Positions 1 to 64,000 of a DNA stretch of 64,000 nt are shown here, in pieces. The DNA is taken from positions 58,656 to 122,655 of the forward strand of contig JAJYYF010000012.1 in assembly GCA_021801225.1 (NCBI GenBank), read 5' to 3'. The notes beneath the pieces are model-generated. The model was not told the DNA's origin. It saw nothing but the letters and a program-made list of their open reading frames with translations, and ran no database searches. The stretch is from Candidatus Micrarchaeota archaeon (lineage in GTDB: Archaea > Micrarchaeota > Micrarchaeia > Micrarchaeales > CABMGC01). The translations under genes were made by a program, and so were the position numbers. Numbering within the stretch: the stretch's first letter is position 1; the number at the start of each line of letters is the position of its first letter.

Positions 1-423
1 TGGAACTTCATCAGTATCTCCTGCATGATAAACCCTTTTACCACCCATCTCTACAACATAACCTACCCACTTATTCTCCTTAGGGTGCATATTTAATCTC
101 TCCTTTGCAGTGTTGTATGCCGGTATTGTTGCTATCTTTACTCCTGAGTACTCATACTCTTTATTTGGCTCAACTCCTACAACATTTTTATTAGGTATTT
201 TTGCTACGCTATCTTTAGGAACAAAAATCTTCGTTGATGGTTTGGCAATCAATTCAATATCTTCTGGACTTAGATGATCAAAGTGTGGGTGGGTCACAAA
301 TATCATATCCGCTTTTTTAACAGGCTTTTTTAATTTATATGGGTCAATATAAATGTTTTTTCCTTCATAATCAAAAAGGAAACTTGCGTGTCCTAACCAT
401 CTTACAAAATCTATCTCCACCAT
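1..423 (-). CDS. MBL-fold metal-dependent hydrolase (N-terminal part; C-terminus lies outside the window)
   Basis: Own translation of the minus strand from ATG at 423..421: MVEIDFVRWLGHASFLFDYEGKNIYIDPY...ADMIFVTHPHFDHLSPEDI...VYHAGDTDEVP. It has a metallo-beta-lactamase-type THPHFDH motif and a downstream HAGDT. The frame is open to position 1. It is not in the ORF track because it is truncated. Confidence 0.7.
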   Translation of the reverse strand, partial: MVEIDFVRWLGHASFLFDYEGKNIYIDPYKLKKPVKKADMIFVTHPHFDHLSPEDIELIAKPSTKIFVPKDSVAKIPNKNVVGVEPNKEYEYSGVKIATIPAYNTAKERLNMHPKENKWVGYVVEMGGKRVYHAGDTDEVP

Positions 424-619
424 TTAATACACTTTTTTTACAATATTTATTTTATATAAAGTTATTTAAATATTCTTTATATTTTTTAGAAAAAGAATTT
501 TATACGCAAGATATATTAATCTGAAATTATTCAATACTTGATTATTTATTTTTAAAAAGACAAATTTAATTTTTTAAATTAATTAATGAATAATTAATTT
601 TTTAATATTCTGTGGATTT

Positions 620-1141
620 ATGCAAAATAATAATATAAGGAAATTAAATTTAGAATTAAAGAGCATTTTAAAAACAATAGTCCCTACTAATACAAAAATA
701 GAAGTTGTAGAATCTGATCTCATAAGTATTTTAGGTAAAATAAAAAGAAATAATGCTGAAAAATTAGGATTTGTTTCTGGAATAATAAGTTCAGATGGTG
801 AAAGACATATTCCTGCAAACATGGAAGCCTTAAATTTGTATACTGAATTTTACAGAGATTATACGCCATTTCCAGTTTTTTCTGCATCTGATATTTTCCA
901 CCCTTGGACAGTTGGGAAGTTCAACTTAACTAAACATGAATGGTCAACTTTTTGGACTAATATACTTAAATCAGGAAATATAACTGATGTTTTTATGACG
1001 CCCCGCTGGAATTTTTCATTTGGCTCAATAGAAGAACAAAAAACTGCAAAGGAGTTAAAACTAAAATTACATTATCACCAAAATAAAACAATTTTAATTC
1101 AAATACTTCAAAGTGTCAGGAGAGACCTAGAAAAAATTTAA
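620..1141 (+). CDS. hypothetical protein
   Basis: 173-aa ORF with normal composition and no motif I can name. The overlapping antisense ORF 583..822 looks spurious. Confidence 0.4.
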   Translation: MQNNNIRKLNLELKSILKTIVPTNTKIEVVESDLISILGKIKRNNAEKLGFVSGIISSDGERHIPANMEALNLYTEFYRDYTPFPVFSASDIFHPWTVGKFNLTKHEWSTFWTNILKSGNITDVFMTPRWNFSFGSIEEQKTAKELKLKLHYHQNKTILIQILQSVRRDLEKI

Positions 1142-1182
1142 AGTATTCTTAAGTTTAGATTTACCTTTTTTATAACCTTCAA

Positions 1183-1253
1183 TGGGCCCGCGGAGAATCG
1201 GACTCCGTTCTTTACCGTGTGAAGGTAACGTCTTACCATTGGACTACGGGCCC
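1183..1253 (-). tRNA. tRNA-Val (anticodon CAC)
   Basis: Minus-strand cloverleaf of 71 nt. Acceptor GGGCCCG/CGGGCCC is a perfect 7 bp with discriminator A. Anticodon arm is TTACC-TTCACAC-GGTAA and T arm is CGGAG-TCCGATT-CTCCG. Confidence 0.85.
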
Positions 1254-1328
1254 CTTTCAAATAACTTCAATTAAAATACGATACACAATGTTTATATATC
1301 TAAAAAAAGATAAATATATGTGATATAT

Positions 1329-1838
1329 ATGGCAAATAATTTAAGTAAAACTCCTGAAGTAAAATCACCTGAAAAAACAAGTAAATCAACCTTATTCACA
1401 TCTTTACGTGATTTGTTCATAAATGGAAACACAACAACCTTAAAATATCAAGAAAAAGAAATTATTCCGATTAATAACAAAGGCAATAATACATCTAATG
1501 GAAGGTATGGCCCAACATCTTCAAAAGCCTTTAAGGACGGTACAACTGCAAATACTATTTTAGAAGAAGCACTATTAAAATCAGTAATAAGAGAACTGAA
1601 AAATTCAAATCTTAACTCCTATACTAAATATGGCCTTTCATTTAAAAGAGTAAATGGCATATGGATACAGGATACGGTTCAGATAAAAGGAGATTTAATA
1701 GCAAATATAGGTACTATAATAATGGGCAAAGTTATATTTGAAAATGTTACTCTCCCTTCTTTCGTATCAGTTTTTGGAAATCCTTTCGATAAGAACCATA
1801 ACGTTCCAACAGTAACATTTACAGGAAAAATCTACTGA
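1329..1838 (+). CDS. hypothetical protein
   Basis: ORF 1320..1838. I prefer the ATG at 1329 (MANNLSKTPE...) over the GTG at 1320. A TTTATATA box lies about 35 nt upstream. No recognisable domain. Confidence 0.45.
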   Translation: MANNLSKTPEVKSPEKTSKSTLFTSLRDLFINGNTTTLKYQEKEIIPINNKGNNTSNGRYGPTSSKAFKDGTTANTILEEALLKSVIRELKNSNLNSYTKYGLSFKRVNGIWIQDTVQIKGDLIANIGTIIMGKVIFENVTLPSFVSVFGNPFDKNHNVPTVTFTGKIY

Positions 1839-1841
1839 AAT

Positions 1842-2303
1842 TCAAACATTAAAATACTCTTTGAATTTTTCAGTAGTCATTATTTTTTTACTAGTTTTAA
1901 ATTTTTTAGAAGTTATAAAATCATTTTCTGTTAATTCTTTTATATGGTCATATGTAGAACTGCCAAAAATTTTTACTAGAGAACTTTGAAGGATACCCTC
2001 ATTCTTATTAACATACGCTAAAATTCTTAAGGCCCCCTTTGTGATATCAGGTCCTCCTGCTAAACTACTGACCTTTGAGGCGTATGGCTCTTTTAGACTA
2101 AACATATACTTATCTCCTATTTTAACTATCTCTAGAGAGGTATCGCTTGTTTTATACTTATTGATAAGTTCATCCATTATTTTTTCTATATTTATTTTAG
2201 TAGCTACTCCAGTTTGTTTTGATAACTCTTCTATGCTTATTGCTTTTGATGCCATAAACAAAGCAGCTTCTATTAATTTATTATAATCTATATTTGATTC
2301 CAT
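1842..2303 (-). CDS. scpB: segregation and condensation protein B (ScpB)
   Basis: 153 aa with an N-terminal winged-helix pattern (LIEAALFMASKAISIEELSKQTG...). It sits directly downstream of ScpA on the same strand with a 4-nt gap. Confidence 0.75.
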   Translation of the reverse strand: MESNIDYNKLIEAALFMASKAISIEELSKQTGVATKINIEKIMDELINKYKTSDTSLEIVKIGDKYMFSLKEPYASKVSSLAGGPDITKGALRILAYVNKNEGILQSSLVKIFGSSTYDHIKELTENDFITSKKFKTSKKIMTTEKFKEYFNV

Positions 2304-2307
2304 TCCT

Positions 2308-3024
2308 TCAACCTGCTAATTTTATTATTATTTCTCCAAAGAACTCTTCCTGCATTAAATAAATCTTTCCTTTATGGGCTAAAAACAATAATGGTATAAA
2401 TAATCCTACAATGATATCATTATTTCTTATAGATACTTCTTTAGATAAATATGAAAATGTGGTCATACTTTGATTATCTACATTTTTTTTAATTGTTTCA
2501 TGTAACTTTTCAATTTCTTTTTCCATGTCTATCTCTTCAAACTTCAAATCAAACTGTACTCCTTTAAGTAAACTTGCATTTGATTTTTTATCCTTAATCT
2601 TCATTGCTTCTTCAAGTGCATGTATAAGCTCAACTAAAGCAATTTTCCTTTTTATTGGAGGTCTTAATCTAAGTGATAACTCATCAATTAACACCGGTTC
2701 TCTTTTGAAAACATCTTCTTCAGGCATTTCTTGAAGCTCTTGCCTTTCGAATAAACTTAACATCTCACTCTTTAATCTTAAAAGGAGCGCAGCTGCAAGT
2801 ATTATATTTGCAGGAACTCTTAAATCCATAACTTTTAATTTCTTAATTGCATTTATGTACTTATCAACTATATCTACTATGTCTATATTCCAAGGATCTA
2901 ACTCATTATTTCTTACTAAATCAACTAAAATATCTTTCCATGTAGCGTCACTTACTAAAATAGAAAGATCTACCTTATTCGAATCTTTTTCTATACCTAA
3001 TGCTTCAAGTTCCTGAATCGCCAT
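2308..3024 (-). CDS. scpA: segregation and condensation protein A (ScpA, kleisin)
   Basis: 238 aa. The stretch DPWNIDIVDIVDKYINAIKKLKVMDLRVPANIILAAALLLRLKSEML is typical of ScpA, and it is paired with scpB. Confidence 0.8.
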   Translation of the reverse strand: MAIQELEALGIEKDSNKVDLSILVSDATWKDILVDLVRNNELDPWNIDIVDIVDKYINAIKKLKVMDLRVPANIILAAALLLRLKSEMLSLFERQELQEMPEEDVFKREPVLIDELSLRLRPPIKRKIALVELIHALEEAMKIKDKKSNASLLKGVQFDLKFEEIDMEKEIEKLHETIKKNVDNQSMTTFSYLSKEVSIRNNDIIVGLFIPLLFLAHKGKIYLMQEEFFGEIIIKLAG

Positions 3025-3132
3025 GATAAATATTCAATCAAGCATAAATAAATATCTTTTCAAGCTTCGATATAAATAAAAATACCAAGTAGATTTTAAT
3101 ACCTTTAATCTTTATTAATATTGGTGTAAAAC

Positions 3133-4752
3133 ATGCAGAGCTTCAAGAACGAATTTACTTATAGAAGTTTTCTAGATTCCGGAAAAGAGGAGGAGTTTGA
3201 TTCTTTATTTGATAACGCAGTTGAAAAAGTAAAAACAGAGTATTTTGGTAAAAAATATCCTATAATTATAAACGGAGAAGAAATATATTTAGAAAGCGAA
3301 TTAATTGAAAAATCTCCAATAAACGGATTAACATTGGGAATATTTCAAAAAGGCTCAAAAAGTGAGGCAGTAGCCGCAATAGAATCTGCAAACAATACCT
3401 TCGATGAATGGAGCCAAGTAGATTATAAAAAAAGGGTATCTATATTTAGAAAAGCAGCTAAAAATATATCTGAAAAAAAATTTGAGTTTGCAGCAGTTTT
3501 AAGTTTCGAAAATGGTAAAAGTAGATATGAATCAATGGGGGAGGTTGATGAAGCCATTGATTTTATAAATTATTACTCTAATGAATTGGAAAGAAATAAA
3601 GGTTTTATAAGGAAAAACATCATTTCAGGAACACAATCAAAAGTTGAATCAGGTTTTCAAGGAGCTCCAGGAAAGGAAGAAAAAATAAAAATAGTTATGA
3701 AACCCTATGGTGTTTTTGGAATAATAGCACCATTTAACTTTCCAGTTTCAATTTCTGCAGGCATGAGTACTGGAGCAATGATAACTGGAAATACAATAGT
3801 TTTCAAGCCATCCTCTACTGACAATATGACTATGCTTACTGGTTACCTACTGTATAAAGCATTTTCAAATGCTGGTCTTCCTCCTGGGGTCTTCAATTAC
3901 TTAACAGGTCCTGGTTCAGAAGTAGGTTCAGAATTATCTACAAATAAACTAGTACGAGGAATTGCATTTACTGGTTCAAGAACAGTTGGAATGTCAATGA
4001 TAACTCAAAGTTATTCTTTAGGAAATCAAATGGTATTTGTAGTAGAGATGGGTGGTAAAAATCCAGTAATAGTCTCTAAATATGCGAATATCGATTCTGC
4101 TGTTTCAGGAATCTCAAGTGCAGCTTTTGGCTATTCAGGTCAAAAATGTAGCGCAGCTTCAAGGGTTTATGTACATAATGAAATAAAAGATGAATTTATA
4201 AAAAAACTTTTAGAAAAAGTATCATTACTTAAAATAGGTGATCCTATTAAAAAAGAAAATTTTATAGGTCCATTAATAAGTGGCTCATCATTAATCCGTT
4301 ACAAAGAATCGGTAGATGAGGTTAAAAAATCTGGAAAGTTACATTTCGGAGGAAATATCTTAGATTTAGGCATGGGCGGTAATTATGTTGAACCTGTTGT
4401 TGCAGAAGTATCAAAAGACAATATTCTATTTAAAAATGAGTTATTCCTTCCATTTTTAGTAATAACTTCATATTCTGAACTTGAAGATGCACTCAAAGAA
4501 GCAAACAATACTCCTTATGGGCTTACTGCTGGTTTTTATAGCGAAAGAAGAGCAGAAATTAAATACTTCTTGAAAAATATAAAAGCAGGAGTAGTATACG
4601 TAAATAGAGAGATAAGTGCAACTACTGGAGCCATAGTAGGTTTTCATACATTTGTGGGTTGGAAAGGTAGTGGTTTTACAGGTAAAGGTACGGGAAGTAA
4701 GTTCTATTTAGAACAGTTCATGCGTGAACAAAGTCAAGCTGTAGTGGAGTAA
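3133..4752 (+). CDS. aldehyde dehydrogenase family, 1-pyrroline-5-carboxylate (glutamate semialdehyde) dehydrogenase-like
   Basis: 539 aa with ALDH motifs FTGS, EMGGKNPVIV (catalytic Glu) and GQKCSAASR (catalytic Cys). Length and N-terminal extension resemble RocA/PruA-type enzymes. Confidence 0.8.
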   Translation: MQSFKNEFTYRSFLDSGKEEEFDSLFDNAVEKVKTEYFGKKYPIIINGEEIYLESELIEKSPINGLTLGIFQKGSKSEAVAAIESANNTFDEWSQVDYKKRVSIFRKAAKNISEKKFEFAAVLSFENGKSRYESMGEVDEAIDFINYYSNELERNKGFIRKNIISGTQSKVESGFQGAPGKEEKIKIVMKPYGVFGIIAPFNFPVSISAGMSTGAMITGNTIVFKPSSTDNMTMLTGYLLYKAFSNAGLPPGVFNYLTGPGSEVGSELSTNKLVRGIAFTGSRTVGMSMITQSYSLGNQMVFVVEMGGKNPVIVSKYANIDSAVSGISSAAFGYSGQKCSAASRVYVHNEIKDEFIKKLLEKVSLLKIGDPIKKENFIGPLISGSSLIRYKESVDEVKKSGKLHFGGNILDLGMGGNYVEPVVAEVSKDNILFKNELFLPFLVITSYSELEDALKEANNTPYGLTAGFYSERRAEIKYFLKNIKAGVVYVNREISATTGAIVGFHTFVGWKGSGFTGKGTGSKFYLEQFMREQSQAVVE

Positions 4753-4756
4753 TAAA

Positions 4757-5161
4757 ATGTGTTTTACAAAATTTCTTTACAAAATATTAAGATTCAAGAC
4801 AAAAAAAATTAAGTTAGATAAAAAAACAATCAATGTTTTAATAGCAGATTCCTTCTTCAAGCAAATGCTTGGTTTAATGCATAGAACATCTTTAGGTAAA
4901 GACCAAGGTATGCTTTTTATTTTTGGAATACCCTCAAAATATGGAATTTGGATGTTAAATATGAAGTTCAGTATAGATATAATATGGATTGATAACAACT
5001 TCAAAATAACTGACTTTCTAGAAAATGTAAAACCTTGTAAATCTTTATTTAGTTGTAAAACCTTTTATCCAAAGACCTCATCTAAATACGTTTTAGAAGT
5101 AAATTCAGGGTTTATTAAAAATAATAAAATAACTAAATCGACAAAGATAAGCTTAATATAA
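4757..5161 (+). CDS. DUF192-domain protein
   Basis: 134 aa. The pattern ADSFFKQMLGLMHRTSLGKDQGMLFIF...IWMLNMKFSIDIIWID matches the DUF192 pattern as I remember it. Confidence 0.6.
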   Translation: MCFTKFLYKILRFKTKKIKLDKKTINVLIADSFFKQMLGLMHRTSLGKDQGMLFIFGIPSKYGIWMLNMKFSIDIIWIDNNFKITDFLENVKPCKSLFSCKTFYPKTSSKYVLEVNSGFIKNNKITKSTKISLI

Positions 5162-5187
5162 TTTTGATATAAATATTATTTGATTAA

Positions 5188-5556
5188 ATGGAAATAATAT
5201 ATAATCCTCCTAAAAAAATTGTACTTCATGAGATATATCATTTTAAAACTATAGAAGAGCTTGTTAAAACTCGTACATCAAATGATGGAACTAGAAATCT
5301 TTTCTGGGCAAACGGTTTACTTTTTGTAATGTATTTATCTAATTCAGATAAGTCAAAAGATCAAGAGCTAGACGGTATAATAAATATTCAATTTTTTGAC
5401 TATGTGGAAATGGATGAATATAAAGAAATAATTGAGTTTGAAGATAATTTTTTAAAATTAGTAAAAGCTAGAGTATTTAATTATGGGTTCATACCATTTT
5501 TTATGGAACTAACTCAATGGATAAAAAACAATGAATCAAAAAAACTTTGGGAATAA
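5188..5556 (+). CDS. hypothetical protein
   Basis: 122-aa ORF with ordinary composition and no recognised motif. Confidence 0.4.
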   Translation: MEIIYNPPKKIVLHEIYHFKTIEELVKTRTSNDGTRNLFWANGLLFVMYLSNSDKSKDQELDGIINIQFFDYVEMDEYKEIIEFEDNFLKLVKARVFNYGFIPFFMELTQWIKNNESKKLWE

Positions 5557-5603
5557 TCTCTACTTCAAAAAGCTTTAAAAATCTTTACTTCTATTGATAT
5601 ATA

Positions 5604-6209
5604 GTGATATTTGTGCCACGTAAAAGAGTAAATAGAAGAAAAAATTTATTCAAAAGATTAGAGTTTGGAAGTAAAGGAAAAGCACTTGAAACCTTCCTTT
5701 TAACTGAAATATTAATAATTTTAGTAGTTGGTATAGTAGGTTACTTCAGATTTCCAGTTTATATTCCTGTGCATTACTTTAATGGCATACCTAACGCATA
5801 TGGCCAAAGTATCTTCTTTCCCTTAACTGCTGTAATATTATCCATAGCGCCAATAATTGTGCTTCTAATCTCGAAGTTCAGATATACTCTTCTCAATAAA
5901 TATCCTTACTTCATTAATATGCCTGTTTTTTATTACTCAGAGATAAGTAGATTTAAAAGAGAAAAAAGAAGTTACTGGGTTAACAAATACTTTGAACTTG
6001 TTTTAGGAATAGGAGCATCAATAGGCGGTTTAATGTTAATCACAATATTTGACATATATGAAGGAACAGTAAATTACTTCTTCCCACCAAATATATCTAT
6101 TTTAATGATAATCTGGATCTTAGGTACAATATTGTTCCTATATATTTACTTGAAAAATTTATATAAACAAATAATCACTAATAAAGCAAAAAGTACTAAA
6201 TCAAAATAA
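5604..6209 (+). CDS. integral membrane protein, DUF1648-like
   Basis: 201 aa with a GTG start and about 4 TM helices. The IPVHYFNGIPNAYGQS motif resembles DUF1648/SdpI-type N-termini. Confidence 0.45.
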   Translation: MIFVPRKRVNRRKNLFKRLEFGSKGKALETFLLTEILIILVVGIVGYFRFPVYIPVHYFNGIPNAYGQSIFFPLTAVILSIAPIIVLLISKFRYTLLNKYPYFINMPVFYYSEISRFKREKRSYWVNKYFELVLGIGASIGGLMLITIFDIYEGTVNYFFPPNISILMIIWILGTILFLYIYLKNLYKQIITNKAKSTKSK

Positions 6210-6222
6210 ATAGGTCAAACTA

Positions 6223-6630
6223 ATGTCATTCATAAGTGAGTTCAAAGCATTCATGACAAAAGGCAATGTAATTGATCTTGCAGTTGCTGTAGTGATAGGC
6301 ACTGCGTTCAATGCTGTAATAACAGCTCTCGTAAATGATATAATAACTCCGTTAATCGGAGTTGCCGGAAATATTAATTTTGCTGGGATAACTTATACTG
6401 TTAATAATAGTACATTTCTAGTTGGTACATTTCTTAACGCAATAATAAGTTTTTTTACTATAGCTTTGGTAATATTTTTATTGTTAATAAAACCTGCAGA
6501 AAAGCTAAAAGAGAGATCAGCAAAGAACAAACCATTACCTATTGTTGATACTAAAGTATGTCCAGAATGTTTATCAACAATACCTCTGAAAGCAACTCGT
6601 TGCGCATTTTGTACATCTAAAGTAAAATAA
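6223..6630 (+). CDS. mscL: large-conductance mechanosensitive channel MscL with C-terminal CxxC...CxxC zinc-ribbon tail
   Basis: FKAFMTKGNVIDLAVAVVIGTAFNAVITALVNDIITPLIG is the MscL TM1 signature. A second TM follows, and the C-terminus reads CPECLSTIPLKATRCAFCTS. Confidence 0.85.
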   Translation: MSFISEFKAFMTKGNVIDLAVAVVIGTAFNAVITALVNDIITPLIGVAGNINFAGITYTVNNSTFLVGTFLNAIISFFTIALVIFLLLIKPAEKLKERSAKNKPLPIVDTKVCPECLSTIPLKATRCAFCTSKVK

Positions 6631-6631
6631 T

Positions 6632-7156
6632 CTATTTTATAAATTTTTTAAACTCTTTTTTAATTTTTTCAACCTTTGGCGTTATAACATAACTGCAATA
6701 TGGTTGTTCTTTGTTTTTAGAGTAGTATTTTTTATGATATTCTTCAGCAGGATAAAATTCATCCAGCTTTTTTACCTCAGTTACAATTTTTTTATCAAAT
6801 ATTCTCTGCTTTTGTTCTATAAACATCTCAATTTCTTTCTTCTGAACCTCATCATAATAATAAATTGCAGATCTATATTGAGTGCCTGCATCCGCTCCTT
6901 GTTTGTTTAGTGATGTTGGATCGTGCATCTCAAAAAATGCCTCTAAAAGGGTATTTAATGACAACTCTCGTTCTTCATACTCTATCATTAGAACTTCAGC
7001 ATGTCCTGTACCGTCATTGCAAACTTCTTCATAACTTGGGTTAGGTTTAATACCTCCTGCATATCCTGGAATTGTATTTTTTACACCTTTTAAAATATTG
7101 AAAACTGCTTCTGTACACCAAAAACAACCTCCTCCAAAAACAATTTTTTTAATCAT
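6632..7156 (-). CDS. msrA: peptide-methionine (S)-S-oxide reductase MsrA
   Basis: Has the GGGCFWCTEAVF active-site motif. 174 aa. Confidence 0.9.
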   Translation of the reverse strand: MIKKIVFGGGCFWCTEAVFNILKGVKNTIPGYAGGIKPNPSYEEVCNDGTGHAEVLMIEYEERELSLNTLLEAFFEMHDPTSLNKQGADAGTQYRSAIYYYDEVQKKEIEMFIEQKQRIFDKKIVTEVKKLDEFYPAEEYHKKYYSKNKEQPYCSYVITPKVEKIKKEFKKFIK

Positions 7157-7160
7157 GTAA

Positions 7161-7547
7161 TCAGTTTTTATCTTGTATAAATTTCATAGATATTGAGTTT
7201 ACACAATGCCGTGTATTTCTTTTTGTAAATCCTTCTCCCAAAAACACGTGGCCTAAATGTGCTCCACAATTGGCACATTGTATTTCTGTTCTCTCTCCGT
7301 CAGGATCAGGTACTTTTTTAACAGCTCCTTTAATCTCTTGATCAAAACTTGGCCAACCGCAATGTGCATCAAACTTATCCTCTGATTTATATAAAGGAGC
7401 ATTGCATCTTTTGCAAATATAAACTCCTTTTCTATTTTCGTGTTCATACTCTCCAGAAAAAGGCATTTCAGTACCTTTTTCTATTATCACATATTCTTCT
7501 TCTTTTGTTAGTTTATTATAATTATTTTTATTTTTTGAGTTATTCAT
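7161..7547 (-). CDS. msrB: peptide-methionine (R)-S-oxide reductase MsrB
   Basis: Has CxxC (CKRCNAPLY), CGWPSF, a second zinc-site CxxC (CANCGAHLGHVF) and RHCVNS. It lies directly upstream of msrA. Confidence 0.9.
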   Translation of the reverse strand: MNNSKNKNNYNKLTKEEEYVIIEKGTEMPFSGEYEHENRKGVYICKRCNAPLYKSEDKFDAHCGWPSFDQEIKGAVKKVPDPDGERTEIQCANCGAHLGHVFLGEGFTKRNTRHCVNSISMKFIQDKN

Positions 7548-7708
7548 ATTATCATCTCTTATTAACCTTATTTATCATTTAACACTATTAAACCAATACT
7601 TGCATAATTTTTTGTAATTCTATCTTAAAAGTTTCTTAACTTTTATATAAAAATATATAATGCAATTGTATAAATAGGTTTATTTACCAATAATTTATAG
7701 GTAATTAA

Positions 7709-8071
7709 ATGGCAACACAGAATCAAGCAGGAATTGAAGATATAGAAAAATTATTGAAGGATTACCAACTTCTTCAAGAGCAAATGAGAAGCATAGTTAT
7801 GCAAATAGAACAAATGCAATCTCAAAAAATTGAGTTAGAACGTGCAAAAGAAGAACTTGAAAAATCTTCAGGAAAGGTCTTTTTAACAGTAGGTAATGTA
7901 ATAATAGAGAGTTCAAAGGATAAAGCTAAAACAGATATAGAAGATAAGCATTCAATGGTAGAAATACGTTTACAATCTATGAATAAACAATATACAGAGA
8001 TGAAAAGTAAAGATAGGCAGCTTAATGAAAAACTAACTCAAATATACAAAAATGGTCAGGGACAGCAGTGA
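7709..8071 (+). CDS. pfdB: prefoldin beta subunit
   Basis: 120 aa with two coiled-coil arms flanking a short beta-hairpin region (KVFLTVGNVIIESSKD), which is the typical prefoldin-beta architecture. Confidence 0.7.
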   Translation: MATQNQAGIEDIEKLLKDYQLLQEQMRSIVMQIEQMQSQKIELERAKEELEKSSGKVFLTVGNVIIESSKDKAKTDIEDKHSMVEIRLQSMNKQYTEMKSKDRQLNEKLTQIYKNGQGQQ

Positions 8072-9072
8072 GAAGGCTAAAAAGCATAGAAGAATTAACT
8101 AAATTTATAACAGACAGAAAATATAAAAATACCTTAATAACATTTCATAGTATTGGTGATAGGGACTGTATAGGTTCTTCTATACCTCTAAGCAAAATAT
8201 TCAAAAATGTTCAAATAAGCACTCCTGATTTTATAACTAAAAACTCCTCAAAATTACTTGAAAATCTTCAATTAAATAATTTGATAAATACATTTTCTAA
8301 AATAGACGTGGATCTTATTATTGTACTAGACTCAAATAGGTTTGAGTTATTAAGCAATGCAAAAGAATTTATTATCTTATCAAAAGCAGAGGTATTATTC
8401 ATAGATCATCATGAACTGCCCTCTAAATCTGATTATTACTCAAATCAATTTATCTTTAATGATGAGGATTACAACTCTACATCAAGTATAATCTATGAAG
8501 TATTAAAGAAAATAGGCACAAACATCAATAATAATGATTCAATACTTCTTCTTAATGGCATAGTTTCTGATAGTGCAAACTTTGAAAACTCCTCCCCTTT
8601 AACATTTCTTCAAATTTCTGAACTTCTAAAAAATTCTGGTTTAAGATACTCAGAAGCAATCTCTGCACAACAATTAATGAGCCCTATTTCACGGAAAAAT
8701 ATCCTTACTGATTTATTAAATGCTAAGATAACTCAAAAAGGGAGGTACTTGATAATAAGTGGTATGGCATTGCATCATGCAAATCTTGCAGCAGAAGCTG
8801 CATTAAAATCAGGTGCAGATTTCTCAATTTTTTATTCTATACATGAAAATGAGGTTTCAATTTCAGCAAGACTGAGATCCTCTCTAGATAAAGAATTAGG
8901 TATTCATCTAGGGAGATTAATGGAGCCATTGGGTAGTATACTTGATGGTACAGGGGGTGGTCATCCATGCGCAGCTGGTGCTTATGGTAGTAAAAAAGTA
9001 GCAATAAAACTAGCTTTCAATAAAGTAATAGATGAAATATCAGAGAAATTCATTTTGAAAAGTAAAAAATAA
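8068..9072 (+). CDS. DHH/DHHA1-family phosphoesterase (NrnA/RecJ-like)
   Basis: Has DHH motif FIDHH and DHHA1 motif GGGHPCAAGA. The GTG start overlaps the pfdB stop (GTGA). Confidence 0.75.
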   Translation: MRRLKSIEELTKFITDRKYKNTLITFHSIGDRDCIGSSIPLSKIFKNVQISTPDFITKNSSKLLENLQLNNLINTFSKIDVDLIIVLDSNRFELLSNAKEFIILSKAEVLFIDHHELPSKSDYYSNQFIFNDEDYNSTSSIIYEVLKKIGTNINNNDSILLLNGIVSDSANFENSSPLTFLQISELLKNSGLRYSEAISAQQLMSPISRKNILTDLLNAKITQKGRYLIISGMALHHANLAAEAALKSGADFSIFYSIHENEVSISARLRSSLDKELGIHLGRLMEPLGSILDGTGGGHPCAAGAYGSKKVAIKLAFNKVIDEISEKFILKSKK

Positions 9073-9150
9073 TTTTATACTTTGAAGTACACTTAAATAA
9101 AAATAAACAAGTGTTTTTATTTGTTTTTAAACATATATTAGGCATGTCAT

Positions 9151-9225
9151 GGGTCCGTAACTCAGCTTGGCCAGAGTGGAAGGCTTTTAACCTTTAAGTC
9201 GTGGGTTCAAATCCCACCGGGCCCG
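9151..9225 (+). tRNA. tRNA-Lys (anticodon UUU)
   Basis: 75-nt cloverleaf. Acceptor is GGGTCCG/CGGGCCC, D arm ACTC...GAGT, anticodon arm GAAGG-CTTTTAA-CCTTT, T arm GTGGG-TTCAAAT-CCCAC, discriminator G. Confidence 0.9.
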
Positions 9226-9389
9226 TTATTTTAACATAAACTAACGTTGTTTAAATTTAAAACTGTGTTTTTAAAATAATTAGAGAAAAACTGCTATTTT
9301 TGAGTAATATCCAATCAACTTCTCATTTAATCAGCACTAGATAACTTTGATTGTAATTTATAATATACTAATTAATGAAAAAGTATCAT

Positions 9390-12300
9390 TTATTCTGAAT
9401 TGTCATTATCATCAATATCTGTTTTATAATCAGTTTCAGATTCTGAAATCTCTGTTTCTTCATCAGTGTTTTTGTAAGAATCATTATTGTTATCGTCTTC
9501 TGTTTTATAATCATACTCTTTATCTTTAACTTCTTCTTCTGATTGTAAATTTTCTTTATTATTCTCAGATATGCCTTTATTGGTTTTTACATCTTCATTA
9601 TCTACTTTTTTGTTAATGTTGAACTGTGTTTCATTGTTTTCTTTATCAGAAATTTCCTCATCACTCAACCATGTCTCATTATCTTTTTTATAAATCTTTT
9701 TATTTTTAATATCTTTTGAATAAACATTGAAAGTTTTTCTACCCTCTACTATTCTATACAACAAATAAATAATAGCTAATAATATAATTACGGTTATTAT
9801 AACTAAAATATTTCCGAATATTGTTTTTAAATTACTACTTGAACTACTGCTTGAATTTACAATAACTGTTGCATTACCTTTTTGCGTTATAGTTGTAAAC
9901 ACATTTTTAATTGTTGTAACTACTGTGGTTGTATTTTTAGATGTTGTATTCTCAAAAATTCCTATTATCGGATCTTTAGGTATGAAAACTGTTATTATAC
10001 AACGATTTGCATTTATTGAATAATTACTTAATTGTACCCATGTATTATTTTCAAAGATGTACGGCTTTATTCTATTATCAGAAATATTACATTGATAAGA
10101 CATATTTGTACTTACTATTAATGAACTTGAATTACTTTTTACAGTTAAGTTAAATATTGTTATTAATTTTTGATATCCTTTTGGTGTAGTATAATTTATT
10201 TTTGGAGTACTTACACTTACAGTTGCCTTAGTATTTGTTTTTGAGGATAGAACTATGTTTATTGATTTATAAATACTTCCTGTCTGGTAAATCGTTATTG
10301 GTGATTTAGCACTCAAATTAAAAGTAGAATTAAATGAATTCGCATTTGTTATTGAGAAGTTCTTTCCAGAGTTTTGTATTACTGTAAAGTTACTTGTTGA
10401 GATTTTTGTTTTATTTATTATATTAGGTATTCCTGTACTTGTATTCTTTGTACTATTTTGTAATTTTGTTGAATTTAAGTTATTTTTAGTGTATTCAAAG
10501 AACTTTATTGCTACTGTTTGTTGTAATGGTATATATGAAACATTGTAAAGTTGCATACTACATGTACTATTTCCTAATACCTCTATTGGTTGAGAATTTA
10601 AGTACAGTGTATATGGTATGTTATTTAAGGTGATTCCACTTGAATCTGGACTTATAAAGTTTAAGGTACTAAAAACGCTTTCTCCACAGAAATTAAATGT
10701 AAATGTTGCAGGAACTCCAAAATTAGTTACTAAATAACCGTAACTTGTACCTACTACTGTTGGATGTGGTAGTCCTCCTCCTCCAGCTCCTCCACCGCCT
10801 CCGCCACCTCCTCCACCACTTATCTGCTGTGTTGTTGTAGTTGAGGTAATTTGTTGTGTTCCTTGACCTCCAACTCCTATGGCCCAATTATTATCCGTAC
10901 TTATTCCTTGTAATGTTTCAGGAAGTTTTAGCCAAATACTTACATTATCAACTTCGTTAAGATTATTATACTGACTTTCGTTAGAAGCATTTCCTTGAAT
11001 CCATGTTGGAGAAGTAATTCCGGATGTTTTATTATACAAATAGATATTTTGAAGATTTGGAGATAAGTATGTTGAATAATTTAATGAATTAAATGATATC
11101 ATTAAATCTGATCCGCTACTCATGACAGCTGTTTGATTATTTTCAATGCTTATTGGTATGCAATACTCAGTTTCAGATTTTAATGTGTTTGGTATATTTC
11201 CACAAACATTATTCCCTGAATCATAAATTTTACCTGTTTTAACACTTGGCATTAAACCGTTTGGAGGATATGTTGCTACCCCTATAAAGTTCAATGTATA
11301 ATATTTAAACGAACTTTTATCATTTGATGTCAATATATCTATTGTATAGATTTTTTGATCCGCTCCAGCGGCATCGGAATATAAGTATACACTACCGTTT
11401 TTTACGTTTTCTGAAGGTCCACAGTAACCTCCTGTATGCAACCAACACCATATTACCGTTCCAGGTCCATTAACATTTTTAACATATGATACTATTATCC
11501 CATTATTGGGGGATGTTACTGGTGATGGAATTCCTTCATATTGATATAAACAGTATGATGTATTTACATTGAATCCATTATTAATTGCTATTCCATCTGG
11601 ACACGTTTGTAATATAGACGACCAAATACTACTTAATGTAGTTCCACTAAAGTTATCATAAAGACTAAAAACTTCCTTTCCATTGTCATATTCTCCATAC
11701 GTGCTTGTTAATTGCGGTGCAATTCCAATATTTGCATTTGAGTTTTGAAAGAAATTATTTAAATTAGAGGTAACTGTTTGAATTGTTGTAGTTGTCGGAT
11801 TTAGAATTTTTCCTATTGTTGTAGTAGGAATCGATGTCGATGTACTTGTTGATGTGCTTGTAGACGTTGTACTCTGAGTAGTCGGTACTGTTGTTAATAC
11901 AGTACTTGATGTTGATGTACTCGTACTTGTCGATGTTGTACTTTTAGTAGTCGGTACTGTTGTTAATACAGTACTTGATGTTGATGTACTTGTAGATGTT
12001 GTACTCTGAGTAGTCGGTACTGTTGTTAATACTGTAGTAGATGTTGATGTACTAGTACTTGTTGATGTACTTGTACTAGACGTACTTGGTGAGTTATAAT
12101 TTACTAAGACGGTGGGTGAATACTGAACTGGCCCATATATTACTTGTCCTGCTTGTTGACCGTATCCGTATTCTTGAACATAAAAACAGTAATAAGAGGT
12201 ACTTGTTGGTATTACGTTATAACTATAACTATATGTTCCAATACCTAGATCTGCTTTTCTGAAACCTTCGTCTGAGTAATTGCTATCCTGTGAACAAGAA

Positions 12301-13844
12301 CTATATGGTCCTGTTCTTAATGAAATCAAATAACTGACACGTGTTTGATTTACATAGTATACTGTTTCATTATATAATCTCAAAGTAACAGTTAAATTTT
12401 CATTAGGTCTTACATCATATGTTGAAACATTTGTCTTTAATGTTGCTAATATAGGCTGTGTGGCATTGAATGTAAATACATGTGCTTTAGGATCTCCTAT
12501 AATCACACTTTTCCATTCTAAACATGGCATTGCTGCATAAAATGCATCTCCTAATGTAAGTCCACCATAATATGCTGGAAGAAGTATATCAGGTACTTCT
12601 AAGCAAGCAGTAAAAGGTTCACTGACATACCCACTAACCCCCGTTATATTATCTAAAACCAAATCAGATATTAATGACTGTCCACCTGTCCAAGGATACT
12701 GTAAAAGGGTTCTTGCACTAGAAGAAACAAATGTTTCGCCTATCGCTCCCGGAACAAACCCATAATCCCATTTACTTGAGTTTTGACCATTATTACAACC
12801 ACAATTTGAACCCCAAGAATAGTAACCACTCAAACCCTTATTTCCTATTGGAAATGTATCTGTTATGTAAGTAGAATTTATTTGCATTTCTTGTAAAATA
12901 ATGTTAGCACTATACATCTGAGTTTCTAAAGTTGTACCTTGATATGTTGCACTTGTTGTATTACCTATTAATAATACATAACCCTTGTTATAAGCTGTTT
13001 TAGCATTTGATGCATCATTTATTAAATTATAAATGCTTTGTTGTGTAGGCCCATCTAATCTTGTAACTATATACATTCCTTTATAACTTGAATTTGAGTT
13101 GTTGAACACATTTTGCTCTAATATATACTCATTTATTGGATAGACTAGTCTTGATGCCAATCCATAAAAAGTATCATAATAAGGATTACTAACATCTCCA
13201 TAACACGTGCCACATAAATCACTCGGATCGTTTGTAAGGTTATCTGCAATTAATGAATCTATTGAAACTCCAATTCCTATATATGGGTTTGTATATGCAT
13301 TATCATCAAGAGGGACACCTACAGTCGTTACTATATACTGAATATTTGGAGTAACAGCTAATTTATTTTTTATTTGAAGTAATATTGAGTTTGTTACTGT
13401 GTTATTAACATATTCGGAATTTGGTATGTTACTTAAATTGAGTACATGTGATGTATTAAATCCCTCACTTATTCTTGCATTTTTAAAGTAATTACAAACG
13501 TTTTCACTCTCTTGACTTGCCGGGTTGCAAATAAGTAAAACATCATAATATGAATAGTATTTAGAATCAAATGATTGCAATTGAGCTTCAGTTTCAGCTT
13601 GTTTCTGTACTTTTAGTATTTTATTAGTTGTATTTGTATTTTTTGTAATATTTGTATTGTTTAAAATATTTTTATTTACTGCTGTTATAATTATGTTTGT
13701 ATTATTACTATTATTATTTATTGATTTATTTAAATTATAAATATACGGTATCAGAATAATTCCAATTAAAAAAACAAGTAAGATTTTGTTCAAAAACATT
13801 GTTTTTTGTTTATTTTGTTTTCTTTTAGAAAAACTCCTAACCAT
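9390..13844 (-). CDS. giant mosaic cell-surface protein (1,484 aa): N-terminal signal/anchor, S/T stalks, lectin-like and DUF2341-like modules, Gly linker, C-terminal TM helix plus ~120-aa acidic tail
   Basis: One uninterrupted ORF. The hydrophobic N-terminus is MFLNKILLVFLIGIILIPYIY (the real start may be this Met, at 13799). N-x-S/T sequons are very dense. Modules are shared with the proteins at 34748 and 41681. A TM helix ILVIITVIILLAIIYLLY is followed by a D/E/K/N-rich tail. Confidence 0.85.
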   Translation of the reverse strand: MVRSFSKRKQNKQKTMFLNKILLVFLIGIILIPYIYNLNKSINNNSNNTNIIITAVNKNILNNTNITKNTNTTNKILKVQKQAETEAQLQSFDSKYYSYYDVLLICNPASQESENVCNYFKNARISEGFNTSHVLNLSNIPNSEYVNNTVTNSILLQIKNKLAVTPNIQYIVTTVGVPLDDNAYTNPYIGIGVSIDSLIADNLTNDPSDLCGTCYGDVSNPYYDTFYGLASRLVYPINEYILEQNVFNNSNSSYKGMYIVTRLDGPTQQSIYNLINDASNAKTAYNKGYVLLIGNTTSATYQGTTLETQMYSANIILQEMQINSTYITDTFPIGNKGLSGYYSWGSNCGCNNGQNSSKWDYGFVPGAIGETFVSSSARTLLQYPWTGGQSLISDLVLDNITGVSGYVSEPFTACLEVPDILLPAYYGGLTLGDAFYAAMPCLEWKSVIIGDPKAHVFTFNATQPILATLKTNVSTYDVRPNENLTVTLRLYNETVYYVNQTRVSYLISLRTGPYSSCSQDSNYSDEGFRKADLGIGTYSYSYNVIPTSTSYYCFYVQEYGYGQQAGQVIYGPVQYSPTVLVNYNSPSTSSTSTSTSTSTSTSTTVLTTVPTTQSTTSTSTSTSSTVLTTVPTTKSTTSTSTSTSTSSTVLTTVPTTQSTTSTSTSTSTSTSIPTTTIGKILNPTTTTIQTVTSNLNNFFQNSNANIGIAPQLTSTYGEYDNGKEVFSLYDNFSGTTLSSIWSSILQTCPDGIAINNGFNVNTSYCLYQYEGIPSPVTSPNNGIIVSYVKNVNGPGTVIWCWLHTGGYCGPSENVKNGSVYLYSDAAGADQKIYTIDILTSNDKSSFKYYTLNFIGVATYPPNGLMPSVKTGKIYDSGNNVCGNIPNTLKSETEYCIPISIENNQTAVMSSGSDLMISFNSLNYSTYLSPNLQNIYLYNKTSGITSPTWIQGNASNESQYNNLNEVDNVSIWLKLPETLQGISTDNNWAIGVGGQGTQQITSTTTTQQISGGGGGGGGGGAGGGGLPHPTVVGTSYGYLVTNFGVPATFTFNFCGESVFSTLNFISPDSSGITLNNIPYTLYLNSQPIEVLGNSTCSMQLYNVSYIPLQQTVAIKFFEYTKNNLNSTKLQNSTKNTSTGIPNIINKTKISTSNFTVIQNSGKNFSITNANSFNSTFNLSAKSPITIYQTGSIYKSINIVLSSKTNTKATVSVSTPKINYTTPKGYQKLITIFNLTVKSNSSSLIVSTNMSYQCNISDNRIKPYIFENNTWVQLSNYSINANRCIITVFIPKDPIIGIFENTTSKNTTTVVTTIKNVFTTITQKGNATVIVNSSSSSSSNLKTIFGNILVIITVIILLAIIYLLYRIVEGRKTFNVYSKDIKNKKIYKKDNETWLSDEEISDKENNETQFNINKKVDNEDVKTNKGISENNKENLQSEEEVKDKEYDYKTEDDNNNDSYKNTDEETEISESETDYKTDIDDNDNSE
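11866..12075 (-). repeat. in-frame tandem repeat (periods 69 and 63 nt, about 3 copies) encoding the S/T-rich stalk TVLTTVPTTQSTTSTSTSTS
   Basis: The core AGTAGTCGGTACTGTTGTTAATA recurs at 11877, 11946 and 12009. Flanking sequence is nearly identical between copies. Confidence 0.85.
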
Positions 13845-13993
13845 TTTTTCATTCCTATTTTAGTAATATTCTACTTATTTGGTTATAAATATCTATACCT
13901 TGTGCTTAATTACTACCTATAATTTATTTTTAGCATTTATTCCATATAGCAGAATACCTACGATTATTGATATAATAACACTTAATGTAATTA

Positions 13994-14143
13994 TTATTGA
14001 GTAAGACTTTGAGTTATTAAACCTTTATTTAAAGCTATAACTGCGATTGCAATTCCAGGTAGATTTAATTGTTCAAATATTTCACCAGAAATTATTGCTG
14101 CTGTTAAAATTATTAATATGTCAAGTATTATCCCATATGTCAT
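13994..14143 (-). pseudogene. possible remnant of a cation/proton antiporter N-terminus (49-codon fragment)
   Basis: Own translation: MTYGIILDILIILTAAIISGEIFEQLNLPGIAIAVIALNKGLITQSLTQ**. It resembles the first TM helices of Kef/NhaP-type antiporters. A further TM-like segment (IITLSVIISIIVGILLYGINAKNKL) continues in another frame just downstream, suggesting frameshift decay. It sits in a 575-bp otherwise non-coding gap. Confidence 0.3.
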
Positions 14144-14419
14144 AAGGCTTCATTAGTAAATTAATTTAATAGTATATAAAACTTTTGAAGATTATTTAAA
14201 TAACATAAAGTAGCTCAGCATTCTTTACCGTTTAGATTGCACTTCTATGGCATTAGAAAAAAGCTATTGCATTTAAGAAATATAAAAAATAAATTCAAAT
14301 TGGACATTACAATTTTGTTTTCATTAATTTTTTCAAAAAATTTACTGGACTCTGCGATAGTCAGCCTTTAAGTGATGTGGCGAAAGTATATTGTTATATA
14401 TACAAAAATATACGCAAAT

Positions 14420-14815
14420 CTACTGCTGCCAACTACGTTCTACCAGATCAAATAGGTTGCCATACAGGTCTTCAAACACCACCTCCTTGCCCCATTGAAC
14501 TGCCTGTGGTGCTCCATGGAACTTGACGCCACCTTCCTTCATCTTCTTGTAGTCCCTCTCGATATTGTCTGTGTCAATCGTAATCAACACATGTCCTGGA
14601 GCCTGCTTGCCTATAGCTGCTTTCTTAGCGGGCGTATCCGCCTTTACAAATACAATCAGAGTTTCATTGCTCTTTTTAGGTGCCACTGATATCCATCGCA
14701 TATCAGGTCCAAATGCGTTATCAGCCAGCTTAACAAAGCCGAGCTTTTCGGTATAGAAGTTTGCAGCTTCATCATAGTCTTTAACAAGTATGCTGAAATG
14801 TCCAATTTTCATCAT
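14420..14815 (-). CDS. VOC-family (glyoxalase/bleomycin-resistance/dioxygenase fold) protein
   Basis: MMKIGHFSILVKDYDEAANFYTEKLGFVK...VVFEDLYGNLFDLVE is a typical single VOC module. The ORF-track start (14839) is a GTG, and I prefer the ATG at 14815 or 14812. The gene is visibly GC-richer than all of its neighbours. Confidence 0.8.
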   Translation of the reverse strand: MMKIGHFSILVKDYDEAANFYTEKLGFVKLADNAFGPDMRWISVAPKKSNETLIVFVKADTPAKKAAIGKQAPGHVLITIDTDNIERDYKKMKEGGVKFHGAPQAVQWGKEVVFEDLYGNLFDLVERSWQQ

Positions 14816-14915
14816 AGTATTACCTAACTTACTAGGCACTTAAAATATAAAAGACATACAGCAAGTATGAATCCCAGTGGGGGACTCACACTCTTAGTCG
14901 ACAAAAAGACAAGAG

Positions 14916-15027
14916 TGGACTCTGCGGGATTCGCACCCGCGACCTTTCCGTTTTCCGATTTTGATAAAACTTTTTTTAAAAAAAGTTTTTATGCGAACGG
15001 AACGCTCTGCTCCTGAGCTAAGAGCCC
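14916..15027 (-). tRNA. tRNA-Ala (anticodon CGC) with a 40-nt intron after position 37
   Basis: Acceptor GGGCTCT/AGAGTCC carries the Ala identity pair G3:U70 and discriminator A. D arm is GCTC...GAGC. Anticodon stem TTCCG/CGGAA encloses TTCGCA + 40 nt + A. T arm is GCGGG-TGCGAAT-CCCGC. The intron maps to 14952..14991. Confidence 0.75.
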
Positions 15028-15061
15028 ATGTTAAGATAATTAGTTTCTTAAAATATAAAGA

Positions 15062-16417
15062 TTAATGTTTTTGTACACTTGTTAAAATTTTATACTCATC
15101 TTCACTGTTACAAAACATTTTCATGAATTTTTCCTTATAAAAAGTTTTGTCAAGATACTCAGTTGCACTTCTTGTATACTTTAACGCTTCTTTTAAACAA
15201 GAACTAGCTCCTGGAGAGGGTGCCATAGAAAACTCAATGCCTTCTCCTCTCAAATCTACGACGCCTAATATTAATCGTCTCATTTTTTTATCTATTATCT
15301 GAGGCCTTATTCCGCCACCTTCTTTATAAAATTTTATATCATTATATTTTAAACTTGGGATTATTTTATTTACTTCTTCTTTAAGAAAATAATATTTTCC
15401 CAAATCCGGTATAGAATAAATAAAGTTCTTTTCAACTATTTTTTGTATATCCTTATCCTCTGATATATTAATTAAACTCTCAACAGTTTCTTTGTCAAGA
15501 CCCATTGCCTTTATGTACTTATAAGTTGACATCACATTAGTGTGTTCTAAAAATGGGACTATATTTACAGTTGGCCCATATCTTGTTATTTTCTTATTTG
15601 CAATATCAGCATCAGCATGTACCGCTGCAAAAGGTATCCCTCCTTTTTGAACTCTGTAAACCTTTCCTTTAATTACATTTCTAGAATAATAAAAATTACC
15701 TGCTACTGAAAGCATAGATAAATCCTTTCCATAACCTAATTTTTTTGCAAAGTATAAGCCATATCCTCCAGCAGCAAAAACAACAAATTTTCCTTTATAT
15801 GTTGATTTTTCAGTCCTTACAAAATAAAAACCATTTTTCCTTTCAATATCTATTGCTTCTTCTTTTAATCTCAATTTTATATTTTTCTTATTTTTTAAAG
15901 CAGACTCAACAAATGAAGTTGATAATAAACCAAAGTTTACTATATGTCCCTCTTTAGAATAAGCCGCAATTATCTCTTCATTAGGGCTTCTTCCCTTAAT
16001 TATATTCGGTTCAACTTTTAATATCTCCTTAGATTTTATAACTTTAATACTTGGGAAAAGAGAGATAAACTTTTCATCGTACCTTTTTATTATATTTTCT
16101 ACTTCTTCATTACCTACCCCAAGAACCATTTTCTGTACTTGCTTTATTAAATTATCTTTTTTAATTTTTTGTGTATACTTCAAAATTAGATGAGAAGCAG
16201 TTCTAGTTTCTATTATTTTTTCTGTATTATAATTTGTTTCAATATCTCCTACATGTAATGTTTGACTATTACTTTGACTATCAGAAGAACCCTCTCCTAT
16301 TTTTCTCTTTTCTATTAATAATATGTTTTTAATATCTGTAAACTCAGAAAGCATGTATAACAATGATGTACCTATGACTCCCCCTCCTACAATTATTACA
16401 TCATATTCATTTTCCAT
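15062..16417 (-). CDS. mqo: FAD-dependent malate:quinone oxidoreductase-like protein
   Basis: 451 aa with the N-terminal dinucleotide fold YDVIIVGGGVIGTSLLYML. SNSQTLHVGDIETNY resembles the Mqo NNAGTGHSALCELNYT region. An L-2-hydroxyglutarate oxidase-type enzyme is the alternative. Confidence 0.55.
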   Translation of the reverse strand: MENEYDVIIVGGGVIGTSLLYMLSEFTDIKNILLIEKRKIGEGSSDSQSNSQTLHVGDIETNYNTEKIIETRTASHLILKYTQKIKKDNLIKQVQKMVLGVGNEEVENIIKRYDEKFISLFPSIKVIKSKEILKVEPNIIKGRSPNEEIIAAYSKEGHIVNFGLLSTSFVESALKNKKNIKLRLKEEAIDIERKNGFYFVRTEKSTYKGKFVVFAAGGYGLYFAKKLGYGKDLSMLSVAGNFYYSRNVIKGKVYRVQKGGIPFAAVHADADIANKKITRYGPTVNIVPFLEHTNVMSTYKYIKAMGLDKETVESLINISEDKDIQKIVEKNFIYSIPDLGKYYFLKEEVNKIIPSLKYNDIKFYKEGGGIRPQIIDKKMRRLILGVVDLRGEGIEFSMAPSPGASSCLKEALKYTRSATEYLDKTFYKEKFMKMFCNSEDEYKILTSVQKH

Positions 16418-16560
16418 TTAAATACAATTATACCATAAACTAAGTCTATATTTAAATCTTACTTTTTATAATTTGTCTCAAAATATTTTACTATTAATTA
16501 ATAACTTAAATAAAACATTATTATTTAAAGTTTAGGTATCTATTATTTTTATGTGTTAAT

Positions 16561-17706
16561 ATGGGAAAAGTTAACAAAAAATTAAATGTTAAGGTAAAAG
16601 GTCTTGAAGGTGTTATAGCAGGGCAAACTAATATTTCTTATATTGATGGAATAAAAGGTAAATTATTTTATAGAGGTTACTCTATAGAGGACATAGCTCA
16701 AAATTGTAGTTTTGAAGAAACGTCCTATCTTTTAATATATGGTAAGCTTCCTAACAAAACTGAACTTAAAAATTTTGCTGAAAAACTTAAACGAAAAAGA
16801 TCCCTCCCACAACATACAATAAAAATGTTACATACATTTACTAAAAACATGAACTCTATGGAAGCATTAAGAACGGTAGTTAGTTCATTATCTTCTAATG
16901 ACAAAGATCCAAGAGTATCTTCATATAATGAAAAATTAGACATTGGGTTATCAATAATTGCAAAGATGCCTACTATAGTTGCTTATCATTACCGAATAAA
17001 AAATTCACTGGATCCGATACCTCCAAATTCAAAGTTATCTCACGCAGAAAATTTTTTATACATGTTAACTGGGAAAATTCCTGAGTCTGAAGGTGCAGAA
17101 GTTCTTGATAAAGACTTTGTTCTTCATGCAGAACACGGATTTAATGCATCATCTTTTTCAGTAAGAGTAACAGTCTCAACATTAAGTGATGTTCATTCAG
17201 CGTATACTACTGGAATCGGTACATTAAAGGGTCCGCTGCATGGCGGCGCAGCAACAGAAGTACTTTTAATGCTTAAAAGTATTAAAAAACCAGAAAATGT
17301 AACTTCTTACGTAGATAAAATACTATTATCACATGGCCGTGTAATGGGTTATGGCCATAGAATTTACAAAACATATGATCCCAGAGCAAAAATACTTAAA
17401 AAAATGGCTGAAAAATTAAGCATAAAAAACAACAACACAACATTTTTTGAAATAGGTCAAAAACTAGAAGTTATAATGTCTGATAAAAAGAAAATATACC
17501 CAAATGTTGATTTTTATTCAGCAATAGTTTACCATAATCTTAACCTTACACATGAGTTATACTCTCCAATATTTGCAATAGCAAGAAGTTCAGGATGGTT
17601 GGCACATATATTAGAACAGTATACTAATAATAGATTGATAAGGCCGCTTGAGGAGTACACCGGATCTATGAACCTTAAGTTTATACCAATATCAAAAAGA
17701 AAGTAG
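16561..17706 (+). CDS. gltA: citrate synthase (or 2-methylcitrate synthase)
   Basis: 381 aa with the GYGHRIYKTYDPRA signature, HAEHGFNAS, and a C-terminal ARSSGWLAHILEQ. Confidence 0.9.
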   Translation: MGKVNKKLNVKVKGLEGVIAGQTNISYIDGIKGKLFYRGYSIEDIAQNCSFEETSYLLIYGKLPNKTELKNFAEKLKRKRSLPQHTIKMLHTFTKNMNSMEALRTVVSSLSSNDKDPRVSSYNEKLDIGLSIIAKMPTIVAYHYRIKNSLDPIPPNSKLSHAENFLYMLTGKIPESEGAEVLDKDFVLHAEHGFNASSFSVRVTVSTLSDVHSAYTTGIGTLKGPLHGGAATEVLLMLKSIKKPENVTSYVDKILLSHGRVMGYGHRIYKTYDPRAKILKKMAEKLSIKNNNTTFFEIGQKLEVIMSDKKKIYPNVDFYSAIVYHNLNLTHELYSPIFAIARSSGWLAHILEQYTNNRLIRPLEEYTGSMNLKFIPISKRK

Positions 17707-17710
17707 TTTT

Positions 17711-18805
17711 ATGAAAAAATATACTATAAGTGTTATATCTGGAGATGGAATAGGCCCAGAGGTTGTAAACTCAGCTATCTCATGTATCGATGCAGTTTCG
17801 CATAAGTTTAATTTTTCAATAAAATGGGAGAAGGTGCCGGCAGGCGAAGAGGCATTAAATGAGTATGGATCACTTCTTCCAGAAGAAACATTAACTTCAA
17901 TTAAAAAAAATAAAGTTGCTTTGAAAGGACCGATAACTACTCCTTTAGGTAAAGGTTTCCGAAGTGTTAATGTAGATCTTAGGAAAAAATTAGAACTTTT
18001 TGCAAATTTAAGACCATCAAAAAATATACCAGGTGTAAAGAGTAGATTTTCAAATGTAAATTTAATAGTTATACGAGAAAACACAGAAGATCTTTATTCT
18101 GGCATAGAGTTCAAAGATACTTCCCAGTTATCAAAAAAATTAATACATCTTGTTGAGAACAACTCATCACTAAAGATACCAAAAGGCAGTGCAATTGCAT
18201 TAAAAACAATTTCAAAATCAGCTACAAAAAGAATAGCTGAGTTTGCATTTTTATATGCGCAAAAAAATAAAAGGAAAAAGATAACAATAATACACAAATC
18301 GAACATTTTAAAGTATACTGATGGCCTTTTTGTAAGCGAATCAGAAAATGTATCAAAAAAATTTAATTCTATAATCTGCGACAACTTAGTTGTAGATAAT
18401 GCATGTTCCAAATTAGTATCAAGACCTGAACTTTTTGATATTTTATTATGCCCTAATTTATATGGTGACATAATCTCTGATTTATGTTCTGGTCTTGTCG
18501 GTGGTCTTGGAGTTTCACCAAGCGCAAATATAGGTAATAAAGCAGCAGTTTTCGAACCTGTACATGGTTCTGCTCCAAAACATTCTGGTCTTAATGACGT
18601 TAATCCTTCAGCAGCTATACTTTCTGGAGCAATGCTTCTGAATCATTTAAACCAAACTGCCGCATCAAAAGCTCTAGAACTTGCTGTTTATTCTGTACTA
18701 AAGGAAAAAACACATGTTACCTATGATATTAATCCTAAAGCTCCAGCTTCAACTACTGAAATGACCAATGCAATTATTCAAAAAATAAAAAAGGTGAAAA
18801 AATGA
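17711..18805 (+). CDS. icd: isocitrate dehydrogenase (isocitrate/isopropylmalate dehydrogenase family)
   Basis: 364 aa with GDGIGPEV, GPITTPLGKGFRSVNVDLRKKLELFANLRP (the S-x-N...R substrate motif typical of IDH) and NLYGDIISDLCSGLVGGLG. Confidence 0.75.
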   Translation: MKKYTISVISGDGIGPEVVNSAISCIDAVSHKFNFSIKWEKVPAGEEALNEYGSLLPEETLTSIKKNKVALKGPITTPLGKGFRSVNVDLRKKLELFANLRPSKNIPGVKSRFSNVNLIVIRENTEDLYSGIEFKDTSQLSKKLIHLVENNSSLKIPKGSAIALKTISKSATKRIAEFAFLYAQKNKRKKITIIHKSNILKYTDGLFVSESENVSKKFNSIICDNLVVDNACSKLVSRPELFDILLCPNLYGDIISDLCSGLVGGLGVSPSANIGNKAAVFEPVHGSAPKHSGLNDVNPSAAILSGAMLLNHLNQTAASKALELAVYSVLKEKTHVTYDINPKAPASTTEMTNAIIQKIKKVKK

Positions 18806-20151
18806 CACTAGCAGAAGATATTAGCGAGTATGCAAATACGCTATCCTATAATGAAATTCCTAGTAAAACGATAAAAATAGCTATAGATTCTGTAATAGAT
18901 ACTTTTGGCTGTGCACTAGGAGCTCAAAAAGCTACACCAGTTATCATCGCAAAGAAGACCATTAAAAAAAGTAAAGAAGGAGCATCTATTCTATGCTCAA
19001 ATGAAAAAGCTACCTCTGAAGATGCGGGTTTTGTAAATGGGATAATGTCTAGATATCTAGATTATAACGATTCTTTTGAATCAAAGGAATTTGCGCATCC
19101 TAGCGATAACATACTACCTTTATTTGCAGTAGCCGAGGAGTACGATAGAACAGGCAAAGACCTAATTCTTGCAATAGTCCTAGCCTACGAAGTACAGTGT
19201 CGTCTTTCTAAAGCCGCGAGCTTATGGAAAAGAGGTTGGGATCACACTAGCTATGGCTTAGTAAGCGTCGCAACTGCATCATCAATTTTAATGGACTCTG
19301 GAATAAAAAAGACAACACAAGCTATAAACATAGCCTTAAACTCTCATATAGCCATGAGACAGGTTCGTGCAGGAGAGCTTTCAATGTGGAAAGCAATATC
19401 ATTTCCAAATGCAGCTAAGGATGCAATATTCTCTGCAAAATTAGCAAGCAATGGCATTACCGGTCCTTCTCCAATCTTTGAAGGAGAAATGGGTTTCTGG
19501 AAACAAGTAACAGGTAAGTTTACTTTAAATACAAAATCATTCGGGAACAAAAAGAATCCATTTTTAATAAATGAGCGAATAACAAAGTTTTACCCTGCAG
19601 AGATACGTTCTCAAAGCGCAATAACAGCAGCAATAACTGCTAAAAAAGAGTTAGAAAATATTAATGATATCAAAAAAATAGAGATACTTACTACAGAAAG
19701 TGGTTACAAAGTTTTAGGAAAGGATAAAGAAAAATGGAGCCCAAAAACAAAAGAGACTGCAGATCATAGCCTTCCTTTCATTGTTTGTTCTGCCTTGATT
19801 TATGGTAAGATAACTCCTGATTCTTACTCTCAAAAAAGATTATCTGATGATAAAATCAAAAGACTTCTTAAATTAACAACTGTTAAAGAAAAAAAAGAGT
19901 TAACTGCAAAGTATCCATCTTGTATATCTAATGAAGTAAAAATAACTACAAATACAAAAACAGTTGACAAAACAGTTTATTATCAAAAAGGCCATCCTAA
20001 AAATCCAATGAGCAAAGAAGAGTTAGAACAAAAATTCATGGAACTTGCTTCAGTATCATTGAGTAAAGAAAAATCAATTGTTTTATTAAATGAACTACAT
20101 AATCTTGAAAGTATTAAAAAGATATCCTGTCTATTTGATTTATGTATGTGA
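18802..20151 (+). CDS. MmgE/PrpD-family dehydratase (2-methylcitrate dehydratase-like)
   Basis: 449 aa, the typical PrpD family length. The N-terminus reads IAIDSVIDTFGCALGA...RYLDYNDS...HPSD. Its start overlaps the icd stop (ATGA). Confidence 0.7.
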   Translation: MTLAEDISEYANTLSYNEIPSKTIKIAIDSVIDTFGCALGAQKATPVIIAKKTIKKSKEGASILCSNEKATSEDAGFVNGIMSRYLDYNDSFESKEFAHPSDNILPLFAVAEEYDRTGKDLILAIVLAYEVQCRLSKAASLWKRGWDHTSYGLVSVATASSILMDSGIKKTTQAINIALNSHIAMRQVRAGELSMWKAISFPNAAKDAIFSAKLASNGITGPSPIFEGEMGFWKQVTGKFTLNTKSFGNKKNPFLINERITKFYPAEIRSQSAITAAITAKKELENINDIKKIEILTTESGYKVLGKDKEKWSPKTKETADHSLPFIVCSALIYGKITPDSYSQKRLSDDKIKRLLKLTTVKEKKELTAKYPSCISNEVKITTNTKTVDKTVYYQKGHPKNPMSKEELEQKFMELASVSLSKEKSIVLLNELHNLESIKKISCLFDLCM

Positions 20152-20155
20152 TTTT

Positions 20156-20995
20156 ATGGAAAAAAGAGCATTTGATTTTCTCAATATATATGAACTACCA
20201 AAAAAACCAAGAAAAAAAGGAATAATAGAGATTCGTGGCCCTTATTACTCATCTATAACTTATGACTACTTAAAAGGTCTTCTTCATGACTGGAGTGATT
20301 ATTTCGATGGGTATAAATTTGCAGGTGGTTCAGAACGTTTTCTCTCAAGAAAAACAGTAAAAGATATTCTCGATGCATGTCATGATCATGATGTTTATGT
20401 ATCTACTGGGGGTTTTGTCGAGCGTATAATTGTGCAAGGTCCAAAAGCAGTTGATCAATACATAAAAGAGTGCAAGTCATTAGGTTTTGATGTTGTCGAG
20501 GTATCTAGTGGTTTTGTGGATATATCATTAAAAGATAAAGTGGAGATAGTTAAACAGGTTCAGAAAATGGGGATGAAAGCAAAACCTGAGGTCTCATTTA
20601 TGTATGATGCAGGCGGAGGTACCCATAGGGTAGGTTATGAAGGAGAGATGAAAATGCGCAGAATAGACGATGTAATCTCCGAATTATCCGCACATATTAA
20701 AGCTGGCGTAGATGTAATAATGATTGAGTCAGAAGGCCTTACTGAAGATCTTCCTCCAAACAAATGGCGTTTAGATCTAATTAAAAAAATAACAAATGAG
20801 TTTGGTTTTGACAAATTCATGTTTGAAGCATCAGATCCTCCGGTATTCAAATGGTATCTTAAAAAGTTCGGCAGAGATGTAAATCTTTTCATAGATTACT
20901 CACAGTTAGTAGAATTTAACGCTTGGCGTGCAGGACTTTGGGGAGACGAAGATATTTGGAAAGGCAAAAAGTTTAGTTATAAACCTAGTAAATAA
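20156..20995 (+). CDS. comA: phosphosulfolactate synthase (ComA) family protein
   Basis: The pattern PKKPRKKGIIEIRGPYY...YFDGYKFAGGS...VYVSTGGFVERIIVQG...LGFDVVEVSSGFVDIS matches the ComA family pattern. I prefer the ATG at 20156 (MEKRAF...) because the track start 20090 overlaps the upstream gene. Confidence 0.7.
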   Translation: MEKRAFDFLNIYELPKKPRKKGIIEIRGPYYSSITYDYLKGLLHDWSDYFDGYKFAGGSERFLSRKTVKDILDACHDHDVYVSTGGFVERIIVQGPKAVDQYIKECKSLGFDVVEVSSGFVDISLKDKVEIVKQVQKMGMKAKPEVSFMYDAGGGTHRVGYEGEMKMRRIDDVISELSAHIKAGVDVIMIESEGLTEDLPPNKWRLDLIKKITNEFGFDKFMFEASDPPVFKWYLKKFGRDVNLFIDYSQLVEFNAWRAGLWGDEDIWKGKKFSYKPSK

Positions 20996-21009
20996 CTCTA
21001 TGTGAAAGA

Positions 21010-22425
21010 ATGAAAAACTCAAAAAATAAAAATAAAAACATAAATGATGCATCAATAAATGCAGAGTTTGATTGGGAACTTTATCCAGAAACCGAGAAGT
21101 TTCTTATTTCAATAATAGATGAGTTTCTTTCAAAAAACAAATTTGCAGCTGAATTATCTAAAAAAATGTCTTTACAAACATCTACAAAGTTTTTTAACTG
21201 GGTAGATTACGTAGTAATTCCAGAAAGCAAAGTAAAAGAATCAAATCTTTTAAAACTCGGTTTTAGCAAATTTATACCTACAGATAAAAAGTGCGAATCA
21301 GGAAAGCCTTTCAAACACAGCAGATCCTACTTCTTTCCAGTTATACTAGGGAAGAAAAATGAAACTGAAGTTGCATTAAAACCAGAAGAACTTGACAGTT
21401 TTATACAAGCTATTGGTATTAAAACAAATATTCAAGGTAAACCCTTTTCACGTTTTAGGAAAGCAGTTATCTCTAAAGAAGGAAAGTACACTTTATCAGC
21501 TGTAGAAAGACGAGGATATAATGGTTTCTCAATTGATTCAAAAAACAATACTGATGATACTTTACAATACCTAAATGTCTTGAGTATGTTCTTTTCAAGA
21601 CAACGTTACTTTAAAAATGACAATGAAGGAATAAAATTTACTGAAAAACTTATCTCTTCAGCACTTTCAGTATTAAATAATGCAAGAGTATCCGACGCGT
21701 TTTTTAGATCTGAGAGGAGTTACTGGCAAAGAAGAAATTTAGCTGGGCAGATACAAAAAGCTAGACAAGATAGATTGGGTTTAGGCTGGGGGAATCAAGA
21801 TCATCACACATATCGTTCTTCAAGACAAAACTTTTCAGAAATGATTCACATTTTTGAGTTAATGGGATATAAATGTAGAGAAAAATATTATGCAGGCGAT
21901 AAAGCACATTGGGGTGCACAGATAATGGAGCATGATGTTTGCGATATAGTTGTATTTACAGATGTGGATCTTTATTCTGAAGAAACAGATATTGATTTTC
22001 CACATGAGGGTTTAGTGCAAAAGCAAACATTGGGAACAGTTGGTTTGTGGGTAGGTCTTCACGGCGAAAGTATACTTCAAGCAGGAATGCATCATTTAGA
22101 AGCAAGATTTGATTTTAATGATTTAAAAGATCAGTTACCGAAGTTCGGTGTAAATGTAATGCCACCATTTTCTAACTTCGAGTTCTTAAAACAAGCATTT
22201 ACTGCAGGTGAGGTCTGGAGTGTAGAAAAATCAAGACTGGACTTACTACTTTCTAACTCATCAATAACCAAAGAACAGTATGATAATTTTATGAAAAATG
22301 GTGCCATAGGTAGCCATATGGAGAATCTCGAGAGAACAAAGGGATTTAAAGGCTTTAATAAAAGTTCAGTTACAAAAATTATAAGAGCAACAGATCCTAG
22401 ACTGCAAGAATCATCAATGGCATGA
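21010..22425 (+). CDS. conserved hypothetical protein (471 aa; possibly a VOC-fold/DUF1338-like metalloenzyme, very tentative)
   Basis: The ORF is embedded in the operon. His-rich motifs NQDHHTYRSS, GMHHLEARFDF and GSHMENLERTKGF suggest metal binding. The family assignment rests on vague recollection only. Confidence 0.5.
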   Translation: MKNSKNKNKNINDASINAEFDWELYPETEKFLISIIDEFLSKNKFAAELSKKMSLQTSTKFFNWVDYVVIPESKVKESNLLKLGFSKFIPTDKKCESGKPFKHSRSYFFPVILGKKNETEVALKPEELDSFIQAIGIKTNIQGKPFSRFRKAVISKEGKYTLSAVERRGYNGFSIDSKNNTDDTLQYLNVLSMFFSRQRYFKNDNEGIKFTEKLISSALSVLNNARVSDAFFRSERSYWQRRNLAGQIQKARQDRLGLGWGNQDHHTYRSSRQNFSEMIHIFELMGYKCREKYYAGDKAHWGAQIMEHDVCDIVVFTDVDLYSEETDIDFPHEGLVQKQTLGTVGLWVGLHGESILQAGMHHLEARFDFNDLKDQLPKFGVNVMPPFSNFEFLKQAFTAGEVWSVEKSRLDLLLSNSSITKEQYDNFMKNGAIGSHMENLERTKGFKGFNKSSVTKIIRATDPRLQESSMA

Positions 22426-23378
22426 AAAAAGCTTCAGTGTTTACAATGCAAAATAAAAAGTTACATATTTTAGTAAATAATCCAGAGTACTTTGATGAAG
22501 AAGCAATGAAAATACTCAATAGTATTGGAAATGTAACTGCAAAAAATATGACAAACAAGGAACTCTTGAAAAAAATAAACCTTTTTGATATACTAGTTAT
22601 ACGTGTAGATACAAAACTTACAAAAGAAATACTAGATAAAGCAACAAATTTAAAGTTAATAGGTTCTGCAACCACCGGTCTTAATCACATAGACATAAAC
22701 TACGCAAAAAAGAAAAAAATAAAGATATTAAATCTTCACGGTACACATACCTTGCCAACTGCACAACACACAATTGCTTTAATGCTATCTCTTTCACGTA
22801 ATATTCCTTGGGCATTTGAAAGTCTTAAAAATGGGAAATGGGAGAGATACAGGTTTATAGGAACTCAATTAGACGAAAAAACTCTTGGGATAATTGGCCT
22901 CGGAAGAATAGGCTCACAGGTCGCAAAGTATGCAAAGGCATTTGGAATGAATGTAATAGCGTATGATCCATTTATTAAAAAAAATAAATCAGTTTCGTTG
23001 GTCTCATTAAATACTCTTTTAAAAACATCCGACATAATATCCCTTCATCCTATGCTTACAGAGTCATCAAGAAATATGTTACAATTAAAACAATTAAAGT
23101 TAATGAAAAGAACAGCATTTTTAATTAATACCTCTAGAGGTGAGGTTATAAACTCAAAAGATCTTCTTGTAGCTTTGAAAAAGCATGTAATATCTGGTGC
23201 TGCTCTTGATGTTTTTCCTGAAGAACCTTTTCTTAAAAAAGGCAATAGATTTGTAAGTTATGCACAGAAAAATAAAAATCTTATAATAACACCACACATA
23301 GGTGCATCAACAAAAGAAGCAGTTCATATGGCAGGGTTCGAGATAGCAATGAAGATCAAAAAAGAATTAAAATTATAA
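22422..23378 (+). CDS. D-isomer-specific 2-hydroxyacid dehydrogenase (phosphoglycerate dehydrogenase-like)
   Basis: Has the NAD-binding motif GIIGLGRIGSQVAKYAKAFGMNVIAYDP and the catalytic region INTSRGEVI...LDVF..EP...TPHIGAST. Its start overlaps the previous stop (ATGA). Confidence 0.8.
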   Translation: MKKASVFTMQNKKLHILVNNPEYFDEEAMKILNSIGNVTAKNMTNKELLKKINLFDILVIRVDTKLTKEILDKATNLKLIGSATTGLNHIDINYAKKKKIKILNLHGTHTLPTAQHTIALMLSLSRNIPWAFESLKNGKWERYRFIGTQLDEKTLGIIGLGRIGSQVAKYAKAFGMNVIAYDPFIKKNKSVSLVSLNTLLKTSDIISLHPMLTESSRNMLQLKQLKLMKRTAFLINTSRGEVINSKDLLVALKKHVISGAALDVFPEEPFLKKGNRFVSYAQKNKNLIITPHIGASTKEAVHMAGFEIAMKIKKELKL

Positions 23379-23433
23379 TAATTAAAAAGCAAAATAATTT
23401 AATATAGTATACTCAATAAATTTTAGTGGTTAA

Positions 23434-23769
23434 ATGGGCTATAAAGGAGACGTATTGATTGTTTTAGGAGTTTTACTAATTGTTGTAGCATTTTTTATGG
23501 GCTATGGTCTTTATAACTCTGCAAGTAACTATTCATTATTACAATCATCAAATAAGATATCTGGGAATAATATTACAAACTCTTTCAACAGTTTAGCAAA
23601 TGACATATCGACAGTACTAACCGGTCCCACTTATGAAGTAATACAAATAATAATTCTATTCTTATTTGCAAGTATAGGTTACAAAATAGCTGATCTAGGT
23701 ATACGTTTGAATTCTATAACTCTTGATTTTACAACTACTGTTGAAGAAAAACAAAAAAACAAGAAATAA
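23434..23769 (+). CDS. small membrane protein (2 TM), hypothetical
   Basis: 111 aa with two clear hydrophobic helices (VLIVLGVLLIVVAFFMGYGLY and IIILFLFASIGYKIADLGI). Confidence 0.4.
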   Translation: MGYKGDVLIVLGVLLIVVAFFMGYGLYNSASNYSLLQSSNKISGNNITNSFNSLANDISTVLTGPTYEVIQIIILFLFASIGYKIADLGIRLNSITLDFTTTVEEKQKNKK

Positions 23770-23796
23770 GAAAAATTAAAACAAAAAATAAGTGTT

Positions 23797-24360
23797 TTAG
23801 CAGCAGGCCTGTCTATTTTCAGAGAAATCAAAAGTAGTTTCTGAAGTTATTTTACAAACTCCTAATGGTTGAACATTTACCACATCAAACTCTATGTTAA
23901 TTCCTAGCACAGGCATACTTATTTTATCTCCTTCTATAACTCCTTTATTTACCAACCTCTCTCTAAAGTATCTTTGCCAGTCTATCGGTACAGGTATAGT
24001 GTGAGGTATCTTTCCTTTAGGTCTAACTATTACTTCGTTAGCATCAAAGACCTGTGGCTTTGTTAAAGTTATCTCTTCACCTAGTATTATCCCTAAGTTA
24101 TCTCTAGTTCTTTTGTCTAATCTTACATAATTAGATTTTGAGTCTTTATTGTAACCTTCTATTACAGTTGCAACAGCTTTTTTATCATTAAAACTTAACT
24201 CTACTATATCTCCTGGGACTACATTAAGTTTTTTCTGAATGGTTTTTGTTAAAGGAACAACGCCTAAGTTGTTATCTCTATACATACCTTCTGCAACTAT
24301 TGCAGCAAACTCTCCAGTAATATTCTTTTTAATTTTTTTATCTGGTCGTTTCATTCTCAC
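23797..24360 (-). CDS. stand-alone CDC48/VAT N-terminal-domain protein (double-psi barrel plus beta-clam, no ATPase)
   Basis: 187 aa that aligns by eye with Thermoplasma VAT-N. IVAEGMYRDNNLGVVPL...VVPGDIVELS...KAVATV...NYVRLDKRTRDNLGIILGEEITLTK corresponds to LRVAEA...GDVVEIE...KTVGRV...GIVRIDSVMRNNCGASIGDKVKVRK. It ends after the beta-clam half. Confidence 0.6.
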   Translation of the reverse strand: MRMKRPDKKIKKNITGEFAAIVAEGMYRDNNLGVVPLTKTIQKKLNVVPGDIVELSFNDKKAVATVIEGYNKDSKSNYVRLDKRTRDNLGIILGEEITLTKPQVFDANEVIVRPKGKIPHTIPVPIDWQRYFRERLVNKGVIEGDKISMPVLGINIEFDVVNVQPLGVCKITSETTFDFSENRQACC

Positions 24361-24619
24361 ACCACTTTAATTTAATCATTAAAATATAAATATTGGAAGC
24401 AATTGTTAGTATATCAAAAGTACCTACGAGCAGTTTTTATTTCTTTACTTTTAATAGGTATATGATTAAAAATGATACTTGAAAACTCCACCTCATTTAC
24501 GAATGAGATGAAAATTAACTGGGCATATAAGGTATTGAAATGAAGCATATTACGCATAACATTAACTCAACTCCATTGATCCAAGGAAGTTCACACCTTT
24601 TATGTGTGAGATGATCTAT

Positions 24620-26005
24620 ATGTCAAACGAAACTGTTATAAATAAAATTTTAAATCATGTCTTGAAGGAGATAAAACCCTCTGATAAAGAGTACAAAGAC
24701 ACAATACTTAAAATAAACTTGATTATATCCTCTTTAAAAGAAATTGTTCCAAAAGACGTCGAGATAAAGGTTACCGGATCAGTTTCAAGAGGAACAAATT
24801 TAAAAGGCAACTCAGACATAGATATCTTCTTACTTTTTAAAACAGGTACCACAAAAGATTATTTAGAAAAGATGGGTTTAAAATATGGCAAGGCTCTTGT
24901 AAAAAATAAATCCGATTCATATAGTATAAAATATGCTGAACATCCTTATGTGAGGGTTTTTCTAAAGTCTTTAAATATAAAAGCTGATATAGTTCCAGCA
25001 TTAAAAATTGAGAACGCAGAACAACTTGCTACAGCTGTAGACAGAACACCTTTGCATACAATTTTCATAAATGAAAAATTAAATGAAAAACAAAAAGATC
25101 AAGTACGTTTGTTAAAGTACTTTTTAAAAAATCACTCCTTATATGGTGCTGAAACAAAAACTTCTGGTTTTTCCGGTTACCTGTGCGAGGTGCTTATCTA
25201 TCATTTTGGCACCTTCTTAAATGTACTGAGGTGGAGTTCTAATTTATCTAATAATGTAGTAATCCTTCTTAATAATAAAGAAGACGATAAAGCAACATTG
25301 AGTGAAAATGAGCTGATCAAAAAATTTAATTCTGAGTTTATAGTTGTAGATCCAATTGATAAAAATAGAAATGTTGCTGCTGTTCTATCAAAAGAATCAA
25401 TCTCACGTTTCATAGTAGTTTCAAGAAAATTTCTAGAAGCACCATCTTTGGATTACTTCTATGGTCTTAAATATTCAAATGCAAAATTGAAAAATTACTT
25501 GAAAACATTTATTGAAAAAAGTGGTTTGGATATCTTTTCTCTAACTGTAAATCTTCCTGACAAAAGCGAGGAGATACTTTGGCCGCAGCTTAAAAAATCT
25601 TCTACAATAATAGAGGAGCATTTAAAGAAAAATGAGTTTGACATTTATCTTTCATTACAATTCATATCAGATAAAAAAGGGGTCATTGTACTTCTAGCTC
25701 CAAAACAAGAGAAGAGAACCAGAATGTTTAAGGGACCTGGTGTTATCAATAAAAAAGGAACTGAACAGTTTATGTCGTCTCATTCAAAAACACTTGGTTT
25801 TACATTTTTAGATTCGCGAATCTATTCGTTAGACTATGTATATTATAAAAATATTTCAGAAGCATTGAGCTCAATAAAAAAGAATAGACAACTATACTTT
25901 CACAAAGACATTAATTTATCTAATATAAAAATATCAAAAAACAAGTTTTCTAGTAAAATTACCAATGAGATAGCTTACGAGTTAATGAAAAAATTTTACA
26001 TTTAA
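24620..26005 (+). CDS. cca: archaeal class-I CCA-adding enzyme (tRNA nucleotidyltransferase)
   Basis: Has GSVSRGTNLKGNSDIDIFLLF (the pol-beta NTase G[SG]...D.D motif), AEHPYV and RTPLHT. Start candidates are 24602, 24611 and 24620, and I prefer MSNETVINKIL at 24620. Confidence 0.85.
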   Translation: MSNETVINKILNHVLKEIKPSDKEYKDTILKINLIISSLKEIVPKDVEIKVTGSVSRGTNLKGNSDIDIFLLFKTGTTKDYLEKMGLKYGKALVKNKSDSYSIKYAEHPYVRVFLKSLNIKADIVPALKIENAEQLATAVDRTPLHTIFINEKLNEKQKDQVRLLKYFLKNHSLYGAETKTSGFSGYLCEVLIYHFGTFLNVLRWSSNLSNNVVILLNNKEDDKATLSENELIKKFNSEFIVVDPIDKNRNVAAVLSKESISRFIVVSRKFLEAPSLDYFYGLKYSNAKLKNYLKTFIEKSGLDIFSLTVNLPDKSEEILWPQLKKSSTIIEEHLKKNEFDIYLSLQFISDKKGVIVLLAPKQEKRTRMFKGPGVINKKGTEQFMSSHSKTLGFTFLDSRIYSLDYVYYKNISEALSSIKKNRQLYFHKDINLSNIKISKNKFSSKITNEIAYELMKKFYI

Positions 26006-26021
26006 TCTTTGTTGATATAAA

Positions 26022-27749
26022 ATGAATAATCAAAGAATTGCCGAGATTTTTAATGAAATTGCAGATATGTTGGAGCTATCAAAAGACTCTAATATTTTTG
26101 AGATTAGGGCTTATAAAAAAGCAGCACTTACTATTGAATCTTTATCGGAGGATGTATCTGAAATAATTGAAAAAGATGGGATTGAGGGCTTAACCGAGTT
26201 AAATGGAATAGGCAAGGCTCTCGCAGAAAAGATAAACGAGTTTATTAAAACTGGAAAAATTAAAAAGTATGAAGAACTCAAAAAAATATATCCTATTGAT
26301 TTTAAAAATCTTACACGAATACAAGGTCTTGGGCCTAAAAGGGCATACTCTCTTTATAAAAATCTGAATGTCAGTAACATCGAAGATTTAAAAAAAGTAT
26401 TAAGCGAAAAAAAAATACAAACACTTCCTGGTTTTGGGAAAAAAAGTGAAGAAGAATTAGAAAATGGGATAAAACTTCTTGAGTCTTCAAAAGGCAGAAT
26501 ACTTTTAGGGAAGGCGCTCCCAGAAGCTGAGTTGATAATTAAAAAATTGAAATCATCCGGATTTGTTGAAAAGGTTGTACTTGCCGGTTCTACTAGAAGA
26601 ATGAAAGAAACAGTCGGAGATTTAGATATTCTTGTAATCTCCATAACTCCTGAAAAAGTTATGGATTTTATTACAAAGTTACCTGAAGTGGAAAAGACAA
26701 TCGCTAAGGGCATAACAAAAACAACAGTTTGGCTTAAGATAGGCATAAGTTGTGACATACGCGTTGTTCCAAAAGAAAGTTTTGGCGCAGCACAACAATA
26801 CTTTATAGGAAGTAAGGATCATAATGTGAAGGTACGTCAGATTGCAGTTAAAAAAGGTTATAAATTAAATGAGTATGGTTTATACGATTTAAAGGGTAAA
26901 ATAATAGCTAATGAAGATGAAAGCAATATTTATGAAAAACTAGGCATGCAGTACCCTGAACCAGAAATGCGTGAAAATAGAGGAGAGATTGAGCTTGCAA
27001 AAGAAAATAAACTTCCAAAGCTAATTCGAATTGATGACATACTAGGGGATTTACATATCCACTCAAAATACAGTGATGGACTTAATACTATAGAAGAGAT
27101 GGCAATAGCAGCCGCAAGTTTAGGCAGATCCTATATTGGGATGACTGATCACTCAAAATCGGAGTATGTAGCTAACGGTATGGATGAAAAACGTGTCCTT
27201 AGATATTTCGATGAGATAGACAAAATAAATGAAAAATTAAAAAATAAAATTAAGATATTGAAAAGCGCAGAAACAGACATTTTAAAGGATGGTTCCTTAG
27301 ATTTTTCAGATAAAGTTTTAGAAAAGATGGATTATGTACTAGCAAGTATCCATACAAACTTAAATATGAATAGACAAGACATGACAAAAAGAATACTCAC
27401 TGCAATAAACTCCTACAAAATAAATATAATTGCACATCCTACAGCTCGTTTAATAAATCAAAGACAGCCGATTGAGTTTGATCTTGATAAAGTTTTTCAA
27501 GCGGCTAAAGATAATAATGTAGTTTTAGAAATTAACTCATACCCTGAAAGATTAGATTTAAATGATGAAAATATATTAAGGGCAAAGGAGTTCAATCTAC
27601 TATTTTCGATAAATACGGATTCTCATAGAACCTCTAACCTGGAGTTACTAAGGTATGGTATTGGTATGGCAAAACGCGGATGGTTAATTAAGAAAGACGT
27701 AATTAATACATTGCCATATGAAAATTTAATTAAATTATTCAAAAAATAA
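26022..27749 (+). CDS. polX: family X DNA polymerase with C-terminal PHP domain (PolX)
   Basis: 575 aa with N-terminal HhH motifs, AGSTRRMKETVGDLDILV (pol-beta catalytic Asp residues) and the PHP domain LHIHSKYSDG...TDHS. Confidence 0.85.
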   Translation: MNNQRIAEIFNEIADMLELSKDSNIFEIRAYKKAALTIESLSEDVSEIIEKDGIEGLTELNGIGKALAEKINEFIKTGKIKKYEELKKIYPIDFKNLTRIQGLGPKRAYSLYKNLNVSNIEDLKKVLSEKKIQTLPGFGKKSEEELENGIKLLESSKGRILLGKALPEAELIIKKLKSSGFVEKVVLAGSTRRMKETVGDLDILVISITPEKVMDFITKLPEVEKTIAKGITKTTVWLKIGISCDIRVVPKESFGAAQQYFIGSKDHNVKVRQIAVKKGYKLNEYGLYDLKGKIIANEDESNIYEKLGMQYPEPEMRENRGEIELAKENKLPKLIRIDDILGDLHIHSKYSDGLNTIEEMAIAAASLGRSYIGMTDHSKSEYVANGMDEKRVLRYFDEIDKINEKLKNKIKILKSAETDILKDGSLDFSDKVLEKMDYVLASIHTNLNMNRQDMTKRILTAINSYKINIIAHPTARLINQRQPIEFDLDKVFQAAKDNNVVLEINSYPERLDLNDENILRAKEFNLLFSINTDSHRTSNLELLRYGIGMAKRGWLIKKDVINTLPYENLIKLFKK

Positions 27750-27757
27750 CTGATTTT

Positions 27758-28561
27758 TTATTTACCTGCGTTAATTATAGTTCCTACTACTTTATTTCCT
27801 AATACTGCATCACTCAATCTTCCTATTTTTTGTAAATTTACAATTTGACAAATAGCTCCTGTTTCTTTTGATATATTGTATAAATATGAGACCTTGCTCT
27901 TCATTCCTCCAGTAACATCAATTTTTGTTGATTTTCCAGAGTAATTCAATACCTGATCTATATTATTTTTATTTACATTCTCAATAAGTTTTGCATCTGA
28001 ACTTAATTTCGGATCCTTGTCAAATATACCATCAACATCAGTCCCTATAATTAATTTATTTGGTTTTATTTTATTAGATAATGCTCTGAATACCTCTTCT
28101 GTAGAGGCAATACAAACTCCTTGTTTATTATCTAATACTACATCACCATATGTCATGGGCAAAAATCCTAAATCAAAAGCTTTTTCAATAGGGGAGGTAT
28201 CCCAATCGAAGATCCTACCACCTTCAGCCAAAGAAGCTGTAGATGGTGAAAAAGAAAAAGGTGATAATCCTTCTTCAATTGCACACTCTATTACTATTCT
28301 ATGCAATTTTGCAGCTGCATTCTGGGTTACTGCTGCTCCATAGGTGCTGTTTTTTTCTATAAGTCCTAAATTAACTTTGTATTTATGTGCAGGAACATGC
28401 GCAAAAGAACCGCTTCCATGTCCAATCAAAACCCTTTTTTTATCTAAACAAGGTTTTATTTCTTTTAATAAACGTTTTATCTCTTCTTTTTTTGCAGTTC
28501 CCTCCTTATTTATATCAGTTATCGCACTCCCTCCTATTTTAATAAATACAGTATCCATCAC
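27758..28561 (-). CDS. ipk: isopentenyl phosphate kinase (amino-acid-kinase fold)
   Basis: 267 aa with FIKIGGSAITDK, IGHGSGSFAH and GTDVDGIFDKDP. It lies adjacent to a mevalonate-pathway decarboxylase. Confidence 0.8.
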   Translation of the reverse strand: MMDTVFIKIGGSAITDINKEGTAKKEEIKRLLKEIKPCLDKKRVLIGHGSGSFAHVPAHKYKVNLGLIEKNSTYGAAVTQNAAAKLHRIVIECAIEEGLSPFSFSPSTASLAEGGRIFDWDTSPIEKAFDLGFLPMTYGDVVLDNKQGVCIASTEEVFRALSNKIKPNKLIIGTDVDGIFDKDPKLSSDAKLIENVNKNNIDQVLNYSGKSTKIDVTGGMKSKVSYLYNISKETGAICQIVNLQKIGRLSDAVLGNKVVGTIINAGK

Positions 28562-29655
28562 TTCATCTTTTTTGGAGTCAATGTACTCTCGTTTAATAAA
28601 GACTCATCTTTAGAAAGTATTCTAGGTCCTGCTCCTTGATGAGACTCAAGTATTTTTTTAATTCCTTTAACACCTTTCAAAGAATCTAGAACCTCATCTC
28701 TATGTTCCTCTGTAGTTATTATATGTGCATTTGGTCCCGCATCAAATGTATAACCTGCAATGTACTTTTCATTTTTCTGTGAGTCGTTTAACTCATGAAT
28801 ATTATAAATTATCTCTTTAGACGAGTCATTGAGATACATTATCGGTGGCCATGTATCAAGCATAGTCGCATGCATATTGTTGCTATCCTTCATTATTATT
28901 CTAGAAAGAAGGTCTATGTCCTTATTCTTGATAGCCTTTTCAATCTCTTCTATATTTCTTTCAGCAAAAGCAGGCCTTTCTTTATAAAGAGTGCTTGTTT
29001 TTACTGTTGCCTCATGGCCTATACTTGATGATATCTTTTTAGTTCCTGAGTCTACTATTGCTATTATATCTATGAGCTCTTTCCAATGTTCCTTCTTGAA
29101 TATTTGTTCAGCGTATGAGTCAGTACCATCATCTCTACTTCCTTTATGCCATTTAACTATGCCTCCATATAAACTTCTACATGCGCTTCCACTTATCTGC
29201 CTTGCCATTATTGAAAGTTCTTTGGTATTCATTTTCAAAGAAAGTGCTTCATTCAGTGCTATTACCAATGCAGCAGCACCAGAAGCGCTTGATGCTATCC
29301 CTGCTCCAGACGGAAAGTTGTTCTCTGAAACAATTAATGCATGATAGTTAATTTTAGAAAGTGATCTCATTTTATTTAATATTGCATTCATATACCTTGA
29401 TTTTTCAGACACTTCTTTAGCGAGTATACTATCTTCAACTCCGTTTATAAAAATAGTATCTTTTTTAATTTTACTAGAAAAGAAAACGCTTGTGGTGGTT
29501 TTTACAGTTTCATCCAGTGTCATACTAATACTTGAGTTGTTTGGTGTATTAAGGCCTGTATAATCTCGTTTACCCCAGTACTTAATAAAAGCTATGTTTG
29601 GGGTCGCTATACTTGTTACAATATTTGTTTCAGTCATATCTTCACTGTTATACAT
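28558..29655 (-). CDS. mevalonate (di)phosphate decarboxylase family protein (GHMP superfamily)
   Basis: 365 aa with NIAFIKYWGKRD, PSGAGIASSASGAAAL and GSACRSLYGG. It has a 4-nt overlap with ipk. Substrate (phospho- versus diphosphomevalonate) cannot be determined by eye. Confidence 0.8.
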   Translation of the reverse strand: MYNSEDMTETNIVTSIATPNIAFIKYWGKRDYTGLNTPNNSSISMTLDETVKTTTSVFFSSKIKKDTIFINGVEDSILAKEVSEKSRYMNAILNKMRSLSKINYHALIVSENNFPSGAGIASSASGAAALVIALNEALSLKMNTKELSIMARQISGSACRSLYGGIVKWHKGSRDDGTDSYAEQIFKKEHWKELIDIIAIVDSGTKKISSSIGHEATVKTSTLYKERPAFAERNIEEIEKAIKNKDIDLLSRIIMKDSNNMHATMLDTWPPIMYLNDSSKEIIYNIHELNDSQKNEKYIAGYTFDAGPNAHIITTEEHRDEVLDSLKGVKGIKKILESHQGAGPRILSKDESLLNESTLTPKKMK

Positions 29656-29846
29656 TAATGATATTATATACTTGATATAATTAATATAATTAAATACTAT
29701 TTAATTAATACATTGGCAAATTAAATAACTTTCGTTGTTGATGCTGTGTTCAATAATTCAGATTAAATAAATCGCAATTATGTCTCGCAACAATTAGATA
29801 CAAAATCTTATAAATATTTATATTATATACCTTTTATGGTTTTGGA

Positions 29847-31319
29847 ATGGCAGTTACAAAAAATAATCAGTCACCTCCTCTAATTAATCCTGAAATTAAT
29901 CCTGAAATAAAAGAAGCAGGCAGACTTGGATATAATGGTACAGCAGTCTGGATAGGCGGTTCTATAATTTTAGAAGTAATTTTCGTGGCAATTAATATTG
30001 CATTTTCGGTACCTATATTTTCATTATTAGTTCAGGGTATCCTTTCAATTATGGTTACATCTATAGGACTTTCTATTATAACCTCCGGAGTCCAGAAATT
30101 ATCTGTAGTTTACAAAGATCCTTCAATAAAAAAGAACTTTATGATAAGTTCCGGAATGATTATATTAACCTTAATGGTATCTACTTTTTTTAATGTTTAT
30201 GAAGCAATTAATTCTTATAATTATACTAATTTCGGAAGCACATTTACAGCAACTTCTAGTAGTACACCTGAATTGTATATAATTGCTTTAGTCTTAGGCT
30301 TTATACTTTCTATAGTATCTTATCTATTCATGTATAACTCTTACAATAAAATCTCAAAGCTTACTGGCAAAAATGAGTTTTATACTGCAGGAATTATCCT
30401 ATTAATAGGTGCATTTCTCAGTATAATTATAATAGGCGACATATTAATTTTAATAGGCGCTGCATATGCTGGTAGTACGTGGTATAAACTTAAGAGCGGC
30501 GAAGACGTTTCATCTCCAAAATCAAAATCAAAAACAACAAAAAGCACTTTAGTAATGGCCATGAACCAATCAAATCAAACATCAAGTATCTCTACTTCTA
30601 AACAAATAATTACCGACGCAGGTAGGCTTGGCTATTCAGGATCCTTAATCTGGATTTTAGGAAGTATTATAATAACTGTAATATTTCTTGCATTCGATTT
30701 TTTTCTTCCATATACTCTTACCCAGTTATATGGTCCTTTCTACATAATTCAAATAGCCGCTTCATTTATTATTCTATTTATCGGTTTAATCTTTATTTCA
30801 AAAGGCGTAAAAAATCTTTCTATTTTTTATAAGAATAATGAAATATACCGTAATTTTATTATATCAATGGTAATTATATTGGCTTCATTAATATTAATTC
30901 CTATTATTGATTATGCCATAGTAAATCAGGCAGGACTTGGATCTCTTTTTAACCTTGCATCTTCTAATAGTACTGCTTATAATATATCCTCCACTCCTAG
31001 TACTTTATCCTTTTCTAATATTTTTTTAATACCTATACTTTTAATAGCAATATCATTAGTAATATTATTATTAGGTTACGCCTTCATTTATCTTTCATAC
31101 AAAAAGATATCAAAACTTACGGGTATTACTGAATTCAACACTGGGGCTTTGATTATGATACTTGGAGTAGTTTTAAGTGTAGTAAGTATTGGGAACATAG
31201 TAATACTTATCGGTTTAATATATGCTGGTCTTGGTTGGAATAAACTTAAAAATGGAACAGCAGTAAATAATCCGATAATACCCTCTAAAAAGAAGGTAAA
31301 AGATAATGAAATGAAATAA
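29847..31319 (+). CDS. polytopic membrane protein made of two homologous halves (DUF973-like)
   Basis: 490 aa. Half 1 (EAGRLGYNGTAVWIGGSIILEV...YNKISKLTGKNEFYTAGIILLIGAFLSIIIIGDILILIGAAYAGSTWYKLKSG) and half 2 (DAGRLGYSGSLIWILGSIIITV...YKKISKLTGITEFNTGALIMILGVVLSVVSIGNIVILIGLIYAGLGWNKLKNG) are clearly related. Confidence 0.6.
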   Translation: MAVTKNNQSPPLINPEINPEIKEAGRLGYNGTAVWIGGSIILEVIFVAINIAFSVPIFSLLVQGILSIMVTSIGLSIITSGVQKLSVVYKDPSIKKNFMISSGMIILTLMVSTFFNVYEAINSYNYTNFGSTFTATSSSTPELYIIALVLGFILSIVSYLFMYNSYNKISKLTGKNEFYTAGIILLIGAFLSIIIIGDILILIGAAYAGSTWYKLKSGEDVSSPKSKSKTTKSTLVMAMNQSNQTSSISTSKQIITDAGRLGYSGSLIWILGSIIITVIFLAFDFFLPYTLTQLYGPFYIIQIAASFIILFIGLIFISKGVKNLSIFYKNNEIYRNFIISMVIILASLILIPIIDYAIVNQAGLGSLFNLASSNSTAYNISSTPSTLSFSNIFLIPILLIAISLVILLLGYAFIYLSYKKISKLTGITEFNTGALIMILGVVLSVVSIGNIVILIGLIYAGLGWNKLKNGTAVNNPIIPSKKKVKDNEMK

Positions 31320-31394
31320 GTCGTTTATACAGTTTCACTAAAAACCATTCGGTGTAAACTTAATTTTATCTAATAATAAATAAAAAAAAGTTTC

Positions 31395-32435
31395 TTATAC
31401 TGTTATTATCTCATACCCTTTTTCTGAGATATCTACTTTTATACATGAAAAGCCCTCATTCTCGAGTTCTTCTTCAAGTTTTTTATCATACTCCTCAAGA
31501 AGGGCTATGGCAATTCCTCCACCGCCTCCTCCGCTTAGCTTTGCTCCGTGAGCATTATGCTTTTTTGCTATATCTACTGCGTTATCTAAACCTTTGCTAG
31601 ATACCTCTAGCTGTTTTAGCAGTTCATGATCCTTATACATTAGTGTACCTAGTTCCTTCATTCTGTTGTTTGCAAGAGCCTCTAAGCCCTTAATCGAGCA
31701 CTCATTAATTTCTTCTAATATCTTTTCTGTGTGATTTTTATTTTCCTTTAAGAGCTCTGTTACTTTCCCTACTGTTTGTGATGTAGGTTTTTTTGGTCCT
31801 GTATTTATAATTAAAAACTTAGGCGATGTGTTAAAGTAATGTCTTATGAAGCCCTTTTGATTGCTAAAGCTTACATATCCTCCATAATAAGCTGTGCTAA
31901 CATCTATTCTTCCAGCTCCTTCATTCCTATGCGATACTCTTTCACCATCACGTGCAAGCTCTATTGCATCTGTATCATTAAGATTGATATTAGCTAGTTT
32001 GCATAAAAGCATTGTAAATGCTACGTAGCATGAAGCACTGCTAGCCAGTCCGCTTTGTTTTGGTATCTTTGAGCTTATTACTATACATCCATTATTTGGT
32101 ATAGCTCCAGCTCCATACTTTTTATAGAAAGTAGCTGCTATGGTAAGATAAGGCAGCATAGTTTCATCGATGTGTGAGTATTTTTTAATATACTCATCTA
32201 AGCTTGCTCTTTTTTCATATAACTCAGAAAGCTCGTTTAGCATTACCTTTTCAACTAATATCTTTTTGTTGTAATCCTTAAGTTCAATCTCAAGTCCTTC
32301 TTTTTGATTTGAGTTTATGAATGAAGCAGTAGCATAAAGCTTCAATGCAACTGCAACTGCTGTTTTTCCATGCACTACTGCATGCTCCCCTAACAACTTA
32401 ACTACGCAAGGAGCATTAACAACTATACTTTCCAT
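31395..32435 (-). CDS. mvk: mevalonate kinase
   Basis: 346 aa with the GHMP motifs KLLGEHAVVHG, PKQSGLASSAS and KLSGGGGGG. Confidence 0.85.
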   Translation of the reverse strand: MESIVVNAPCVVKLLGEHAVVHGKTAVAVALKLYATASFINSNQKEGLEIELKDYNKKILVEKVMLNELSELYEKRASLDEYIKKYSHIDETMLPYLTIAATFYKKYGAGAIPNNGCIVISSKIPKQSGLASSASCYVAFTMLLCKLANINLNDTDAIELARDGERVSHRNEGAGRIDVSTAYYGGYVSFSNQKGFIRHYFNTSPKFLIINTGPKKPTSQTVGKVTELLKENKNHTEKILEEINECSIKGLEALANNRMKELGTLMYKDHELLKQLEVSSKGLDNAVDIAKKHNAHGAKLSGGGGGGIAIALLEEYDKKLEEELENEGFSCIKVDISEKGYEIITV

Positions 32436-32451
32436 CTTTTCACATTATTTC

Positions 32452-33009
32452 TTACTTTCTTAAGATATCCTTACTTATATTTGTATATACTTTATTAGTT
32501 GTATAATCCTTGATATATACATATAAATCTGTCCAACCACTCATTCTTGCAACTGCTCTTGCGTCTAAATTTTCTTTATTCTTCAATGCTCTATCCGCAC
32601 CATTTTTTAATAAAATTGTAATATCCCTTCTTCTTCCGTATCTTGCAGCATACATCAAAGCTGACCAACCCTCTTTATCTAAAAAGTTTATACCTTTTTT
32701 ACCTATCTTGTTTGAACAAATTTCAGTTGTACACTCTGTATTTCCATTCTTAGCAGAGTACATTAATGGAGATACGCCATTTTTGTCACATACTAAAGGA
32801 TCAGCCTTCAAAGCCAAAGATAATTTAATAAGATTTAAATCTCCTCTTTCAGAGGCATAACTCAATATCGTTCTACCTTCTTTATCTACTTCGTTGATAA
32901 GTATTTGTTTAATATTATCTCTAATTAGTTGTTTAACAATATCGAACTCTCCTTTTCTTGCAAAATAAACAACTCCACTACTCAATATTTTTTCCACAGT
33001 CCTCCACAT
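32452..33009 (-). CDS. ankyrin-repeat protein
   Basis: 185 aa with about 4 ANK repeats (GRTILSYASERGDLNLIKLSL..ADP; GVSPLMYSAKNGNTEC; GWSALMYAARYGRRRDITILLKNGAD). It lies 16 nt upstream of mvk on the same strand. Confidence 0.8.
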   Translation of the reverse strand: MWRTVEKILSSGVVYFARKGEFDIVKQLIRDNIKQILINEVDKEGRTILSYASERGDLNLIKLSLALKADPLVCDKNGVSPLMYSAKNGNTECTTEICSNKIGKKGINFLDKEGWSALMYAARYGRRRDITILLKNGADRALKNKENLDARAVARMSGWTDLYVYIKDYTTNKVYTNISKDILRK

Positions 33010-33213
33010 TATAACTTTATATAAAAAGAGTTAAAGAACTTGTGTATATATACGTTTAAATATTAATTATTTAAATTAAAATTTATTTTTATTTTATATT
33101 CTATTTAATTACTATATAATATGTAAATTTTTTAATATTTTTTAATATATGAAAATATTAGAAAATACTAGTTAAGTATAAATATCTAAAAACTTTAATA
33201 AAATTTCGATTTT

Positions 33214-33600
33214 ATGGAAAAAACCCAAAAAACCGAAATCCAAAAAACCGAAATCAAACCTAGAACAATAACTGAAAATAAAACAACCACTGAAGATAAA
33301 ATTAAAGAAGAACAGAGAGTGAGTTTGTTGAAAGGAATTTTCTCAAGTAGAACTAATCCTACTATTAGCGATTTAACATTTGTCGCTTCTTCAGACTTAA
33401 ATTCTGGAGTTATGGATAGGATATATAGTTTCGCATTATTGCAAACACCTAACGTAAGAACTAAACTAGCACTATCTTTATTAGAAAACATAAACATAAC
33501 CTCACAACTTGCGGATAATATGCGTAACAACGAAAATCTAGATCCTATCGTAAGAAAAATGGCAAAAGAAATATTGGAAAAAAGAAGAAAGCATCATTAA
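33214..33600 (+). CDS. hypothetical protein (short KTEIQ tandem at N-terminus, HEAT-like C-terminal helices)
   Basis: 128-aa ORF flanked by about 200-bp extremely AT-rich spacers. A 15-nt tandem duplication (CAAAAAACCGAAATC x2) lies at its 5' end. Confidence 0.4.
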   Translation: MEKTQKTEIQKTEIKPRTITENKTTTEDKIKEEQRVSLLKGIFSSRTNPTISDLTFVASSDLNSGVMDRIYSFALLQTPNVRTKLALSLLENINITSQLADNMRNNENLDPIVRKMAKEILEKRRKHH

Positions 33601-33612
33601 ATACTTAAATAA

Positions 33613-33630
33613 CTTTTTTTATTTTTTTTA
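33613..33630 (+). terminator. oligo-T tracts (T7, T8) right after the 33214..33600 ORF; candidate archaeal intrinsic terminator
   Basis: The sequence AACTTTTTTTATTTTTTTTA starts 13 nt after the stop codon. Confidence 0.35.
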
Positions 33631-33838
33631 TTTATTTAAAATTTTAAATTTTAAAATGTTTATTTTATAAATTTATTTTATAAATATACTCACAAAAATA
33701 TCCTATTTTAATAATAAAAAACTATGTTGCTATATATTGGGATGAAAGACGGTTCAATATTTGTCAGTAATATATAAATTATAATTTATGAATATATTTA
33801 TATTAAATACTTAACATATCTCGAGATTTGGTAATTTA

Positions 33839-34477
33839 ATGAATGTTTTGGTAAAAAAATCTGAAAAAGAAATAAGAGAAGAAGTTGTATCTGCTACCAT
33901 TAGCCTTTATTCAAAAGGTCTAAACTCTACATTATCCGGTAATGTAAGTGCAAGACTAAGCGAAAATACAATGTTGCTCACTCCTACCGGTAGTACTGGA
34001 ATACTAAAGGGTAGTATAAGACCTGACCAGTTAAGCATTGTAACATTAGATGGTGAGTTAATAAGCGGACCTAAAAATTCTTCCGAATGGCGGATACATG
34101 TAAAGATATACAAAGAAATGCCAAAAATAAATGCAATAGTTCATCCTCACCCTATCGATTCAATTTTCTTTGCAATGAACAATGACATCTCTAAAACTCC
34201 TTTAATTCCTGAGATATTTGTAGAGTTGGGTGAAGCTAAATATTATTTAGGTTCTAGTAAAGCTCCTTATGTTGGCATTTCAAAAGGCACTTCAGGGTCG
34301 CAAGAACTTGCTGACGATGTTTTTTCAGAGATAAAAAGAAAAGAAGTCTCAATAGTTATAATGGAAGGACATGGTACAGTTGCAATAGGTACAAATATGG
34401 CTGAAGCATTAGGCAGAGCTGAACAATTAGAGTATTACGCAAAGATAAGCAATATGAAACTTGCTCAAAAAAGATAA
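33839..34477 (+). CDS. class II aldolase/adducin-family protein (fuculose-phosphate aldolase-like)
   Basis: 212 aa with SGNVSARL, NAIVHPHP (metal His residues) and MEGHGTVAIGTNMAEALGRAEQLEYYAKI. Confidence 0.75.
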   Translation: MNVLVKKSEKEIREEVVSATISLYSKGLNSTLSGNVSARLSENTMLLTPTGSTGILKGSIRPDQLSIVTLDGELISGPKNSSEWRIHVKIYKEMPKINAIVHPHPIDSIFFAMNNDISKTPLIPEIFVELGEAKYYLGSSKAPYVGISKGTSGSQELADDVFSEIKRKEVSIVIMEGHGTVAIGTNMAEALGRAEQLEYYAKISNMKLAQKR

Positions 34478-34493
34478 ATAAATTATTAAAATA

Positions 34494-34523
34494 TTTTTTT
34501 CATTTTTAAAATTTATTTTTTTT
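34494..34523 (+). terminator. oligo-T tracts downstream of the aldolase-family gene
   Basis: T7 (34494..34500), T5 and T8 (34516..34523) fall within 50 nt of the stop. A perfect 9-bp hairpin ACAAGCATT-TAAG-AATGCTTGT follows at about 34549..34570. Confidence 0.35.
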
Positions 34524-34734
34524 AAATTTTGTTTTATAACTAAAAAAACAAGCATTTAAGAATGCTTGTATTAAAAAATAGAAAAGTATATATATAACTT
34601 GATTCTAATCAATTTGTGATTTGGTATTAATCTAAAGGGTTTTGATGTGGAGATCAACCCTAAATTATTAATTTTCATCTACAGAAAACAAAAAATATCA
34701 AATTTATATTACATTTAAATGTTTGGAAAACCGT

Positions 34735-34740
34735 GGAGGT
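34735..34740 (+). promoter_or_regulatory. Shine-Dalgarno-like GGAGGT 7 nt upstream of the ATG at 34748
   Basis: The sequence is CCGTGGAGGTAAATTTAATGGAG. This supports ATG 34748 rather than GTG 34733 as the start of the giant ORF. Confidence 0.5.
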
Positions 34741-34747
34741 AAATTTA

Positions 34748-37700
34748 ATGGAGAATAAAGGAATTTTGAAGAATAAAGGAATATTTTTAGTAATGGCTCT
34801 TATGAGCATAATGTTCATTGGCTTTGTAAGCGCTAATTCAGTTTTATTTAGTTCTAACAGTCCAATCTCTAACTCATTTGAAGTTGGTCAAACCGTAAGC
34901 GGTATGATATCAATCTCCGGAAGCGCAATAACCGGAATTAATTCTTTTGCACCTCCAAATCTAACATTTACATCAAATTCTCCTGATGTAAATACTGCAA
35001 TAGAAACTTGTAACGCAAAAGGTTATTCAACATCTCCAACCTTCGTATCAAACACAGTTACTTTTTATTGTCCAGTAACATTTACAACTTCTGGAAGTTA
35101 TAATGCAGTGGTTTCTTATAAATTCAATGATTCTACTACAACATCTAATACAGTATCAAACACTATCGATTTTTATGTAAATCCTGCACCTTCCATATCA
35201 TTTAACTTATATCCATCACCATATCCAAACTCAACAAGTAACATATTCGATGAAGGTCAAACAGTAACTGCACAAATCTCATATCTTGGAACACCTGAAG
35301 AATTGAGTATATCAAATCTTATGTTTAAATCTGCTTCATCTGATTTATTCTCTTTAAATTCAAATGGTTGTTCAGTTATTCATACTATAATAATATGTCC
35401 TATAACTTTTAATTCAGTAAACTTCGCAACGCCATCTACCATAACTGCTTACTACACAGATGAATACGGTGTTTCTACATCTAACACAATATCATTGACC
35501 GTTGATCCACTATCAATATCTGCAACACCTACAAATCAGAATTTAGATGTAGGTCAAAATTCATTAATAGCATTGAATATTAATGAAGCAAGTGGTTCAG
35601 ATAACAGGTATGTAATAAGCAATTCATTATCTTATAATGGAGCTAATATAATCTCTAACTCTATATTAACAAACTCGTCTCCAACAAACTACATATTTAC
35701 TCCAAATCAACCTGGAACATACAACGCAATTTTTACTATTACTGATACAACTACTCATTACTCTGTATCTACTTCATCAAACTGGACAGTATACTCTAAA
35801 CCCGTTGTAAACATAGCAGTAAGCAATGCATTAAACTCTGATAATTCTTACTCAACAGACGCGGGACAGTTTCTTACATTCCATATTTCATCAACAGGTG
35901 GCACTGGCGCTCCGATAAAAGTATACTTAAATTGCGATCCAACAAGCATAGGTACATTCTTAGATTGTTATGGTTCTAATTTTTATTTTGATTCTACTTC
36001 ACATGGTCCTTACGCACTTGTGTTATTAAACAGTGTAAATGGATTTTCTAACACAATTTCATTACAAACTATCAACTCTCCTGCTAGCGATGTAAATATT
36101 ACTGGCACATTTAAAGATACAGGAACCTCATCTTCTGGAACTCCAAAAGAATTTGGTCTTAATCAGATAAACTTCAATACAGTTCAAACATTATTCGGAA
36201 CACCTACTCCAACAACTTCAAATACTGTACTAGATCAAGGTCAGTTTACTTATATCTCAACAATAGGCGCTGGTCAAGGTGGTGTACTTCCATATATATG
36301 GACTTGGTTTAATTCGTATAACAACAGTGCATATTCAAAAACTTCAACTACAATATGTCCAACAAACTCTGGAAAATCAACAACTACAAATACAAATATT
36401 CTAACTGCAACTTGTGGATTCCAAACCTCAACATCAACTTCACCTGGCAGTTACAACTTCAAAGTTAATACTACTGACGCAGCTAACTTCTCACTTTTCT
36501 CAGATCCAGTTTTGGTTACAGTTAACAAAGCACTTTCTATTTCCGCATCTGCATCTAACACTCAAATAGATGTGGGACAAAGTTCATTATTAACAAATAT
36601 AACTGAAGGAGGAACAGGGCCTTACTCCTATCAATGGTCAGAAGAAACCCCAGGCACAAATACATTTACTAATATAACTGGTGCTACATCAGCTACTTAT
36701 AACTTTGTAACTACTCCTACAACATCAATAGGCACATATAATTTTGAGCTTTTTGTAAAGGATAGCGCAACAACTCCAGTAACAAAAACATCAACACCAG
36801 TATCAATTATAGTGAATCCAGATCCTACTGTATCAATAACACCAAAAACAAATACAATAATGGATGTTGGTCAATCAGTTACATTCACAGCAACTGCAAC
36901 TTCTGGAACACCACCATACTCATATCAATGGTACTCAATAAGCGGCGGTTCAAACACAATTATACCGGGATCTACTTCATCTACCTACAAATATACTCCA
37001 GATCAAAGTACAGCAATAAGTCTGGGTGTTAAAATAACAGATAATGCAAACTTTATTACATACAGTACAAACATAGCTAATATAACTGTATACTCTATGC
37101 CAACTATCAGCGTACAATCTCCATCAAACACATTTATGGACGTAGGCCAATCTACAACATTGGTATCATCTGTTTCAAAAGGTACAGGTAAGTTTTCATA
37201 TTTGTGGACAGTGTCTCCACCAGGTAGTTTAATTCCATCCTGTTCTGGACTCGTATCTAGCGATTCAAATACTATAATATATACTCCATCAAGCGATACA
37301 TCTTGTACTGCACAAGTAGCTGTAACAGATATAGGTACATCTAGCTACGCAACACCAGTAATTACAGTAACTGGAATATTTACTCCAATAACAGTATATC
37401 CAACACCAACACTTTCAGAATTAACTCCAAGCAACGCAATAATAGATCTAGGTCAGTCTGAAACCTTCAATGTAATAATAAACGGAGGAAGCAACAAAGA
37501 CATGTCATTAGCATTATATCAATCACCAGAGAACAATGTTATAGGAAACGGAGTTACTGGTGCTGGAGATGGTGTTCAAACATTTCCAAATTTTGTACCA
37601 TCATTATCAGAAAATACATTCTATGTTAATGGTCTTGACGCAGGAGTAACTACACCATTCGATATTCCACCTACAAATTTAATACACATACAAATAAATC

Positions 37701-40700
37701 CTAAATTAAGTTCTACAATTTCAGCAAGTAATGACTCTATAGCTCCTAATCAAGAATCAACATTAACAAGTAGCATAACTGGTGGAACACAACCATACTC
37801 ATATCAATGGTATATGGAAACACCTGGAACAACAAACTTTGTTCCTATCAACGGCGGAACTTCAAATACTTTTAATTTCAACTTAAACTCAATGACCTCT
37901 TCTGGAAATTATGAGTTTATTTTATCAACTACAGATAGTGCATCAACACCAGAAACAGTCAACTCAATAAGCACTTCGATTACAGTAACTCAAGCCTTTA
38001 CATCACCAAAATTAGTTCTAGACATAAACGCTAGTATTAAAAATGATCCTGACAGCGGTAATATAGGTTACTGGGCTTTGGATAATATTACAAGAAACAT
38101 ACAAGTTTGGCAAACAACATTGAGAACTCCAACAACATACAACTCTTACACATCAAACATAATTGACAATGGCATAGCAACTACATTTGCGGGCGCAGTT
38201 AGTCCAGGAAGTTTAACTCCATACGAAACAAAAGAACCATATAATGGAGTAGCTACATTAAAAGGATTTGATCAAATAACATTTACTGGAACGTTTACTC
38301 CAGGTTCTTATCCTGTTTATACAAATGGCCAACAAGTAGCATCATTTAACAACGAAGGAACTGCTTCATATATACTTTTAGGCAACTATTCTAATCAAGG
38401 TAAATCTGCGTACACTCCAGCTTCAACATTTAATCATTATCTAAACGAGTACTTTACATTAGAACCATCAACAGGTTATAACTTCCAAATATGGGGTGAT
38501 ACATATACTTACTCAGTATATCCTCCAGGCAATCAAGTAATGACAGACAATAGCATATCAAACCCTGCAGTAACTGGCGATATAATAACATATCAAGTAC
38601 CTACAGTAACTATGTCATTAGCTAACGCAGAAATTATTGATTATGGTCAAACTGAGTCATACTCTGCCAGCATATATAATGGAATAGGAAACTTCCCTAA
38701 TACAATTTTATATCAATACGGTTCAAATACAATACCAACAACAATAGACTGTTCAAGATCCTTACTCGGAGTAGGTTGTTCTGGAGCAGGTACATTCATA
38801 CCTATAAATTCAGTTAACATAGGTGCCAATGGCTTAGGAAATATAAATGGAAATACAGTTTCATTTGGATCTTTTACGCCATCAATCGGAACAGATACAT
38901 ACTTTGTATCTGCTTTTGACGGTGGAACATCCCCTCCTAACACATACTCATTCATATCAAACACAAATACAATATATGTCTATCCAGATCCAACAGTTAC
39001 AACTAATATAAACAAACCAACATCTTTGGACTTAGGAAGCAGTATAACAGTATCTGCAGTAACATCTGGAGGAACTGGTAAGTTCTCTTACTCATGGAGT
39101 ACTACTGGAACATGTCCTGGATTTACTTCATCTACAAGTAACTCATTTACATACACACCAACTGGAGTAACAAATAACTGTGTAATTAATGTATTAGTCA
39201 CTGATATTGGAGTATCTCCTAATGCCTCACCATCTGAGTATTCAGTAGCAACAGCATCAACACAAACAATAACAGTCAATCCAGCATTATCCTCACCTCC
39301 AGTTTTAGTTAGTGGTAAAAGTTTTGATCAAGGAGAAACAGTAGAAATAACAACCGGTTCGGTACAAGGCGGAACACCACCTTATACTTACAACTTCCAA
39401 GTAGAGAATAAGAACCTATCAAAATTATTTTTCACATGTACACAAATAGCATCTGGAGTATGTACATTTACAGCAACTCAAACGGGAATTTATAATGGTA
39501 CTTTATCCATAACAGACAGCGCAACAATACCATCTACTGTATACAACTCAATTCCATCTTATGCAGTAAATCCTGATTTCGGATTAGAAGGAGCTTCAAC
39601 TTCCACAAATACTTTAATTGATTCTCAAATAACTCCAGTGCTAATCACTGCAAATATAATAGGAGAAGGTGGAACACCACCTTATACTTATGACTTTACA
39701 GTTCAAAATGCAACAACAGGTAAAACAGTTTTCACCGAACAAACTCAAAACTCAATGCTAGGAAATAGTATAGTGTTTAATCCACCAAATAATGGTATTT
39801 ACCAAGCAACAGCAATTATATATGATAATGCAACTCCTCAAGAATATATACAGTCCTCATACTCAAAAGCGTTCTTAGTAGGTTCTGCTGGCGCACCAAC
39901 AGCTGTAATAACACCTTCTAAGTATGTAGTTGATAGTGGTTACACCGACAATCTAACTGCACAAGTCTTTGGAGGCGTAGGTCCATTTAATGTTGAGTTC
40001 TATAACATATCTGGCCAAAAGCAAATAGGTTCTAATGTAACTATACAATCACCTGGAGGATCTAACTCAATAAGTTTCACTACAAACACTTCGTATTCAT
40101 TAGGTCTAAGTTTTAAGATAATAGTTACAGATGAACACACAGGTGTAACATTCAACTCACTTCCAAAAGAAGTAATAATAAACCCTGCATTAGGTTCAAA
40201 CCTTACATTATCAAACTCAACAATTGATATTGGACAACCGACTGTATTATCAGCAACAATACATGGAGGAACACCACCATACTCATTCACATATGAGATA
40301 AATGGCACAACTGCAGGAGAAAACAGCAATGTAATGGCAACCGATTCATCAAATGTATTAATCCCAACAATAAACACATTTGTATTATCTGGAAATATTA
40401 TAACAAAACCTGGTACATACCCTATAAATGTTCTCGTTCAAGATATTGCAGGTGGTTCAGAAGTATTATCAAATACATTAGTAGTGAATCCTGCAATGGA
40501 ACCTACGATATTAAGTATAACTCCAAACTCATTAACTACTGCACAATCAGTATCACTTTCAAGTACGAGCGAAACATACGGAACGTCACCTTATCTGTAT
40601 AACTTTGAAATAATAAATACAACTACAAACACAATACTCGTTTCTTCAGGTTATCAAACATCAAATACCTTTACTTCTTCAGCATCAAAACTAAAAGGAG

Positions 40701-41536
40701 GAAACAACGCAGTTGTTATAGTTAAGGATTCAGCAGGAACAACATCAACTTCAAATGTAATAAACTTTAATGTAAGTCAAGCAACTACTACAACAACCAC
40801 AACACCACAAAACACCGGAGGATCTCCAGGAGGAGGTGGTGGCGGTGGAGGAGCTTCAGGCGGAGGAGGCGCAGGAGGTGGAACACCACATCCAACAGTG
40901 CTTAACTTCACTAATGCAACAGATACAGGTTATGGGGTAACAAACTTTGCAGTTCCTGCTACAACTTCAGTCACTAAATTCAATGCAACATTTAACTTGC
41001 TTATGAACTTCATCTCACCAACGCAGGTAGGAGTATCAATAAATGGAAATCCATACACACTGCAGCTTAAAAACCAATCTGTATCAATAGGTACGATAGA
41101 TGGCAATGCATATTATGTAGAGTTATCTGCAATATCATACTTGCCATTGCAGAACACAGCAACAATTTACCTATACACCTCTACACCAAAGAGCCCTAAC
41201 ACAAACACAAAGTCTTCAAACAACACAGTTAATCCAAATACGCCATCGAACGTAACAACAAAATCAAATGTAACAAACAACACAAAATCTGTCAACACAA
41301 CAGTTAATACAACATCAATAAAAACTACAACAAAACAAAATACAACATCAAACACATCTAATCAATCTGCACAAACAAATAATACAAATACAACACAAGG
41401 TACTGCACCAACAAACATCAATGACAACTCTGGTTTGTACACCGCATTAGGAGCAATAATAGTAATCATAATAATTCTAGGTATACTTTACTACTTCTTT
41501 AGTAGTAAAAAGGTACCAATAAAGAATAAAAAATGA
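34748..41536 (+). CDS. giant cell-surface protein (~2,262 aa): signal peptide, about 20 Ig/PKD-like beta-sandwich repeats, one unique ~200-aa insert, Gly linker, PHPTV module, N/T stalk, C-terminal TM anchor
   Basis: Single ORF with signal GIFLVMALMSIMFIGFVSANS. Repeat hallmarks recur: (I/M/L)D(V/L/Y)GQ(S/N)... then GG(T)(P/Q)PY(S/T)Y(Q/N/D)(W/F). The C-terminus is SGLYTALGAIIVIIIILGILYYFFSSKKVPIKNKK. Confidence 0.9.
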   Translation: MENKGILKNKGIFLVMALMSIMFIGFVSANSVLFSSNSPISNSFEVGQTVSGMISISGSAITGINSFAPPNLTFTSNSPDVNTAIETCNAKGYSTSPTFVSNTVTFYCPVTFTTSGSYNAVVSYKFNDSTTTSNTVSNTIDFYVNPAPSISFNLYPSPYPNSTSNIFDEGQTVTAQISYLGTPEELSISNLMFKSASSDLFSLNSNGCSVIHTIIICPITFNSVNFATPSTITAYYTDEYGVSTSNTISLTVDPLSISATPTNQNLDVGQNSLIALNINEASGSDNRYVISNSLSYNGANIISNSILTNSSPTNYIFTPNQPGTYNAIFTITDTTTHYSVSTSSNWTVYSKPVVNIAVSNALNSDNSYSTDAGQFLTFHISSTGGTGAPIKVYLNCDPTSIGTFLDCYGSNFYFDSTSHGPYALVLLNSVNGFSNTISLQTINSPASDVNITGTFKDTGTSSSGTPKEFGLNQINFNTVQTLFGTPTPTTSNTVLDQGQFTYISTIGAGQGGVLPYIWTWFNSYNNSAYSKTSTTICPTNSGKSTTTNTNILTATCGFQTSTSTSPGSYNFKVNTTDAANFSLFSDPVLVTVNKALSISASASNTQIDVGQSSLLTNITEGGTGPYSYQWSEETPGTNTFTNITGATSATYNFVTTPTTSIGTYNFELFVKDSATTPVTKTSTPVSIIVNPDPTVSITPKTNTIMDVGQSVTFTATATSGTPPYSYQWYSISGGSNTIIPGSTSSTYKYTPDQSTAISLGVKITDNANFITYSTNIANITVYSMPTISVQSPSNTFMDVGQSTTLVSSVSKGTGKFSYLWTVSPPGSLIPSCSGLVSSDSNTIIYTPSSDTSCTAQVAVTDIGTSSYATPVITVTGIFTPITVYPTPTLSELTPSNAIIDLGQSETFNVIINGGSNKDMSLALYQSPENNVIGNGVTGAGDGVQTFPNFVPSLSENTFYVNGLDAGVTTPFDIPPTNLIHIQINPKLSSTISASNDSIAPNQESTLTSSITGGTQPYSYQWYMETPGTTNFVPINGGTSNTFNFNLNSMTSSGNYEFILSTTDSASTPETVNSISTSITVTQAFTSPKLVLDINASIKNDPDSGNIGYWALDNITRNIQVWQTTLRTPTTYNSYTSNIIDNGIATTFAGAVSPGSLTPYETKEPYNGVATLKGFDQITFTGTFTPGSYPVYTNGQQVASFNNEGTASYILLGNYSNQGKSAYTPASTFNHYLNEYFTLEPSTGYNFQIWGDTYTYSVYPPGNQVMTDNSISNPAVTGDIITYQVPTVTMSLANAEIIDYGQTESYSASIYNGIGNFPNTILYQYGSNTIPTTIDCSRSLLGVGCSGAGTFIPINSVNIGANGLGNINGNTVSFGSFTPSIGTDTYFVSAFDGGTSPPNTYSFISNTNTIYVYPDPTVTTNINKPTSLDLGSSITVSAVTSGGTGKFSYSWSTTGTCPGFTSSTSNSFTYTPTGVTNNCVINVLVTDIGVSPNASPSEYSVATASTQTITVNPALSSPPVLVSGKSFDQGETVEITTGSVQGGTPPYTYNFQVENKNLSKLFFTCTQIASGVCTFTATQTGIYNGTLSITDSATIPSTVYNSIPSYAVNPDFGLEGASTSTNTLIDSQITPVLITANIIGEGGTPPYTYDFTVQNATTGKTVFTEQTQNSMLGNSIVFNPPNNGIYQATAIIYDNATPQEYIQSSYSKAFLVGSAGAPTAVITPSKYVVDSGYTDNLTAQVFGGVGPFNVEFYNISGQKQIGSNVTIQSPGGSNSISFTTNTSYSLGLSFKIIVTDEHTGVTFNSLPKEVIINPALGSNLTLSNSTIDIGQPTVLSATIHGGTPPYSFTYEINGTTAGENSNVMATDSSNVLIPTINTFVLSGNIITKPGTYPINVLVQDIAGGSEVLSNTLVVNPAMEPTILSITPNSLTTAQSVSLSSTSETYGTSPYLYNFEIINTTTNTILVSSGYQTSNTFTSSASKLKGGNNAVVIVKDSAGTTSTSNVINFNVSQATTTTTTTPQNTGGSPGGGGGGGGASGGGGAGGGTPHPTVLNFTNATDTGYGVTNFAVPATTSVTKFNATFNLLMNFISPTQVGVSINGNPYTLQLKNQSVSIGTIDGNAYYVELSAISYLPLQNTATIYLYTSTPKSPNTNTKSSNNTVNPNTPSNVTTKSNVTNNTKSVNTTVNTTSIKTTTKQNTTSNTSNQSAQTNNTNTTQGTAPTNINDNSGLYTALGAIIVIIIILGILYYFFSSKKVPIKNKK

Positions 41537-41603
41537 TTAATATTTAATAGTTTATTTTCTTTTATTTTTAATTTTTAAAATTTTACTATTTAATTTTTTT
41601 CCA

Positions 41604-41620
41604 AGCAAAACCTTATATAT
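41604..41620 (+). promoter_or_regulatory. candidate BRE/TATA promoter (AGCAAAA-CC-TTATATAT) for the 41681 gene
   Basis: A purine-rich element followed by a TATA-like octamer lies about 60 nt upstream of ATG 41681. A similar CAAGCAAA element precedes the 44271 gene. Confidence 0.3.
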
Positions 41621-41680
41621 CTGATTAATTAAAGATAATTGTGGATATTGGGTTTACTCAATAATATTTTAGGTTGTAAG

Positions 41681-44134
41681 ATGAAATCGAATATATTTTT
41701 TATGTCTGTTTTGACGAGCATTTTTGTAATGTTTGTCTTTTTGTTTAATGTTGGTTATGTAGGAGCTGCTTCTGTAGTTTCTCCTAACGTAGTGCCATCA
41801 AATGTTTTATACTATGTTCCAATAACTGTAACAGCTAATGGTCCAGTAGTCGCTAACGCACAAGTAATGTTTACCTTCCTAAAAAATAACTATTTAAGTT
41901 ATGAAAGTCACAACCTACAAAATATAGAATTCTTTTACTCAAATGGAACTATAATTCCATCTTGGCTTGAAGGAGAATCTCTTAGTCCTTCATTAAGCTC
42001 TTTATCCGTATCCTACTGGTTAAAAATAGTAAATCCAAACTTCTTACCTTCAACAGGATCTACAAATACTGTTTATATGGGATTTGGTTCAACATCAACA
42101 AACTTCTTTAATGGTAATACAGTTGGTGAATCACCTATACTATCATCATCTTATGGAGAGTATGATAACGGAGCAAACGTTTTCAGTTATTATCAATCAT
42201 TCGGAGGTTTATCTGGAAACTCTTTGCCTACCGGATGGACAAGTGTTAATAATAAAACAGGTGGCCAGACAAGCGGTTTAGCTTTAAATACAACTGTCGT
42301 AAATAATCCTTCAAATACAGTAATTTATGTTTCTGGAAATGAAAATGGTTGCGGTTGTGGTATCTTTGAAAACGCGTTACCATCAATGAGTCCTGGAAAC
42401 ACAATAGAATGGTATGGTAATATATTCAATAATCAGCCAGCAGGTACCTTTGCAGGTTTAGAATCAATTCCATCTGGACTTCCTGTTCCTTTATATACTT
42501 GGAACTACGAAACCGGCGATGGAACAACAAAACAAAATATAGCTGCGTTTAGTTTAGGTGAGTACTTAACAACTCCAAATCAACCTGGAAACTTATCAAC
42601 AGGTCCTTATCTAGACGGTGGTCAACTTACTTCATTTACAGATTCAAATACAAATAAAATATACGGAATACAGATAAACTCAGCAACATCTTTCAATGCG
42701 CTTGTTAATTACATTAGTTATGGTCAAGATACCTCTGAAAGTTTAGGATCTCCTTCATTGTTCGTGTTTTCAGTTGGACTTAACCCAGCAGGCGTAGTTC
42801 ATTCATCACCTCAAAGTATATACTGGTTAAGAACAAGAACAAATACTAAAATGCCTACACTTTCATTCGGTTCTGTATATCCATCTCCAATGGAAGCAAA
42901 TATAGTAGAATCACCAACATTAGTATACGATGGATCTACAATTTCACTAAATGCAACTGTATCAGGGGGAGTATCTCCTTATACATACAACTTTATAATA
43001 TACAATGCAACCTCTGGTAATGTATTAATTAATACGCCTACGGGACAAAATAACAATACACTTGCTAATCCAATAAAGATATCTAATACTGGAAATTATT
43101 TAGCACAAGTCGAAGTAACAGACTCAAGTTATCCAGCAAATCAAGTTGTGTACTCTGCAAATGTTCCATTCAATGCAATTCCATTTAATGGAATAGTTAT
43201 AACAACAAATACGCCTATCATAGATTTTGGTCAAACAGTATATCTTACTGTAAACGACATAAATCCATTGAATAATGGTAAAAACAACAACTTCGATTTA
43301 TTCATAAACGGAAATAACATTAATTCCGGTGCTTCATACTCAAACTTTCCAATATCAAATACAGTAGTTCCAACAACAACCGGCAACATAGTATACACTG
43401 CTCATGGAATTATGGTATCACCTTTTGAGTATCCTACATTCTCGAATAGTGTTGTAGTTACTGTAAATCCAGCATTAAGTATTTCAGCAGCAAACTCTGG
43501 ATCATCAATAACTACTGGTTCTAGTGAGACATTAACAGCTACAGTTTCTGGAGGAACACAACCATACTCATATCAATGGTACTCAATAAGCGGTAGTTCA
43601 AACACAATTATATCTGGAGCAACTTCAAGTACATATACTCCAAGCACATCAACAACCGGAAGCTTCAGTTTTGGAGTAAATGTAATAGATGCAGCAAATG
43701 CAGTAGCATATAGTAATCCTATATCCTTTACAGTAACATCTCCTCCTACAACTACCGTCAGCAGTGGAGGATTTATTCCAACTGGAGGTCCAGCACCAAC
43801 AACATCATTAACAACAATTCCTCCTGCAGTACCACCATCAACAACACCTCCGACAACAACTACAAAAACTATTGTAAATACACAGCCTTCTAATACACTA
43901 AATACAAACACAACGAACAAAACAAAAACATCAACAAACGCATTAAACACAACAAACAAAACAAAGAACGTAACTCCTGTAGTCACAACTACCGTGGCAA
44001 AGGTAGTAAACAATACGGGTTTCCCATGGTGGATTATTTTATTAATAATCATAATCATAGTCCTGTTATTGTTGTACTGGTACATGAGAAAGAAAAAACA
44101 CGCAAAGCATCATTCTGCAAAGCATAACTCCTAA
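41681..44134 (+). CDS. cell-surface protein (~817 aa): signal peptide, DUF2341-like module, YGEYDNG lectin/LamG-like module, Ig/PKD-like repeats, P/T stalk, C-terminal TM anchor
   Basis: I prefer the start MKSNIFFMSVLTSIFVMFVFLF (ATG 41681) over GTG 41639. Motifs are YYVPITVTANG...VSYWLKIVNP, SSYGEYDNGANVFSYYQSFGG, IYWLRTRTNTKMPTLSFG and GGTQPYSYQWYSISG. The C-terminus is TGFPWWIILLIIIIIVLLLLYWYMRKKKH. Confidence 0.85.
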   Translation: MKSNIFFMSVLTSIFVMFVFLFNVGYVGAASVVSPNVVPSNVLYYVPITVTANGPVVANAQVMFTFLKNNYLSYESHNLQNIEFFYSNGTIIPSWLEGESLSPSLSSLSVSYWLKIVNPNFLPSTGSTNTVYMGFGSTSTNFFNGNTVGESPILSSSYGEYDNGANVFSYYQSFGGLSGNSLPTGWTSVNNKTGGQTSGLALNTTVVNNPSNTVIYVSGNENGCGCGIFENALPSMSPGNTIEWYGNIFNNQPAGTFAGLESIPSGLPVPLYTWNYETGDGTTKQNIAAFSLGEYLTTPNQPGNLSTGPYLDGGQLTSFTDSNTNKIYGIQINSATSFNALVNYISYGQDTSESLGSPSLFVFSVGLNPAGVVHSSPQSIYWLRTRTNTKMPTLSFGSVYPSPMEANIVESPTLVYDGSTISLNATVSGGVSPYTYNFIIYNATSGNVLINTPTGQNNNTLANPIKISNTGNYLAQVEVTDSSYPANQVVYSANVPFNAIPFNGIVITTNTPIIDFGQTVYLTVNDINPLNNGKNNNFDLFINGNNINSGASYSNFPISNTVVPTTTGNIVYTAHGIMVSPFEYPTFSNSVVVTVNPALSISAANSGSSITTGSSETLTATVSGGTQPYSYQWYSISGSSNTIISGATSSTYTPSTSTTGSFSFGVNVIDAANAVAYSNPISFTVTSPPTTTVSSGGFIPTGGPAPTTSLTTIPPAVPPSTTPPTTTTKTIVNTQPSNTLNTNTTNKTKTSTNALNTTNKTKNVTPVVTTTVAKVVNNTGFPWWIILLIIIIIVLLLLYWYMRKKKHAKHHSAKHNS

Positions 44135-44143
44135 TTAATTGGA

Positions 44144-44195
44144 TTTTATTTTTTTTATTTAGTATTTTTCTTATTTTTTCTTATTTTTTACTTTT
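44144..44195 (+). terminator. cluster of oligo-T tracts after the 41681..44134 gene
   Basis: The sequence is GATTTTATTTTTTTTATTTAGTATTTTTCTTATTTTTTCTTATTTTTTAC, with four runs of T5-T8. Confidence 0.4.
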
Positions 44196-44233
44196 AATCT
44201 ATATATAAAATTTATTAGAATAATTTTTATTCA

Positions 44234-44250
44234 AGCAAATTAATAAAATA
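44234..44250 (+). promoter_or_regulatory. candidate BRE/TATA (AGCAAAT-TAATAAAATA) about 25-30 nt upstream of ATG 44271, implying a leaderless or near-leaderless transcript
   Basis: Called from spacing to the start codon and similarity of the CAAGCAAA element to the one at 41602..41610. Confidence 0.3.
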
Positions 44251-44270
44251 CTTTATATTAAATTTACCTT

Positions 44271-46439
44271 ATGCATAAAAATAAAATTAAGAAAAAGGAG
44301 GTCCATGGCCAATCAGCAATGGAGTACTTGATGACATATGGTTGGTCAATTCTTATAGTTGCTATTGCTCTTGTTGCACTATTTGAGCTAGGCTACTTCA
44401 ACGCAAATAACTTTTCACCAAGTGCTTGTTTATCACAAGTAGGATTTTTATGCACTAATCCAATTTTAAACTCTACTGGTAATCTTACTCTTACTGTTGG
44501 AAATAACGGCGGCCAAGATCTTGTCATAACGGGTTTGGGCTGTTCAAATTCTTCAACAGTACCAACAACATACTCTCCTGTTTTACTTACATTAGGACAA
44601 GCTCAATCAAAACAAATTACTTTTGAGTGCCAATTAAATTCACAAAGTATTGGTTCTTCATTCAAAGGATCACTTTGGCTTCAATTAAATAATGGTCAAC
44701 AAGAAATGTTAGGCACAGTATCTGCTACTGCATCAACAGGTACGCCTGTCGGTCAACCTGGTAGCAATGGCAACGGTATTTTTTATTTAGTCAATACTGA
44801 AGGTGGGAATTCTGATTTCGGAAATATAATAAAAATAAATATAAATAACGGAACTATACTTAGTGCTATAGATTCGCAGAAATCACCATTTGATGATGAT
44901 CCAGTCGGTATAGCTTTATCTGGTTCATATGCATATGTTTCAAATAAATATGGTGAAAATATTCCTGTAATAAATATAAATACAAATCAAGTAATTAATA
45001 ATATCACATCGTCTTCTTTTGGTAATTTATATGGTATTGCAATGTCTGGCAATTATATTTACGTTTTAAACAGGTACGGAAATCAAGGAGCTGGAAACAT
45101 TTTAATAATAAATAAAGCAACTAATCAAATAGTAAATAGTATTTCATCATCATCTTTTCATTATCCTTTTAGTATTGCTACATCGAATCAATACTCTTAC
45201 GTGGTAAATAGATTAGCTGACAATGTAATTATTTTAAATAATGAAACAAATACTATAATTGGTAGTATTACTTCACCTTTTTTCGATTCACCTACTGGAA
45301 TTGCTGTATCTGGTAATTATGCATATCTACTAAACTCAAATGGAGGTTCAGAATCTACTGGAAATCTACTAATAATCAATACTGCAACAAATACAGTTGT
45401 AAACAGCATCTCTTCTCCTGATTTTTATTATCCAGATGGCATTTCAATATCTGGTCAATATGCGTATGTATCAAATTTTCAATCAGGACCTTCAGGATCT
45501 TCGGCAACAACTAGTAATATTATAATAATAAATATACCAACAAACACAGTTGTTGGTAGTATATCTTCAAATTCTTTAACAGTCGGTTCTACTGGAATCG
45601 CTATCTCTGGTAATACAGGATATATCGCAAATATTAATGGAGGTTCTTATAATACTGGAAATATTTTAATATTTAATACTCAAAGTAATAGTATTTTTGG
45701 AAATATAGGGCCATTAGATCAATTAAACAGTCCTACTAGCATAACTATCGAAGGATCAACTGCTTATTTGTCAGGATCTTTTGCAGATAATAACAACATC
45801 TATGTCATAAACCTCCTTAATAACAATATTAAAACAATTGAATCTTCATTTTTAGACGATACGATGTCAATTGCATCGGATAATGGAAATCTCTATGTAA
45901 CAAATTATAAAGGAGGAACTTATGGGGATGGTAATGTTATCATATTAAATTCTAGTACTTATACTCCAGTAAATTCTATTGACTCTCAGTTATTTTTTAA
46001 TCCGACTGGGGTAGCAATATCTGGCCAATACATGTATGTGTTAAATCAATATGGTAACGGAGGTACAAATGGTAACTTATTAATAATAAATACAAAAACA
46101 AATCAAATAATAAAAAGTATTGATTCACAATTATTTCAAAATCCAATAAGTATTACTATTAATTCTAATTATGCTTATATCGTAAATCAGTATGGTGGTA
46201 TTTCTAACTCCGGAAACATTATAATAATGAATATTTCTACAGATCAATTTACCAATAATGGCATATCAAGTCCATTCTTTTCTCCAAAGCAAATTGTAAT
46301 ATCTGGTACCTATGGTTACGTAACAACAACGTCAACAAATCCAGGTAATATTGTTATTATTAATACAACTACCGATCAAATAATAAATTCATTAACTGAA
46401 AATTATTTTGATTTTCCTTTTGGAATAACTTCATCTTAA
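44271..46439 (+). CDS. class III (archaeal prepilin-type) signal-peptide protein fused to an Ig-like domain and an ~11-12-blade YVTN-type beta-propeller (722 aa)
   Basis: The N-terminus is MHKNKIKKKEVHG|QSAMEYLMTYGWSILIVAIALVALFEL: a basic stretch, G|Q cleavage context, then a hydrophobic helix. About 11-12 repeats of roughly 45 aa follow, with the core G(I/V)A(I/V)SG.YAYV.N...G...II(I)N..TN.(I/V). Confidence 0.8.
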   Translation: MHKNKIKKKEVHGQSAMEYLMTYGWSILIVAIALVALFELGYFNANNFSPSACLSQVGFLCTNPILNSTGNLTLTVGNNGGQDLVITGLGCSNSSTVPTTYSPVLLTLGQAQSKQITFECQLNSQSIGSSFKGSLWLQLNNGQQEMLGTVSATASTGTPVGQPGSNGNGIFYLVNTEGGNSDFGNIIKININNGTILSAIDSQKSPFDDDPVGIALSGSYAYVSNKYGENIPVININTNQVINNITSSSFGNLYGIAMSGNYIYVLNRYGNQGAGNILIINKATNQIVNSISSSSFHYPFSIATSNQYSYVVNRLADNVIILNNETNTIIGSITSPFFDSPTGIAVSGNYAYLLNSNGGSESTGNLLIINTATNTVVNSISSPDFYYPDGISISGQYAYVSNFQSGPSGSSATTSNIIIINIPTNTVVGSISSNSLTVGSTGIAISGNTGYIANINGGSYNTGNILIFNTQSNSIFGNIGPLDQLNSPTSITIEGSTAYLSGSFADNNNIYVINLLNNNIKTIESSFLDDTMSIASDNGNLYVTNYKGGTYGDGNVIILNSSTYTPVNSIDSQLFFNPTGVAISGQYMYVLNQYGNGGTNGNLLIINTKTNQIIKSIDSQLFQNPISITINSNYAYIVNQYGGISNSGNIIIMNISTDQFTNNGISSPFFSPKQIVISGTYGYVTTTSTNPGNIVIINTTTDQIINSLTENYFDFPFGITSS

Positions 46440-46491
46440 TTGTTTAGTATTTTTCCAATAGTTTATTATTTTTATATTCCAAAGTAATATT

Positions 46492-47718
46492 ATGTGGTTT
46501 TTTAAGAAAAATTCTCCGACACCACCAGAGGAGGAATATACATTAAGTAATTTAACACCATTACTTATATCTTTATTAGATACATCACTTAATGAGTTTT
46601 ACTCAAGCTGTAGTGGTTTTGTTACTTTATTTAACAACTCAAAAAAAGAGTTTATTGAAGAGTGCAAAGTTCTTGAAAAGTACAATGGAGAACCAAATGT
46701 AGAGGACATGTGGGCTCCTAATATAAACTCAATTAAAACACAAAAAAATTCATATACAAAAACATTAATCCGAATACTTGAAAAAGAGTACGAAAGCACA
46801 TTTGATACACAATATGGGAAATACAAGGCTGAGCTTTCAATAATGGATGATACAATAGGGGAGATGCTTCGTATCAACAGTATGTTCAAGGTTGTTGTCC
46901 TTTCTTACTCTAACGAGTTAAATAAGTTCAAAAAAATATTTGCAAATATGGAAAAATCAAGAGATAAATTGAGATTATCTATTGACACAATACAACCTGA
47001 ATATAAAAAATACGAAGAGATAAGAAATAAAATAGAAAACCTTTATGGTATGATTGAAGAAGATAAATTAATGGATAGTAACATATCCTCAATAAATTCA
47101 GAGTTAAGTGTATTATTGACAAAAGATGAGTTGTCAACAAAGGAAAAATTAAAAAATATCCTTAATGAAAAAAATGAAGAGTTATCATCAGCAAAGGAAA
47201 AAATACACAACATGAAGGTAAAAATTTCTAGTTCTCTTATGCAATTAGAAAGAGCCGCAAGAAAGATGGACTACTCATATAAGGGTAAAAGAAGCCTTGT
47301 ATCATTTATTGAAAATCCTGAAGAAAACTTTAATGATGAATCAGACTATAAGGACTTCGAAAAGTTACTGGATGATATGGTTTCTTTGCTAAATATGGAT
47401 AAAATACAGATAAAAGGAAAAGAGGCAATTTTTCCAAGTATACAAAAATTAAAAACATCTGAATTTAGAGATCAAATTAAACAGCTTTCTGAGTTGAATG
47501 AACAAAAGAAATTTTTATTTGACGAAATAAACAACTTAGAAAATGAAGTTTTATCTAAAGAATCAAAGTCTAAAATCATTCAGGAAAAAGAAAAGGAAAA
47601 ACAACAGATGTTTTTGAGAAAAGAGCAGTTAAAACAACTTACAACCTCAACTAAATCAGAATTAATTGAGTTATTTCTAAAATACTATAATAGAAAAATA
47701 AAAGTTATCGGAGAATAG
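46492..47718 (+). CDS. coiled-coil protein, no signal peptide (408 aa), hypothetical
   Basis: Rich in K/E/L/N with long heptad-like stretches (KLRLSIDTIQPEYKKYEEIRNKIENLYGMIEE...; LSELNEQKKFLFDEINNLENEV...). Same strand, 52 nt after the pilin-like gene. Confidence 0.5.
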   Translation: MWFFKKNSPTPPEEEYTLSNLTPLLISLLDTSLNEFYSSCSGFVTLFNNSKKEFIEECKVLEKYNGEPNVEDMWAPNINSIKTQKNSYTKTLIRILEKEYESTFDTQYGKYKAELSIMDDTIGEMLRINSMFKVVVLSYSNELNKFKKIFANMEKSRDKLRLSIDTIQPEYKKYEEIRNKIENLYGMIEEDKLMDSNISSINSELSVLLTKDELSTKEKLKNILNEKNEELSSAKEKIHNMKVKISSSLMQLERAARKMDYSYKGKRSLVSFIENPEENFNDESDYKDFEKLLDDMVSLLNMDKIQIKGKEAIFPSIQKLKTSEFRDQIKQLSELNEQKKFLFDEINNLENEVLSKESKSKIIQEKEKEKQQMFLRKEQLKQLTTSTKSELIELFLKYYNRKIKVIGE

Positions 47719-47754
47719 TAAAACTTATAAGTATTAATAATGTAGTAAAGTATT

Positions 47755-49506
47755 ATGAATAAACTAAGAGATATGGAGTACTTTGAGAAGTGGCTTATTC
47801 TCGGGATATTAATAGGTATAGCTGCAGGTATAGGCGCTACTATTTTCTACTTTGCAATAAAGTTTTCAGAGTCATTTTTCTTAGGAAATATCTTAGGAAT
47901 GTCTATTCCATTACCTGCTGGCGAAGCTGTAGTTCAAACAAATTATACATTTTCAGTAGCTAATTACCTCTTAATACCAATAGTACTAATTATTGGAGGT
48001 GCAATCTCAGGTTTTTTAGTTTATAAATTTGCCCCAGAAGCAGAAGGTCACGGAACCGATGCTGCAATCAATGCATTTCATAATAAAGATGGAAAGATTA
48101 GACCAAGAGTTCCTTTAATAAAAACAATAGCTTCTGCTATAACAATAGGTTCAGGTGGCAGTGCAGGAAGAGAGGGTCCTACTGCACAGATAGCTGCAGG
48201 TATCGGTTCATATTTAGTAGATTTTTTCAGATTAAGCGATGAGGATAGAAGAACAGCCGTAGTTGTTGGTATAGGTTCTGGAATAGGAACAATCTTCAAG
48301 GCACCGATAGGTGGTGCTATTTTTGCAATTGAGGTTCCATATAAAAGAGACTTTGAAACTAGGGCAATATTTCCGGCGATAGTAGCAAGTGCAGTCGGTT
48401 ACTCAATCTTTGGTTCTATAGTTGGCTTTACACCAATTTTTGGTTATCTTACCACTACATTTGATCCGTTGAGATTGCCATTTTACGCAATATTGGGCCT
48501 AATTGCTGGTTTACTAGCTATATTCTATATCTGGTTCTTCTATAAAGTCCATGATGGTTTCAAAAAATTAAAGATAAGCAACTACTACAAGCCAATCCTA
48601 GGTGCAGCTGTAGCTGGGGTCATTGCCTTACTATTTCCAGAGATTATGTCAGTAGGTTACGGCTGGGTACAGCTTCTAATAAATAATAACGCACTAGCTA
48701 TACCTACATTCGGTTTGCCCATACTCCTTATTCTAGTAATGTTACCAATAGCTAAGATAATAGCTACATCATTCACTATAGGTTCAGGAGGGAGCGGAGG
48801 CGTCTATGCTCCAGGAATCTTTGTAGGCGCCTCACTAGGTTTTGTTTATGCAATACTTCTACACTCATTACTTCCAGTACTGTTCCCTAGCGTAGCTCCT
48901 TTAGTAATAGTCGGAATGCTTGCCTTTTTCGGTGCTGCTGGAAAGGTCCCAATCTCAGTTCTTCTTATGGTCATAGAGATGACTGGAAGCTTACAGCTAC
49001 TTCCTGCGGCTATGATTGCAGTTGCATTTTCATATCTCGCTTCTGGAAGCAAAACTATCTATAAATCTCAGGTTATGTCTAGGGAGTTCTCTCCAGCTCA
49101 CTTAAGTGAATATAAAAAACCAATAATGCTATCGATGGATGTCAGTAGTATTCCATTAAGAGATGTCTCTATTAATAGGAAAACATCTCAAAAGAAGGTA
49201 CTGGCATTAATGCGTTCTTTAAATGTTAGTTCATTGCCAATAGTTGAAAAAGGTATTTATTTAGGAAGTATAACGGCCTCAGAGCTAGCTAAAAATGGAA
49301 TGCCCAACTCTAATTTATGGGTTGATGGAAGTAGGAAATCGTTAGACCCTAGCGATAGTATAGCAAAAGCCTTGAACTTCATGGCAAAAACTAACTCATT
49401 AACATTACCTGTAGAAAAAGATGGTAGATATTTAGGGAATATTTTCTTAAATGATATAATGAAGGCTTATGATTTACGAGCAAAGGTATTTACAAAAGAC
49501 ATTTAG
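47755..49506 (+). CDS. ClC-family chloride channel/transporter with C-terminal CBS pair
   Basis: 583 aa with GSGGSAGREGP, GIGTIFKAPIGGAIFAIEV and GSGGSGGVYAPGIFVG. The C-terminal ~130 aa are CBS-like. Confidence 0.85.
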   Translation: MNKLRDMEYFEKWLILGILIGIAAGIGATIFYFAIKFSESFFLGNILGMSIPLPAGEAVVQTNYTFSVANYLLIPIVLIIGGAISGFLVYKFAPEAEGHGTDAAINAFHNKDGKIRPRVPLIKTIASAITIGSGGSAGREGPTAQIAAGIGSYLVDFFRLSDEDRRTAVVVGIGSGIGTIFKAPIGGAIFAIEVPYKRDFETRAIFPAIVASAVGYSIFGSIVGFTPIFGYLTTTFDPLRLPFYAILGLIAGLLAIFYIWFFYKVHDGFKKLKISNYYKPILGAAVAGVIALLFPEIMSVGYGWVQLLINNNALAIPTFGLPILLILVMLPIAKIIATSFTIGSGGSGGVYAPGIFVGASLGFVYAILLHSLLPVLFPSVAPLVIVGMLAFFGAAGKVPISVLLMVIEMTGSLQLLPAAMIAVAFSYLASGSKTIYKSQVMSREFSPAHLSEYKKPIMLSMDVSSIPLRDVSINRKTSQKKVLALMRSLNVSSLPIVEKGIYLGSITASELAKNGMPNSNLWVDGSRKSLDPSDSIAKALNFMAKTNSLTLPVEKDGRYLGNIFLNDIMKAYDLRAKVFTKDI

Positions 49507-49538
49507 TAATTAATGTCTTAATTTAAATGTGTGATGTA

Positions 49539-49859
49539 ATGGACTTTAAAGAATACCAAAAAAATACAAAGAAAACTGCAATTTACCCAAATAATATGGA
49601 GGGTGGTTTTTATTATCCTGCATTAGGTTTAGCCGGAGAGGTAGGAGAGCTTCTAAATAAAATCAAGAAAATAGCTAGGGATAAAAAAACTCCGGATTTA
49701 GAGGATATAAAGGGCGAGATTGGAGATGTACTATGGTATTTATCACAATTATCAAATGAGTTTGGAATAGATTTAGAGCAGGTTGCAACTGAAAATATTA
49801 AAAAATTAGAAAGTAGACAGAAACGTGGAGTATTATCTGGAAATGGCGATAATAGATGA
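49539..49859 (+). CDS. MazG-like nucleotide pyrophosphohydrolase (small, single domain)
   Basis: LGLAGEVGELLNKIKKIARD...EIGDVLWYLSQLSNEFGIDLEQV...NIKKLESRQKRG carries the EExxE/D-type MazG motifs. An alternative start is at 49527. Confidence 0.75.
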   Translation: MDFKEYQKNTKKTAIYPNNMEGGFYYPALGLAGEVGELLNKIKKIARDKKTPDLEDIKGEIGDVLWYLSQLSNEFGIDLEQVATENIKKLESRQKRGVLSGNGDNR

Positions 49860-50461
49860 AAAAAGTAAATCCCTATTATCATAAAATAGACGAAAGAATA
49901 GAGTCATTGACTGACCTTATCTTTGGTCTTGCTTTATCAATAGGCGCTGTACTTCTTGCTTCTAACACAGTTACTAACAGTTCACAACTATTAAGTAATC
50001 TTTTAAGTTATGGCTTCGGTTTTTTTATTTTAGTATTTGTATGGTTTAGATATACCGCAATAATCTCAAGAATTAAATTCAGTACAAGAGCAATTGTTTT
50101 TCTAAACTTACTACTTTTATTTTTTGTATCATTAGAACCTTACTTATTCAATATAATGAAGTCCACAATCTCAAATTTATTGTTAAATACAATATCTTCA
50201 TTATTTGCATTTGATATGGGAGCTATAATGCTTATACTCGCCATACTCACATTCATTGTAATCAAGCAAAAAGCAATTTCAAAATTGAATCATTATATTC
50301 AATTGGTAATTGCAAATGTAGTTGTTGCAGCAGTATTTTTTGTTTCAACGCTTCCGTTATTTTGGAATATTATTATATTTGGACTAGAGGCAAGATTCTT
50401 TGTATGGATATTTAGTTTTCCATTAACTTATTTAATATTTAGAATATCGAGTTCACGTTGA
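49856..50461 (+). CDS. TMEM175/DUF1211-family membrane protein (putative K+ channel)
   Basis: 201 aa with about 6 TM helices. The N-terminal RIESLTDLIFGLALSIGA resembles the R-x-x-x-F-S-D motif of DUF1211. Its start overlaps the MazG stop (ATGA). Confidence 0.55.
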   Translation: MKKVNPYYHKIDERIESLTDLIFGLALSIGAVLLASNTVTNSSQLLSNLLSYGFGFFILVFVWFRYTAIISRIKFSTRAIVFLNLLLLFFVSLEPYLFNIMKSTISNLLLNTISSLFAFDMGAIMLILAILTFIVIKQKAISKLNHYIQLVIANVVVAAVFFVSTLPLFWNIIIFGLEARFFVWIFSFPLTYLIFRISSSR

Positions 50462-50465
50462 TAAA

Positions 50466-51077
50466 ATGAATACCTCAAATATCCGTATTAAAAATATAGA
50501 AAAAGAAGAACTTCTTAAAAATCTGAAGTTAGCTAAGGCCAGATTTCTAGGAAGCACATTAGAAAAACAATTAAGATTTAAAATAGATCAATCTGAGAAG
50601 TTCCAAAACAAAAATTCAAGCAATTTTAAGGGAAGTTCATGGTTAAGTATAAACTATAAAAATGGGGTTTCTACTATTGAAATAGAGGAAAGCGATTTTG
50701 AAGGAAAACAAAAGGACCATAATCTATTAAATGTAGATGATTTTCTACAAGCAACAAAGATGATTCTTACTATGATGCCTAAAAATGATTATGATTACTT
50801 AGAGATTTATAAAGAAATATACTGGTTTGAAGGAGCAACAATAGTAATTGAGGACATTCCAGCTTTAAAAACAACTGTGATCCTCTCAGGAAGTTCTAAA
50901 AAGAGTCTTCTTGAAGTAAAAAAGAAACTTAAGATAAACGGAACAATTGAACCTAATTTTAATCTTAATACAGTAGAGCGCTATTATACTGTAAGAGGAG
51001 TAGAGTATGATATAATAAAAACTGTATTAAAAAAGAAATTCCAAAATACACTTAAAAAACATATACCTAAAAAGTAA
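50466..51077 (+). CDS. hypothetical protein (weak CYTH/CyaB-like resemblance, catalytic ExExK not conserved)
   Basis: 203 aa. The C-terminal YKEIYWFEGATIVIEDIPALKTTVILSG resembles the CYTH K.R..y...g..v.lD.v.glG pattern, but the N-terminus reads NIRIK instead of ExExK. Confidence 0.3.
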   Translation: MNTSNIRIKNIEKEELLKNLKLAKARFLGSTLEKQLRFKIDQSEKFQNKNSSNFKGSSWLSINYKNGVSTIEIEESDFEGKQKDHNLLNVDDFLQATKMILTMMPKNDYDYLEIYKEIYWFEGATIVIEDIPALKTTVILSGSSKKSLLEVKKKLKINGTIEPNFNLNTVERYYTVRGVEYDIIKTVLKKKFQNTLKKHIPKK

Positions 51078-51145
51078 TTTTTATATTTTTTTTAAAAAAA
51101 TAAATTAAAACGTAAGTATTAAATATATGTTATCCTATATATTAT

Positions 51146-51712
51146 ATGATTTCTATGGACAAAAAAATAAAAATACTAGGAATAGTGGGCAGTTTAAGGA
51201 AGGATTCATTTAACAAGGCCTTGATGAATTATGCAATGTCTATTCATCTAAAAGATGCAGAGATTGAGCTTGCTGATATCTCTGAGATACCTATATTCAA
51301 TCAGGATTTAGAATCATCTGTTCCTGAATCTGTAAAAACATTTAAATCAAAGATAAAGAACTCAAACGCTATTTTAATATCCACACCAGAATACAACTAC
51401 TCAATACCTGGTGGACTTAAAAACGCAATAGACTGGGCATCTAGACCTTATGGTGATAACTCATTTGATGGTAAAATAGTTGGAATGATGTCTGGTTCAG
51501 GCGGGTATATGGGAGGAGCAAGAGCACAGTATCATCTAAGACAAGTATTTGTTTTTTTAAATATGCATCCGATAAACAAACCAGAGGTAATGGTACCTAT
51601 GGTTCATCAAAAGATAAATGAAAATGGAATTTTAACAGATGAAACAACAAAAAAGAAAATAGAAGAGCTTTTACAAGCCTTAATCAATCATGCAAAAAAA
51701 CTAACTGATTAA
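51146..51712 (+). CDS. NADPH-dependent FMN reductase family protein
   Basis: Has ILGIVGSLRKDSFN (flavodoxin-like P-loop) and ISTPEYNYSIPGGLKNAIDWASR. An alternative start is at 51155. Confidence 0.8.
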   Translation: MISMDKKIKILGIVGSLRKDSFNKALMNYAMSIHLKDAEIELADISEIPIFNQDLESSVPESVKTFKSKIKNSNAILISTPEYNYSIPGGLKNAIDWASRPYGDNSFDGKIVGMMSGSGGYMGGARAQYHLRQVFVFLNMHPINKPEVMVPMVHQKINENGILTDETTKKKIEELLQALINHAKKLTD

Positions 51713-51720
51713 AGAATAGA

Positions 51721-52947
51721 TTATTTTTTAATTTTTTGTTCTATTCTTATCAGTTCATTGTGCTTTGCAGTTCTTTCTCCACCTACTGTGCCTGTTTTTA
51801 TGTATCCAATTCCCAAACCTACTGCTAAATGTGCAATGCTCGTATCTTCTGTCTCTCCACTTCTATGGGATATTACGCATTCATAATTATTTTGTTTTGC
51901 CAACATGACTGTATCTATCATATCTGACAATGTACCTATCTGATTTGGTTTTATTAATATTGCATTTCCTGATTTAAGAGAAATTCCTTTTTTAAGTCTT
52001 TCTTTATTTGTTACAAAAAGATCATCTCCCATTATCAATGTATTTTTACCTATCTTTTCAGTGAGCTTTGCAAATCCCTCAAAATCTTCTTCATCAAGAG
52101 GATCCTCAAGAATCTTTATATTAAATTGATTAGCTAACTGAGCTACAAAATCAATTTGTTCATCTGTACTCAACAACTTATCTTTATATTGGTACTTTGC
52201 ATTATCATGGAACTCTGAAGCAGCTAAATCTACAGCTATTCCAATATCAACGCCTGTGCTTTCAGAAACATTTTTTATTGCATCAGAAAGCATCTGAAGT
52301 GCTTCCATATCTTTTAATGGAGCAACCCATGCCTTTTCATCTCCTAATCCTAATGACAATTCAGGAAACTTAGCCTTCAAAAGTTCTCCAACTTTTTTAT
52401 GTACTTTGACATTTGCAAAAGCTGAACTTTCATAATCCTTTCCTGAAGATACAGCTAAAAATTCCTGCATAACTGTGCCATTTATTGCGTGTTTGCCTCC
52501 ACCTATAATATTTCCTAAAGGCTTAGGTAATTTAAAGTTCTGATTGTTTTTGCCTATGTACTCAAAAAGCCAAAGATTTTGTGACTTTGCAGAAGCCTTA
52601 GCATATGCTAAAGAAGCCGCTATTGCAATGTTACCTCCTATATTGCTAAAGTTATTTGACATATCTATTTCGTGAAGTTTTTTATCAAAACTTTCTTGAT
52701 CTGCTAACTCCATTCCAACAAGTTTACTTGAAACTTCTATATTAAACTTTGAAATTCCTTCGTCTATTTTGTTATTTGGGTAATCCTGTACCTCAAATTT
52801 TCCTTTGCTTGCACCACTAGGCGCAGCTGCCAGTCCTAATAATGTTCCACCATCATAAACCTCTACTTCTACTGTTGGATTTCCCCTAGAATCTATTATT
52901 TTTCTTGCAACTATCTTAGACATTTTTGGCATAAAATAACCTATCAA
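51721..52947 (-). CDS. eno: enolase (phosphopyruvate hydratase)
   Basis: Has ARKIIDSRGNPTVEVEV, IKPNQIGTLS and SHRSGETEDTSIAHLAV. The true start is probably MSKIV at 52923. Confidence 0.9.
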   Translation of the reverse strand: MIGYFMPKMSKIVARKIIDSRGNPTVEVEVYDGGTLLGLAAAPSGASKGKFEVQDYPNNKIDEGISKFNIEVSSKLVGMELADQESFDKKLHEIDMSNNFSNIGGNIAIAASLAYAKASAKSQNLWLFEYIGKNNQNFKLPKPLGNIIGGGKHAINGTVMQEFLAVSSGKDYESSAFANVKVHKKVGELLKAKFPELSLGLGDEKAWVAPLKDMEALQMLSDAIKNVSESTGVDIGIAVDLAASEFHDNAKYQYKDKLLSTDEQIDFVAQLANQFNIKILEDPLDEEDFEGFAKLTEKIGKNTLIMGDDLFVTNKERLKKGISLKSGNAILIKPNQIGTLSDMIDTVMLAKQNNYECVISHRSGETEDTSIAHLAVGLGIGYIKTGTVGGERTAKHNELIRIEQKIKK

Positions 52948-53004
52948 TTTTCATATCTAATTTATATGAAAATAACTTAAATACTTTTGATTTTTTATGT
53001 TTAT

Positions 53005-53934
53005 CTAAAATGCGTCAAGTATGTCCTTTAAACCATTATTTACGTCTTGATCAAGTGTAATTAAAAAGTCTTCTTTCAGAAGTTTTTCAGTTCTATTATC
53101 TCTAATTAACTTTTTAAGAAAAGAATCAAGTACACTATAATACATATGAATCTTCTGAGTAACTCTTCCTGATTCATGTTTTAAAGTTCTAAGTTGTTTT
53201 ATAACTATCCTTCTGTTATCTTTAAATTTTTCTTTCTCTATCTTTAAATCAACAATACTTCCGTCATTTAAGAATACATCTGGGGTAATTTCAGAATTGT
53301 CTTTTAGTTTTTTAGAAGGCAGGGGTACATATATTTCTGCAAAGTTTGGAACTTCTCCATTACATGAGTTTACTAACTCCTCTCTTTGTAAATCTCCACA
53401 AAATACCATAAAATAATTTCTTCCGGAGATACAGTTGCTCCATTTTACAAGTTTCCTCTTTACATTACTTTTCCTTCTATCTGGATCTTTGACAGTAATC
53501 CTTTCTAACTCTAAAGCATGATATTCTACTACAGTTAACTTATTGTCTGTCATTAAATTAGTTACAAAATCTGGGAATATCACATCCCAATTTTTATTTT
53601 CATCTTGTTTAAATAATTTAAAATTTTCCCAACTAAAAGAAATTCCATTATTTACTAAAACCAATGCTGTTGTAATTTCAGGAGTCGAAACTATTCTTGA
53701 ACGTTCCTTTTTATATGTATTAATTCTAACCAAATCTTCAAAATTTTCTACATATGTATCTTTAATATGTCTTACTACTGCATCTACTGTTCTTCCCCTT
53801 CCGTTTGATCTTACTATAACTGCAAGTTCAGCAGGGGTAACATTTAGATAAGATTGTACTAATTTAGGATCGTTTTTTCTTGCCAATAATCCACTATAAG
53901 GTCTTAATTTAAGGGTTTGGGTAACTCTGTCCAT
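53005..53934 (-). CDS. hypothetical protein (309 aa), divergently paired with a HerA/FtsK-like ATPase
   Basis: Clean ORF with no family recognised. There is a weak PD...E-x-(K/H)-like stretch (FPDFV...VVEYHALE). Confidence 0.5.
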   Translation of the reverse strand: MDRVTQTLKLRPYSGLLARKNDPKLVQSYLNVTPAELAVIVRSNGRGRTVDAVVRHIKDTYVENFEDLVRINTYKKERSRIVSTPEITTALVLVNNGISFSWENFKLFKQDENKNWDVIFPDFVTNLMTDNKLTVVEYHALELERITVKDPDRRKSNVKRKLVKWSNCISGRNYFMVFCGDLQREELVNSCNGEVPNFAEIYVPLPSKKLKDNSEITPDVFLNDGSIVDLKIEKEKFKDNRRIVIKQLRTLKHESGRVTQKIHMYYSVLDSFLKKLIRDNRTEKLLKEDFLITLDQDVNNGLKDILDAF

Positions 53935-54052
53935 TCTATTCAGTTATACTTTGATTTTTTTGATATTTATACTTATATTGTTGTTAAAGATTATATTTAT
54001 TGTCAAATACTCAAAAACCTTAATTTAAATACTTATTTACTGAATAAAAATT

Positions 54053-55651
54053 ATGGAATTAAGTATTTCAGAAAATGTCAATGTTCAATTACAATCAATT
54101 ATGACTGGAAGGGGCTGTATAATAGGTCAAAGTGGCTCTGGAAAGTCATTTTTAATGGGCATTGTAGCTGAAGGTATAGGAAGTAAAAGGCTTCCGTTCT
54201 GTATAATCGATACTGAAGGAGAATATGCATCATTAAAATCATCAATTCCTTATGTTTTAGTTGTTGGTGGGGAAAGTTCAGATATATCATTAGATGTTGA
54301 TCTGCAGGATCTATTTACAAAATCTATACTTGACTCAATACCTATAGTATTAGATGTTTCAGAAGTTGTTAAAAAACAAGATTATGTTTATAAAGCATTA
54401 AGCACTCTCTATAAAGTTGAAGAAAAACTTAGAAAACCCTTTCTTGTTCTAATAGAAGAAGCCGATAAGTTCGCTCCACAAGTAGTCCATCAAAATATTA
54501 ACATAATAGAAGAGCTCAGCGTTCGTGGTAGAAAGCGAGGCATAGGTCTACTTATAGCTACACAACGACCTAGTAATATAAGCAAAAATGTATTGTCTCA
54601 ATGTTCATATGGGTTTATTGGAAAACTTACTATTGAAAATGATTTAAACGCAATAAGCCAACTTTTTAGTAGCAGATCTTATCTTGATGAAATAGTTAAT
54701 TTAAAAACTGGGGAGTTCATGCCTTTTGGCATAGAATTCAAGGAAAAATTCAGGGTAAAACCCAGGACCTCTTTTCATATGGGCTCTACGCCTCAAATAA
54801 ATGAGGATCAGCTTAATACAACTGTAGAACTTAACTCTATAATTAATGAATTAAATAATAAAAAAGTAATAAACAAATCAAATTTATCACAACAAGAATC
54901 TAAAGAAACAAAAACTAAATCTGAAAGTTCTAAATTAAAAAATATAACTTCAAAAATATTCTCATCAAATATCTCTGAAGATTCAGCAAGAGTTTTCGCT
55001 GAAAAATCAGCCCATAAAATTTTTGGTTTATTTGGTAAAAAAATAGAAAATGTCAGTGATATATCTATTAAATATCTTCCAGTAACATTATGTGATATTA
55101 GAATACCTACTATGAAAAAAAGAGAGTTTGAAGTTTATCAAATACCTCTTACAAAAGATGGAAATCTTATAAAAATATCTAATAAAATTACAGTTATTAA
55201 AACAAACTTAAATTACAAAAAGTTAACCTCTTCTGAGGAAAAACTTCTTTACTTAATAAAACTAGCAAAATCTATCAAAAAATCAGATTTATTTAAAAAT
55301 CAGGATTTTAAACCAAGCACAATTACTCCATCAATACGTGGATTAATATCAAAAAATCTAATCACTATAAAAAATGATAAGTTATACTCAAAAACATTCT
55401 ATGATTTTAACCTTAAAACAAAACTTTCAATAGAGACTACCAACATCCCTGAAAATAAATTGAGTGATTTATTTCTAAAACAAAATGAAATTGAATTATA
55501 TCTAAAAACATTATTCCCCTGTTCTATTTTGGATAATATTTCAGAGGTTTATCTACCATTTTATGAAATAACATTAAAGCATAAAAATAAAATAAGAGTT
55601 TTTAAGGTAGACTCAATTTTTGGAAAAGAAATTCTTCAAAAATCCTTATAA
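54053..55651 (+). CDS. HerA/FtsK-superfamily (DUF87-type) P-loop ATPase with ~270-aa C-terminal extension containing a winged-helix-like segment
   Basis: Walker A is IIGQSGSGKSFLMG, followed by CIIDTEGEYASL. Walker B is FLVLIEEADKFAP, followed by GRKRGIGLLIATQRPSNISKNVLSQC. The C-terminal LTSSEEKLLYLIKLAKSIKKSDL...ITPSIRGLISKNLITIKNDKLY looks MarR/wHTH-like. Confidence 0.7.
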   Translation: MELSISENVNVQLQSIMTGRGCIIGQSGSGKSFLMGIVAEGIGSKRLPFCIIDTEGEYASLKSSIPYVLVVGGESSDISLDVDLQDLFTKSILDSIPIVLDVSEVVKKQDYVYKALSTLYKVEEKLRKPFLVLIEEADKFAPQVVHQNINIIEELSVRGRKRGIGLLIATQRPSNISKNVLSQCSYGFIGKLTIENDLNAISQLFSSRSYLDEIVNLKTGEFMPFGIEFKEKFRVKPRTSFHMGSTPQINEDQLNTTVELNSIINELNNKKVINKSNLSQQESKETKTKSESSKLKNITSKIFSSNISEDSARVFAEKSAHKIFGLFGKKIENVSDISIKYLPVTLCDIRIPTMKKREFEVYQIPLTKDGNLIKISNKITVIKTNLNYKKLTSSEEKLLYLIKLAKSIKKSDLFKNQDFKPSTITPSIRGLISKNLITIKNDKLYSKTFYDFNLKTKLSIETTNIPENKLSDLFLKQNEIELYLKTLFPCSILDNISEVYLPFYEITLKHKNKIRVFKVDSIFGKEILQKSL

Positions 55652-55747
55652 TTTTTGTTCTTTACCTCTTTCTTTTTTTCTTTCTCCACAAGTACAGCCA
55701 CATATGCAATTTTCTTTACATACACAACCTCCAAAACATCCACACAT
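55646..55747 (-). CDS. unannotated Cys-rich mini-protein (33 aa from ATG; frame open for 60 codons), metallothionein-like
   Basis: Own codon-by-codon translation: (SIYTIEIIGEIIANQGAGGGCECGGAC)MCGCFGGCVCKENCICGCTCGERKKERGKEQKL*. GGAGGA lies 6 nt upstream of the ATG at 55747. The stop overlaps the 3' end of the convergent ATPase gene. It is absent from the ORF track because the ATG-to-stop length is under 60 aa. Confidence 0.4.
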   Translation of the reverse strand: MCGCFGGCVCKENCICGCTCGERKKERGKEQKL

Positions 55748-56021
55748 GCAAGCTCCTCCACACTCACATCCTCCTCCTGCTCCTTGATTTGCTATAATCT
55801 CACCAATTATCTCTATTGTATATATTGATCACTAAAAAGCTATATAATACTATCAAATATCTAATATTTAAATTTTTAAACACAAATAGCTAGAAGTACC
55901 TCATTATTTACTGGCTACAAGATATCCTATAACTTATCTAACTACTTAAAAAATAATATAAAATAAATAAAAGAAAAAAACCAAACTGTTTTTCTTCAGA
56001 ATAATCTCCAAACTTGTGATT

Positions 56022-56759
56022 CTATGAAGGTATATCCGATGTTACTGCAGAGGCTAATTCAGTTTGAGCTATTTGCTTTCCACTTACAAGTACAATGGTT
56101 GCATAATCTCCTTTATAACCCTCTAATGCTGTAAATGAAAATTGACCGCTAACAGAACTTGCATAGTTATAAGTCAATCCATTCATCGTTGCGTTTGTAA
56201 CGTTATATTTACTTCCTAATAGTCCAAAAAACTTCAATGCTATTTTTGGAGTTGTACTTTTTACAATAATCTCTTCAATACTACTAATATTACCACTTGA
56301 TGTAGTGTTTTTATAAATAACATTCCATTCTTCTGTTCCATTTTTCAAGTAGTTATAATATGTACTATATGTATTTGTAGTATTAGCTATACTTTTATTT
56401 AATTGAGCTGCAAATGCAGATCCGGTGGTTGTTGTAATCGAATAGTTTCCAGAAACACCTAACAAAGTTTGCATCTGGTTATTTGAAAGAACTACACTAC
56501 TTGATGAGTTTTGCACAGTAGATGTATTTACAGTAGATGTATTAGTTGTCAAATTAGATGTCTTACTACTTGAGGTGTTTGCAATAACTGTGCTTTTTGC
56601 AGCACCACTACTATTGTTTGAAACAACCGTTGTAGCATTAGAAGTACTCTTATTGTTCAAAAGCAAGAATGCCCCTGCAATAATGACTACTATAATTATC
56701 ACTCCAATTCCTATTATTCCTTTTGATTTCATGAAATCATCAATATCTTTCTTTACCAA
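56022..56759 (-). CDS. membrane-anchored extracellular protein with S/T/N-rich linker, hypothetical
   Basis: 245 aa. An N-terminal signal-anchor (GIIGIGVIIIVVIIAGAFLLL) is followed by an S/T/N-rich region and then a ~130-aa globular part. Confidence 0.5.
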   Translation of the reverse strand: MVKKDIDDFMKSKGIIGIGVIIIVVIIAGAFLLLNNKSTSNATTVVSNNSSGAAKSTVIANTSSSKTSNLTTNTSTVNTSTVQNSSSSVVLSNNQMQTLLGVSGNYSITTTTGSAFAAQLNKSIANTTNTYSTYYNYLKNGTEEWNVIYKNTTSSGNISSIEEIIVKSTTPKIALKFFGLLGSKYNVTNATMNGLTYNYASSVSGQFSFTALEGYKGDYATIVLVSGKQIAQTELASAVTSDIPS

Positions 56760-56887
56760 ACATATAAAAACCTATTTTTTAACAAATCCTAACTCAAAAG
56801 TTTTTTATATTTTCATATAGATATTAGTTAGGAGTGTTATTTAACTAAAATTTCATGTAATAAGTAATAACCTGGAGAGAATTCATT

Positions 56888-58408
56888 ATGAAAAATAAGC
56901 CTATAATCATTATAATTAGAGATGGATGGGGATACAGAAAGGAAAAAGAGTTTAATGCTACTGAGATGGGTGAAAATCCTTATACAAGAATGCTTATGGA
57001 AAAATATCCTAATACCTTACTTGACGCTTCTGGAGAAGCCGTTGGTCTTCCTAAAGGTTATCAAGGCAACTCAGAAGTAGGGCATATGACTATAGGAGCC
57101 GGTAAAATATTTTTTCAATCACTCCCAAGAATTAATAAATCAATAGAAAGCGGTGAATTTTTTAAAAATCCAGAATTATCTAAGGCAATTGAAAATTGTA
57201 AAAAAAATAAAAGTACCTTTCATATACTCGGGTTATTACAAAAGGAAGGAGTACACGCACACATGGATCATTGTATCGCATTAATAGAATTATGTAAAAA
57301 AGAAAACATATCCGATGTGTTAATACACATAATATCTGATGGAAGAGACTCTCCAGTGGATCAAACTTTAAAAAATGTAAAAGAATTAGAAGAAATTATT
57401 AAAAAGATTGGAATTGGAAAGATAGCAACTATCTCCGGAAGATACTATGCAATGGATAGAGATAAAAAATGGGATAGAACTAAAGTCGCATTCGATTGTA
57501 TACAAAACGGAATCACCGATATAATATTCGATAATATTGATAAGAGTATTGAAGAAAGTTATTCTAAGGGAGAAACTGATGAATTTTTAAAACCAAGAAA
57601 GGCAATATGGTATCAAGGAATTAAAAATAATGATAGCGTAGTCTTTTTCAATTTTAGAACTGATAGAACAAGACAACTTACTATGGCTTTAATAGAAGAT
57701 AATTTTGAAGGTTGGGAAAGAAAACCCCTAAACATATTTTTTGTAGCAATGACGGAGTTCTATTCTCCAATGAATAATAGGGGTCACGTAGCTTTCCCTA
57801 CCGAACCGGTTGTAAACCTTTTAGGGGAGGTACTTTCAAAAAATAATCTTAAACAGTTGAGAATAAGTGAAACTGAAAAGTATGCACATGTAACATTTTT
57901 CTTTAATGGTCAAATGGAAAAAGCGTATGAAGGCGAGGAAAGAATTTTAGTTCCTAGCCCAAAAGTTTCAACTTATGACCTTAAACCAGAGATGTCGGTT
58001 TATGAACTTGGAGATAGAATAGTAGAAGAGATTAAAAAACAAAAATATGATGTGATAATAACAAATCTAGTAAATGCAGATATGGTTGGTCATACGGGAG
58101 TTTGGGAGGCAATTCTTAAGGCAGTAAAGGCTGTAGATGATAATCTTAAAAAAATAACCCAAGCCGGTCTACAACAAAATGGAGTAATTTTAATATTGGG
58201 GGATCATGGTTGTATTGAAGAAAAAACCCCTGAACTCAAAACAAGTCATACTAAAAATAAAATACCATTTATAATGGTAAGCAATGATCAAAAATTACTT
58301 TCAGTAAAATTAAAAGAAGGAAGAGGTTTGCAAGATGTTGCACCTACTGTACTGAAGTTGCTTGAAATAAATCAACCGTTAGAGATGACCGGTGAGCCTC
58401 TTTTTTAA
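56888..58408 (+). CDS. gpmI: 2,3-bisphosphoglycerate-independent phosphoglycerate mutase (GpmI type)
   Basis: 506 aa with RDGWGY, GNSEVGHMTIGAG, NLVNADMVGHTG and GDHG. Confidence 0.9.
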   Translation: MKNKPIIIIIRDGWGYRKEKEFNATEMGENPYTRMLMEKYPNTLLDASGEAVGLPKGYQGNSEVGHMTIGAGKIFFQSLPRINKSIESGEFFKNPELSKAIENCKKNKSTFHILGLLQKEGVHAHMDHCIALIELCKKENISDVLIHIISDGRDSPVDQTLKNVKELEEIIKKIGIGKIATISGRYYAMDRDKKWDRTKVAFDCIQNGITDIIFDNIDKSIEESYSKGETDEFLKPRKAIWYQGIKNNDSVVFFNFRTDRTRQLTMALIEDNFEGWERKPLNIFFVAMTEFYSPMNNRGHVAFPTEPVVNLLGEVLSKNNLKQLRISETEKYAHVTFFFNGQMEKAYEGEERILVPSPKVSTYDLKPEMSVYELGDRIVEEIKKQKYDVIITNLVNADMVGHTGVWEAILKAVKAVDDNLKKITQAGLQQNGVILILGDHGCIEEKTPELKTSHTKNKIPFIMVSNDQKLLSVKLKEGRGLQDVAPTVLKLLEINQPLEMTGEPLF

Positions 58409-59853
58409 CAAGAATAGCTACTTTTATTAACAAATAATGTAAAGTTTTCATTTTTGAATAAAACACTATCATTATATGTAGATATTGCATTTGGAGAAGT
58501 CCCAAAATAATTGAAAATTAACTTTGGATATTTCGAAGAATTTTTAATATAACCATATGGTGAAAATGCCGAAATATTATAATACCTCAAATATACCCAA
58601 TCATTAGATATGATACTACAATTTTGAAGATTATAACTTTGGAGAATATTCTGATTTTGATTAAAAATTCTAAAAAAACTTAAGTTCGATACTCCAATCA
58701 AATTAGAAATATTTATTGAAATTAATATTATTGTTCCTACCATGCAAATTAATGAAAATGCGTATAATGTATAAACCGATAATTTATATTTTTTACGTGT
58801 ATTCCCTTTTTCTTTTAATGTGGTGATATTTATCGCAATTAAAAGAGCTATTGATGTATATAGAAAATATGCATATCGTGTCTGATCAAATACGCTTTCA
58901 TGAAAACCTAAAATAACAAACAAAATTAAAGATAGTATTGAAAATATTATTGTAATGAAATAGGCTCTTTCTTTTAAATAAAAATTTCTTATCTTATATA
59001 TTGGTTTTTTTATCTTTTCCCTTAAGTTGTAATTTAATAAATTCTTTCTTTTTGCAATTGTTAGAATTATAATTCCAGGAATAAAGTTAATTATAATAAT
59101 TAATAATGAAATAACAGACGGCATGCTTATCGGACTGCTCTCAAGAGATACACTTATTGAAGAAAAATAACTGTAAAAAAAGTTACCAAAAAAAGCGTAA
59201 TTAAATATCAGCCATGGGAGAGTCACTAAGCCAAAACCTACATAGCTATATAATATTTTTTTCTTATCCGTTTGAAAAAGAAGCATCGGTAGAAATATTA
59301 ACGCTGTGTATTTTGATAAACCTGCAAGACCAAGAAATATTCCTGAGTACCATTTCCCTTTTATCTGAAGACCCAATGCAAAAAGCATAAAAATTAAGGA
59401 AAGTATCTCCTCACTATTTACAAAAAATGGAAAACTAAATAGATATGGGAGTATTAATAATGACGATATAACCATAAACTCTATTTTCATTGATTTCGAT
59501 ATGTAAAAAATAGACACGAACAGAAAAATAACCATGAGCAATAGGTAAATAATTAGTGCATAATTGACACTTACTAAATCAATTATTGAAAATAAAATAA
59601 TACTTAACGGAGCTCTGTAAATTTCGAAGTATAACTCCTTACTTTCCAATATACCAAACTTAATCGAGGTTTGATTATTTGAAATAATATTTGTTAAAAA
59701 ATTAGTAAAATTTTTTGAAAGAATCGCTTTAGAGCTTAAAAAATGAGCAACGAAATCCCAACCAACACCATATGTATAATATAATTGTGTTATCACTACT
59801 CCAAATAGTACAAACAATAAAAGAGTTAGAACAAGTTTTTGATTATTCTGCAT
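58405..59853 (-). CDS. polytopic membrane protein (about 12 TM), possibly a GT-C-fold glycosyltransferase
   Basis: 482 aa. The hydrophobic N-terminal 380 aa carry many TM helices, and a soluble C-terminal domain follows. This architecture resembles ArnT/PMT/AglB-like enzymes, but no motif is confirmed. Confidence 0.35.
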   Translation of the reverse strand: MQNNQKLVLTLLLFVLFGVVITQLYYTYGVGWDFVAHFLSSKAILSKNFTNFLTNIISNNQTSIKFGILESKELYFEIYRAPLSIILFSIIDLVSVNYALIIYLLLMVIFLFVSIFYISKSMKIEFMVISSLLILPYLFSFPFFVNSEEILSLIFMLFALGLQIKGKWYSGIFLGLAGLSKYTALIFLPMLLFQTDKKKILYSYVGFGLVTLPWLIFNYAFFGNFFYSYFSSISVSLESSPISMPSVISLLIIIINFIPGIIILTIAKRKNLLNYNLREKIKKPIYKIRNFYLKERAYFITIIFSILSLILFVILGFHESVFDQTRYAYFLYTSIALLIAINITTLKEKGNTRKKYKLSVYTLYAFSLICMVGTIILISINISNLIGVSNLSFFRIFNQNQNILQSYNLQNCSIISNDWVYLRYYNISAFSPYGYIKNSSKYPKLIFNYFGTSPNAISTYNDSVLFKNENFTLFVNKSSYSC

Positions 59854-59862
59854 TTATCTACC

Positions 59863-60966
59863 TTAAAAAATATCGAGTTTTTGAACAATTTTTTCTAAAT
59901 CAACATCTTCATTTTTTAGTAATGACTTATCTATATCCTTTAAGGATATTTTTTGATATTTTTCTTTAATCTGGTTTATTCTGTCAATTAATTTTTCAAA
60001 AAATAGTTTTTTAAGTTCTCCACTTAGTAATCTACCTTTTTTATAATCATCATAAATATCTTCTGATTCTTTTTTACTTAGGAAATAATTTTTTAAATAA
60101 ATATATGACACATCAACATCTGGATTTCCACCTAATTTTCTATGTTCTTCTATTGAAGATTGACCACCACTAAAAGCACTCATCACCTTTCTCTTTATTT
60201 CTTTTTCTTCTTCAAGAATGAATATGCTATTGTTCTTAGATTTAGACATTTTTTTACCATCAAGTCCAGGTAGAAATAATGTATGCAAAACAGAAGGTTT
60301 TTTGTAATCAAATTTATCTGCAAGATCTCTACAAACTCTAAGATGAGCATCTTCGTCAGGTCCTATAGGGACAATCACATTTTTAATTCCAAATTCCTGT
60401 GGCAATAATACATGAGCAGATTGTACAGCAGGATAAAAATGTAAACCTACATTTTGATCAGGGGTATGGCCATAGACTGCACGTATTTCAGATAGTGTTA
60501 TGCCTCTCGAAAGCTTCATCGAAAAATTGTATATATTTGTATATAACTGATCAATAATTATGTTTGTATTCTTTGGATCATAACCATAAGCAAGCATTAA
60601 TCTGGCAAGCTTTATCGAATTTTTAAGTGCTTCTTCCTGTGTCTTTACCTTTAATGATACATAACTTTCATCATCAGATATTGGAAGAAAAAGTTTTGCA
60701 TTAAATTTTTGTTGAAAAAATAAGTTAGTATCAAAAACAACCATATGTCCTATGTGCATTGTAGAACTTGCATTAAAACCAGAAACCACTGCACTTTTAA
60801 CACCTTTTCTAATTTCTGAATAAAAATTATTAAAGTCTCTATGAGAATATATAAGATTATTATTGAATGTATAAAAATTTGGCAAATCTTTTAAATCAGA
60901 AATCTTACTAGCTCCGAAGGTATCGACTAATTTTTTATTATCCTCCAATAATTCATTTTCTTTCAT
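59863..60966 (-). CDS. trpS: tryptophan--tRNA ligase (archaeal/eukaryotic type)
   Basis: SGFNASSTMHIGHMVVFDTNLFFQQKFNAKLFLPISDDESYV parallels human TrpRS [43 protein letters not shown]. A KMSKS motif is present (GKKMSKSK). Confidence 0.8.
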   Translation of the reverse strand: MKENELLEDNKKLVDTFGASKISDLKDLPNFYTFNNNLIYSHRDFNNFYSEIRKGVKSAVVSGFNASSTMHIGHMVVFDTNLFFQQKFNAKLFLPISDDESYVSLKVKTQEEALKNSIKLARLMLAYGYDPKNTNIIIDQLYTNIYNFSMKLSRGITLSEIRAVYGHTPDQNVGLHFYPAVQSAHVLLPQEFGIKNVIVPIGPDEDAHLRVCRDLADKFDYKKPSVLHTLFLPGLDGKKMSKSKNNSIFILEEEKEIKRKVMSAFSGGQSSIEEHRKLGGNPDVDVSYIYLKNYFLSKKESEDIYDDYKKGRLLSGELKKLFFEKLIDRINQIKEKYQKISLKDIDKSLLKNEDVDLEKIVQKLDIF

Positions 60967-61367
60967 GACTTAATATTATAAATATCCCTATAAAAGGTTT
61001 TCCTTAAATGCTAATAAACCTGTTATTAGGCTGTTTAATTTTATGTATGTAAAATGCAACCACCATATTTTGTGTTTATGTGTGTTTCAATCAATACGCA
61101 ATAAAGCAAGAAAATACAGGCATGTTCACTTAATTATGCTTATGTGTAATAATATCATAGAACATTGAATCCCTTATGGTATTGGCTAGGGACCTTACGA
61201 ATTTTAGTGGCATCTCAGATAAAATATATTAAAAATTGCTTAATTTTTTTAAGAATGTTTGTTTTTAAGTGATTTGCAGAGTAAAAAATGTTAAGCAATT
61301 AAAATATTCGCTTAATCTTGCTTAAATTTTACCTGAATCAAATAAAATATTTAAATCTATTAAGCAT

Positions 61368-63008
61368 TCATTTTTTACTACCTTTATTTTTACTTACCTT
61401 CATTTTATAATAGATTATAGCTATTACAACAATTATTACTAAAACTATCAAAACTATTGCTGATCCATTGCCTCCTGAGGAAGATTGTTGTTCTGTGTTG
61501 TTTGTTGATTTTCCAGATCCAGAGTTTGAAAATACTTCTGCATAGTAATCGGTAGATCCAAAGAACTGTTGATTTATTCCAGAATTTGGTTGTTTCCATT
61601 GTTCATATATTACAATTGGATAATTTCCCTGCTTTCCGTTAGGATCTATACTTACATAAAAAGTAACATTTACTGATTGATTAATACCTAAATAATTTAA
61701 GTACGCATCTCCAGATACTGGACTTATAGGATATATTGTTTGTAGTGATAAAGAAACATTATTTGCAGGTTCGTTACCTATATTTGTTATAGTTAAATTC
61801 AGTGGTGCATATGTTGCTCCAGGAGTTAAATTATCATTTATGTTTTTTATATTAAAAACTACACTTTTAGCTATACTTAATGGAATATATTCGGTAGAAT
61901 TCATTGTAGGGCCTAAATTTGCATTTTGGTAAGAAATATGTACCGGTATGGACTCGTTATTCTGTGTATTTGGTCCTGCTTGAATTGTTATCATCTCTGT
62001 TGTAGAACTCTCAGATCCCAGGGTTCCTACAAAAACCTTAGTATTTGAATTTGTTACAAAAATATTATTTCCATTTAAAAAGTTGAGTTGAAGATTCTGT
62101 GCATCTCCACTGCCAATATTTTGTACAAGTAACTCTAATGTTTGATTTCCTCCAGAATATAATATGCTAGGATTTGTTTTTATTATACTCAATTTTATTT
62201 CAGGATTATTTACTAATATAGACATAGATAAATTTCTGTAAATTTTAGACATACTTCCATTTTGATTCTGGTATGTTATTACTGTGCTTAGATTACTCAA
62301 GCCTTTTGTTATATTGCTTAACGTAAATAAGTCTGCATTTACTGTTTGTGAAGAGCCGGCCTGTATATTTCCTAAACTAAACTCATCTGGTCCAGATACT
62401 GTAAAGTACTTATTATTTAGTACCTGAATACTTGCATTATACGCTTCACCAGTTCCAGAATTTGTCACTGTAAGCTGAATATTACTTGTTTGCCCTGGTT
62501 GAATTGTAGTTCCTGAAGGTAAATAGCCATTAACATTCAATTCAGGCATACCGTAAATATAAATTGTTATTGGTATTGTAGAAGAACCTGTTATTGTTTG
62601 GGTTGAACCACTAGCTGTTGTTGTAGTTTGATACGTGGCTAAAACATCCATAGTATATGTACCCGAAGGTATATTTTTAGGTATATTTATGTCATATGTA
62701 AAGTAAGTGTTACTCCCACCATATATACCCTGAGACATCGAATTTATCAGAGTTGATTGTGTAGGTGAAAAATTAAGCAAAGGATAACTTCCTGAAAGCT
62801 GTATATTTACATTATTTAATGTTGATGAGTAAGAGTCATATATTTGGAAAGAAATTACTGCTTTAGAACCAGCATATAATGGATTTGGGCTAATCTGTAA
62901 ATTGGTTATAGATAACGCACCAGATACTGACTGCGCATATATGCTACTAACGCTACCTAAAAAAATAGCTACCGTAATTCCTAATAATATACAATTTATC
63001 CTGTTCAT
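61368..63008 (-). CDS. COG1361/CARDB-type repeat envelope protein (S-layer-domain-like) with C-terminal TM anchor
   Basis: 546 aa with a signal peptide. Four repeats have the pattern L.V.N.G.G.A.N..(I/L)... (for example LTVTNSGTGEAYNASIQVL, LLVQNIGSGDAQNLQLNFL, LTITNIGNEPANNVSLSLQ). The C-terminus is AIVLIVLVIIVVIAIIYYKMKVSKNKGSKK. Confidence 0.6.
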   Translation of the reverse strand: MNRINCILLGITVAIFLGSVSSIYAQSVSGALSITNLQISPNPLYAGSKAVISFQIYDSYSSTLNNVNIQLSGSYPLLNFSPTQSTLINSMSQGIYGGSNTYFTYDINIPKNIPSGTYTMDVLATYQTTTTASGSTQTITGSSTIPITIYIYGMPELNVNGYLPSGTTIQPGQTSNIQLTVTNSGTGEAYNASIQVLNNKYFTVSGPDEFSLGNIQAGSSQTVNADLFTLSNITKGLSNLSTVITYQNQNGSMSKIYRNLSMSILVNNPEIKLSIIKTNPSILYSGGNQTLELLVQNIGSGDAQNLQLNFLNGNNIFVTNSNTKVFVGTLGSESSTTEMITIQAGPNTQNNESIPVHISYQNANLGPTMNSTEYIPLSIAKSVVFNIKNINDNLTPGATYAPLNLTITNIGNEPANNVSLSLQTIYPISPVSGDAYLNYLGINQSVNVTFYVSIDPNGKQGNYPIVIYEQWKQPNSGINQQFFGSTDYYAEVFSNSGSGKSTNNTEQQSSSGGNGSAIVLIVLVIIVVIAIIYYKMKVSKNKGSKK

Positions 63009-63016
63009 TTTTTCAC

Positions 63017-64000
63017 CTAATTAATATTTTTTTTGAATAATATAAAACTTAATAAAATTCCAGCTAAAAGAAATATTCCAAAAACTGAAAAATCTATTAT
63101 TGTTGAAGATATTGGTAAATAGCCTACTAACATTATATCTCTTATCGCACTAACTGCATAAGATAATGGATTTACATTACTTATTAGATTTAAATATCCT
63201 GGGAAAGCTGTTGTTGGTAATAATGCTCCAGATATAAACCAAAGAGCCAGACCTATTAAAAATGCAAAAATAGTATATGCCTCTATTTTTTTAATTTTTG
63301 AGGCCATAAGAGTTGCTATACCACTAAATCCAATAGATATAACTATTGCAATTACAAAAATTAATAAAACTCCAAGCATACCCATTGCTATAGTAGCACC
63401 GTCTGCAAGACCTATAAGCAAAGCTAAAAATACATATAATACTGACTGAGTAGTTCCTGCAAGTATTTTTCCGACTATTATCGAATTTTTATTTATTGGA
63501 GCTATCAAAAAAGATTTTAGAGTTCCTAAATCCCTATCGTTTATTAATGATATTCCTCCACCAAATAATGCACCAAAAGCAGCTACAAGACCTAGAACAC
63601 CGGCTATCAAGAAACTTTTATAATTTGTACTTGCTCCATAAAGTTCAATATCCGAAACCGGTGATGCTTTATTTACTTCTTGATTTGAAAATGCCTGTTC
63701 TGCAAGATTTGTATTTCCGCCTAATGTGCTTATAGTTGACTGTACTGTTGATAGAACGCTGCCTATTGCACTAAAACCAGTTGCACTGTAATATATATCT
63801 ACTGTGGGGTTATTATTGTTTGTATTGGGAAATCCAGGTAATATAACTATTACTGCACTAGTCTGACTATTATGTAGTTGATTTATTGCTGAATTCTCAG
63901 AAGTTATATTGCTTATTAATAAGGTCTGAGTTTGAACTAAATCATTTATGAAAGCATAAGACTGGGGATTTTGTGCATAATTGACAACTAGCACATGGCT
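63017..64000 (-). CDS. ABC-2-type transporter permease (N-terminus probably outside the window)
   Basis: A large extracytoplasmic loop is followed by 5 TM helices (GVLGLVAAFGALFGGG..., ILAGTTQSVLYVFLALLIGL..., and others), which is typical ABC-2 topology. The first TM is apparently missing and the ORF is open to the window edge. Confidence 0.65.
   Translation of the reverse strand, partial: SHVLVVNYAQNPQSYAFINDLVQTQTLLISNITSENSAINQLHNSQTSAVIVILPGFPNTNNNNPTVDIYYSATGFSAIGSVLSTVQSTISTLGGNTNLAEQAFSNQEVNKASPVSDIELYGASTNYKSFLIAGVLGLVAAFGALFGGGISLINDRDLGTLKSFLIAPINKNSIIVGKILAGTTQSVLYVFLALLIGLADGATIAMGMLGVLLIFVIAIVISIGFSGIATLMASKIKKIEAYTIFAFLIGLALWFISGALLPTTAFPGYLNLISNVNPLSYAVSAIRDIMLVGYLPISSTIIDFSVFGIFLLAGILLSFILFKKNIN

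Follow-up and report, generated by a model that had tools for sequence, protein, structure and literature searches.

The Locus

The gene considered here lies within a 64-kb stretch of Micrarchaeota DNA (the window, meaning the whole stretch that was analysed), and it encodes a complete type IV pilin that is flexibly linked to a 12-blade beta-propeller and is most likely an adhesin shown on a pilus. Its open reading frame, for 722 aa, begins with an ATG, the first start after a stop, and the encoded parts follow in a simple order: a basic leader of 13 aa, the invariant motif QSAMEYLMTYGW, which opens a hydrophobic helix, then a beta-sandwich, a linker modelled at low confidence, and 12 blades. 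The features are as follows.

44135..44270, + strand: AT-rich intergenic spacer of 136 bp; T-runs follow the stop of the gene upstream, and there are TATA-like stretches (read from the sequence)
44271..46439, + strand: whole modular-pilin gene, 722 aa, stop codon included (ORF list and homologues)
44271..44309, + strand: predicted leader peptide, aa 1-13, MHKNKIKKKEVHG (sequence and family statistics at -1 and -2)
44310..44399, + strand: putative mature N-terminus and alpha-1, aa 14-43, QSAMEYLMTYGWSILIVAIALVALFELGYF, predicted polymerisation core (AlphaFold2 helix 16-39, invariant residues)
44424..44735, + strand: pilin head, a beta-sandwich, aa 52-155 (AlphaFold2 pLDDT mostly >90, Foldseek, profile match)
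44736..44777, + strand: flexible Gly/Ser/Pro-rich linker, aa 156-169 (pLDDT <50 at 154-168 and 160-175 in two models)
44778..46436, + strand: propeller region, aa 170-722, with 12 four-stranded YVTN/LVIVD-type blades (repeat units, AlphaFold2 strands, PF08309, Foldseek)

The feature is not a product of chance, since homologues reach E = 6e-161 and the LVIVD model PF08309 matches above its gathering threshold; every homologue with a source name comes from Micrarchaeota. AlphaFold2 folds the full-length protein with a mean pLDDT of 80.6 and places a helix at residues 16-39, then the beta-sandwich, a linker at 154-168 and 48 strands between 170 and 721. The spacer upstream possibly carries the gene's own promoter; its T-runs and TATA-like stretches are not statistically meaningful at 30% G+C.

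The Leader and the Alpha-1 Helix

Direct reading gives the N-terminus as MHKNKIKKKEVHG|QSAMEYLMTYGWSILIVAIALVALF, the same as in the earlier note on this DNA, with a predicted cut after Gly13 and before Gln14. The leader is composed as a pilin leader would be, with six Lys and a Gly at -1, along with an atypical His at -2. Just past +1 the chain is modelled as a helix (residues 16-39) in both AlphaFold2 runs, and as in a pilin alpha-1 segment no signal peptidase I site follows it. Ten residues are invariant in one alignment of the family (A3), namely Q14, S15, A16, E18, Y19, L20, T22, Y23, G24 and W25, and a second alignment (A2) has Q14 (+1) and E18 (+5), the Gln and Glu of EppA-processed Epd pilins, conserved at 90% or more.

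Leader length varies across the family between ~3 and ~60 aa, and 59 of the 101 paralogues found have one long enough to score. Position -2 is K or R in 46 of these 59 (30 K and 16 R), and position -1 is A, G or S in 51 (40 A, 8 S and 3 G), and the predicted site for the family reads (K/R)(A/G/S)|Q with an invariant Glu at +5, as in the Epd pilins of Methanococcus. One MAG (YP2.bin58) holds 11 paralogues, 10 of them fused to other domains, and the first ~45 mature residues are identical in 10 of the 11, while the other diverges after about residue 30.

The FlaFind rule expects K, R, D or E at -2, and a strict rule of that type might reject the present copy for its His. The curated class III and pilin models (PF04021, PF07790, TIGR02537 or similar) found no match in residues 1-60 or 1-175 with Pfam at E <= 1, and nothing relevant in NCBIfam matched the N-terminus at E <= 0.1. 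A regular-expression and tblastn search of the 64-kb window found no class III N-terminus besides that of the modular-pilin gene.

The Pilin Head

What the earlier note had described as an Ig-like domain of ~100 aa after the N-terminus is instead the pilin's own globular head. When residues 1-175 were compared with the PDB by Foldseek, the top four matches were type IV pilins of archaea whose structures had been determined within filaments, 6nav, 8fk7, 8q30 and 8fj5, with E from 2e-4 (6nav) to 2e-3 and identities of 14-25%. Taken absolutely, the similarity is weak (TM by target 0.37-0.48, rmsd ~16 A), mainly because the angle between helix and head differs. The best sequence-profile match of the module is also to one of these pilins, 8q30, at E 0.14. 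Four Cys lie in the head, at positions 53, 61, 91 and 120, which could form two disulfides; C53 and C61 are invariant. Since the whole pilin domain has been retained, the protein is a modular pilin, not a foreign protein with a bare signal peptide.

The Propeller

Both a regular-expression scan and an HMM derived from the repeats divide the C-terminal region into 12 units of 42-51 aa, each with a GN(I/L)xI(I/F)N anchor; these anchors lie at residues 184, 229, 275, 317, 364, 415, 463, 508, 554, 601, 648 and 692. The 48 strands that AlphaFold2 predicts at high pLDDT from 170 to 721 fall into 12 four-stranded blades. The twelfth unit is without its fourth strand, and the missing strand appears to be supplied by residues 170-176 (GIFYLVN) in a 'velcro' closure. 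A propeller of ~550 aa with 11-12 blades had been proposed, along with structure prediction as the means of counting them; repeat units and modelled strands agree on 553 aa and 12 blades.

The assignment of the ~45-aa blades to the YVTN type has also held up. PF08309 (LVIVD) matches the propeller at 24.1 bits against a gathering cut-off of 20.2, TIGR03866 and YncE give weak matches that fall well below their cut-offs, and Foldseek aligns the region with 1l0q (E 1e-15, 19% identity) and with tandem WD double propellers. Twelve blades probably make two propellers. The DNA of the gene shows no tandem repetition at the period of ~135 bp that one blade would give, and the blades are therefore old and diverged. 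Among the closest relatives the pilin module is ~80% identical and the propeller ~40%, a comparison of sequences that suggests the propeller is the fast-evolving part of the modular pilin.

The Pilin Module Family

The N-terminal module defines a very large and so far unannotated family of Micrarchaeota, for which neither Pfam nor NCBIfam has a matching model. In species-representative genomes at least 574 loci have been confirmed, and grouping at 50% identity yields 4251 clusters. Stand-alone pilins of 140-200 aa account for 43 of the 101 members found in a sample of 79 loci; they often occur in tandem, as in one locus (L053) with four of them. On most of the other sampled members there are LamG/DUF2341, Kelch, YVTN, Ig or Gly-rich domains. 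Micrarchaeota known from co-cultures, Mia14 and A_DKE, have members of the family too. Flg_new_2 is also found fused to the pilin module of paralogues. The module is N-terminal in all of the best 150 of the 4251 clusters, and fused forms far exceed stand-alone ones among these 150 representatives. The same effector modules are found as well on C-terminally anchored surface proteins, one of which is encoded just upstream of the modular pilin.

Pilus Machinery and Genomic Context

Comparison of all ORFs of at least 90 aa with Pfam found no T2SSE, T2SSF or A24 peptidase in the 64-kb window. The only HerA-like ATPase there (54053-55651, DUF87) is unrelated to pilus machinery, and the neighbours of the modular pilin are surface proteins, a coiled-coil protein and a ClC channel. 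Synteny is not conserved across the four homologue contexts compared (the window, L001-3, L083 and L085), which all differ and hold no pilus genes; neither the coiled-coil protein of 408 aa encoded downstream nor the ClC channel is a conserved neighbour.

Related loci bring the module together with parts of the assembly machinery. FlaI/TadA-type (T2SSE) ATPases adjoin module genes in two of them, L016 and L043 (PF00437 at E 2e-35 and 1e-32; NF058587 at E 2e-61), and matches to Peptidase_A24 lie within 10 kb of module genes in two more, scoring above the cut-off in L006 (27.3 bits) and just under it in L013 (25.3 bits). These A24 candidates have a short form with roughly six TM segments. No platform protein was seen in the related Micrarchaeota loci examined. 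Three 9-TM GxGD proteins near pilin genes, taken up as EppA candidates, proved to be presenilin-type signal-peptide peptidases (PF06550) and not A24 enzymes, and a divergent 700-aa neighbour of one homologue (P0002), taken up as a pilin, is a plain signal-anchor protein. The cultured Micrarchaeon Mia14 encodes both a prepilin peptidase, which is FlaK-like, and a pilus ATPase, and has two type IV pilus loci to which LamG proteins are linked; it has a locus of the Methanococci/Thermococci type (PMC5498576).

The earlier note's identification of a class III (prepilin) N-terminus is thus borne out at the level of the family, by the invariant Q+1, E+5 and TYGW, the pattern at -1 and -2, the pilin fold, the stand-alone paralogues, the ATPases beside module genes of relatives and the A24 peptidases of the lineage.

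Comparison with Known Systems

The closest parallels are the modular type IV pilins of bacteria, exemplified by PilB and PilC of S. sanguinis and by a pilin with 12 LVIVD repeats from Candidatus Falkowbacteria of the CPR (Raynaud et al. 2021, PMC8179133). Like these, the Micrarchaeota protein consists of an N-terminal pilin module (aa 1-155), a short linker (~14 aa) and a bulky functional module (the 553-aa propeller), and the role proposed for both is adhesion or ligand binding presented by a pilus. The CPR pilin, with its 12 copies of IPR013211 (= LVIVD), has the very repeat family that PF08309 detects in the Micrarchaeota protein, and both come from lineages of ultrasmall episymbionts. The Micrarchaeota module differs from the bacterial ones in being archaeal, with a beta-sandwich head, a Gln at +1 and no match to IPR012902, and a FlaK/PibD/EppA-type A24 peptidase would be expected to process it; its family, known here from sequence and models, is also far more expanded, one MAG alone having 10 or more fused paralogues. 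The earlier note had called the protein far too large for a pilin: it is indeed bulky next to typical ones, but its size is not without precedent, given the modular pilins of bacteria (PMC8179133) and, in Sulfolobus, the bindosome (PMC4371748).

With respect to processing, near parallels are the Epd pilins of Methanococcus, which have a conserved +1 Gln and +5 Glu and are cut by EppA at sites such as KG|QI and RA|QI (PMC4371748). The Epd pilins of M. maripaludis share with the Micrarchaeota family the (K/R)(G/A)|Q site and genes scattered away from the assembly locus. They are small, however, unlike the 722-aa modular pilin, on which the Class_IIIsignal model PF04021 has no match; the Micrarchaeota head is a conserved Cys-containing beta-sandwich, and the A24 candidates of Micrarchaeota have roughly six TM segments against the nine of the EppA form. 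Type IV filaments of 'system 1', to which the Epd pilins belong, are reported in methanogens and some DPANN.

The subunits of solved adhesive pili, those of S. islandicus LAL14/1 (6nav), S. acidocaldarius (Aap, 8q30), P. calidifontis (8fk7) and H. volcanii (8fj5), combine a helix with a beta-sandwich of ~130-140 aa, as do residues 1-175 here, but at 14-25% identity and with no C-terminal extension. For the extension itself, the surface-layer protein of Methanosarcina mazei (1l0q) also has YVTN-type four-stranded blades, though they form just one propeller, of seven blades, on an S-layer protein that is secreted by the Sec route. Among the PilY1/PilC tip adhesins, PilY1 is a propeller-bearing adhesin of the pilus tip and offers a functional analogy only, as it is not a pilin; neither Pfam nor NCBIfam found the PilY1 propeller family (IPR008707) on the modular pilin.

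Display on a Filament or at the Membrane

The explanation we favour, and hold to be somewhat better than an even bet, is that this Micrarchaeota (DPANN) archaeon makes the protein as a modular type IV pilin and thereby presents a fast-evolving propeller. The hydrophobic N-terminal segment would insert the precursor into the membrane, where an A24-family prepilin peptidase would remove the 13-residue basic leader after Gly13 and expose Gln14. FlaI/TadA-type ATPase and platform machinery would then extract alpha-1, nearly identical among the paralogues of a genome, from the membrane, and it would pack into the core helix of a pilus whose main subunits are the family's stand-alone pilins of 140-200 aa. 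The small beta-sandwich head would fit the filament surface, and the flexible linker of ~14 residues would hold the 60-kDa, 12-blade propeller off the filament, the most plausible place being the tip or close to it. The propeller may bind a ligand or mediate adhesion, for instance when the cell meets a host or a surface. A count of ten or more fused paralogues in a genome is high for a role confined to the tip and speaks against this explanation, as do the 64-kb window with no machinery, the four differing contexts with no pilus genes, the His at -2, the lack of a match between the N-terminus and any curated pilin model and the weak Foldseek figures.

A competing reading, which we consider fairly unlikely, makes the class III signal and pilin module a cleaved anchor in the membrane or on a short stalk, which the pilus machinery would assemble into a short pseudopilus or surface layer, such that varied heads (propeller, LamG, Kelch, Ig) coat the cell and are not borne on long pili. 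This has precedents in the Sulfolobus bindosome (GlcS, AraS) and in the SPIII substrate-binding proteins of a 2026 survey, in which SPIII proteins 'functionalise' type IV filament machineries; like the modular pilin, such proteins are several-fold larger than a pilin, bear class III signals and are encoded away from the machinery. The fused paralogues of YP2.bin58 with their almost identical alpha-1, the excess of fused forms among the best 150 cluster representatives, the scattering of the genes and the occurrence of the same effector modules on C-terminally anchored proteins, including the product of the gene immediately upstream, all fit such a coat. Bindosome subunits, however, are substrate-binding proteins with a signal and helix only, encoded beside ABC transporters, whereas the modular-pilin family keeps a complete head that matches filament subunits. 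Neither Pfam nor NCBIfam found a substrate-binding-protein domain on the modular pilin, no ABC transporter gene is adjacent, and stand-alone pilins abound in tandem arrays within the family.

It is quite improbable that the N-terminal helix is an uncleaved signal anchor, so that a type II membrane protein tethers the propeller with neither prepilin processing nor a filament. The His at -2 in this copy, the curated class III models that do not match and the window devoid of pilus machinery would all suit a plain anchor, but such an anchor needs no invariant Q+1, E+5 and TYGW after (K/R)(A/G/S) across thousands of proteins with leaders of ~3 to 60 aa; the conserved pilin-like head would be superfluous, and stand-alone proteins of 140-200 aa beside FlaI-like ATPases would be unexpected. 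Least credible of all is a thick filament with the double propeller on every subunit: alpha-1 is fully pilin-like and the flexible linker could splay bulky heads outward, but type IV pili rise by roughly 5 A per subunit, at which spacing a 60-kDa head is sterically demanding, the stand-alone pilins of relatives are natural major subunits, and the propeller-bearing forms are single scattered genes in the contexts examined.

Implications for DPANN Surface Biology

Like other DPANN archaea, Micrarchaeota live attached to host cells, and pilus-like connections to Thermoplasmatales have been observed by electron microscopy; DPANN pilins are mostly reported as 'not annotated' (PMC9563170). The present gene points to the module family as the place to find them. 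A broader proposal, speculative and in our estimate doubtful, is that the Micrarchaeota pilin module is a general display scaffold for much of the surface proteome, with dozens of paralogues per genome that combine one near-identical helix with interchangeable, fast-evolving heads (6-, 12- and 18-blade propellers, LamG, Kelch, beta-helix), and that the propeller pilin is a determinant of host specificity. Were this true, a single pilus system would show a combinatorial and possibly switchable repertoire for host recognition, and the propeller pilin would govern attachment to wall-less Thermoplasmatales, evolving in parallel to the LVIVD-repeat modular pilins of the CPR.

Large modular pilins are already established, so the value of the family lies in annotation and in the discovery of candidates and not in a new principle. 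It places modular pilins of DPANN in parallel with those of the CPR and supplies a concrete list of candidate host-recognition proteins, often with adhesin-like heads, for which (K/R)(A/G/S)|QSAMEYLMTYGW serves as a search signature.

Architecture and predicted structure of the propeller pilin

The propeller-pilin gene is listed as an ORF at 44271-46439 on the + strand, in a window of about 30% G+C, and encodes 722 aa; its source-named homologues all come from metagenome bins of Micrarchaeota (DPANN). The earlier note had read its N-terminus as a basic leader, a G|Q junction and a hydrophobic stretch. This is indeed the layout: a 13-residue leader with six lysines and a terminal Gly, MHKNKIKKKEVHG, is followed by QSAMEYLMTYGWSILIVAIALVALFELGYF. 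Further downstream, the predicted 11-12 repeats were counted as twelve, each of 42-51 aa and anchored by GN(I/L)xI(I/F)N.

Repeat starts (residues): 184, 229, 275, 317, 364, 415, 463, 508, 554, 601, 648, 692

The twelfth unit ends with its third strand, and residues 170-176 (GIFYLVN), upstream of unit 1, resemble the YAYVxN strand and would shut the blade array in the usual 'velcro' fashion. The propeller is the sole part of the protein recognised by curated libraries, and its proposed YVTN-type character is borne out by an above-threshold match to PF08309 (LVIVD; 24.1 bits against a cut-off of 20.2) and by weak NCBIfam matches to YVTN/PQQ and YncE propellers. At the DNA level, no tandem repeat with a blade-sized period was detectable. 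Despite 13% Asn and 22% Ser+Thr, the protein is depleted in N-X-S/T sequons, with 10 observed against 20.4 +/- 3.6 expected from composition-preserving shuffles; the pilin head has four of these sequons, and all four Cys residues fall within the pilin module.

An AlphaFold2 model of the full-length protein (alignment of 24 homologues; mean pLDDT 80.6) has a helix at residues 16-39, a beta-sandwich to about 153, a low-confidence segment at 154-168 and, over 170-721, 48 strands that make up 12 four-stranded blades, mostly at pLDDT 80-95, in agreement with the repeat count. Three indirect observations favour two propellers over one: double propellers are the best full-length structure matches, the detected blades of pilin-bearing homologues mostly number 5-8, 9-12 or 18, and the final blade seems to be made whole by a strand from the N-terminal side, an arrangement found in clamshell double propellers.

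Residues 1-175 were modelled separately (34 sequences; mean pLDDT 81.7, head mostly above 90) and compared with 350,542 PDB chains. The top four matches are all archaeal type IV pilins whose structures were determined in the assembled filament:

6nav, Sulfolobus islandicus LAL14/1 pilus (E 2e-4, 25% identity)
8fk7, Pyrobaculum calidifontis pilus
8q30, S. acidocaldarius Aap filament
8fj5, Haloferax volcanii pilus

When the module was searched as a sequence profile, 8q30 again came first, with an E value of only 0.14. What had been taken for a ~100-aa Ig-like domain is, by these fold matches, instead a pilin head, and the protein is thus predicted to be a complete pilin (leader, alpha-1 helix and head) joined by a flexible Gly/Ser/Pro linker to a propeller.

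A large family built on one pilin module

Many homologues align over the first 11-24% of the protein only and then continue into unrelated domains, including DUF2341, Flg_new_2, Kelch, LamG, Ig-like and Gly-rich regions. When residues 1-175 were compared exhaustively, by phmmer, with 1.84 billion cluster representatives, 4251 clusters matched at E <= 1e-3 (799 at E <= 1e-10), and the module is N-terminal in every one of the best 150 of the 4251. Searches of Pfam and NCBIfam with the module found no matching model. Twenty diverse N-termini share invariant Q14, S15, A16, E18, Y19, L20, T22, Y23, G24 and W25, along with G41, F43, C53, C61 and G133.

Scanning one genome per GTDB species for the motif EYL[ML]TYGW gave at least 574 confirmed matches. 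The 79 loci that were kept (76 labelled Micrarchaeota, two binned as 'Acidiferrales bacterium' and one belonging to an unclassified archaeon) hold 101 genes with the motif. Stand-alone pilins, with mature lengths of 140-200 aa, account for 43 of these and are often in tandem (four in locus L053), while the remainder are mostly fused and reach a mature length of 878 aa. The two contigs labelled 'Candidatus Acidiferrales bacterium' (L008, DATLRT010000016.1, and L064, DATLRT010000045.1) have copies of the module that are 46% and 34% identical to the query's, and are probably mis-binned archaeal contigs.

Leaders long enough to be scored were present in 59 motif genes, with A (40), S (8), L (5) or G (3) at position -1 and K (30) or R (16) at -2. 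Judged by these residues the leaders follow the class III pattern, and together with the invariant +1 Gln and +5 Glu they sustain the prepilin reading at the level of the family. In both respects the family resembles the EppA-processed Epd pilins of Methanococcus, cleaved at KG|QI and RA|QI (PMC4371748).

Conserved carrier and variable head

Over the first 140 mature residues the query is 73-81% identical to its closest relatives, whereas its propeller is only 39-45% identical. The sequences thus paint a picture of a conserved carrier with a fast-changing head, the pattern expected of an adhesin or recognition module. One pair of homologues, P0004 and P0006, is 94% identical over 674 aligned residues, and the one gap in the alignment, of 46 aa, has the length of exactly one blade (12 versus 11 detected); this is either real variation in blade copy number or repeat collapse during metagenome assembly.

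A single genome, MAG YP2.bin58, encodes eleven distinct module paralogues, one stand-alone and ten fused (232-631 aa mature; loci L033, L036, L037, L038, L041, L044, L045, L049, L056, L060 and L061). The first ~45 mature residues, QSAMEYLMTYGWAILIIAVVLAALFELGVFNGSNLAPQACIAQAG, are near-identical in ten of the eleven, some with one or two substitutions; L049 departs after about residue 30. Such uniformity argues that all dock into one filament core, and it points to gene conversion or to a polymerisation helix under strong constraint.

Pilus machinery

The earlier note had called for a genome search for peptidase and pilus ATPase or platform genes; in the 64-kb window, a Pfam scan of the ORFs of at least 90 aa found no pilus machinery. 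Homologue loci supply some. A 458-aa ATPase directly follows a 550-aa module protein in L016, and in L043 three module-LamG genes precede a 441-aa ATPase, and a stand-alone pilin of 181 aa lies about 1.5 kb beyond it. Each ATPase matches PF00437 (E 2e-35 and 1e-32) and scores best in NCBIfam against the FlaI model (E 2e-61) but under its cut-off, so they are FlaI-like and not archaellar. Candidate A24 prepilin peptidases lie less than 10 kb from module genes in L006 (27.3 bits, above the cut-off of 26.5) and L013 (25.3 bits, just under it).

Three of the 79 loci also have, within 10 kb of a module gene, a signal-peptide peptidase of presenilin type (PF06550; E about 1e-14 to 5e-16), a co-occurrence that may be chance:

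L005, 1240-2232
L006, 18775-19779
L070, 8237-9226

These have 8-9 TM segments by hydropathy and a GxGD motif, and do not belong to the A24 peptidases.

The cultured micrarchaeon Mia14 is reported to have two type IV pilus loci, one of Methanococci/Thermococci type, one FlaK-like peptidase, and an expanded set of LamG proteins, of which some are associated with the pilus loci (PMC5498576). Propeller-pilin genes are scattered over four unrelated contexts (the window, L001-3, L083 and L085), much as major pilin genes are in Haloferax and Methanococcus (PMC4371748).

Proposed display of the propeller

The best-supported explanation, and one we consider reasonably probable, is that the protein is a modular type IV pilin. 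An A24 peptidase would cut the precursor after Gly13, the product would polymerise through alpha-1 with stand-alone pilins, and the propeller would be borne on the flexible linker and serve in binding, probably close to the filament tip or at the tip itself.

The main rival, in which the protein is displayed in a bindosome-like manner within the envelope or on short stalks, is considerably less probable. It draws on the many fused module paralogues per genome and on effector modules common to C-terminally anchored surface proteins and pilin-fused proteins. The gene just before the query, at 41639-44134, is an example of the latter; the genes along this part of the window are:

34733-41536, + strand, giant 2267-aa surface protein with a signal peptide, a C-terminal TM anchor and only weak SprB/Ig matches
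41639-44134, + strand, 831-aa protein with a Sec-type signal, C-terminal TM anchor and basic tail
44271-46439, + strand, propeller pilin
46492-47718, + strand, 408-aa Lys/Glu-rich protein, probably coiled-coil

The 831-aa product shares with P0049, a pilin-fused member of the family, a DUF2341/LamG-like module (33% identity over 181 aa, E 1e-14), an Ig-like repeat (46% identity, E 2e-10) and a terminal 'YW(L/V)RTR...MP..FG' motif, and therefore effector modules of the same kinds sit on two display scaffolds. An uncleaved signal anchor is improbable, as it would leave both the pilin head and the invariance of the cleavage-site motif hard to explain. A propeller on every subunit of a filament is sterically unlikely, and this reading is the least probable of all.

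Relation to known systems

Modular pilins are established in bacteria, as in PilB and PilC of S. sanguinis (PMC8179133), archaeal bindosome subunits are large class III proteins (PMC4371748), and a 2026 preprint describes as widespread a set of SPIII proteins, mainly substrate-binding ones, whose C-terminal domains are functional; the principle is therefore already known. A bacterial modular pilin from the CPR lineage Candidatus Falkowbacteria carries 12 copies of IPR013211 (PMC8179133). IPR013211 is the LVIVD repeat, the repeat family also detected in the query propeller. What is new is a specific archaeal family and its scale: a full pilin head, unmodelled in Pfam/NCBIfam and greatly expanded in Micrarchaeota, with 12-blade propellers as one head type. 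The module family is a good lead to the molecules with which DPANN archaea contact their hosts, though as a system it is not of a new kind.

Other genes in the window

The giant gene and the two that follow it on the same strand form a 12-kb surface-protein block, and G+C is about 0.35 over 36-44 kb against about 0.30 elsewhere. The 408-aa protein immediately downstream of the query matches no Pfam or NCBIfam family and is not a conserved neighbour in the homologue loci. Further genes are:

9390-13844, - strand, 1484-aa ORF without a Pfam family, with a signal-anchor-like N-terminal segment and a very acidic Asn/Asp/Glu-rich C-terminal tail
61368-63008, - strand, surface protein of 546 aa, of CARDB / NPCBM-associated Ig type, that has a signal peptide and C-terminal TM anchor, adjoining an ABC-2 permease (63017-63994)
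15062-20995, central-metabolism cluster with an Mqo-like FAD oxidoreductase, citrate synthase, isocitrate/isopropylmalate dehydrogenase, MmgE/PrpD and a ComA-like phosphosulfolactate synthase
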